NCBI RefSeq assembly: GCF_001644705.1
Contig: NZ_CP015137.1
Span: 330,001 to 362,000 of the forward strand
Direction: 5' to 3'
Length of the DNA: 32,000 nucleotides
Source of the DNA: Dickeya solani IPO 2222
Lineage (GTDB): Bacteria > Pseudomonadota > Gammaproteobacteria > Enterobacterales > Enterobacteriaceae
The stretch's first letter is position 1; every line of letters starts with the position of its first letter. The notes under the pieces are model-generated. The model made no database searches. It was not told the DNA's origin and saw only the letters and a list, made by a program, of their open reading frames with translations. Of this stretch, positions 1 to 32,000 are shown piece after piece. A program made the translations under genes and the position numbers.

Positions 1-1915
1 GCACCTTGCGATAATTGCTTTCCAGGTTTTTCACAACAACCTGGTGCTGACCAATCAACTGGTCAACCAGCAAAGCATAACGACGGCCGGCACTCTGCAG
101 AATAACAACGATACCCTGCGTGGCATCCGTTTTTGCTCCGGCGACATCGAACACCTGATACAGCTCAATCAGTGGCAGATATTCGCCACGAACCTGCAGT
201 ACACGCTCCCCTCCAGCCAGAGGATACAAATCCTCGGCCTGCGGCTGCAGGGACTCCATGACAGCGTTAAGCGGCAGGATAAATACATCATTATTGACCT
301 TGACCGACATCCCATCCAAGATCGCCAGCGTCAACGGCAGAAGAATGCGAATGGTGGTTCCCTTCCCTTTCACGAAATGAATTTCAACATGCCCACCCAT
401 CTCCTGGATATTCCGTTTCACCACATCCATGCCAACGCCACGACCCGACACATCGGTCACTTTCTCGGCAGTAGAAAAACCGGGAGCAAAAATCAGCATG
501 CCGACGTCTTCATCAGTCATGCTATCACTCACCGCCATCCCTTGGGACAAGGCTTTAGCCAGGATACGTTCGCGATTCAGACCCGCGCCGTCGTCAATCA
601 CTTCGATACAGATATTGCCGCCCTGATGTTCTGCAGACAGCGTCAGGTTGCCCACAGCCGATTTGCCCGCCTCAATACGCTTTTCCGGTGACTCGATACC
701 ATGGTCGAGACTGTTACGCACAAGGTGCGTCAACGGGTCAATAATGCGTTCGATCAGGCTCTTATCCAGCTCGGTTGAACTCCCCAACTGGGTCAGTTCA
801 ACTTCTTTGCCCAGTTTGGCGGCCAGATCGCGAACCAGACGCGGGAAACGGCTGAATACATATTCCATCGGCATCATACGGATGGACATCACGGACTCTT
901 GCAGGTCACGCGCGTTTCTTTCCAGCTGCCCCATGCTATTAAGCAGATCACCATGGGCGACCGGATCGAGAGCACTGGAACGCTGAGCCAGCATGGATTG
1001 AGTAATCACCAGTTCACCAACCAGGTTAATGAGCTGGTCAACTTTTTCTACCGCTACACGGATACTGGTATCACCGGTTTTTTGTCTGCCTTTGGCTGCG
1101 TCATTGCCGCCTGCCGGCTTGGCCACCGGTGCAACCGCCGCCACTGGCGCAACAGGCTGAACGGGTGCAGCAGGCGCTGGCTCGGCCGCCGTAGCAATTG
1201 GCGGAACAGCGTCGGCTGGCGGCGCCTCAGCAACAGATTTGAAGTTAATTTGCTCCGGCTCCAGCACAAAGCACAGCACAGCGCTGATGTCATCTTCGCT
1301 GGCCGACGTTTCCAGCGTTAGTTCAACACTGTTGCTGGTCTGCGCCGTATCTTTCACCGTACCCAGATTACCCAGCTCTTCAATCAACTGGGGAATATCT
1401 GACTCTTTCAGGCTGGTAAGGGCAATACGCAATCCCGAATGACCACCGGCGGGAGCCGGTGCACGGGATGCGGAACCCGGTTGTTCAGCCTCTACTTTGA
1501 CAGGGGCGGCTCCGGCAGCATCATCGTCTTTGGACTCCAGAGCAAGCTGGCGCAGAGCCTGACAGATATACTCAAAGCTTTCGGCGTTGGGCTCTTGCGA
1601 GGTTTTGTAAGCATCCAACTGATCCTGCATGATATCTTTGGTTTCCAAAAACAGGTTGATAATATCAGTGCTCAATCGCATTTCACCGCGTCTGGCACCA
1701 TCCAACAGGTTTTCTAATATGTGTGTAGTTTCCTGCAATACTTTGAAACCGAACGTTCCCGCGCCCCCTTTAATCGAGTGAGCAGCGCGAAATATGGCAT
1801 TCATCTGTTCCGTATCGGGCGCTAACGGATCAAGCTGCAATAAATGCTGCTCCATGTCCGCCAACAATTCATCTGCTTCATCAAAGAATGTTTGATAAAA
1901 AGCACTCATGTCCAT
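1..1915 (-). CDS. cheA: Chemotaxis histidine kinase CheA (3' end cut by window edge)
   Basis: Absent from the ORF track because the frame leaves the window at position 1. Reverse-complement from ATG 1915..1913 reads MDMSAFYQTFFDEADELLADMEQHLLQLDP (CheA P1/HPt N-terminus as in E. coli). The same frame at 118..1 reads QGIVVILQSAGRRYALLVDQLIGQHQVVVKNLESNYRKV (CheW-like P5 domain). 1915 and 118 are both 1 mod 3, so the two ends are in frame. The middle was not translated by hand. Start lies 11 nt after the motB stop. Confidence 0.9.
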   Translation of the reverse strand, partial: MDMSAFYQTFFDEADELLADMEQHLLQLDPLAPDTEQMNAIFRAAHSIKGGAGTFGFKVLQETTHILENLLDGARRGEMRLSTDIINLFLETKDIMQDQLDAYKTSQEPNAESFEYICQALRQLALESKDDDAAGAAPVKVEAEQPGSASRAPAPAGGHSGLRIALTSLKESDIPQLIEELGNLGTVKDTAQTSNSVELTLETSASEDDISAVLCFVLEPEQINFKSVAEAPPADAVPPIATAAEPAPAAPVQPVAPVAAVAPVAKPAGGNDAAKGRQKTGDTSIRVAVEKVDQLINLVGELVITQSMLAQRSSALDPVAHGDLLNSMGQLERNARDLQESVMSIRMMPMEYVFSRFPRLVRDLAAKLGKEVELTQLGSSTELDKSLIERIIDPLTHLVRNSLDHGIESPEKRIEAGKSAVGNLTLSAEHQGGNICIEVIDDGAGLNRERILAKALSQGMAVSDSMTDEDVGMLIFAPGFSTAEKVTDVSGRGVGMDVVKRNIQEMGGHVEIHFVKGKGTTIRILLPLTLAILDGMSVKVNNDVFILPLNAVMESLQPQAEDLYPLAGGERVLQVRGEYLPLIELYQVFDVAGAKTDATQGIVVILQSAGRRYALLVDQLIGQHQVVVKNLESNYRKV

Positions 1916-1926
1916 ACTCACGTGGG

Positions 1927-3057
1927 TCACCTCTGCTGTGAATCGCGGCTTGTTGAAGAAGGTGTCGCCTGGCTATCAGGTGCTGCTGGCAAGGCTGTAG
2001 TAGGCTGCCGACGTCCTGTCGTCGACGCGCCATTCGCCCCCGATGCCGGCGCCGTCGTTACCGGTGCCTGAGCAGGTGCCACAGTTGAGCCAGATGCAGG
2101 CGCCCCATTAGTTTCGGGCTGTGGTGTAGCCGTACTGTTACCGTTATCGGCAGGCGCGGTAGCAGGTTTGGCCTTTTCCATCCCCATATTTTGTAAATTC
2201 TCTATTTTATCAATGTTTACTGCACTGCTTTCAGCATTTTCACGTTCGATGTTTTCCTGCGCCTGCTTGTTCAGGACAACCAGACTGATTCGCCGGTTGA
2301 TGGCATCACTGCCTCCCTTCGCCTGCTTTAAATTCATCGTGTCGGCCATACCAACTACGCGTAAAACCTTACCTTCAGCCAGTCCACCTATAATCAGTTC
2401 GCGCCGGGAAGCATTAGCACGTTCGGCCGACAATTCCCAGTTACTGTAGCCCCGCTCCCCCATTGCATACTGTGCATCATCAGTATGGCCCGATAAACTG
2501 ATTTTATTGGGGATATCATTCAAAATCGGCGCGATGGCTCGCAAAATATCGCTCATGTAGGGCTCAACCTGGGCGCTGCCGGTTTTAAACATTGGGCGAT
2601 TGTTGCTGTCAATAATTTGAATGCGCAGCCCCTCATCCACCATTTCAATCAACAGGTGCGGGCGCAACGCTTTAAGACGGGGATCGGCTTCAATCAACTG
2701 ATCGAGCCGCTCCCGCAGTTTGTTCAGTTTGATTTCTTCAAGACGGCCATCCATGGTGTCGATCTGCCGTTTCACATCGCCTTCTTGCTGAGTCGGATCC
2801 GAACCGCCGCCAGGGATAGGGTTGGAGGCGTCACTCATCTTCGGGCCGGACGTGATGGCAATTTTCAATGGTGTGCGGAAATATTCGGCAATCTGGGCCA
2901 ATTGAGAAGGTGAGGAAATGGCGATCAGCCACATGACCAAGAAGAGAGCCATCATGGCGGTCATGAAGTCGGCATAAGCAATCTTCCATGAACCACCATG
3001 ATGAGCGGCATGCCCCGATTTACGTTTTTTGCGGATAATGGGATGCTGGTGTTTCAT
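1927..3057 (-). CDS. motB: Flagellar stator protein MotB with an extended Ala/Pro/Thr-rich C-terminal tail
   Basis: ORF track, 376 aa. N-terminus [41 protein letters not shown] matches the MotB TM/plug region including the conserved Asp. OmpA-like core (ISLSGHTDD...NWELSAERA...RRISLVV). ATGA overlap with the motA stop at 3054-3057. Confidence 0.95.
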
Positions 3058-3941
3058 GCGTCATTTTCCGATGCCTGCTGTGCCGGTGCCTTCACATTAC
3101 GAATATGCTCTTCCATCTCGGTAAATGAAGGACGCACTGTTGAATAAAGGGTTTTACGACCGAATTCAACAGCAATCTGTGGCGCATAACCGTTCAGGCT
3201 GGATAACAGCGTCACCTTGATACACTGAAGGACTTTGAGCTTCTCCGAGTTTTTCTGGCGTAACAGCGCCGCCAGCGGCGACACAAAACCATAAGCCAGC
3301 AAAATACCCAGGAACGTACCCACCATCGCATGGGCGATCATCATCCCCAGCTCTGCGGCAGGACGATCAACAAACGCCAATGAATGCACAACCCCCATGA
3401 CCGCCGCCACGATACCGAATGCCGGCAAACCATCCCCCATTAGGTTCAGACTGGTGGCCGGCACTTCAACTTCATGCTCGACAGTTTCGATCTCTTCATC
3501 CATCAGCGTTTCGATTTCAAACGCATTCATGTTGCCGCTGACCATCAGTCGCAGATAATCCGTGACGAATTCTACGATATAGTCATCAGAAAGGATGCGG
3601 GGATAATTGGAGAAAATCTCACTCTCTTTTGGGTTGTCAATATCAAACTCCAACGAGAGCATGCCCTGCTGACGGGACTTGGCCATCAGCCGGAATAATA
3701 CCGCCATCAGATCCATGTATACGGCTTTCGTATATTGGGATCCTTTCAACAGCGTTGGAAGCGCTTTCAGCGTCGCTTTGATCGCTTTTCCGTTGTTACC
3801 AACAATGAACGCACCTGCAGCCGCGCCACCAATAATCAACAGTTCCGAAGGCTGATACAACGCCCCCAACTCGCCACCCACGATAAGATAACCGCCAAGT
3901 ATGGAGCCTATAGTGACAAGATAACCCAATATAACCAGCAC
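3054..3941 (-). CDS. motA: Flagellar stator protein MotA
   Basis: ORF track, 295 aa. [62 protein letters not shown] is near-colinear with E. coli MotA as I remember it. Confidence 0.95.
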
Positions 3942-4075
3942 AAGAATTCCTTATAGATAGTAAAAGGGTGGCGGAGAGAGTTATAAATGCAGTCTTACCA
4001 ACGACTTATTTGGAGGGAATACTGCCATCGGGCAATGAACACGCGATGACAGAACCACAAAATCGCCATCAGGCC

Positions 4076-4657
4076 TCAGACTGCATGTTTAACCTGTTCG
4101 TCCAGCAGCTGAGGTATCATATCGGCAACACTCGGCGAAAGTTTACGTCTTTTTACTGCTCTGGAAGGTGGCTGGCATAAACTGCAGACAAAACTATTCT
4201 TGGGCTGATGTGCGTGGGTGATGAACATCCCTTTGCAGCAATTACACGAGGACAGTTGCAGCATGCCGCTATCCACGAAACGGACCAATGTCCAGGCGCG
4301 GGTCAACGCCAGCAAAGGTACGTCGCTTTGGGGAGCACATTGTTCGAGGTAAAGGCGATAAGCCTTGATTACTGCCTCGACACCGGTGCATTGTCCATTT
4401 TTGAGCAAAAACAGATAGGCGTTATAGAACATGGAAGAATGGATATTCTGTTCCCATGTCATGAACCAGTCGGTGGAAAACGGCAGCATTCCTTTGGGCG
4501 GAGGGCTACCCCGTAATTCTTTATAAAGCTTGATTAAGCGACCGCGGCTTAATTGCGTCTCGCTTTCCAGCATCTGTAGACGAGCTCCCAGTGAAATGAG
4601 CTCCATCGCCAGTTGGATATCCTTAGCTTCCTGAACAATACTTTTCTCCGCCATCAT
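4076..4657 (-). CDS. flhC: Flagellar master regulator subunit FlhC
   Basis: ORF track, 193 aa. [67 protein letters not shown] and the Zn-site cysteines CNCC...CSLC match FlhC. Overlaps the flhD stop by 1 nt. Confidence 0.96.
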
Positions 4658-5007
4658 TATGCCCTTTTCTTAGGCAAGCCTTCTTCTTTTGAAGACAGCT
4701 CTTGTAATAAATGACTCGACAATAAAATACCGGTATGAATCTGTTGCAGATCGTCAACCCGGGATTCTTGTGTTAGTAGCTTAATCGTATTGTGATCACT
4801 GAAGCGGAAATGGCATATTAGCTGGTTGGTTTCAGCGAGCTTTACCATTTGCGGCAAAGTCAGCTGCATCAATGCCTCGGCCATTTCGTTATTGACACCC
4901 AACCGGAACATCGCTGATGCTTTTTCGTCGTTTATTAATCGCTGAGCCAGTAACAAATAAGACAAATTTATGTCATAAATGTGCTTGAGCAATTCAGAGG
5001 TACCCAT
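4657..5007 (-). CDS. flhD: Flagellar master regulator subunit FlhD
   Basis: ORF track, 116 aa. [66 protein letters not shown] matches FlhD. Confidence 0.96.
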
Positions 5008-5317
5008 ATTCCCATCCCGACAGACTATGTTTCAAACATAAGTTAGGTGATAGACTGCTCACCCGCTAAACAATCACTCTCCATAGGTGGCATGAAAACT
5101 ATCGGTGCCAGATGATTCTACTACTTTATAATCTTCTAATATGACGAAAAATACAGCATCAACATTGATGCGTCTGAGGCTCCATCTCTTCATAACTCCA
5201 GGCTCATCCTTTCTCTGTATTGCGTCCAACATAGAACGTAGGATTAATCCTAATCCTCAGCCACTGTACCGCCTTCGGCCTAACTCATACAACGCAGGCA
5301 TATCAGCATTTTGATAA

Positions 5318-5339
5318 TTATGTGACCTTGATCACAAAA
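5318..5339 (-). promoter_or_regulatory. CRP-cAMP binding site upstream of flhDC
   Basis: ttaTGTGAccttgaTCACAaaa: both half-sites are perfect (TGTGA 5321-5325, N6, TCACA 5332-5336). The centre lies ~320 bp upstream of the flhD ATG in a ~620-bp AT-rich intergenic region. E. coli flhDC is CRP-activated from a site upstream of a long 5' UTR. Confidence 0.7.
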
Positions 5340-5629
5340 ATGAAAGAGGCAAAACATAATATTTCACTGATTTTTGCCCTGCTGTGAAATTTTCCTGAAC
5401 ACAATATGATCACAACAGGAGAAAAAAACTCCCCACAATAGAATTCCGTCAAGCACAATAAAATCAATCAATTGATTTTAAAAGTAAAAAATCAACATAC
5501 CGGCTTATCAGATTAACCCCCGACTCTACAACCACTTTGGATTACATTAATAACTCTAATCTTATCACCTGAGTTACTATTTCAATAGTGTATTTTATGT
5601 CCATATAAAGAAACACAAGGGCCAATTTC

Positions 5630-6151
5630 ATGCTGGATTTTGAGTATTTCAAACCGGCAAGAATCCTGTTTGGACCAGGTAAACTGGCGGAGATTGTCAA
5701 ATACATTCTGGAAAACGCCCGCATACTAATAACTTATGGCGGAGACAGCGGCAAAAAATATAGCACGCTGGATGAAATCCGACAGACATTAACCCATTAT
5801 ACCTGCTTCGAACTCGGCAGTATTGACCCCAACCCGCAATATGCGACGTTGATATGCGCAATCAACGCCGTGAAGATGAACAAGATTGATTTTTTGCCGG
5901 CGCCAGGTGGTGGCTCGGTGGTCGACGGAAGAAAATTTATCGCGGCCGCGAGCACACAGGATGATATCTGGAATACCTGGCTTGCCAAAGCGCCAATCCA
6001 GTCTGCACTGATCGGGGGGAGTGATAACATTGCCGACGACCGGCTCAGAAATGAACGCAACCACCGTAGTATTCCACAAATAATCCGGTGCCAAATATGC
6101 CGTTTCCGGGCACGCACCTTACCGTTTTTAGACATCCGTCACGCCGATTAA
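5630..6151 (+). pseudogene. Iron-containing (YqhD/butanol-dehydrogenase-like) alcohol dehydrogenase, frameshifted and truncated
   Basis: The first ~128 codons look like group III ADH (FEYFKPARILFGPGKL...ITYGGDSGKK...DPNPQYATL...DFLPAPGGGSVVDGRKFIAAA). After the G6 run at 6014-6019, homology continues in the +1 frame (VITLPTTGSEMNATTVVFHK), which stops at TAA 6081-6083. Only ~170 of an expected ~385 codons remain. Confidence 0.75.
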
Positions 6152-6236
6152 TTGTCTAATAATTGAAATATATAAATAACAGGATCTGATATGCCTCTGC
6201 CGCCAGATTCGTGATCGACATCGCATTGAAATTCAT

Positions 6237-6262
6237 GAATGTTTCACATTATATGCCGATGT
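6237..6262 (+). promoter_or_regulatory. Candidate FliA (sigma28) class III promoter for the MCP gene
   Basis: GAATGTTT-N10-GCCGATGT versus the consensus TAAAGTTT-N11-GCCGATAA (6/8 in each element). It sits ~120 nt upstream of the MCP start codon. Confidence 0.45.
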
Positions 6263-6384
6263 TAGATTATGTTGGTATTTTGAGTACGGATCGCCACACA
6301 GCTGTTTCCAGAAACAAAAAACACCCAAACTACACCTACGCGTAGTACGGTTGATGCACATATATTTTTCCTGAAAATGAGCGA

Positions 6385-8112
6385 ATGGATATGAAAATGA
6401 TGTCAAAGTCTGAACAACAGGGTAAAACCGGCATATTGGGTAATCTTGGACTGGTGCCGTTATTTGTCCTCATTCTGGGCGGGATCATGTTGCTATTCGC
6501 CCTGGCCATCGGTACCTCCAGCTATTTTCTGGTGCGCGCCAATGAGAGTCTGGACTACGTTACTCAGGAAATTGACGTCCGCCTTGGGCTGTCAAACAGT
6601 TCCAATCATCTCAGAACCGCCCGTCTGCTCATTATCCAGGCCGGCGCCGCCGTTCGTGTCGGAGACACGGATGTATTCAATAACAACCTGAAGCAGGCAG
6701 AGCAGCGCATTGCCTCGTCGAAGGACGCCTTCAAAGTTTATGAGAACCGGGCCGTCAAAACCGACACGGATCTGGCGCTGGAGCCGGAACTGAATAAGGC
6801 TTATAACGATTACGTCGAAAAAGGCATCATGCCGATGCTTAAGGCGGCGAAAGATGGTTATTTCGAAGAAATCCTGACGCACGAATCGGAAGAGGTGCGG
6901 GTTCTGGACGAGGCCTACAATAAACCATTGCTGAAAGCGATTGCCTTTCGTACCGAACGTGCCAAATCGCTTAATAGTAATGCGCAGTATCAGGCCATGA
7001 TGGGCTATACGCTGATGGCCGTCAGCTTCGCTATTGCCATTGCCATGACCCTGCTGACCTTCCTGTTCTTGCGCGGTACGCTGATTAAGCCGATGAACCG
7101 TCTGGTGCAACGCATTCAGCGCATCGCTCATGGCGACCTGACCCAGCCCAACGAAGTCTATGGTAAGAACGAAATCGGCATTCTGAGCCAGAATATCCAG
7201 CAGATGCAGGCATCGCTGGTGCAGACGGTTTCCACTGTGCGCGACAGCGCGGACTCCATTTATCAGGGAACCACCGAAATCACGGCCGGTAACAGCGACC
7301 TCTCCTCCCGTACCGAGCAGCAAGCGGCAGCGATTGAAGAGACCGCCGCCAGCATGGAACAGTTGACCGCGACCGTAAAACAGAACTCCGATAACGCGCA
7401 CCATGCCAGCCAGCTAGCGTCTAATGCCTCCGGTAAGGCCAAGCAAGGGGGCGAAATCGTCGAAAATGTAGTTAACACCATGAACAGCATTTCCGGCAGC
7501 TCACGGAAAATTTCTGAAATCACCAACGTGATCAACAGCATCGCCTTCCAGACCAACATCCTGGCGTTGAACGCCGCGGTAGAAGCGGCGCGTGCCGGCG
7601 AACAAGGCCGGGGATTTGCGGTAGTGGCGGGAGAAGTACGCAGTCTGGCACAGCGCAGCGCCCAGGCAGCCAAAGAAATTGAAGGCCTGATCTCCGAGTC
7701 CGTTTCTCTGGTTCATAGCGGTTCAGAACAGGTCGATAAGGCGGGTCAAACCATGCACGAAATCGTTCAGGCAGTGAGCAGCGTGACCGACATTATGAAT
7801 GAAATCGCTTCCGCCTCGGACGAGCAAAGTCGTGGCATCACTCAGGTCGGGCAGGCAATCTCCGAGATGGATAGCGTTACGCAACAAAACGCCGCGCTGG
7901 TGCAGCAGGCATCTGCCGCCGCCGCATCGCTCGAAGAACAGGCGATGGTGCTGACTCGCGCGGTATCCGCCTTCAAACTCACCGGCCATCGCCAGGATAA
8001 GGCTTACGCCCCGGCCCCCCTTGCGTCGAAACCGCTGTTGGCTACGTCAACTGCTGCGCTGAGTTCCTCTTCCAGCGCTAAACCCGGCAACGATAACTGG
8101 GAAACCTTCTGA
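6385..8112 (+). CDS. Methyl-accepting chemotaxis protein (Tar/Tsr-type, four-helix-bundle sensor, HAMP, C-terminal NWETF tether)
   Basis: ORF track, 575 aa. Two TM segments flank a ~160-aa periplasmic domain. HAMP region ([22 protein letters not shown]). Conserved signalling hairpin ([24 protein letters not shown]...[41 protein letters not shown]). It ends in NWETF, the CheR/CheB-docking pentapeptide. The exact start among the four N-terminal Met codons is uncertain. Confidence 0.93.
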
Positions 8113-8118
8113 TGTATT

Positions 8119-8156
8119 CAGGCCGATGCGGGTGACTGTATCGGCCTGTTTATTTG
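8119..8156 (+). terminator. Rho-independent terminator after the MCP gene
   Basis: 9-bp stem caggccgat (8119-8127) / atcggcctg (8140-8148), 12-nt loop, followed by tttatttg. Confidence 0.7.
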
Positions 8157-8350
8157 TCTGCAGGTTGACGCGGCTCAACAAAGACCCCTTCCGGGCTGTT
8201 AAGCTCATTGAAGAACCAGATCCCTTCGGGGTAGTTCTCTAATGCAATCAGATACATGATGCCTTCCTGAAACGGCTCCACCGCCAGAATGACTCCTTCT
8301 CTGCGTACGTCGCCATCAGTCTTTACTGTAACCACATCATTCACGTTCAA
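8150..8350 (-). CDS. Small conserved-looking hypothetical protein (66 aa)
   Basis: ORF track. Strong SD (gaaagaGGTGgacgaATG when read on the minus strand). No signal peptide. Family not recognised. Confidence 0.55.
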
Positions 8351-8529
8351 TCGTCCACCTCTTTCTCTCTTGTCCCAGCCCTACCGTAGAACCCATACGA
8401 CAACACTTATGCCAATACGCCGACGGTATTGTCAAACTCAGGAGTGGAAGTGAGGATGATATGACTGAACATCTCTTTTCCTTTATTTCTATTTCACCCT
8501 CCAGACTCGGCCATCAGTCAAACACACCA

Positions 8530-8784
8530 TTAATAATGGTGATCACCATCAATAATAGTGGTCACCATCGCCATGCTGATCGCAATCAATACCAGGTCGT
8601 TAATGGGTGAATGGACAACCCCCAGATGTTCACCCTGCTTATGTGGGTTATCGCGTTGCCATTGATAATCGGGTCCATCATTGCCCGGCCCTTTCTCACC
8701 GGGCTCTGCCGATACCGGAACCGAAATCGAAAAAACAGAGGTAGCCAGCGCCATTACCAACACAGAAATAGGGGATGTAGACAT
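8530..8784 (-). CDS. Small secreted protein of unknown function (start moved to the internal Met)
   Basis: From Met25 of the track ORF: MSTSPISVLVMALATSVFSISVPVSA|EPGEKG has a signal-peptide shape, with aagg 8 nt upstream. The C-terminal DLVLIAISMAMVTTIIDG is only vaguely RcnB-like, so no family is claimed. Confidence 0.4.
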   Translation of the reverse strand: MSTSPISVLVMALATSVFSISVPVSAEPGEKGPGNDGPDYQWQRDNPHKQGEHLGVVHSPINDLVLIAISMAMVTTIIDGDHHY

Positions 8785-9122
8785 GGTGCAGCCTTTATGA
8801 AAATGGAAACCACAAGGAATATATATAGCGTGAATATCCGGACGAATAGAGAACATCTCAGTTTTTATCTTTCGGTATACTGGTACATCAGCACAGCATT
8901 CTCGCCACCGACAGATAAATATATCGCCACTCTCCTTTAAAACACCGTTTCATCTGAATTGCTGTTTTTCTGATATCACCGACGCCACCTTGCCTGACAT
9001 GCTTTTATAATCACCACGGTGAATAGTTTTATGAACATGCAATTCAACCGCTATGTTCACGGTATAACGCAAGACTTGCCTGGCTCAGGTTTACGCTTGC
9101 CGGCGATGGCGCTCTGGTTTAG

Positions 9123-10646
9123 ATGCGGAATCCCCTCATCCCGCGATGCGTGATGAAAAAGGTTCGCGATATTTTTCCTCCTTCTGCCTGTGATACGAAG
9201 ATAGGTAACATGATTTTGAATACAGCCAGACAGCTGTTGAGTACACTGAGAAACACCTCCTGGTACAAAAAACGTCATTCCAACCGTGTCCTGTTCTGGC
9301 GTGAAATTACGCCATTGGCGGTCCCCATTTTTATCGAAGGGCTGTGTGTCGTGCTGATGGGGATCTTCAGCACTTTTCTGGTCAGTTGGCTTGGCAAAGA
9401 AGCTATGGCCGCCGTAGGGCTGGCTGACAGCTTCAACATGCTGATTATTGCGTTTTTCACCGCAGTCGCGTTGGGGACTGCCGTCGTAGTGGCGTTCAGT
9501 CTTGGTCAACGTAATCGTAAACAGGCCCGGCAAGCTGCACGGCAATCGATCTCATTATTGGTGCTGATCTCCTTGCTGTTGGTGGGATTGGTGGAATTTG
9601 CCGGCCAACTCATCATCGACCTGATTGCCTATAATGCCGAACCGGCCGTGAAATCACTGGCGCTGACATTCCTGCGCCTTACCGTATGGGGTTACCCGGC
9701 GTTGGCTATTACACTGGTCGGTTGCGGCGCATTACGCGGCGCCGGCAACACCCGCTTGCCGATGATCATCAATATCGGGATGAATATCCTGAATATTTTG
9801 CTCAGCGGCGTATTGATTTACGGCATATCCTCATGGCAAGGCGTGGGATTCATTGGCGCGGGGCTGGGGATCACGCTCTCTCGCTATCTGGGCGCATTAT
9901 GTGTCGTACTCGCCCTGACCAAAGGCTTCAACGGCGCGCTGCGCATCCCGTTTCAAAGCTACTTCGCGCCGTTCACCACAATGATTCTCTATGAAGTGCT
10001 CAGTATCGGTATTCCAGCCAGCATCGAATCGGTCATGTTTAATGTGGGAAAATTGATCACCCAGCGCTTTGTCGCCGGCATGGGGACCGAGGTCATCGCA
10101 GGTAACTTTATTGCCTTCTCTATCGCCGCGCTGATTAATCTGCCAGGTAACGCCCTGGGATCAACCGCTACCATCATTGTCGGGTCACGTCTGGGTAAAG
10201 GGCAACGCGTACAACCGGAACGACAACTGAAGTATATCTTCTGGCTTTCCAATGTTGGTCTGTGCGCACTGGCATTGTTCTCTGTGCCTACCGCCGGCTT
10301 GATGGCTTCAATGTATACCAACGAACCTGATGTGATTACGGTGGTTAAACAGTTGATCTGGTTGAACGCATTGTTCATGCCAATATGGGCTGCATCCTGG
10401 GTACTGCCCGCCGGCCTGAAGGGAGCCAAAGACGCCAGCTATACTATGTGGGTCGCGCTGGCTGGTATGTGGGGGTGCCGGGTGATCGCCGGTTATATTC
10501 TGGGCATTATGCTGGGATTTGGGGTGATCGGCGTCTGGATGGGGATGTTTTTTGACTGGATTGTCCGTGGTGCGCTGTTCTATCACCGCATGGTCAGCGG
10601 CAAATGGTTATGGCGCTACAAACCCAAAGTTAACCCGGACAGATAA
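9123..10646 (+). CDS. yeeO: MATE-family efflux transporter, YeeO-like
   Basis: ORF track, 507 aa. LFWREITPLAVPIFIEGLCVVLMGIFSTFLVSWLGKEAMAAVGLADSFNMLIIAFF and much of the rest track my memory of E. coli YeeO. The true start is uncertain (Met at 9123, 9153 or 9210; none has a clear SD). Confidence 0.85.
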   Translation: MRNPLIPRCVMKKVRDIFPPSACDTKIGNMILNTARQLLSTLRNTSWYKKRHSNRVLFWREITPLAVPIFIEGLCVVLMGIFSTFLVSWLGKEAMAAVGLADSFNMLIIAFFTAVALGTAVVVAFSLGQRNRKQARQAARQSISLLVLISLLLVGLVEFAGQLIIDLIAYNAEPAVKSLALTFLRLTVWGYPALAITLVGCGALRGAGNTRLPMIINIGMNILNILLSGVLIYGISSWQGVGFIGAGLGITLSRYLGALCVVLALTKGFNGALRIPFQSYFAPFTTMILYEVLSIGIPASIESVMFNVGKLITQRFVAGMGTEVIAGNFIAFSIAALINLPGNALGSTATIIVGSRLGKGQRVQPERQLKYIFWLSNVGLCALALFSVPTAGLMASMYTNEPDVITVVKQLIWLNALFMPIWAASWVLPAGLKGAKDASYTMWVALAGMWGCRVIAGYILGIMLGFGVIGVWMGMFFDWIVRGALFYHRMVSGKWLWRYKPKVNPDR

Positions 10647-10903
10647 GAAAATCAGTATCCTCAAAACGGATTTAGGGATACGACTTTCAATGAGCGAAAC
10701 CACACCGTTTATTTCAATAAGAATAAAATCATCAAAGCGGCTAATCATTTAACTCAGGAAGTGTCACGCTTTTCTTTATTATTAATAATTATCATTATCC
10801 TGCAATATAAAATCCATTTGACCATACATATTGGGTCGTGAATACTGCCGAAAACTAATAAGGGTATAAACCCCGCCATCTGGCTAACTAACAGGAGTGA
10901 GCA

Positions 10904-11281
10904 ATGAAAAAAACTATTATGGCTATCAGTCTGGCAATCGCGGCGTCTACTGTAGCCCTGCCGTTTGCCAGTCAGGCTGCCGTCAAAGACGAAATGGGCG
11001 CCATGGCGAAGAGCTACAAAAGCGCTTCCAGCGCTAATGATGCCGCCACGCTGAAAGCAGATCTGCTGAACATGAAAGCGCATGCGACCAAGGCTAAAGC
11101 AGACCCGGAGTTCAATAACAGCCCGAATAGCGCGGTATTCAACGAAGGTCTGGAAAAACTGCTCAAACAGATCGATGCGGCTATCACGCTGGTTGATGCA
11201 GGTAAACTGCAGGAAGCCAAAGCCGCCACCGATGAACTGAAAAAAACCCGCGCCGAGTACCACAAAAAACTGGGCGTGTAA
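10904..11281 (+). CDS. cybC: Soluble cytochrome b562
   Basis: ORF track, 125 aa. Signal peptide [25 protein letters not shown], then a four-helix pattern. The C-terminal ELKKTRAEYHKK parallels E. coli QLKTTRNAYHQKYR (His heme ligand), and there is an N-terminal Met ligand region (DEMGAM). SD aggag lies 7 nt upstream. Confidence 0.85.
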   Translation: MKKTIMAISLAIAASTVALPFASQAAVKDEMGAMAKSYKSASSANDAATLKADLLNMKAHATKAKADPEFNNSPNSAVFNEGLEKLLKQIDAAITLVDAGKLQEAKAATDELKKTRAEYHKKLGV

Positions 11282-11685
11282 TTCACCAGTCACCGCAGCG
11301 GTGGGGCGTGTTATCACTGCTGCGGCCTTCCGTCTTCCCCGTCAATCATTAATAAAACAACGCAACCACTCTTTTTTCATCACCTTATATCGCTAGTTTA
11401 CTCCTCCCGGAGAATGCATTAGGAAACCACAGGGCATCATCAGGAAAATAACGCGATACGCATTCATTATAATAATTAACATAATCGGCAAGGGACGTAT
11501 TGAAAATTCCGAGAATGAGTCAAGCATCTGGATCTACTGTAGAAAATCCACTATAACCTAGAGAGTTTCATCATGTGCCACTATTGCAATATTGATGAAC
11601 ACACGACTGAATAGAATGAAACCAATCACATATTCTATTCATAGTTAACACTGACACATCATCATATGAAATGGAGATTCATTTT

Positions 11686-12963
11686 ATGCCTCTCGCTTAT
11701 TTGGATAAAAACCCAGTTACCCATAGCAAAAAACACGCTCCGCGGAAGAAATTGTTTCTGTCTTGTGCCGGTTTGGGATTAAGCCTTGCCTGCCTTTCCA
11801 GTAATGCCTGGGCGAGTGTTGAGCCATTATCCGTCAACGGTAATAAAATCTACGCAGGTGAAAAAGCCAAGAGTTTTGCCGGTAATAGCTTATTCTGGAG
11901 TAATAATGGTTGGGGTGGAGAAAAATTCTACACGGCCGATACCGTTGCTTCACTGAAAAAAGACTGGAAATCCAGCATTGTTCGCGCCGCCATGGGCGTT
12001 CAGGAAAGCGGTGGTTATCTGCAAGACCCTGCTGGCAACAAAACCAAAGTTGAAAAAGTGGTGGATGCCGCAATCGCCAACGATATGTATGTGATTATTG
12101 ACTGGCACTCGCATTCTGCAGAAAACAATCGCAGTGAAGCCATCCGCTTCTTCCAGGAAATGGCGCGTAAATATGGCAACAAGCCGAATGTCATTTATGA
12201 AATCTACAACGAACCGCTTCAGGTCTCATGGAGCAATACCATTAAACCTTATGCGGAAGCCGTGATTTCCGCCATTCGCGCCATTGACCCGGATAACCTG
12301 ATTATTGTCGGTACGCCCAGTTGGTCGCAAAATGTTGATGAAGCCTCACGCGATCCGATCAACGCCAAGAATATCGCCTATACGCTGCATTTCTACGCGG
12401 GGACCCATGGCGAGTCATTACGCAATAAAGCCCGTCAGGCGTTAAATAATGGTATTGCGCTTTTCGTCACCGAGTGGGGCGCGGTTAACGCGGACGGCAA
12501 TGGCGGAGTGAACCAGACAGAAACCGACGCCTGGGTAACGTTTATGCGTGATAACAACATCAGCAACGCAAACTGGGCGCTGAATGATAAAAACGAAGGG
12601 GCGTCAACCTATTATCCGGACTCTACAAACCTGACCGAGTCTGGCAAAAAAGTAAAATCGATCATTCAAAGCTGGCCATACAAAGTGGGTAACGCCGCCA
12701 GTGCAGCAACCGATCCGTCAACCGATACCACGAGCACCACCGTTGATGAACCGGCCACGACCGATACGCCGACAACAGCCAATTGCGCCAATGTCAACGT
12801 TTACCCCAACTGGGTTAGCAAAGACTGGGCGGGCGGGCAGCCTAATCATAACGAAGCAGGCCAATCGATCGTCTACAAAGGCAACCTTTATACCGCAAAC
12901 TGGTATACCTCATCCATCCCAGGCAGCGATGCCTCCTGGGCGCAGGTTGGTAGCTGTAACTGA
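11686..12963 (+). CDS. celZ: Endoglucanase Z: GH5 catalytic domain, Thr/Pro linker and C-terminal CBM5-type cellulose-binding domain
   Basis: From the second Met of the track ORF ([10 protein letters not shown]...) the sequence is almost colinear with Dickeya/Erwinia chrysanthemi EGZ as I remember it. It has a long signal peptide ending SSNAWA|SVEPLSV and GH5 motifs ([13 protein letters not shown]). The linker is [22 protein letters not shown]. The CBM is [15 protein letters not shown]...[12 protein letters not shown]...SC. Confidence 0.93.
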
Positions 12964-12984
12964 TTGATTAGTTTTTTCACACCC

Positions 12985-13020
12985 AAAAAACAGGGCTGCG
13001 CGATTGCAGCCCTGCTATAT
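12985..13020. terminator. Shared hairpin terminator between convergent celZ and pelL
   Basis: 9-bp stem cagggctgc (12991-12999) / gcagccctg (13006-13014) with a 6-nt loop. The A6 run at 12985-12990 gives a U-tract for the minus-strand (pelL) transcript. The U-tract for celZ is weak. Confidence 0.7.
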
Positions 13021-13033
13021 AACATCCCATCAG

Positions 13034-14311
13034 TTAATTGCGTTCAAAAGCGCCCAAATCCGGTGCGCTACCTGAATAGCTGATATTGCTCTCTTTCGTA
13101 CCCGCGTTAATCAGCTTTGAGTTAGCCGACAGACGGAATAACGAGGTTTCCGGCAACGTGCCGTCATTATCACGAGATACGGTAGCCAGCGAAGTATCCA
13201 GGCTGAAGAAATCGGACGCGGAAGCCGCCGGCCCCGTATCCCATGAGTTGGATTTCGCATCCGCATTATTGACCGTTACAGACGCAGACAGAGACACGTT
13301 GTTACGAAAGTAATGTTTCTGACCTGACTGTACGTTGCTCCCAAAACCATAATTAATGCCGTTTTTATATGACGTGTTATTTATTACCGTGACGCCGCCG
13401 GCGTTATTATTCTGATCAAAGCCTTTGCTCACATTGCCAAACGCAACGGAACGAGTAATACGATGATTGCCAACAGCCTGATTACCGCCCAGTTTGAACC
13501 CGTTGCCATTGCCGGCGAACGAGCTGTCATTCCAGTAATTAATACCATTACGGAAAGCCCAACTGTCTTCAATCACGACTTTCTGCGGACTGTCAAATAA
13601 GTCAAACCCGTCATCCGAGTTTTCCCAGGCGCGACAACCGACAAAGCGGTTACCCGGCCCCTGTTTTTGTTTTGGTCCAAACCCATCGGCCATACTGCCG
13701 TTCTTCTTGGGATCATAGTTACGATAGGCATCGGAATTAATTACCGTGTTGTATGACCCGCCGTTATTGATTTCAAGACCGGTATTACGGTTATGATGGA
13801 ACGCCGTATTCTCAAAGGTATTATGGCTACCAATCACATAAGCTCCCTGATAACCGGCTCGGGTTACCTCAACGCCTTTGAAATACCAGTAGTCGCCGGT
13901 CACATAAAACCCGTAAGACGCCTGTACCCATTGGCTGTCAGGGAATGAAAAGTCAAATACCGCCCGGCCACAATTGGCGGTTGCCACATAAATTGGCGCC
14001 CCCTCTTTCCCGGATTTATTGAATGTAATGGTATTCCCTTTTCCCTGAGTATAAGGAATGGTATAGGTTCCTGGTTTCAACAGAATCAACTCGCCAGGGT
14101 TAACCGCCGCCATAGCGGCGGAAAAACTCATCGGAGAATTAAAACTGCCGCCGTTATTGCTGCTGTTACCATTCGGCGCAACATAATAAATACGCTTGGT
14201 GCTAATTCCGCTGGTGAGATCTGAACTGCAGTCCGCTGCCAGAACTGACGTGCTATTTACCAGAAAAAATGCCGCCAACCCGGTACTGATAAAGCAATTT
14301 AAATATTTCAT
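13034..14311 (-). CDS. pelL: Pectate lyase L (PL9, right-handed beta-helix)
   Basis: From the Met at 14311 (GAGG 7 nt upstream): MKYLNCFISTGLAAFFLVNSTSVLA|ADCSSDL... The body (YYVAPNGNSSNNG...GELILLKPGTYTIPY...NSDDGFDLF...GNGNGFKLGG) matches my memory of Dickeya PelL/Pel9A. The track start at 14323 has no SD. Confidence 0.9.
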   Translation of the reverse strand: MKYLNCFISTGLAAFFLVNSTSVLAADCSSDLTSGISTKRIYYVAPNGNSSNNGGSFNSPMSFSAAMAAVNPGELILLKPGTYTIPYTQGKGNTITFNKSGKEGAPIYVATANCGRAVFDFSFPDSQWVQASYGFYVTGDYWYFKGVEVTRAGYQGAYVIGSHNTFENTAFHHNRNTGLEINNGGSYNTVINSDAYRNYDPKKNGSMADGFGPKQKQGPGNRFVGCRAWENSDDGFDLFDSPQKVVIEDSWAFRNGINYWNDSSFAGNGNGFKLGGNQAVGNHRITRSVAFGNVSKGFDQNNNAGGVTVINNTSYKNGINYGFGSNVQSGQKHYFRNNVSLSASVTVNNADAKSNSWDTGPAASASDFFSLDTSLATVSRDNDGTLPETSLFRLSANSKLINAGTKESNISYSGSAPDLGAFERN

Positions 14312-14454
14312 CCTTTGCCTCATAATGTTGTAAAAATTATCTATCCATTGGCCTCAAGATGCATACTCCGGCAAATGTCGTCAGGCGGGGAAAAGGCTGT
14401 GATCCGCTGCATCTAAAATCGATAGCCTAATGAATCAGTCTGTCACTGTGAAAA

Positions 14455-14667
14455 TTACGTTGGAAGGGTACCATTCCTTCGGTTTTCCCTGAACAGAGGC
14501 TGTTCTGAGTACATTGCATCCTGCATATTGAGGTGGCGTGAGTATACTACGTTTACGGTATATGAATACTGACCGCAACCGGATGCTATTCGGTTGTTAA
14601 AGACATATATGCCATTCGCAGCACATCCGCTATGATAAAGCATCAGGCAAAAGACAAAAAAAGCCAT
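14455..14667 (-). CDS. Hypothetical small Cys-containing protein with a hydrophobic N-terminus
   Basis: ORF track, 70 aa. Good SD (tAGGTGAGcgagaaATG). MAFFVFCLMLYHSGC is signal- or lipobox-like but not canonical. It lies in an AT-rich tract. No homology recognised. Confidence 0.3.
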   Translation of the reverse strand: MAFFVFCLMLYHSGCAANGIYVFNNRIASGCGQYSYTVNVVYSRHLNMQDAMYSEQPLFRENRRNGTLPT

Positions 14668-15006
14668 TTCTCGCTCACCTAAATAAAAATCACATTATTA
14701 GTGTATTAATTTAATATTGAGAGCATCATTTATATTTGAATAGAATAACCATTGTACTTAATAGCAGATAAAGATATTGCCGCACGGATGTCTTGCTATC
14801 TCCATCTGACAACACCGGCTGTTCATCCCCACATTACCGCCTCCAGCAACCCCGTGTTTGCTGATAACTGAGCCATCACCCATCGCTGCCATCACCATGT
14901 GGCAGCTGGTTTAATGACAGGCATATAACGCGAGACAACGCGTGAAAGCATCCTGTTATCTCCGCCGTTATTACTCTGCCTGAAAAACCAACGACTGGAC
15001 TCACAC

Positions 15007-15318
15007 ATGAATGAAACAGATAAAAGCATCGTCTCTCTATTTATCATCGGCACGCTGATTGCCGCCGGCAAAGTGCTGGCGGGCAGCGAGCCCATCACAC
15101 TGCGGCTATTTATTGGTCGCGTGATGCTGGGCGGTTTTGTCTCAATGATGGCAGGCATCGCACTGGTACAGTTCCCTGACCTGTCGCCCGTCGCTATCAA
15201 CGGCATTGGCGCCGCACTGGGCATCGCCGGCTACCAGACTATCGAACTGCTTATTCAACGCCGTGTTCGCCAACTGGGCAAAAAAAACACACCAGGGAAA
15301 AATAACGATGCTCAATAA
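15007..15318 (+). CDS. Class I (three-TMD) phage-type holin
   Basis: ORF track, 103 aa. Three hydrophobic segments (SIVSLFIIGTLIAAGKVLAG; LRLFIGRVMLGGFVSMMAGIALV; VAINGIGAALGIAGYQTIELLI) are followed by a basic tail, QRRVRQLGKKNTPGKNN. Its 3' end overlaps the endolysin start by 11 nt. Confidence 0.8.
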   Translation: MNETDKSIVSLFIIGTLIAAGKVLAGSEPITLRLFIGRVMLGGFVSMMAGIALVQFPDLSPVAINGIGAALGIAGYQTIELLIQRRVRQLGKKNTPGKNNDAQ

Positions 15319-15796
15319 TCCTAACCTTATTGCGTTTTTAGATATGCTGGCTTTTTCCGAAGGGACCGCAACACATCCGCTCACCTGTAATCGTGGCTAC
15401 GACGTGATTGTCACCGGGATTGATGGCAAACCAGAGATTTTCACCGACTATCGGGATCATCCATTCGCCAATGGCCGTCCGGGCAAAATCTTCAACAAGC
15501 AGGGGCAGCGATCCACCGCTGCCGGACGCTATCAGCAGCTTTACCGCTACTGGCCCGCCTACAAAACGCAGTTGGCGTTGCCGGATTTCGGACCCCATTC
15601 GCAGGATACGCTGGCTATCCAGCTGATTCGGGAACAGCGTGCGTTGGACGACATTATGCAAGGCCGGCTTACCCTCGCCATTACCCGATGCAACAACATC
15701 TGGGCCTCATTACCGGGGGCTGGCTATGGCCAGCGCGAGCATAATGCCGAGCGATTGGTCGCCGTGTACCAGCAAGCAGGTGGGAGACTTGAATGA
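15308..15796 (+). CDS. Lambda-R-type endolysin (lytic transglycosylase, GH104-like)
   Basis: From Met35 of the track ORF: MLNNPNLIAFLDMLAFSEGT...GYDVIVTG...FTDYRDHPF...STAAGRYQ...LPDFGPHSQDTLAIQLI...RCNNIWASLPGAGYGQREH is colinear with phage lambda R as I remember it, including the catalytic Glu in SEGT. There is no N-terminal TM/SAR segment. Confidence 0.9.
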   Translation: MLNNPNLIAFLDMLAFSEGTATHPLTCNRGYDVIVTGIDGKPEIFTDYRDHPFANGRPGKIFNKQGQRSTAAGRYQQLYRYWPAYKTQLALPDFGPHSQDTLAIQLIREQRALDDIMQGRLTLAITRCNNIWASLPGAGYGQREHNAERLVAVYQQAGGRLE

Positions 15797-16233
15797 AAAG
15801 CGCCATGATCATCGCGGCCATCATGATTGCGCTTATCACAGGGGTTGGCGTGCAGTCCTGGCGGCTGCACAACGCCCGTCAGTTAACCGAACAGCAAGCG
15901 CAGACACTGTCGTTGCAACAGACAGCGCTGGATGAAAAATCCGGCCAGTTGAAAGCGCTGTCCGAACAGGCTGAACGCAACAATCTTGAGCAGGCACGAT
16001 TGCGCGACATGGCCGCCGATACTCAGGCGGCGCTCTCGCAACGGCAAAAAGTGGTGATGAGGTTACAACATGAGAACGAAGCGCTTAAACGCTGGGCTGA
16101 CACTGATCTGCCTGCTGATATTATCCGGCTGCGTCAGCGCCCCGCCTTCGCCGGTGGCCGTGCTTACCGTGAATGGCTGTCCCAGACTGACGCCCTGCCG
16201 GTTCCCGGCGGCCAGTCCACAAACCAACGGTGA
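15793..16233 (+). CDS. i-spanin (Rz-like)
   Basis: ORF track, 146 aa. N-terminal TM (AMIIAAIMIALITGVGV) followed by a long Gln/Ala/Leu-rich coiled-coil-like periplasmic part. ATGA overlap with the endolysin stop (15793-15796). Confidence 0.8.
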   Translation: MKSAMIIAAIMIALITGVGVQSWRLHNARQLTEQQAQTLSLQQTALDEKSGQLKALSEQAERNNLEQARLRDMAADTQAALSQRQKVVMRLQHENEALKRWADTDLPADIIRLRQRPAFAGGRAYREWLSQTDALPVPGGQSTNQR

Positions 16234-16405
16234 GCTGAACAGTCTGCTGGATGAAACTGAAGCCGCGCTGGCGACTTGCGCCGATCAGGTGGATACCATT
16301 ATTGCCTGTCAGGCAAAAAGCGATGCAACGCCCGACGCCACTGCTGCATCAGGGAATCAACCAGGCAGAGATTCAACAGGGATAGGTACGTCTGTGCCGC
16401 AATGA
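16070..16405 (+). CDS. o-spanin (Rz1-like outer-membrane lipoprotein), overlapped architecture
   Basis: ORF track, 111 aa, in the +1 frame of Rz. Lipobox LLILSG|C. The mature N-terminus is Pro-rich (VSAPPSPV...CPRLTPCRFPAASP). SD GAGG lies 8 nt upstream. It starts inside Rz and runs 172 nt past the Rz stop. Confidence 0.75.
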   Translation: MRTKRLNAGLTLICLLILSGCVSAPPSPVAVLTVNGCPRLTPCRFPAASPQTNGELNSLLDETEAALATCADQVDTIIACQAKSDATPDATAASGNQPGRDSTGIGTSVPQ

Positions 16406-16525
16406 TCTCCGCCCTTGAGACAAGGTGGACCACTGGAAGATAAAGTTGGGAAGCGATGTTTCAGACTTGGACGTCAGGGCGACCGAGCCAGGAAATTGAG
16501 GTATTCCCATTCAAGCCAGTCGCTC

Positions 16526-16807
16526 ATGACTTTCAACCCAAATCAGGTCGTGTTTTCTCTTTTATCGACGCACTCTGCATGTATATACGGCCTATGCCTT
16601 TTCGTTTTAGCCGCCACAGTATTTCTCTGGCAGCACCTCTCAACGAATTTGCAGGCTTTTCAAAACCGAAATTTTAGGGTCGACGGTATTGTCTACATAT
16701 TCCTCTTTATGAGGACACGGGTAAAAACAGATCTGGAGGTAGCGGGCCTGTTCACGTTTCGGCCTGGCGGTTACGCTATTGCAGTGGGGCTGACGCGGCG
16801 GCAATAA
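16526..16807 (+). CDS. Hypothetical membrane protein (start uncertain)
   Basis: The internal Met of track ORF 16415..16807 gives MTFNPNQVVFSLLSTHSACIYGLCLFVLAATVFLWQH..., with one clear TM. No SD and no recognisable family. Confidence 0.3.
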   Translation: MTFNPNQVVFSLLSTHSACIYGLCLFVLAATVFLWQHLSTNLQAFQNRNFRVDGIVYIFLFMRTRVKTDLEVAGLFTFRPGGYAIAVGLTRRQ

Positions 16808-16826
16808 AAAACCGCCCGAAGGCGGC
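16805..16826 (-). terminator. Rho-independent terminator of the 16845..17042 gene
   Basis: GC stem ccgcc (16812-16816) / ggcgg (16821-16825) with tetraloop cgaa. On the minus strand it is followed by a T6 run (A6 at 16806-16811 on the plus strand). Confidence 0.6.
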
Positions 16827-16844
16827 CATAACGCGTTAAGGTTA

Positions 16845-17042
16845 TTAATCGTTCTCTAACGCACGCTGAATAATATCAGCGGTTTGAGTGATTCTACTAC
16901 CGATCGCATCCAGAGCGACTTGCACACCACTTTCGCTGGCACCCTCTTTGATGATTTCGAGTATAGCTGAGACGACTATCTCTCTCTTCTCTTCATCACT
17001 TCTTGCGACATCATGCTGATCATAAAAATAATTCTTAAGCAT
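16845..17042 (-). CDS. Small acidic helical protein of unknown function (65 aa)
   Basis: ORF track. Excellent SD (aAAGGAGtctttATG) and its own terminator. No signal peptide or TM. Family not recognised. Confidence 0.6.
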   Translation of the reverse strand: MLKNYFYDQHDVARSDEEKREIVVSAILEIIKEGASESGVQVALDAIGSRITQTADIIQRALEND

Positions 17043-17293
17043 AAAGACTCCTTTTCATTATCAATGGGCGCAGCATATCGCTAAGATTATTCTGAATAAA
17101 GCATTATCACAGGTAATCAGTGATCTCCGCGTTTACATGCCTTTCCTCTGCTCAATCGCTGAGCCAAACGCATGGAAAAGCCGTTGTGACCGTAGGTCCG
17201 GAACAAAGACAGCGCAGTCGGGCAGATCGCCAATAACCCTAAGACACTGCTTTTGAGATTATCATTACTTTAGGAGGGTAACGAGATATAAGG

Positions 17294-17480
17294 ATGAATA
17301 GCAGGACGCTAATAGCAGAAATCAGGGCGACGATTGGGAGAACTGATAAGAATTAACGGAAGTCATCAGCACTTTACCCATCCAACCAAACCGGGATTAG
17401 CGGCCATTCCCTACCCTAAGAAGGATTGACCGATAGACACGGTAAAAAGCATCTGGAAATGGCCGCCACTTGCCACATTA
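17294..17480 (+). pseudogene. hicA: hicA-family mRNA-interferase toxin gene, decayed
   Basis: ATG 17294 follows AGGAGG. Frame 0 reads MNSRTLIAEIRA..., then stops at 17354. The HicA-like continuation ELIRINGSHQHFTHPTKPGLAAIPYPKKD*PIDTVKSIW lies in the +1 frame from ~17331 and contains an in-frame TGA at 17427-17429. No hicB follows. Confidence 0.5.
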
Positions 17481-17487
17481 CAGGCAC

Positions 17488-17509
17488 AAAAAAACCGCCT
17501 CGTGGCGGT
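17488..17509 (-). terminator. Rho-independent terminator of the tRNA operon
   Basis: Stem accgcc (17494-17499) / ggcggt (17504-17509) with loop tcgt. On the minus strand it is followed by a T7 run (A run at 17488-17494 on the plus strand). It lies ~48 nt downstream of the tRNA-Leu 3' end. Confidence 0.7.
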
Positions 17510-17556
17510 CATGTTCTTTTATTTATTTTCTTATTCATCAAGGCGTTAGCACATAG

Positions 17557-17640
17557 TGCCCAGAGCGGGACTTGAACCCGCACAGCGCGAACGCCGAGGG
17601 ATTTTAAATCCCTTGTGTCTACCGATTCCACCATCTGGGC
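17557..17640 (-). tRNA. leuZ: tRNA-Leu (anticodon UAA)
   Basis: Reverse complement: GCCCAGATGGTGGAATCGGTAGACACAAGGGATTTAAAATCCCTCGGCGTTCGCGCTGTGCGGGTTCAAGTCCCGCTCTGGGCA. Acceptor stem GCCCAGA/TCTGGGC, anticodon loop TTTAAAA (UAA) and a long variable arm. It is almost identical to E. coli leuZ as I remember it. The genomic 3' trailer is CTA, not CCA. Confidence 0.93.
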
Positions 17641-17648
17641 TCAGATTT

Positions 17649-17722
17649 TGGAGGCGCGTCCCGGAGTCGAACCGAGGTGGGCGGATTTGCAATCCGCTGC
17701 ATGGCCACTCTGCCAACGCGCC
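17649..17722 (-). tRNA. cysT: tRNA-Cys (anticodon GCA)
   Basis: Reverse complement: GGCGCGTTGGCAGAGTGGCCATGCAGCGGATTGCAAATCCGCCCACCTCGGTTCGACTCCGGGACGCGCCTCCA. Acceptor stem GGCGCGT/ACGCGCC, anticodon loop TTGCAAA, CCA encoded. An 8-nt spacer separates it from tRNA-Leu. Confidence 0.93.
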
Positions 17723-17756
17723 TTACCTTGATGCTACTGCTAAATCGATTTGGATT

Positions 17757-17781
17757 TGCATCGGGAAACGAAACTAGAACT
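17757..17781 (-). pseudogene. glyW: 3'-terminal fragment of tRNA-Gly(GCC) (glyW remnant)
   Basis: Plus strand cgggaaacgaaactagaact (17762-17781) matches the complement of the remembered E. coli tRNA-Gly(GCC) T-arm/acceptor 3' end, CGGGAAACGAGACTCGAACT, at 18 of 20 positions. Similarity stops abruptly afterwards. It sits ~35 nt upstream of cysT, where glyW lies in the E. coli glyW-cysT-leuZ operon. Confidence 0.5.
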
Positions 17782-18193
17782 TAGCTCATAACTCTTTGTT
17801 TTCAAATCGTTTTTTTCACCCTGTTTAACAGGATGGACGGCATTATGGACTAACTCTGAGTATATGGCAAGTCCCTTTATGCAATTTTTTCCTATAAGCA
17901 TTCATGCAAAATGACCCGCATATTCTTCACCTTCCTATTCTTCAAACCTGGTGCTTCCGCGGGGCCTTACCCGCTCCTCTACCAGACCGGTTCCTCTATC
18001 ATGGTCCCCGGGCTGCTTCACGCTGTGCAACAATGTGTGCCGCAGCTGCCGGATGAGATTGGCGTAAACCTTAAAGACGGCTACCCCAAGCATCGGGGAA
18101 AATGGTGCAAGAAGCTTCGTTTTTTTGAAAGCATGGTGCCGGGCCGTCACCCGTTATGAAAAAACGGCCAGAAACGCGCTCTCGATGGTGAAA

Positions 18194-19609
18194 TTAGGCT
18201 GTATCGGGCTGTTTCGCAGAAGATGATGTAATTGGGGAACGCAACCTGGAGCTTTCCCAGTCGATCCGTTCAAACAAAATAATGGTGATAGCTGCTATTA
18301 ATAGGTTTGTAATAGGAAATGCCCACCACAGGCCGGAGATGCCTAGCGAGGTATAGTGGGATAATCCCCATGCCAGCGGGATCTGAACCAGCCATTGAGA
18401 AATCAGCGCCAGTGTCATGGTCGTCATTGTGCGTCCTGTTGCGCGAAAAGCACCATTTAAAGCCATCTGTAATCCAATCAATCCATAGCTTGGCGCGATG
18501 ATATGAAAGAAATGCGTCCCATGATTAATGACCTGGGTCTGTTCAGGCGCAAATAAACCAATAATATAAGGCGTAAAAGCGAATCCTATCAGGCCAATCA
18601 TTGTCAGAGTTAAAAATGAGATCGTTGCGCTCAAACGCCCAATGGCTCGTGCACGCTCAAATTTCCCCGCCCCAATATTTTGTCCAACCAGTGTTGCGGT
18701 AGCGATTGACATGCCAATCGCCGGTACAATAACAAGCGCATTAATATTATTTACTACACCGTAAGCCGCCGTGACCGCTGTCCCCAGCCCGGTCACCAGA
18801 GACATCATACCACTTGCGCTTAATGCATGAGCACACAGCTCAATTGACGAGGGCATTCCTAGCCGAACGACAGATTTAAAAACAGTAAATCTGGGTTTCA
18901 TCGCACGAAAATAAATCTTAAGACTAATACGGCTGAAACGTAAGGCCAAAAATCCTGCGACCATCGCAATGCATTGATTAATGAGAGTGGCAATACCTGC
19001 CCCCGTTACGCCAAATGCGGGAATAATCCCATAACCAAAGATAAATAGTGGGTCCATGATGGCGTTGAGAATCAGCGTACCCAGCGTGATCAATAATGGG
19101 ATACGGACTTCACCCGCCCCCCTCATCAGGGATTGCAGCATGGCAAAGCCAAAGGTAAATACCAGACCACTAATCAGAACGCGCAAAAAGCTGAGTGCGA
19201 GGGGAAAGACCTCGTCCTGAGTACCGAGCGTATGCAACATCCAGGGTGCAAGAAAATACCCTACCACCGAGATAGGTATTGAAAATAGCAATGACAACAT
19301 GAATACCTGGGCCGCAATATCGTTTGCATCCCGATACAAGCGGGCCCCGATACACTGCGCGACCAGTGTTGTACCGGCTATACTCAAGCCAATGCCCAAA
19401 GCAAAAGCAAGAAAAATTATGGGCTGGCTTACCGATATTGCCGCCACGGCTTTATCCCCCAAACGCCCCACCCAGAAAGCATCAATCATGATGTATCCGG
19501 ACTGTAAAAGATTGGCAAAAATAACGGGAACACCCATTGTTATCAGTGAGCGTAATATCGAACCTTGCAACAAGGTATTTGATGTTTCATTGGAGAGTTC
19601 AGAAGACAA
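18194..19609 (-). CDS. MATE-family efflux transporter (cluster-associated exporter)
   Basis: ORF track, 471 aa. Polytopic, with two MatE-like halves (GVPVIFANLLQSGYIMIDAFWVGRLGDKAVAAISVSQPIIFL...; GMPSSIELCAHALSASGMMSLVTGLGTAVTAAYGVVNNI...). Confidence 0.85.
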   Translation of the reverse strand: MSSELSNETSNTLLQGSILRSLITMGVPVIFANLLQSGYIMIDAFWVGRLGDKAVAAISVSQPIIFLAFALGIGLSIAGTTLVAQCIGARLYRDANDIAAQVFMLSLLFSIPISVVGYFLAPWMLHTLGTQDEVFPLALSFLRVLISGLVFTFGFAMLQSLMRGAGEVRIPLLITLGTLILNAIMDPLFIFGYGIIPAFGVTGAGIATLINQCIAMVAGFLALRFSRISLKIYFRAMKPRFTVFKSVVRLGMPSSIELCAHALSASGMMSLVTGLGTAVTAAYGVVNNINALVIVPAIGMSIATATLVGQNIGAGKFERARAIGRLSATISFLTLTMIGLIGFAFTPYIIGLFAPEQTQVINHGTHFFHIIAPSYGLIGLQMALNGAFRATGRTMTTMTLALISQWLVQIPLAWGLSHYTSLGISGLWWAFPITNLLIAAITIILFERIDWESSRLRSPITSSSAKQPDTA

Positions 19610-19813
19610 GAATTGATCCCTTAATGCAAATGGTTATGGAAAACTTACCGTAATGTCAAATCAATTGGGTGCAATCAGATGGCGATACCACAATGCGCCA
19701 TACAGAAATTCGGGAAGCCTGATTGATACATCATCACCGTCATATCCAAGATGGGATGCAAAAAAATGCATGACCTTCCCATCCAACAATACAACTTCAT
19801 CGCTGTATAATTA

Positions 19814-20356
19814 TTAAGGCGACGCAAAACAATCACTCACTCTAAAAATAAGAAGCTTACCGAGTAACTCTTGACGAATCCTATTATCCTGACCAAAAGT
19901 GAAAATATGGATTTTCATCAACGCCCTGTCCGGCTTGGAAGAGGATACCTCTATTTCAGTAATCTTTGCTTTTATTCTCAATATATCACCGGGTCGGGTA
20001 GGCCTAAGCCAGTTGATCTTCTCAACCCCTGTACCAATAATACCGTGCGCCAGAGGTAAGCTTTTAACCAGTAGATTCATGGTAATACTTACTGTGTGCC
20101 AGCCGCTCGCGGCCAGGCCTCTGAAGATGGAATCTTTTGCCAGTTTATCATCCATATGAAAGGGTTGCGGGTCATACTTCATCGAAAACTCGGTTATTTC
20201 ATCTACGCTGACATAATACTCAGAGCTATAAAAAACCTGACCGACTTTAAGGTCATCAAAATACAGCTTTGGTGGTGTCACATCCTTAACTTCGCTTCCT
20301 ATAGAGTATTTTTCATCATTACTCAAATAGTCGTTTGAATAATTTCCATCATGCAT
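19814..20356 (-). CDS. MaoC-like hot-dog fold (R)-hydratase/dehydratase
   Basis: ORF track, 180 aa. FDDLKVGQVF...VSVDEITEFSMKYDPQPFHMDDKLAKDSIFRGLAASGWHT fits the MaoC hydratase-2 region, with the Asp and His of the D-x-x-P-x-H motif retained. The gene is markedly AT-rich. Confidence 0.8.
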   Translation of the reverse strand: MHDGNYSNDYLSNDEKYSIGSEVKDVTPPKLYFDDLKVGQVFYSSEYYVSVDEITEFSMKYDPQPFHMDDKLAKDSIFRGLAASGWHTVSITMNLLVKSLPLAHGIIGTGVEKINWLRPTRPGDILRIKAKITEIEVSSSKPDRALMKIHIFTFGQDNRIRQELLGKLLIFRVSDCFASP

Positions 20357-20472
20357 ATTAACGAGCCTCCCTTACCAACATGAACATATCCGCCGGATGC
20401 TAACAGCTAAGTACCCCAATGAGCTGTGTTTTCCCTATGCAACCGTCAGTTAAAATTAGCGACATAAACAGC

Positions 20473-21198
20473 CTATGAAAAAGCCATCCAACCTGTCTTA
20501 TTTTGGCCTTGCCTCATCCGAAACTTTATAAAACCTTCCGCATTGTCGAATAATAAATAAATGTTATAACGAAATACTTGTTCAAACGTTAAACCGGGTG
20601 GATGCACATAACTATGCCCAGGATAAATGCGGACCTTTCCGGGTAACATCGTCTTAAGGCGTTCAATACTCGCAAACAAACTTGCCGCATCCGCATAATT
20701 GGAACACAGACCGCAGCCCTCAATGAACAGCGTATCACCAGTAAAGACGTGCTGACCGATCCAATAACAGGTACTTCCTGACGTATGGCCCGGCGTAATT
20801 ATCGGACGAATAAGCATTCCTGCAACATCCCAAGAGCACTCTTCAAACGTACGCATAGATGGAATACAGAATCCTGAAGACGCCGCCTCCTTACGCGATA
20901 TCCACACCGGGCAACGATGTTTATTTGCCAAATACTCAGCAAGATCAATATGGTCAGGATGAGCATGGGTTATCAATATTCCCGCAAGCTCTGCGTTGGC
21001 ATCCTTCAACGCGGTTTCCAGTGTGTCTATTTCCCACGCGGGATCAATCAGCAATGCCTGGCTAATGCGACGGTTAAGCACCATATAGTTGTTATTGATA
21101 AAACGACCACGGTTGACCTTTAACGTCGTCACCGCAATATCGTCTGATGAAATCGCGCACTCTAACGCCGACAACGCTATCTTATTTTCCAGCCACAT
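20473..21198 (-). CDS. Metallo-beta-lactamase-fold hydrolase, glyoxalase-II-like
   Basis: ORF track, 241 aa. ITHAHPDHIDL (HxHxDH), TPGHTSGS, FTGDTLF and YPGHSY cover the metal-ligand positions of glyoxalase II-type thioester hydrolases. Confidence 0.85.
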   Translation of the reverse strand: MWLENKIALSALECAISSDDIAVTTLKVNRGRFINNNYMVLNRRISQALLIDPAWEIDTLETALKDANAELAGILITHAHPDHIDLAEYLANKHRCPVWISRKEAASSGFCIPSMRTFEECSWDVAGMLIRPIITPGHTSGSTCYWIGQHVFTGDTLFIEGCGLCSNYADAASLFASIERLKTMLPGKVRIYPGHSYVHPPGLTFEQVFRYNIYLLFDNAEGFIKFRMRQGQNKTGWMAFS

Positions 21199-21491
21199 AG
21201 CATCTGCTCCACACCGTCAATGACAAAGGACATCACTCCCAACCGGAAATAAAAAACCAGATATCGTTATTTAAAAAAACAGCACGACAATTCGGATACC
21301 ATATTATTCCTCCTGCTCCTGACGGAATGACGGCACATACGCCTAACCATTTGCTAGCGTTGATAATTAGGCGTTATAATTCCGGCGATACCGACGGTGC
21401 TATGCTGATATCGCCGAACCTATTTCCGGTTATTTTAATCGTGTCCTCAGGCCATTCTTCTGGTCGTGGCACCTCATGCTGAATAAAAGAC

Positions 21492-22778
21492 TCACGCTTT
21501 AGGAATGATGACTTTCAGATTTTCAAAACCATGTAAAAAGTTAGAGTAATTACGCTCCGGCTCTTCAAGTACCTCTATTCTGGAAAAACGCTTGAGAATT
21601 TCTTCCCAGATAACTGTCAGTTGCATTTCGGCAACCCGACTGCCGATGCAGGCATGTACACCAACGCCAAAGGAGAGATGCCGGCGGGCGCGTTCACGGT
21701 CGATGCTGAAGGTATCGGGATCTTCAATCGCCGAGGCATCTCGGTTACCGGACGTGTACCACATGACGACACGATCGCCTTCCTTGATGTTTTTGCCACG
21801 GATTTCAACATCGTGGGTGGCAACACGACTCATAAAATTAACCGGGGGGTGGAAGCGCAGCGTTTCCGATATCATCGGCATCACCAGCTTAGGATTTGCC
21901 TTGAGCTTGGCGAACTCTTCTGGATATTTATCAAGCAGGTAAAGGCTGCTGGAGATAGTGTTACGCGTCGTGTCGTTACCACCGATAATCAGCAGGACAA
22001 CGGTACCGCGGAACTGTTCTAACGTCATATCGCGTGTGTCGGGGTGATTCGCCAGCATCGAGATAAGGTCATAGCTTGGCGGCCCATTGCGGCGTTTTTC
22101 CCACAGCGCCTCAAAGACTTGATAGCATTTAACGGTTTCTTCTGCCTTTTGCTCCCAGCTTTTCACCAGGCCATGTCCCGGCTCGAACATCAGCAGGTCA
22201 GACCAAAATGTCAGCTTACGGCGATCTTCAAAAGGAAAATCGAGCAGCGTCGCCAGGACTGTCGCGGTGAGCTCCTTGGATACCCGATCGACCCAGTCAA
22301 AGGGTTCGCCGATCGGCAGGCTGTCGAGAATAATTCCCGCACGCTCACGCATAATCGGCTCCATTTGAGCCAGGCTGGAAGGCCCCACGGCCGGTGTTAC
22401 CGCCTTGCGGTGTTTAGTATGCTCGGGGGGGTCCATCGTGATGAAGCCAACGCTTTTCCGTCGTTCATGGCCCAAAGCCTGCAGCGCCGCTTCGAGTTTG
22501 GTCTTCTCTTCAATCGATTTCAGATCGATGTTCTGAGTGGAGGTGAAATCGCGATAGTTATTTCCAACAACGCGAATATCCTCCCACAGCGTGAGCGACC
22601 AGTAAGGCCCAAATTCGCTTTCCGGCGTGAAATGCACCGGGTCTTCACGTCTGAGACGCTCGAACATCGGCAATTCAGCAGCATTAATGAAACGATCCCG
22701 ACTTGCCGGGTTGATTTTCTCTAACGGGATCGCGTTGATATCCTCAAAAACATCCTGTAATTGTTTAGTCATTTTCAT
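21492..22778 (-). CDS. Cytochrome P450, CYP153-like soluble class I type
   Basis: ORF track, 428 aa. Heme loop FGVGVHACIGSRVAE (FxxGxxxCxG), ExxR (ETLRF), I-helix LLIIGGNDTTRN, and ITMDPPEHTKHRKAV. I associate GGNDTTRN with CYP153 terminal hydroxylases. Confidence 0.88.
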   Translation of the reverse strand: MKMTKQLQDVFEDINAIPLEKINPASRDRFINAAELPMFERLRREDPVHFTPESEFGPYWSLTLWEDIRVVGNNYRDFTSTQNIDLKSIEEKTKLEAALQALGHERRKSVGFITMDPPEHTKHRKAVTPAVGPSSLAQMEPIMRERAGIILDSLPIGEPFDWVDRVSKELTATVLATLLDFPFEDRRKLTFWSDLLMFEPGHGLVKSWEQKAEETVKCYQVFEALWEKRRNGPPSYDLISMLANHPDTRDMTLEQFRGTVVLLIIGGNDTTRNTISSSLYLLDKYPEEFAKLKANPKLVMPMISETLRFHPPVNFMSRVATHDVEIRGKNIKEGDRVVMWYTSGNRDASAIEDPDTFSIDRERARRHLSFGVGVHACIGSRVAEMQLTVIWEEILKRFSRIEVLEEPERNYSNFLHGFENLKVIIPKA

Positions 22779-22905
22779 CCACTCATTACGTTTTTAGACA
22801 GTGCTACACACTTTCGATAGTGCTTCGATAGCGCTACAGCACGTGGCCGCAGAAGGGGCCTATTGGCGAATCCCGGCACCTTCCAGGGTATGCAGACGCA
22901 AACCT

Positions 22906-25900
22906 TTATTGATCCGCACCCACATGCACAAACTGAAGCCACCATCGAACCAGCTCGATAACATGCGGGGCTTTCAACACCGTAAAGTGCTGCGCCGGCC
23001 CCGCGATGATTTCCAGCTCTTCAGCCCAACGGCCCCATCCCACCGCATCTTCACGTCGGCGGTTAAGATCCTCGTCAGGATTCATCCACGGATCGCGCAC
23101 CTGTATCAGGTTTACCTGACCGTGGTAGCGTGCTGCCGGTAGATAATGCGTTTGTCTCGCGGCATAAAAGGTTTGCCACGAGCCTTGCAGTAGCCGCGAA
23201 GACGAATTGGCCGGAATTTTCCCCGCGCGATGAAGGTACTGGTGCACCGTAGACAACACCTGTTCAATGTCGTGACGGGCGTAAAGGGATTCATCAATAT
23301 CCAGCGTCGTCTCTACATTGAATCCGATGCTTTCGACATACTCGCGCATGCACTCAGCCAGGCTCGGCGCTACGGCGGCATCCTTGCTGCCAAGAGGCGC
23401 TTCTGAATCGATCAGCGTCAACGATGCTACGCGACAACCTTGGGCCGCTAATCGGCTCGCCATTTCGAACGCCACCTGCCCGCCAAAAGAGTGGCCAAGC
23501 AGGTGAACGGGCATCGTTTCACCGATACCCGCCTGACGAATAGCCGCAAGGTTACGGGCAGCCGCCGCCTCAACCGACAGATCCGGCACGCCAACACCAT
23601 CAATCCCTTTAGGCAGCAGGCCATAAACCGGCTGCCCGCCGGGCAACGCCTGTACGAACGGTATGAAATCCGTGACGCCCGCTCCGGCACCCGGCACACA
23701 AAACAGCGGCGTGCTATTGGCTGTGCCTTTTTGCAAGGTGATTAGCGGCTTGAAATCAGCCGTCGCCGCGGGGGCTGAACGTGTCGCCGGGCGTGGCTTT
23801 GCGCCAGCCTCAAAAGCGGGTGCCGGATGGTTGACCACATTGAGCTGACCGATCGGTGAATCCGGAGTGGAAACCATCGCTTCAAGCGTGGCGAGATAGC
23901 CGGCAGCCATACGCTCGGCCGTTTCACGGCGAAACAGGTCGACGGCATATTCCAGAATGCCATCCATCCCCAGCGGTTCACCTTCATCGCTATATTTTTC
24001 GTACAGCATGAAATAGAGATCCCACTTGGCGTTACCGCTGTGGACTGGGTATACCTGCGCCGCGAGGCCGGGGATATCAAAGGTTTCCGATGGCGCGTTT
24101 TGCAGGATCATCATGGTCTGGAACAGCGGATAATGCGACGGCGAGCGCACCGGCAATAACTCGCCGACCAGCTTCAGGTAAGGAATATCCTGATGACCAT
24201 ACGAGCTTAACGCCTGTGTGCGTACCCGTTCGAGCACCTCATTAACACGGGGATCCCCGGAGGTATCAACACGCATGACCCATTGCGTCAGGAAGCATCC
24301 CACCAGATCATTCAGCGCGTCGTCGCTACGCCCCGCGGAAACCGCACCAAGCGGGATATCCTCACCTGCGCCCAACCGGGTGTAATAGATACCCAGCGCC
24401 GCCTGCAATACCATCGACAACGTCATGTTGCGCTCACGCGCAAGGGCACTCAAACGCCGGTGCAAACGGGCATCGATCTGCAAAGGCAACATCTCGCCGC
24501 GATAGCTGGGTTTTACCGGGCGCGGGTAATCTTCCGGCAGCGCGAGCGTCGCAGGTAAGCCCGCGAGTGTTGTCTTCCAGTACGCCAACTGTTCTGCAAA
24601 CAGGCTGTTCGGATCATTAGGATCGCCGAGCAGCTCACGATGCCACACCGCGTAGTCGGCATATTGCACCGGCAACGGGGCGAACTGCGGCGCGTAACCG
24701 GCGAGACGTGCCTGATAGGCATGCGTGAGATCCCGTGTCAGCGGCGCCAGCGAAAACGCGTCACAGGCAATATGGTGGAATAGCATCACCAGAATGTGCG
24801 CCTGCGGTCCAACCCGGAGTATCGAAGGACGGAACGGCAGATCAACCGACAGATCGAACACCGAGGTAATCGCGGTAAATACCGCCTGATGCGCCTGCTC
24901 TGCGCTCACTTCCGTGTACGGGATATCGATATGGACATCGGCGAATGGCTCGACCACCTGCACCGGTTGCCCATCCACCATGCCAAAACGGGTACGCAGC
25001 GTTTCATGACGTTCCACCAGGTCGTACAGCGCCGCCGTTAACGCCGCCTGATCCAGCTCGCCCTCAAGCGAGACGACAATCGGCGTATTGAGTGATGAAT
25101 TATCACCACGCGTGTTCTGCCCAACCCACATCAGCTGCTGGCCGTAGGACACCGGCAGGGGATCGGGGCGCGGCTCGACCTTACTTAACGCCTGGCGGAC
25201 GTTGATCTGCTCATCAAGCTGCTTCGCCAGACTGGCCACCGTAGGATTTTCAAATAGCAGCCGCACCGGCAGCTCAATACCCAGTCTGGCACGAATACGT
25301 CCGATCAATCCGGTGGCCAGAATCGAGTGTCCGCCCATCGCAAAGAAGTCATCGTCAATGCCGATGTGCGGATGCTGGAGTAATTCGGCATACAGCTCGC
25401 ACAGCACCGCTTCGCGCGCATTACGCGGTGCCCGATAGGCGGCGGTATCACTGAATTCAACCGCCGGCAGCGCCTTGCGATCCACTTTCCCGTTAGCGGT
25501 CAGCGGGAATTGCGCCAGCGCCACGATACGCGCCGGCACCATATAGTCAGGTAAGTGCTCACTCAGATAATCCTGCAACGCCGTCTCAGACGCTTGCAGA
25601 CCAGCGCTAACCACGTAGGCGACCAGACGCTTGCCGCTGCCGTTATCCACCGCCAGCACCAACGCGTTATCGACGTGCGGATGTTCGGCCAGACGCGCCT
25701 CTATCTCACCCAGCTCAATACGAAAACCGCGCAGCTTGACCTGTTGATCGTTACGCCCCACAAAGACAAGGTTGCCATCGTCCTGATAGCGCACCAGATC
25801 GCCGGTGCGATACAGGCGGGCGTGCGGGTCAGCCACAAACGGATTGGCAACGAAACGTTCAGCGGTCAGATCGGCACGATTCAGATACCCCAGCGCGACG

Positions 25901-28628
25901 CCGTCCCCGCCGATATACAGCTCGCCAATGGCGCCTAATGGCGCGGGATGCTGATGCTTATCCAGCACGTAGAGCTGGGTATTGCCGATGGGACGCCCGA
26001 TGGGAATGCTGGCCGCATTGGCCGCAACGTCATGGATCGGGTAGGTGGTGGCAAAGGTGGTGGTTTCAGTCGGGCCGTAGCCATTGACCAGCTTCGCCGA
26101 TGGCGTCGTGCGCAGCACCTGGGCAATGATGTTCGGATCGAGCGCATCACCGCCGATAAACAGAGACGTGAACTGCGCGATCACCGGGGCCAGTTCGCTA
26201 TACAGCTGGTTGAACAAGCCCACGGTCAGCCACATCTGGTTCACGCGATGATGCTGAAGCGTGCGCACCAGCCGTGCCGGCGTGAGCAAGGTATCCTGAT
26301 CAATCACCACGCAGGTGCCGCCATTGAGCAACGGCGCCCAAATTTCCAACGTGCTCGCATCAAAGGCGGTGTTGGCGGCAAGGGCCATGCGATCGCCCGG
26401 CGCAAACACGCCGACGCCGCTATTAATCACCAGCCGATTGATAGCGTAATGCGGCACCAATACGCCTTTCGGTATCCCGGTCGAGCCGGAGGTGTAGATG
26501 ATATAAGCCGGCGCGGCGGCGGCAGTCTGCACATCGACGGCGGCATCACTCGCCTGCACCACCTCAGCGCTATCGACATCAATCACCGGCAGATCGATGT
26601 CTGCCGCCAGCGCGTGATGGGCGTCGCTGATCAGGAGGCGAGCGGAGCAATCCTCGATAACCCAGCTTAAGCGCTCTGGCGGCGCCAGTGGGTCCAGCGG
26701 CACGTAAGTCGCGCCCGCCTTGAGTATAGCAAGCGTCGCCGCCAGCAATGCGCTGCCACGCGGCAGCAATAACGCCACAAAATCCCCCGGCTGTACCCCG
26801 TGGGCTACCAGCACCTGCGCCAGTTGGTTGGCGCGCTGATTCAGGCGGCAATAGCTCATCTGCGCTTCGCCGTCGATGACCGCAATCGCGTCTGGCGTGC
26901 GAGCCGCCTGTTGCTCGAATAACCGGTGAACAGGTTCATTCGCGGGATAAGAGGCTGCCGTCGCGTTCCAGTCAACCAGCAGGCGCGTGCGCTCGCCGGC
27001 GGGCAGGATGTCCAGCGCATGCATTGGCGTAGCGGGGTTGCTGTCCAGCGCATCGGCAAGGCTTTTCATGGTCTGCTGGAGATAGCCAATAATCCGTTGC
27101 GCAGACAACGGCGCTGCCGCGAGTACGTTCAGACGCAACGTCTCACCGAAGTCATCCACCGACACGGTCAGCGGGTAATCGGTGCGCTCTTCAAAGCCGT
27201 GCCATTCCACGTCATCACGTTCACCGGAAACATCAACGCTTTCGTCTTCCGCCTGCTGATTATGGCGGTAGTTGAACAGCACATTGAACAAGGCCGTTGG
27301 CGGCGCAATACCGCTGCAACGCTGAACCAGACTGAGAGCGGCATGTTCATGATCCAATAATGCCGCCAGACGCTTATGCGTCAAACGGACACTGTCTTCC
27401 ACGCCGACATTCCCCAGATCCAGGCGGATCGGCAGCGTATTAATGAACGGCCCCATGATCTGATCGGCACCCTCGCCGGCCTGCAACCGGCCAAGCAGAA
27501 TGGTACCGAACACCACCGTATCGCTGTCGCTGGCGCGTGCCATCACCTGCCCCCACACCAGATGACAGAGGCTCCCCATACTGACGCCAAGACGGCGCGC
27601 ATGAGCACGCAAACGCGCGACGATAGCCGGTTCTACATTCTGGCGCCGCTCAACAACGCTGGCGCTGTCCACCGCCCCATTAGCCATGCCGAACGCGAGC
27701 GTCGGCGCATCAATGTCACCCAGCATCTGGCGGAAGAAGAGCTCGTGCTGAATATCTGACGCCCCTGCGCGTATCCTGGCGATCAGACGGCGGAACGGTT
27801 GCGGCGCGGGCAATAGCTGACCACGGCCCATGATAAAGGCCGTAATATCGCGGATCATGATCTGCAACGAGGCGATATCATCGATCAGGTGATGCAGCAG
27901 CATGAGCATTTCCCAGCGCCCGCTTTGCCGGTCCTGAGCGACATACAGACTCAGCAGCGGCGCCTGAGTCAGGTCAATACGGTAATGCGATGGATGATAG
28001 CGTTCGACCAATTGGTCCATGACAGGGCCATTGGTCGGGTCAAGTTCAACTTCCGTGACCTGCACGCGTGCGTGACGCAGCACCACCTGTGCCGAGCGCG
28101 ACAAACCGCGCGAGAAAAACGCCGTGCGCAGAATGTCATGCCGGTTAATGGTGTGCTGAACCGCCTCCACGTATTGCGTCATCACCTCACGGTTAGCCAG
28201 AGAGATCCTGGCAAACTGTAGGTAAGGGTCCCCCTTGTCGCTCAACTGGTGCAGAAAGAGGATCCCGTCCTGCAACGGCGTCAATGCGTAGATATCCTGC
28301 ACATTCGCTACGCCGCCCGGCACGCTGGCAACAATATGCGCGATATCAGCCTCAGTGAGATCAATCAGCGGCAACATCTCTGGCGTCAGGTGGGTGGTCT
28401 CTGGAGCGATCCGATTCGCCGGTACCCTTGAGCCGCTATTCCCGCCTTGCGGGGATAAATCTCTTCCCTGACGCAGTGCGTCGACGAGAGCAGGTTTGTG
28501 CTCTCGCAACGCCGCCTTGATATCAGGGGTCAACGACCCCTTCGCTGCCTTGACGACCAGAGATTCACCATCCAGCGATAAGGCGATGTTGGCCTCATCC
28601 AGTGTCTGCAAAAGGCCATCGAAATCGA

Positions 28629-28632
<4 letters not shown>
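22906..28632 (-). CDS. Non-ribosomal peptide synthetase, docking-C-A-T-C-TE (terminal module)
   Basis: ORF track, 1908 aa. Hand-mapped domains follow. TubC-N-type docking, aa 1-56 (28465-28632). C1, aa ~85-535 (DIYALTPLQDGILF; HHLIDD = 27877-27894). A, aa ~565-1058 (YIIYTSGSTGIPKGV, NGYGPTETT, GELYIGGDGVALGY, YRTGDLV, GRNDQQVKLRGFRIELGEIE, NGKVDRK). T, aa ~1070-1140 (FFAMGGHS; Ser codon 25324-25326). C2, aa ~1158-1588 (SYGQQLMW, RHETLRTRF, HHIACDAFS, YADYAVW, HQDIPY). A 45-aa Ala/Pro linker follows. TE, aa ~1638-1900 (GHSFGG; Ser codon 23488-23490). ATGA overlap with the upstream NRPS stop. Confidence 0.93.

Positions 28633-32000
<3,368 letters not shown>

Follow-up and report, generated by a model that had tools for sequence, protein, structure and literature searches.

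The 32,000-nucleotide stretch of Dickeya solani IPO 2222 DNA analysed in this study (the window) carries at positions 15007-16405 four uninterrupted lysis genes, encoding a P2-type holin, an endolysin of the lambda-R/P2-K type (named GH104 in the sources), LysB (Rz) and LysC (Rz1), preceded by a conserved non-coding leader (Table 1). The holin and endolysin genes overlap by 11 nt (endolysin ATG at 15308), the endolysin TGA (15794-15796) is joined to the Rz ATG (15793) through an ATGA overlap, and the Rz1 ATG at 16070, preceded by GAGG at a distance of 7 nt, is in the +1 frame relative to Rz. The 3′ end of Rz1 at 16405 is situated 172 nt beyond the Rz stop (16233), and the layout is that of the 'overlapped' P2 LysB/LysC architecture, not of a fully embedded gene. 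An intact set of holin, endolysin, Rz and Rz1 with these overlaps had been claimed in the preliminary description of this DNA, and the sequence bears it out.

Table 1. Features of the lysis cassette and its leader (positions in the window).
Feature	Position	Strand	Product length	Basis
Conserved non-coding leader, putative promoter region	14855..15006	+		multi-species alignment
Holin, P2 gpY family	15007..15318	+	103 aa	PF04550, phrog_175
Endolysin, GH104 lambda-R/P2-K type (lytic transglycosylase)	15308..15796	+	162 aa	PDB 1AM7/3D3D
Inner-membrane spanin, Rz/P2 LysB type	15793..16233	+	146 aa	phrog_89
Outer-membrane lipoprotein spanin, Rz1/P2 LysC type	16070..16405	+	111 aa	PF23793

The assignments of the lysis genes to families lie far above the chance level. 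The holin covers the full profile (1-86) of PF04550 (Phage_holin_3_2) with an E-value of 8.5e-46 and matches phrog_175 with 3.1e-41. The endolysin matches lambda lysozyme (1AM7/3D3D) with 1.7e-42, the catalytic Glu being aligned (SEGT to lambda WSEGT); it is 100% identical within D. solani, and 57 collection blocks were indexed with it. The Rz protein, which has a transmembrane segment at the N-terminus and a conserved AYREWLSQ motif at the C-terminus, matches the Rz-like spanins of phrog_89 with 1.4e-38 and is 52-56% identical by tblastn to proteins annotated as LysB or Rz-like spanins in P2-like phages. Rz1 matches PF23793 (LysC) with 7e-17 and contains the lipobox LLILSGC. Translation from 16070 yields a proper lipoprotein signal peptide, while the later start chosen by the automatic gene caller (96 aa) yields a protein without one. 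All the species and phage SEN8 have kept the lipobox and, as far as IIACQ, the LysC domain; as in SEN8, LysC is about 96-111 aa long and overlaps LysB in the +1 frame. An alignment including LysB and LysC of SEN8 indicated that the C-terminal tail of LysC is the sole variable part, in phages as well. The interspecies DNA homology ends at about 16325; a truncation of LysC was considered for this reason and rejected, because this point is the end of the LysC domain and the tail is variable also in phages.

The cassette has pelL and a tRNA operon as its neighbors. The genes called in this region include no member of the capsid, tail, terminase, replication, repressor or integrase families, in agreement with what had been noted previously. 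The reported decay of the neighboring hicA is real, even though the match is weak (a 31-aa fragment at 17334-17429, 23.9 bits against PF07927 with a cut-off of 27), and a phrog_5901 gene beside the cassette is a decayed phage-like piece of the same kind. In core Dickeya, a tRNA-Leu(taa) gene is located about 1.1 kb from the cassette. The 3′ half of this gene serves as an active att site, which is occupied in D. zeae, D. poaceiphila and D. dadantii by P2/186-like prophages and in D. solani by another myophage. This att site, together with the decayed hicA fragment and the phrog_5901 gene, speaks for the view that the cassette is a functionless prophage relic, either kept intact through repeated recombination with P2-like prophages integrating at tRNA-Leu or not yet decayed. 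The prophages neighboring the cassette in the relatives are set off from it by a copy of att. No tRNA adjoins the cassette in D. aquatica, D. lacustris or Musicola, indicating that the tRNA adjacency is secondary; an origin as remnant of an old tRNA-Leu prophage was rejected on this ground.

All the Dickeya species examined have the cassette in a syntenic position, and it was found also in Musicola; together with the leader of about 155 nt, it is intact in 11 species of Dickeya and Musicola. The pairwise dN/dS was 0.045-0.11 (bootstrap 95% upper bounds of at most 0.17; 346-349 non-overlapping codons), with individual values of 0.01-0.11 for the holin, 0.02-0.15 for the endolysin and 0.11-0.21 for the portion of LysB outside the Rz1 overlap, and the dS of the cassette was comparable to that of the flanking genes cybC and an MCP gene. 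Since four open reading frames remain intact at dS above 1 with dN/dS of about 0.05-0.1, their evolution is not neutral. The endolysin tree agrees with the species tree, and the orphan endolysins form a single clade, from which the prophage endolysins of the same genomes (80-83% identity to the orphan copies) cluster apart. Gene conversion from the adjoining prophages was rejected on the basis of this tree, this level of identity and the absence of LysB/LysC from the prophages, which thus have no homolog of either spanin to donate. At the sensitivity of blastn, the leader has no phage counterpart either. The relic view, to which we give very little credence, is already contradicted by these data. 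By the same comparisons the cassette is evidently a domesticated module, vertically inherited since before the divergence of Dickeya and Musicola and maintained by selection, not by chance. The selective preservation proposed in the preliminary description is thereby upheld. Three findings had been named there as speaking against it, namely restriction of the cassette to single strains, a prophage context and relaxed selection; all were looked for and none of the three was observed.

The composition of the resident prophages raises another alternative. The complete P2-like prophages of Dickeya have the order X-holin-endolysin-57-aa protein-R without detectable LysB/LysC homolog, and the cassette might supply spanins or lysis in trans for such prophages, or might serve as a suicide device for abortive infection, set off by incoming phages. 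Either role is highly improbable, because a benefit to phages poorly explains purifying selection at the level of the host, most strains being without such prophages, and because the locus consists of nothing but the four lysis genes and includes neither a sensor gene nor one of defence type.

The lysis cassette of P2 and other Peduoviridae (Y, K, LysA, LysB and LysC between X and R) is built from the same families, likewise ordered and just as tightly coupled, and the DNA of Y and K is about 68% identical to that of Wphi, L-413C and related phages. The Dickeya cassette differs from that of P2 in that it is located outside a phage, X being absent from its upstream side and R from its downstream side, and has been passed on vertically by the host. 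It also lacks lysA, for which the ATGA overlap between the endolysin stop and the Rz start leaves no room, and its holin gene is preceded by a non-phage leader of about 155 nt, whereas X of P2 is only 3 nt away.

A P2-derived element with exactly the complementary gene content is known in these bacteria. Dickeyocin P2D1 is a P2-derived R-type tailocin present genus-wide (PMC10719855), and is freed by cell lysis after mitomycin C treatment, with a fall in viability of about 100,000-fold. Its release or lysis genes are unnamed in the tailocin literature searched, in which the sole trace is an uncommented line of a supplementary BLAST table, and no mention of the locus tags of the cassette was found in the literature. 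For D. dadantii 3937, X of the tailocin (2738717-2738920) is directly followed by R (2738996-), and the only homologs listed for P2 Y, K and lysC are RS13615, RS13620 and RS23725 (3101465-3102866), P2 K being 74% identical to the D. dadantii ortholog and a homolog of P2 lysA being absent (PMC10719855, Supplementary file 3). These three genes are the orphan cassette, situated 344 kb from the tailocin cluster of this strain (locus L094 in our collection). In three further complete tailocin clusters (L184-L186), the gap between X and R is 45-68 bp, and tblastn detected none of the holin, endolysin, Rz and Rz1 of either orphan or prophage type; the right half of the D. solani tailocin cluster likewise contained no lysis genes. 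In four tailocin clusters, X thus abuts R exactly where P2 holds Y-K-lysA-lysB-lysC. Three small unassigned open reading frames between A and X of the tailocin cluster are possible unrecognised lysis genes; the small unassigned frames of the clusters gave no match to a lysis family.

The tailocin-type Ogr and the cassette co-occur in Musicola and in each of the Dickeya lineages examined, M. keenii having an intact cassette beside a tail cluster that has lost the stretch from sheath to D. As to the scope of these surveys, a genome scan based on PelL yielded 2 Dickeya loci among 79, the sheath-based protein and viral-contig searches were dominated by P2-like prophages, and the Ogr search reached Dickeya solely via members of the cluster. 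The distance between cassette and tailocin is about 0.3 Mb in Dickeya; apart from D. dadantii 3937, six Dickeya genomes showed a separation of about 250-310 protein accession numbers. The two are close together in Musicola paradisiaca Ech703, in the order U-D-ogr-GGDEF-MCP-DJ1-holin-endolysin-Rz/Rz1, the cassette starting 5.7 kb past ogr, the last tailocin gene, with three cellular genes in between. The cluster is reported to be missing in 7 of 75 genomes.

Taken together, we consider that the cassette probably lyses the producer cell to free P2D1, of which the structural cluster has lost exactly such genes. Since the cassette corresponds to P2 Y-K-LysB-LysC and the tailocin is P2-derived, both belong to the same phage lineage, in support of a role in tailocin release. 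We infer that the cassette is expressed and lytically active and that the release of tailocin depends on it. Against this reading stand the lack of an Ogr or LexA box in the leader, the persistence of the cassette in M. keenii after the loss of tail genes, the small unassigned frames between A and X, and the wide separation of the two loci in Dickeya. By analogy with the phage systems, the holin would build up in the inner membrane and then trigger, the cytoplasmic GH104 transglycosylase would next gain access to the murein and cut it, the outer membrane would be disrupted by the LysB/LysC spanin complex, and the cell would burst to let the assembled tailocins out. There are precedents for such release: in the R/F pyocins of Pseudomonas aeruginosa and carotovoricin Er of Pectobacterium, a domesticated holin and endolysin, with or without spanins, burst the producer and free the tail particles (PMC12961389). 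The pyocin and carotovoricin lysis genes are described as lying within or adjoining the tail cluster, in contrast to the distances of 344 kb in D. dadantii 3937 and 5.7 kb in Musicola.

In the preliminary description, the cassette beside pelL/celZ was put forward as a candidate type-10-like release system, with the remark that both enzymes are substrates of the Out type II secretion system and that the cargo, if any, is not obvious. PelL carries an ordinary Sec signal peptide as judged from its sequence, and PelL and CelZ are established substrates of the Out system. The adjacency to pelL/celZ is missing in D. poaceiphila and Musicola, and the suggested relevance of these two enzymes is thus not supported. 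The tailocin P2D1, overlooked at that time, would be a much better candidate for the cargo, given that its cluster is without exactly these four genes. The term 'type-10-like' holds if it is taken broadly, for any lytic release module that has been domesticated, as exemplified by YenLC of Yersinia entomophaga, but not in any narrower sense: the holin and peptidoglycan hydrolase (with or without spanins) do lie outside a prophage, whereas a dedicated, linked non-phage cargo without other export route was not found at the locus, PelL having its Sec signal and the adjacency being lost. YenLC is also an orphan operon of holin, peptidoglycan hydrolase and two-component spanin outside a prophage; it too lies apart from the island encoding its cargo, a very large complex that is set free through lysis of a subpopulation. 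The Dickeya module differs from the systems of this type in that its hydrolase is a GH104 transglycosylase and not an endopeptidase of the ChiX/PepB type, it has no adjacent regulator gene, and its proposed cargo is itself phage-derived.

Such modules nevertheless lend some weight to the reading of the preliminary description, by which the cassette would act without regard to P2D1 in a subpopulation of cells, either in type-10-like release of a non-tailocin cargo or in general programmed autolysis, and would free toxins, other large proteins of the cytoplasm, DNA or vesicles, since domesticated holin/hydrolase/spanin cassettes for non-phage cargo exist and can be unlinked from the cargo locus. 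The conserved leader, private to the cassette and devoid of Ogr or LexA box, points in the same direction, as does M. keenii, in which the stretch from sheath to D is deleted from the tailocin cluster while the cassette, still intact, outlasts the tail genes. With a dS of only about 0.1 separating the two Musicola species, this loss of tail genes may have occurred recently. We regard a P2D1-independent role as rather unlikely, because no conserved cargo adjoins the cassette (pelL/celZ not being at the locus in D. poaceiphila and Musicola, and PelL bearing its Sec signal), no roeA-like regulator gene is adjacent, the hydrolase belongs to the ordinary endolysins of P2 K type and not to the ChiX/PepB-type endopeptidases, and the exact complementarity with the tailocin cluster would have to be coincidental.

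Conservation of the leader, for which alignments of 6, 7 and 11 species were prepared, starts sharply at TGTTTGCTG (14855-14863) and includes CCATC-rich blocks; two blocks, TGTTTG.TG and CTG.T.TAAT, show no variation among the 11 species, including Musicola with a different upstream gene. The leader is the putative promoter of the cassette, with an extended -10-like element, CTGGTTTAAT, at 14906-14915; should this element function as the -10, the 5′ UTR would be about 85 nt in length, with the transcription start predicted near 14922. No phage homolog of the leader was detected at the sensitivity of blastn, and no Rfam family matched within it. The whole leader gave z = -4.3, a value for D. 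solani alone; a structured leader RNA was rejected, because the RNAalifold hairpin, in spite of two covarying pairs, was unremarkable in energy (z of +0.55 to -1.65 in three species). The late promoters of the Dickeya P2-like prophages have perfect Ogr boxes (TGT-N12-ACA); this box is absent from the leader, in which none is conserved even at one mismatch, and an Ogr-dependent late promoter in front of the holin was therefore rejected. The sequence CCATCGCTG, which agrees over 9 nt with the inner part of a prophage P_F Ogr box, and the 8-9-mers CATCCTGTT and TATTACTC in common with the leader of the tailocin sheath gene, were set aside as being at chance level with different spacing. The leader contains no LexA box; the candidate CTGGTTTAATGACAG has the wrong spacing and is unconserved in the alignments of 6 and 11 species. 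The leader motifs did not recur in the intergenic regions of the tailocin cluster, and co-regulation with the tail genes through an Ogr late promoter or the SOS response was thus not detected at the sequence level.

With regard to this private leader, we propose only tentatively that the cassette is a host-controlled device for programmed lysis, in effect a lytic type-10 system, uncoupled from Ogr-driven late transcription, by which the cell would pick the timing of the burst and the subpopulation, and which may release other large cytoplasmic complexes, DNA or vesicles besides tailocins. Control of this kind would account for the survival of the cassette in M. keenii after the deletion of tail genes.

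Dickeyocin P2D1 and its relatives are studied as weapons in the competition of soft-rot pathogens and as possible biocontrol agents. If the cassette is the release module of the tailocin, deletion of its four genes should give a tailocin maker without lysis, and such a non-lysing producer would be useful for learning what tailocin production costs, how it is regulated and what its subpopulation dynamics are. The two loci would then also represent a clear case of an ancestral set of phage functions divided between separate places in the host genome, with the lysis half retained by selection through the whole history of two genera. The same interpretation may explain strains that release no tailocin despite an intact tail cluster, such as D. 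dianthicola A260-S21-A16, in which the tail cluster is intact and no tailocin is produced.

The four lysis genes downstream of pelL have the coordinates and anatomy claimed in the preliminary description, overlaps and frames included: the holin and endolysin genes overlap by 11 nt, the endolysin stop and the Rz start overlap as ATGA, and Rz1, with GAGG ahead of its start, lies in the +1 frame and extends beyond the Rz stop as far as 16405. This is the same "overlapped" arrangement as that of P2 LysB/LysC, but P2 lysA has no counterpart in the cassette. Likeness to phages at the DNA level starts at the holin start codon and is limited to Y and K, which are about 68% identical to those of Wphi, L-413C and further Peduoviridae, and the endolysin is named GH104 in databases. 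Judged by sequence, the family assignments are unambiguous, and the matches to Y, K, LysB and LysC, together with the absence of lysA, identify a P2-type Y-K-LysB-LysC module. In the usual sequence of events the holin would act first, followed by the transglycosylase and then by the spanin. The endolysin shares 100% identity with a protein of D. solani for which the index gives 57 blocks of the collection of assemblies, and window positions 5308-25796 match a D. solani contig without differences. Genes for phage structure, replication or integration are absent among the neighbours of the cassette in the window, and the claim that no prophage surrounds it stands.

Features of the cassette and its surroundings (window coordinates)
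Feature	Position	Strand	Description
Fe-dependent alcohol dehydrogenase gene	5630-6151		173 aa
Leader	14855-15006		about 155 nt, upstream of holin
Leader hairpin	14931-14966		GCGAGACAAC...GTTATCTCCGC, in putative holin 5' UTR
Holin	15007-15318	+	PF04550, P2 Y family, E 8.5e-46
Endolysin	15308-15796	+	lambda lysozyme 1AM7 match, E 1.7e-42, catalytic glutamate aligned
Rz (LysB type)	start 15793	+	phrog_89; LysB proteins annotated in P2-like phages, 52-56% identity
Rz1 (LysC type)	16070-16405	+	PF23793 LysC; lipobox LLILSGC
65-aa gene	16845-17042	-	phrog_5901 (function unknown)
hicA fragment	17270-17429		frameshifted; between cassette and tRNA
tRNA-Leu(taa)	17556-17640	-	terminator 17483-17512
One flank of cassette			flhDC, MCP gene, MatE gene, cybC, celZ, pelL
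Other flank			65-aa gene, frameshifted hicA fragment, tRNA-Leu(taa), tRNA-Cys
Beyond the tRNAs			MatE, MaoC, metallo-beta-lactamase, P450, NRPS

An intact cassette occupies one position, cybC-[celZ-pelL]-cassette, in D. solani, D. dadantii 3937, D. dianthicola, D. undicola, D. oryzae and D. zeae, and it is likewise intact and syntenic in D. aquatica and D. lacustris, which branch early, and in D. poaceiphila, where celZ and pelL are missing at the locus; the endolysin is found in addition among protein-cluster members from D. fangzhongdai, D. chrysanthemi and D. ananatis. In Musicola keenii and M. paradisiaca the orthologous cassette is intact as well, in a neighbourhood different from that in Dickeya. 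The proposed linkage to plant cell-wall enzymes is therefore not supported, given the missing celZ/pelL in D. poaceiphila and the other neighbours in Musicola. Pairwise Nei-Gojobori dN/dS was 0.01-0.11 for the holin, 0.02-0.15 for the endolysin, 0.11-0.21 for Rz (Rz1-free part only) and 0.10-0.34 for Rz1, of which dS is distorted by the overlap with Rz. For 346-349 concatenated non-overlapping codons omega was 0.045-0.11 (bootstrap 95% upper bounds ≤0.17), remaining low in pairs with dS of 1.2-1.6, and cassette dS is similar to that of cybC and the MCP gene on its flank. In the neighbour-joining tree of endolysins the Dickeya orphan copies form one clade that branches as the species phylogeny, and the endolysins of complete P2-like prophages in the same genomes fall outside it. 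The dN/dS, the flank-like dS and this tree show vertical inheritance under purifying selection, and the selective preservation first suggested is upheld by a cassette that is genus-wide, at the same place throughout Dickeya, intact in Musicola and with dN/dS ≤0.34 in every gene. The same three results rule out a decaying relic or a copy refreshed from prophages; a neutral relic or prophage-driven gene conversion, contradicted by selection and phylogeny alike, is most improbable.

D. dadantii 3937 makes the R-type tailocin dickeyocin P2D1, encoded by a 22-kb cluster homologous to P2 tail genes (PMC10719855). Clusters of the P2D1 type are reported from all of Dickeya and from M. paradisiaca, and are taken to be older than speciation (PMC11974492). 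Release of P2D1 after mitomycin C lowers viability about 100,000-fold (PMC12297226), a loss indicating that the tailocin is freed by lysis; holin, endolysin and spanin go unmentioned in these papers. According to Supplementary file 3 of PMC10719855, which gives the best D. dadantii 3937 homolog for each P2 protein, the X homolog is RS12035 (2738717-2738920), the next P2 homolog listed is that of R, RS12040 (2738996-2739457), starting 75 nt past X, and the Y, K and lysC homologs are RS13615, RS13620 and RS23725 at 3101465-3102866. The latter locus is the ortholog of the window cassette, 344 kb from the tail cluster. The gene order in P2 is X-Y-K-lysA-lysB-lysC-R. With X next to R, the tailocin cluster is thus without precisely the segment held by the orphan cassette.

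Three complete tailocin clusters taken from IMG/VR, one identical to that of M. paradisiaca Ech703, agree with this arrangement: the order is A ... X|R-V-W-J-I-H ... FI-FII ... U-D(-ogr), one cluster (L185) ending short of ogr, and X and R are spaced by 45-68 bp in all three. Searches by tblastn with the orphan and prophage holin, endolysin, Rz and Rz1 gave no match in any of them, and none of their few small unassigned ORFs matched a lysis family in Pfam or PHROG. In D. solani the right half of the cluster, MFS-Smr-fibre/invertase/fibre-chaperone-sheath-tube-E-E'-T'-U-D-ogr-guaD, likewise holds no lysis genes. We favour, with moderate confidence, the reading that the cassette would serve as the tailocin system's lysis half, placed apart from the structural cluster; a specific, directly testable candidate cargo, tailocin P2D1, is now identified. 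Domesticated lysis cassettes freeing tailocins or toxins are a known kind; that of Dickeya is previously undescribed, its split layout is unusual and its conserved leader is its own. Within the D. solani cluster (L180 2264-4705), two Collar tail-fibre C-terminal genes that face in opposite directions around a resolvase/invertase gene, with a fibre chaperone next in line, look like an invertible host-range switch of the tailocin. A tape-measure-like gene is of 364 aa in D. solani vs 737 aa in M. paradisiaca (L182 5981-8194).

In Musicola the two loci lie near each other. In M. paradisiaca Ech703 the order is sheath-tube-E-T-U-D-ogr-GGDEF-MCP-DJ1-holin-endolysin-Rz/Rz1, with 5.7 kb from ogr to the cassette start, and the Musicola ogr-(guaD)-GGDEF-MCP segment is syntenic with D. 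solani as far as the MCP gene. In six Dickeya genomes the cassette and the tail cluster are about 250-310 protein accession numbers apart; every Dickeya lineage sampled, D. poaceiphila and D. aquatica/lacustris included, has the tailocin-type Ogr, and hence the two loci co-occur in these lineages. In M. keenii the sheath, tube, E, T and U genes and most of D are cleanly deleted (L179 3157-3806 vs L182 3768-9538 of M. paradisiaca), which should abolish tailocin production, with ogr and the cassette intact; dS between the two Musicola species is about 0.1, too close to judge constraint after this loss.

The leader is kept in every species, with an abrupt start at TGTTTGCTG, and its blocks TGTTTG.TG and CTG.T.TAAT are invariant in 11 of 11 sequences, Musicola included; the second block has the form of an extended -10 (TGnTTTAAT). 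Since it is kept in Musicola despite a different upstream gene (DJ-1/PfpI rather than pelL), the leader is part of the module and moved with the cassette. Neither a phage homolog nor an Rfam match of the leader was found. A sequence search of it detected no Ogr or LexA box, unlike the late promoters of Dickeya P2-like prophages with their perfect TTGT-N12-ACAA Ogr boxes, and no motif common to the leader and the tailocin intergenic regions. These absences, and the M. keenii cassette without tail genes, are the weak points of the tailocin reading. The private non-phage leader and the retention in M. keenii are also the best support for a type-10-like release of other cargo or for general autolysis, and YenLC of Y. 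entomophaga shows that cassettes of this sort can lie apart from their cargo; with pelL/celZ set aside, however, no conserved candidate cargo adjoins the cassette, and we regard this explanation as unlikely. Two base pairs of the leader hairpin vary on both sides between species, and its folding energy is unexceptional. The Musicola DJ-1/PfpI gene (L182 14843-15544), directly upstream of the cassette, matches phrog_18258 (E 2.6e-122) and may be a phage-borne moron brought along by a prophage.

A P2/186-like prophage with integrase, repressor, Fil, DUF2732, TraR-like protein, Dam and gpA starts directly after the cassette in D. zeae, D. poaceiphila and D. dadantii CP110362, and an unrelated myophage occupies the same spot in D. 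solani GCA_020406975. In all of these genomes the tRNA operon terminator and the 3' 53 nt of tRNA-Leu (window 17464-17608) are copied between cassette and prophage, which places the cassette outside these elements and marks the tRNA as an integration hotspot for several phages. An intact tRNA was not found within 10 kb past the cassette in these genomes and is presumably displaced to the far end of the prophage. The reading of the cassette as a remnant of an older prophage at tRNA-Leu is ruled out by D. aquatica, D. lacustris and Musicola, which have it without an adjoining tRNA. Complete P2-like prophages elsewhere in Dickeya genomes (L088-L092; e.g. L088 9505-11134) have the order X-holin-endolysin-57-aa membrane protein-R-S, with endolysins just 80-83% identical to the orphan one; tblastn detected no LysB/LysC-type spanins in them, and the orphan spanins could not have come from such prophages. 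Resident prophages without spanins are the sole positive evidence for a phage-helper or abortive-infection role, which we hold to be highly unlikely. The 57-aa product is a two-helix membrane protein of phrog_8494.

The 65-aa gene, kept in D. solani, D. dianthicola and D. dadantii, and the frameshifted hicA are probably leftovers of earlier integrations. The Fe-dependent alcohol dehydrogenase gene, of 173 aa in D. solani vs 384 aa in D. dadantii 3937, has probably become a truncated pseudogene in D. solani. Comparison of window 17723-18190 with L001 6925-7194 and L015 7572-7844 gave a tRNA operon Gly-Cys-Leu in D. undicola and D. oryzae and Cys-Leu only in D. solani, D. dianthicola and D. dadantii. 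Homology to the other species ends at the start of the MatE/MaoC/metallo-beta-lactamase/P450/NRPS island, immediately upstream of tRNA-Cys.

Follow-up and report, generated by a model that had tools for sequence, protein, structure and literature searches.

C-fold enzymes that couple a carrier-bound acyl or peptidyl donor to a free amine or alcohol, releasing it, include the amide synthase VibH, SgcC5 (PDB 4ZNM) and enacyloxin Bamb_5915 (PDB 6CGO), an ester-forming release domain; all three are free-standing rather than fused to a thioesterase (TE). Glycopeptide synthetases have an established T-X-TE architecture, in which an X domain with a degenerate, inactive His motif (HRxxxDD type) recruits P450s, and PRDD is the X-binding signature of these Oxy P450s. 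In the glidonin synthetase GdnB, which terminates in C13-A*-T13-TE1-TE2, the C13 domain releases the chain with free putrescine, and the TEs serve only as hydrolytic back-up, the distal one counting for more in yield (PMC10587159). Tandem T-TE1-TE2 termini are described for ArfC, SyfB and SyrE, and in arthrofactin synthetase TE1 is essential, whereas TE2 merely raises efficiency (PMC3039948). The closest analogue of the terminus of SolH from Dickeya solani is that of GdnB, the likeness being a terminal C domain without a working cognate A domain that would, as in glidonin, offload the preceding carrier onto a small-molecule nucleophile. GdnB, however, retains both TEs, which are needed for folding, along with a degenerate A*-T, whereas SolH has neither that A* and T nor a TE1, and the glidonin nucleophile is a diamine, whereas the C-terminal fragment of solanimycin has no second nitrogen. 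Like the terminal release domains of the VibH and GdnB C13 type, the second C domain of SolH (C2) follows a donor carrier and lacks a functional cognate A-T. It differs from the free-standing enzymes in being fused to a TE, and its sequence is only distantly related to 6CGO (55 bits) and 4ZNM (94 bits).

The window that we analyzed is a stretch of 32,000 nucleotides from D. solani IPO 2222, and all features given here lie on its minus strand. The ORF list, its translation and Pfam place a 1908-aa NRPS at 22906..28632 (stop codon 22906-22908), and the identical protein occurs in at least 24 NCBI assemblies, including CM001860, that of D. solani LMG25865. This ORF is the published SolH, the last NRPS of the D. 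solani antifungal solanimycin. SolH of D. solani MK10 was reported as a protein of 1,908 aa with the domain string C-A-P-C-TE (Matilla 2022, PMC9765074, Table 1), and deletion of solH abolishes antifungal activity (PMC9765074; PMC10204066). The gene lies between solG and solI-solJ-solK-solL, and the NCBIfam models for SolG, SolI, SolJ and SolL all exceed their curated cutoffs on the flanking ORFs. Upstream, solG (28629..32000; C-A-T, the Ser module; NRPS_SolG, 2506 bits, cutoff 2200) extends with its N-terminus beyond the window edge. Downstream follow solI, a cytochrome P450 (21492..22778; P450_SolI, 937 bits, cutoff 850); solJ, an MBL-fold (GloB-like) hydrolase (20473..21198; MBL_fold_SolJ, 477 bits, cutoff 350); solK, a MaoC-like hotdog hydratase/dehydratase (19814..20356; Pfam MaoC_dehydratas, E 5.5e-12); and solL, a MATE exporter and the final gene of the cluster (18194..19609; MATE_SolL, 926 bits, cutoff 780). 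Deletion of solJ has no phenotype (PMC9765074), deletion of solK lowers solanimycin production 73-fold (PMC10204066), and SolI has been proposed to act only on the N-terminal polyketide (Murphy et al. 2023, PMC10204066).

Because the C-A-P-C-TE string has already been drawn for SolH (PMC9765074), the T-C-TE architecture is not itself a discovery. The solanimycin papers assign only the Val module of SolH and leave C2 and the TE without discussion (PMC9765074; PMC10204066). A full-text literature search for strings of the T-C-TE, PCP-C-TE and C-A-T-C-TE type returned nothing relevant, and a D. solani preprint of 2026 holds nothing further on structure. What is new in the present analysis is the assignment of the SolH TE to the TE2 clade, together with a set of signature substitutions in C2. 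The reading that we favor, tentatively and at somewhat less than an even chance, is that C2 is a repurposed offloading or coupling domain using a non-aminoacyl, probably oxygen, nucleophile, and that the TE is an accessory hydrolase.

Pfam and our own HMMs give SolH the domain order TubC_N dock-C1-A(Val)-T-C2-TE. A TubC_N-type docking domain (aa 7-55, 28468..28614; PF18563, E 2.6e-11) is followed by C1 (aa ~115-542, 27007..28290), which our C-domain HMM and the translation mark as a 'dual'-clade C domain with the motif HHLIDDI and which is a published candidate for Ser dehydration (PMC10204066). The A domain (aa 568-1055, 25468..26931; Pfam AMP-binding 572-917 and AMP-binding_C 976-1049, and our own HMM) is predicted to select Val, and solanimycin's C-terminal group is labeled by d8-Val (PMC10204066). 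The sole carrier (aa 1067-1140, 25213..25434; Pfam and our own T HMM, 107 bits) is the single PP-binding match in the protein (1076-1137, E 3e-16), with Ser1103 (codon 25324-25326) as its phosphopantetheine site. Condensation (PF00668) matches two stretches (E 6e-126 overall), the best at 1159-1601, and C2 itself spans aa 1155-1601 (23830..25170); Pfam, PDB matches, signature analysis and dN/dS identify it as an LCL-derived condensation domain. An Ala/Pro-rich disordered linker (aa 1602-1640, 23713..23829) then leads to the TE (aa 1641-1908, 22909..23712; Pfam Thioesterase, PF00975, 1642-1896, E 2.5e-20).

The original prediction that no carrier lies between C2 and the TE is borne out by each approach that we applied. 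Pfam, even at E<=1, finds no second carrier in SolH; our own carrier HMM, run with filters off, finds none after aa 1141 (-0.3 and -0.9 bits, against 115 bits for the real T domain); and neither Pfam nor our HMMs place an A or T domain after C2. The linker has 39 residues, among them 10 Ala and 6 Pro; a carrier domain is roughly twice as long. In an AlphaFold2 model of T-C2-TE (mean pLDDT 86.4, with C2 mostly above 85), aa ~1600-1625 form the only low-confidence stretch, with pLDDT below 50 and no secondary structure; the pTM of 0.64 means that the relative placement of the domains is uncertain. We therefore reject a cryptic carrier between C2 and the TE on the Pfam search, the unfiltered custom HMM and the structure model. 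The motifs and positions first read from the translation are exact as well: GGHS at Ser1103 (codon 25324-25326) in the carrier; SYGQQLMW (aa 1162), RHETLRTRF (1208), HHIACDAFS (1286), YADYAVW (1324), VGCFLTQWVMR (1444) and HQDIPY (1480) in C2; and GHSFGG (1713), LIDS (1740) and GPAQHF (1878) in the TE. The TE triad of Ser1715 (23488-23490), Asp1742 (23407-23409) and His1882 (22987-22989) aligns with the triad columns.

Sequence comparison assigns the SolH TE to the TE2 clade, that of the 'second TE' in tandem TE-TE lipopeptide synthetases. Its 150 closest relatives include 140 that are the distal TE of a TE-TE pair, with names such as arthrofactin-type synthetase C, SyfB and SyrE. It scores 158 bits against distal and 18 bits against proximal TEs, the distal one being favored in 127 of 127 proteins, and it nests within the TE2 clade in a neighbor-joining tree. 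The GHSxG elbow carries His in all 73 TE2 domains and likewise in the SolH TE, whereas TE1 has Trp or Tyr at this position. The SolH TE is thus like the tandem termini in sequence (37% identity), in GHSxG and in the Ser/Asp/His triad, and we count the 27-34-aa linker to the preceding domain in those termini as a further likeness. It differs from them in its neighbor. No TE1 stands ahead of the SolH TE, and the place of this real cyclase and release enzyme is taken by a condensation domain, C2, joined through the 39-aa linker. The TE is moreover absent from some orthologs: SolH of Candidatus Pantoea multigeneris stops cleanly after C2, with solI beginning 25 nt further on, and SolH of Pantoea sp. 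A4 and Erwinia ErVv1 likewise has no TE (PMC9765074). The Pantoea locus hinted at a strict co-loss of the TE and SolJ, which we reject since Erwinia ErVv1 is reported to have solJ but no TE.

We also considered whether C2 and the TE derive jointly from one C-A-T-TE-TE module. The C domains beside the best TE relatives match C2 with only about 200-250 bits, and the terminal C domains of these proteins do so no better than the inner ones, whereas DhbF reaches 398 bits. The nearest relatives of C2 are thus not those of the TE, and neither a simple internal deletion nor a joint origin finds support. This bears on the reading of C2 as an inert relic of a C-A-T-TE(-TE) module that has lost its A-T, across which the TE hydrolyzes peptidyl-Val-S-T. 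C2 does descend from an ordinary elongation LCL domain, and partial losses are seen elsewhere, in the A* remnant of glidonin and in metagenomic fragments with a C domain abutting TE-TE (P0229, P0159). Conservation speaks against a relic. The dN/dS of C2 is 0.05-0.12 in all six pairwise comparisons across four genera, equal to that of the essential C1, A and T domains, although with dS near saturation (about 1.1-2.8) the ratios are rough and the comparison of dN between domains is more reliable. Identity among orthologs is 78-83% in C2 vs 29-68% in the linker. On these comparisons C2 is maintained rather than decaying, while the adjoining linker evolves freely. Purifying selection on C2 cannot tell catalysis from scaffolding. 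The derived residues of C2 are fixed, C2 is retained where the TE is lost, and the product extends beyond Val by about C10H18O3. Together with the differing nearest relatives of C2 and the TE, these points leave an inert relic very improbable.

C2 has the PF00668 fold, HHxxxD and all seven recognizable C motifs of a canonical LCL domain. The HHxxxD motif, including the catalytic second His (His1287, codon 24772-24774), is invariant across all orthologs, with HHIACD unchanged in the seven. The Gly-to-Ala change in HHxxxDG to which the original prediction pointed is real but minor, since Ala also occupies this position in 6% of 150 related LCL domains. That first reading overlooked changes in other parts of C2 that are far less common. 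Altogether, 25 positions that are at least 80% conserved in the 150 related LCL domains are replaced in all seven sol orthologs, mostly by one identical residue in every ortholog. In the C1 motif, an Arg present in 93% of the relatives is replaced by Leu1167 (codon 25132-25134), a residue that none of the 150 has there; Leu1167 is found in the six orthologs that cover the position, the seventh being N-terminally truncated. Tyr, present in 99% of the relatives, is replaced by Leu1181; the C5 motif Asn-Thr-Leu, with Asn in 99%, becomes Thr-Gln-Trp at 1449-1451 (FLTQW; Thr1449 codon 24286-24288); and the C6 Phe, again present in 99%, becomes Tyr1485. C2 thus differs from a canonical LCL domain in the gate Arg, the C5 Asn and about 23 more near-invariant positions, as well as in having no A-T downstream. 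In the PDB alignment (chain H217 = H2697), Leu1167 aligns with R2577 of FscG. This Arg gates the acceptor channel by repelling unloaded, neutral or negative phosphopantetheine (PPant) arms and favoring aminoacyl-PPant, and its equivalent is largely conserved in LCL domains (PMC8097023). Replacement of these 25 positions in all seven orthologs is the pattern expected of a new function rather than of decay. Loss of the near-invariant C1 Arg and C5 Asn would fit just as well with a C2 that has been catalytically inactivated and kept as a scaffold.

The same residues weigh on a second alternative, that C2 is a normal two-carrier C domain served in trans, its acceptor being a unit such as a hydroxy-acyl group on the free-standing ACP SolD or on the fatty acid synthase ACP, with the TE releasing the product from the foreign carrier. 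The best PDB match of C2 is the DhbF fragment (DhbF C2, PDB 5U89; 398 bits, 43% identity over the T-C stretch), FscG C3 (PDB 7KVW; 274 bits, 37-38% identity over the T-C stretch) is also among the best sequence and fold matches, and C2 folds like such carrier-dependent LCL domains. In a search for T-C2-TE homologs, the matches listed are dominated by actinomycete T-C(-A) proteins at ~45% identity, all shorter than 1500 aa, and the orthologs among the matches listed are two fragments. HtmB2-CT (8Z0Q/8Z0R), a special terminal C domain among the PDB matches, is only about 30% identical. A trans-supplied acceptor would also give the TE a substrate, and TE2-type TEs by nature act with no carrier immediately before them; solD is essential (PMC9765074), with its role unassigned (PMC10204066). 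Against this, C2 has lost the Arg by which the acceptor PPant arm is held and gated (PMC8097023), orthologs lacking the TE would be left without a release step, and neither a docking element nor a partner is identifiable from the sequence. We consider an acceptor carrier in trans unlikely.

A third alternative places C2 with the X domains of glycopeptide synthetases, as a non-catalytic platform recruiting the P450 SolI or SolK to the carrier-bound chain before release by the TE. This precedent had not entered the first reading of the locus, although a P450 gene lies directly downstream. SolH and the T-X-TE terminus of teicoplanin Tcp12 (PDB 4TX2/4TX3) both have a C-fold domain between the last T and the TE and an adjacent P450 gene; the teicoplanin X domain is a significant match (229 bits; Foldseek TM about 0.9 on the target), C2 lacks several residues that are near-invariant in C domains, and solI is essential as well as immediately downstream. 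Unlike an X domain, however, C2 keeps both His residues and the Asp of HHxxxD invariant in all orthologs, and its scores against working LCL domains (398 and 274 bits) far exceed that against the X domain 4TX2 (229 bits). A PRDD or PRxD motif is absent from SolI, and orthologs without a TE would again lack a release enzyme. The PDB scores, the integrity of the motif and the missing PRDD of the P450 together disfavor an X-domain-like role, which we regard as distinctly unlikely.

The chemistry of the product constrains the function of C2 further. The C-terminal fragment of solanimycin, C15H30NO5+, contains the valine nitrogen only and is acetate-labeled (PMC10204066). It follows that neither an amino acid nor an amine comes after Val, and the amine-capping models in the original prediction (VibH, putrescine) do not fit. 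Nor does the pathway finish with plain hydrolysis of Val-S-T, given the C10H18O3, approximately, that the product has in addition to Val. By formula, this addition fits an ester to a C10H20O4 hydroxy acid and a C-C extended chain equally (PMC10204066). The authors of the structure paper favor polyketide extension and argue against an ester or amide after Val on the ground that no MS-MS fragmentation was seen there (PMC10204066). In the published model, peptidyl-Val-S-T would pass to a ketosynthase, in module 3 of SolA or in a PKS outside the cluster, for about five malonyl extensions; C2 would be idle in the main path, and the TE would hydrolyze the finished chain from the PKS carrier in trans or would only edit. 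The acetate label and the lack of fragmentation after Val (PMC10204066) accord with this model, the formula C15H29NO5 can be built from Val and five two-carbon units of suitable oxidation state, and SolA has one module without an assigned role. The authors themselves note, however, that an enoyl or thioester reductase is missing from the cluster, that entry in mid-PKS would be unusual and that mutagenesis revealed no essential gene outside the cluster (PMC10204066). Polyketide extension would also give no reason for the strong conservation and specific remodeling of the 447-aa C2, and the TE belongs to a clade not known for primary release. On balance, the model seems to us improbable for SolH.

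A repurposed C2, the reading we prefer, would work as follows. C1-A-T of SolH adds valine to the acyl-Gly-(Dha)5 chain, and C2, a former LCL elongation domain with its catalytic His kept and its acceptor side rebuilt, would take as its donor most likely the peptidyl-Val-S-T on its own upstream carrier. It would then couple or offload the chain onto a nucleophile other than an alpha-amino acid on a carrier, probably a neutral oxygen one. On this reading the fused TE would not be the primary release enzyme; as a 'second-TE' accessory hydrolase, dispensed with in some lineages, it may clear stalled or mis-acylated carriers or provide slow back-up hydrolysis. The analysis shows the domain order, the lack of a second carrier, selection on C2, its signature substitutions, the clade of the TE and an ortholog without a TE; that C2 is catalytically active in release, what its nucleophile is and that the TE edits are inferred. 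The original prediction of a terminal C domain without a cognate A-T beside a redundant or editing TE thus stands in its anatomy, and its functional part is favored indirectly by the TE2 clade, the TE-less ortholog and the lost Arg.

A more specific version of a repurposed C2 makes it an ester-forming offloading domain that transfers acyl-Gly-(Dha)5-Val from the SolH carrier to a hydroxyl group on a C10 dihydroxy acid derived from fatty acids. The arithmetic is exact: Val (C5H11NO2) plus C10H20O4 minus H2O gives C15H29NO5, the published C-terminal fragment. The 3-hydroxyacyl precursor could come from SolK, a MaoC-type hydratase, and the second hydroxyl from a P450. The role of the TE2-type TE would be confined to editing the carrier or hydrolyzing a thioester on the acceptor. 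We regard this ester as a possibility, though a rather unlikely one.

Solanimycin is a potent antifungal whose biosynthesis poses two puzzles, namely how five dehydroalanines arise from one Ser module, and the identity and mode of attachment of the C-terminal group. The models published so far give the final 750 residues of SolH nothing to do and call on a PKS with no obvious gene in the cluster. A conserved C2 remodeled on its acceptor side, together with a TE of the accessory type, makes the problem of the C-terminus experimentally tractable. If correct, the ester reading would explain the solanimycin C-terminus without an invisible PKS. SolH would then define an in-line release module of bacteria, T-C-TE(TE2), with the lost LCL gate Arg as the sign of a change from amine to neutral oxygen nucleophiles. 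More broadly, a small T-C-TE unit able to attach a nucleophile that is not an amino acid would be a useful part for NRPS engineering, and the Arg-to-Leu gate change could serve as a sequence marker for such domains.

SolH, the last nonribosomal peptide synthetase (NRPS) of the solanimycin cluster, is a 1908-aa protein encoded on the minus strand at 22906-28632, as given by the ORF list and its translation. Upstream of it lies solG (28629-31982 and beyond), and the cluster also holds solI (P450; 21492-22778), solJ (MBL-fold; 20473-21198), solL (MATE exporter; 18194-19609, minus strand) and, between the last two, solK (MaoC-like protein; 19814-20356); SolG, SolI, SolJ and SolL exceed the curated cutoffs of their NCBIfam models. 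At least 24 NCBI assemblies encode the exact 1908-aa sequence, among them CM001860, which is D. solani LMG25865 (PMC4028081). Because Matilla et al. (2022) already list "SolH, 1,908 aa, NRPS (C-A-P-C-TE)" (PMC9765074), the architecture is published, and deletion of solH abolished antifungal activity in the same study (PMC9765074). The C-TE terminus of SolH is thus a known architecture of a named, genetically characterised protein.

Pfam places a TubC_N docking domain at aa 7-55, a first condensation domain between it and AMP-binding (aa 572-917), AMP-binding_C at aa 976-1049, a single PP-binding carrier (T) at aa 1076-1137, the second condensation domain (C2) at aa 1159-1601 and a thioesterase (TE) at aa 1642-1896. 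The original prediction described a T-C-TE terminus with no carrier between C2 and the TE; on re-checking of the coordinates, all the motifs it quoted lie at their assigned residues and codons, and Pfam, a custom carrier hidden Markov model (HMM) and an AlphaFold2 model agree that the carrier is absent. Pfam detects no second carrier in SolH at E<=1, and the HMM, trained on 186 T domains and applied unfiltered, returns -0.3 and -0.9 bits downstream of aa 1141 versus 115 bits for the true T. The spacer between C2 and the TE is just 39 residues long and Ala/Pro-rich. In the AlphaFold2 model of T-C2-TE (mean pLDDT 86.4, pTM 0.64), pLDDT below 50 is confined to aa ~1600-1625, a stretch with no secondary structure, and the last three residues.

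By both sequence and fold, C2 is nearest to ordinary LCL elongation domains. Its PDB matches score 398 bits for the DhbF cross-module fragment (5U89), 274 for FscG PCP2-C3, about 252 for the teixobactin C domains, 229 for the teicoplanin X domain and 211 for TycC5-6; Foldseek gives a similar order, with 43% identity to DhbF. The catalytic HHxxxD is complete and invariant. It is improbable that C2 is an X-domain-like platform recruiting SolI, since this motif is intact, X domains are the weaker matches and SolI has no PRDD. At 25 positions that are at least 80% conserved in 150 related LCL domains, all seven sol orthologues are changed, mostly to one fixed residue. In motif C1, Leu1167 replaces an Arg found in 93% of LCL domains, where Leu occurs in 0%; Leu1181 stands for Tyr (99%), Ala1292 and Phe1293 in motif C3 for Gly (88%) and Trp (85%), His1331 in motif C4 for Gln (96%), Tyr1369 for Arg (87%), Thr1449, Gln1450 and Trp1451 in motif C5 for Asn (99%), Thr (91%) and Leu (93%), Ser1477 for Ala (98%), and Tyr1485 in motif C6 for Phe (99%). 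Leu1167 occupies the position of FscG Arg2577 in an alignment to 7KVW (chain His217 is FscG His2697). Structural work by Izoré et al. identified this Arg, largely conserved among LCL domains, as the bottleneck of the acceptor channel, and they propose that it repels the unloaded PPant arm or neutral or negatively charged substrates, favouring aminoacyl-PPant (PMC8097023). Judged from its residues, C2 has kept its catalytic His while its acceptor side was rebuilt and the derived residues became fixed, a pattern that a change of acceptor predicts and decay does not. The product formula, with no nitrogen past the valine one, fits this pattern too.

We estimated dN/dS domain by domain (Nei-Gojobori) against orthologues from a Serratia MAG, Rouxiella sp. 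and Candidatus Pantoea multigeneris. C2 (dN/dS 0.05-0.12, identity 78-83%) is not distinguishable from C1, A and T, the TE evolves slightly faster (0.10-0.14, 67-75%), and the C2-TE linker is nearly unconstrained (29-68% identity). These ratios are approximate because dS is near saturation; dN alone ranks the domains in the same order. The comparison indicates that selection maintains C2, and that C2 is an inert relic is very unlikely given this selection and its fixed derived residues. In Ca. P. multigeneris, SolH is 1603 aa long and stops just past C2, 25 nt before the solI start, so C2 is retained where the TE is lost; solJ is also missing. Pantoea sp. A4 and Erwinia sp. ErVv1 likewise have a SolH without the TE (PMC9765074). 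A macrolide/Rgt-type glycosyltransferase follows solI in the Ca. P. multigeneris (11441-16091) and Rouxiella sp. (12393-16437) loci, whose products probably differ, for example through hydroxyl glycosylation.

We searched the linker and TE of SolH against 1.84 billion representative proteins. Of the 150 best relatives, 140 match through the distal member (TE2) of a tandem TE-TE pair. Within the same protein the distal TE outscores the proximal one (TE1) in 127 of 127 cases, with means of 158 and 18 bits, and aligned identity is 37% to TE2 and 21% to TE1 (73 pairs). A neighbour-joining tree nests the SolH TE among TE2 domains. It shares their specific GHSxG, the TE1 counterpart being G(W/Y)SxG, and Ser1715, Asp1742 and His1882 match the triad columns. 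The relatives' sources are named as arthrofactin-type cyclic lipopeptide synthetase C, SyfB and SyrE. In arthrofactin synthetase, cyclisation and release need TE1, and TE2 merely raises efficiency (PMC3039948). In glidonin GdnB (C13-A*-T13-TE1-TE2), chain release is the work of the terminal C13 and uses free putrescine; both TEs are hydrolytically active, yet active-site Ser mutants or TE2 deletion still give final products at lower yield, and the role suggested there for the TEs is to remove stalled intermediates (PMC10587159). Whereas tandem termini carry TE1 ahead of the accessory-class TE, in SolH a condensation domain therefore holds that place. C2 and the TE have no common nearest relatives and so give no support to their descent from one ancestral module by simple loss of A-T(-TE1). 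In three of the 150 TE relatives, the metagenomic fragments P0229, P0159 and P0183, a C domain abuts TE1-TE2 with no A-T between (46 aa from C-domain end to TE1 in P0229); unless the fragments are chimeric assemblies, carrier-less C-TE junctions therefore exist beyond the sol family as well.

Murphy et al. (2023) established that solanimycin is C16 hexaene aminoacyl-Gly-(Dha)5-[C-terminal group], with a d8-valine-incorporating, acetate-labelled C-terminal fragment R2NH3+ at m/z 304.2122, assigned C15H30NO5+ (PMC10204066). We tentatively propose, at somewhat short of an even chance, that SolH C1-A-T would add Val, that C2 would use peptidyl-Val-S-T as donor and a nucleophile other than a carrier-bound amino acid as acceptor, and that the accessory TE would edit the carrier or provide back-up hydrolysis, some lineages dispensing with it. 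The original prediction had read the terminus in this direction and is in part supported, but its amine examples, such as VibH and putrescine addition, clash with the product formula. The nature of the nucleophile we can only infer. Val + C10H20O4 - H2O gives C15H29NO5, equal to the published fragment, so Val may be esterified to a dihydroxy-C10 acid of fatty-acid origin. SolK, whose deletion lowered production 73-fold (PMC10204066), could plausibly supply the precursor. C15H29NO5 suits a C-C extended polyketide just as well, however, and Murphy et al. argue against an ester from MS-MS; they prefer polyketide extension of Val, conceding that the needed reductases are missing from the cluster, and make no mention of C2 or the TE of SolH (PMC10204066). 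We consider their model unlikely, and hold in similar doubt an arrangement in which the C2 acceptor sits on a trans carrier such as SolD, from which the TE releases the product.

At the T/C2 junction of D. ananatis CP146227.1 solH (7900-8080 of the locus), a frameshift breaks the gene into two ORFs, a 1182-aa C-A-T and a 746-aa C-TE (P0002); either a genuine mutation or a mistake in the assembly may account for it. The database records P0001 (828 aa, D. aquatica; T-C-TE) and P0306 (455 aa; C-TE) cover only the 3' part of solH. In Rouxiella badensis CP114060.1 (6610-12286 of the locus) solH is spread over three frames, implying two frameshifts, and in two D. solani assemblies with identical SolH solI is called as two or three fragments (7861-9140 of each locus); these are pseudogenes or sequencing errors. 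Within the window, a 56-aa ORF across the solH stop and solI start (22775-22945, minus strand) has no Pfam match and is probably spurious, and the mechanical solL ORF, with a TTG start, encodes 471 aa, 24 more than the published 447. About 470 bp past the solL end lie tRNA-Leu(taa) and tRNA-Cys(gca) (17556-17722, minus strand), where GC is 0.44-0.50, down from 0.56-0.61 across the NRPS genes. We read this point as the apparent edge of a sol island gained by horizontal transfer. The roughly 3 kb at ~14400-17500 hold no long ORF. Within this stretch, a LysC/Rz1-like lysis-protein ORF (16070-16405, plus strand; PF23793, E 7e-17) overlaps ORF 15793-16233 and probably marks what is left of a phage lysis cassette, flanked by the pectate lyase gene and the tRNAs. 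Four soft-rot housekeeping genes are neighbours: 11671-12963 (plus) for a GH5 cellulase carrying a cellulose-binding domain, 13034-14323 (minus) for a PelN-like pectate lyase that at 226 bits falls short of its equivalog cutoff, 740, 6385-8112 (plus) for a methyl-accepting chemotaxis protein, and 9123-10646 (plus) for a YeeO-type MATE transporter.

The TubC_N-type docking sequences of SolH (28468-28614, minus strand) and the SolG N-terminal end (31900-32000, minus strand) are much alike (...ALREHK..ALR.G..L), and HHLIDDI replaces HHxxxDG in the first C domains of both, a likeness relevant to the published proposal that SolG protomers dock with one another and so iterate Ser addition. Beyond the known architecture, our analysis places the TE in the TE2 clade, reports the substitutions of C2 at the acceptor gate and in C5, estimates selection for each domain, adds one more species whose orthologue cleanly lacks the TE and offers a concrete, testable proposal for how the solanimycin C-terminus may be formed.
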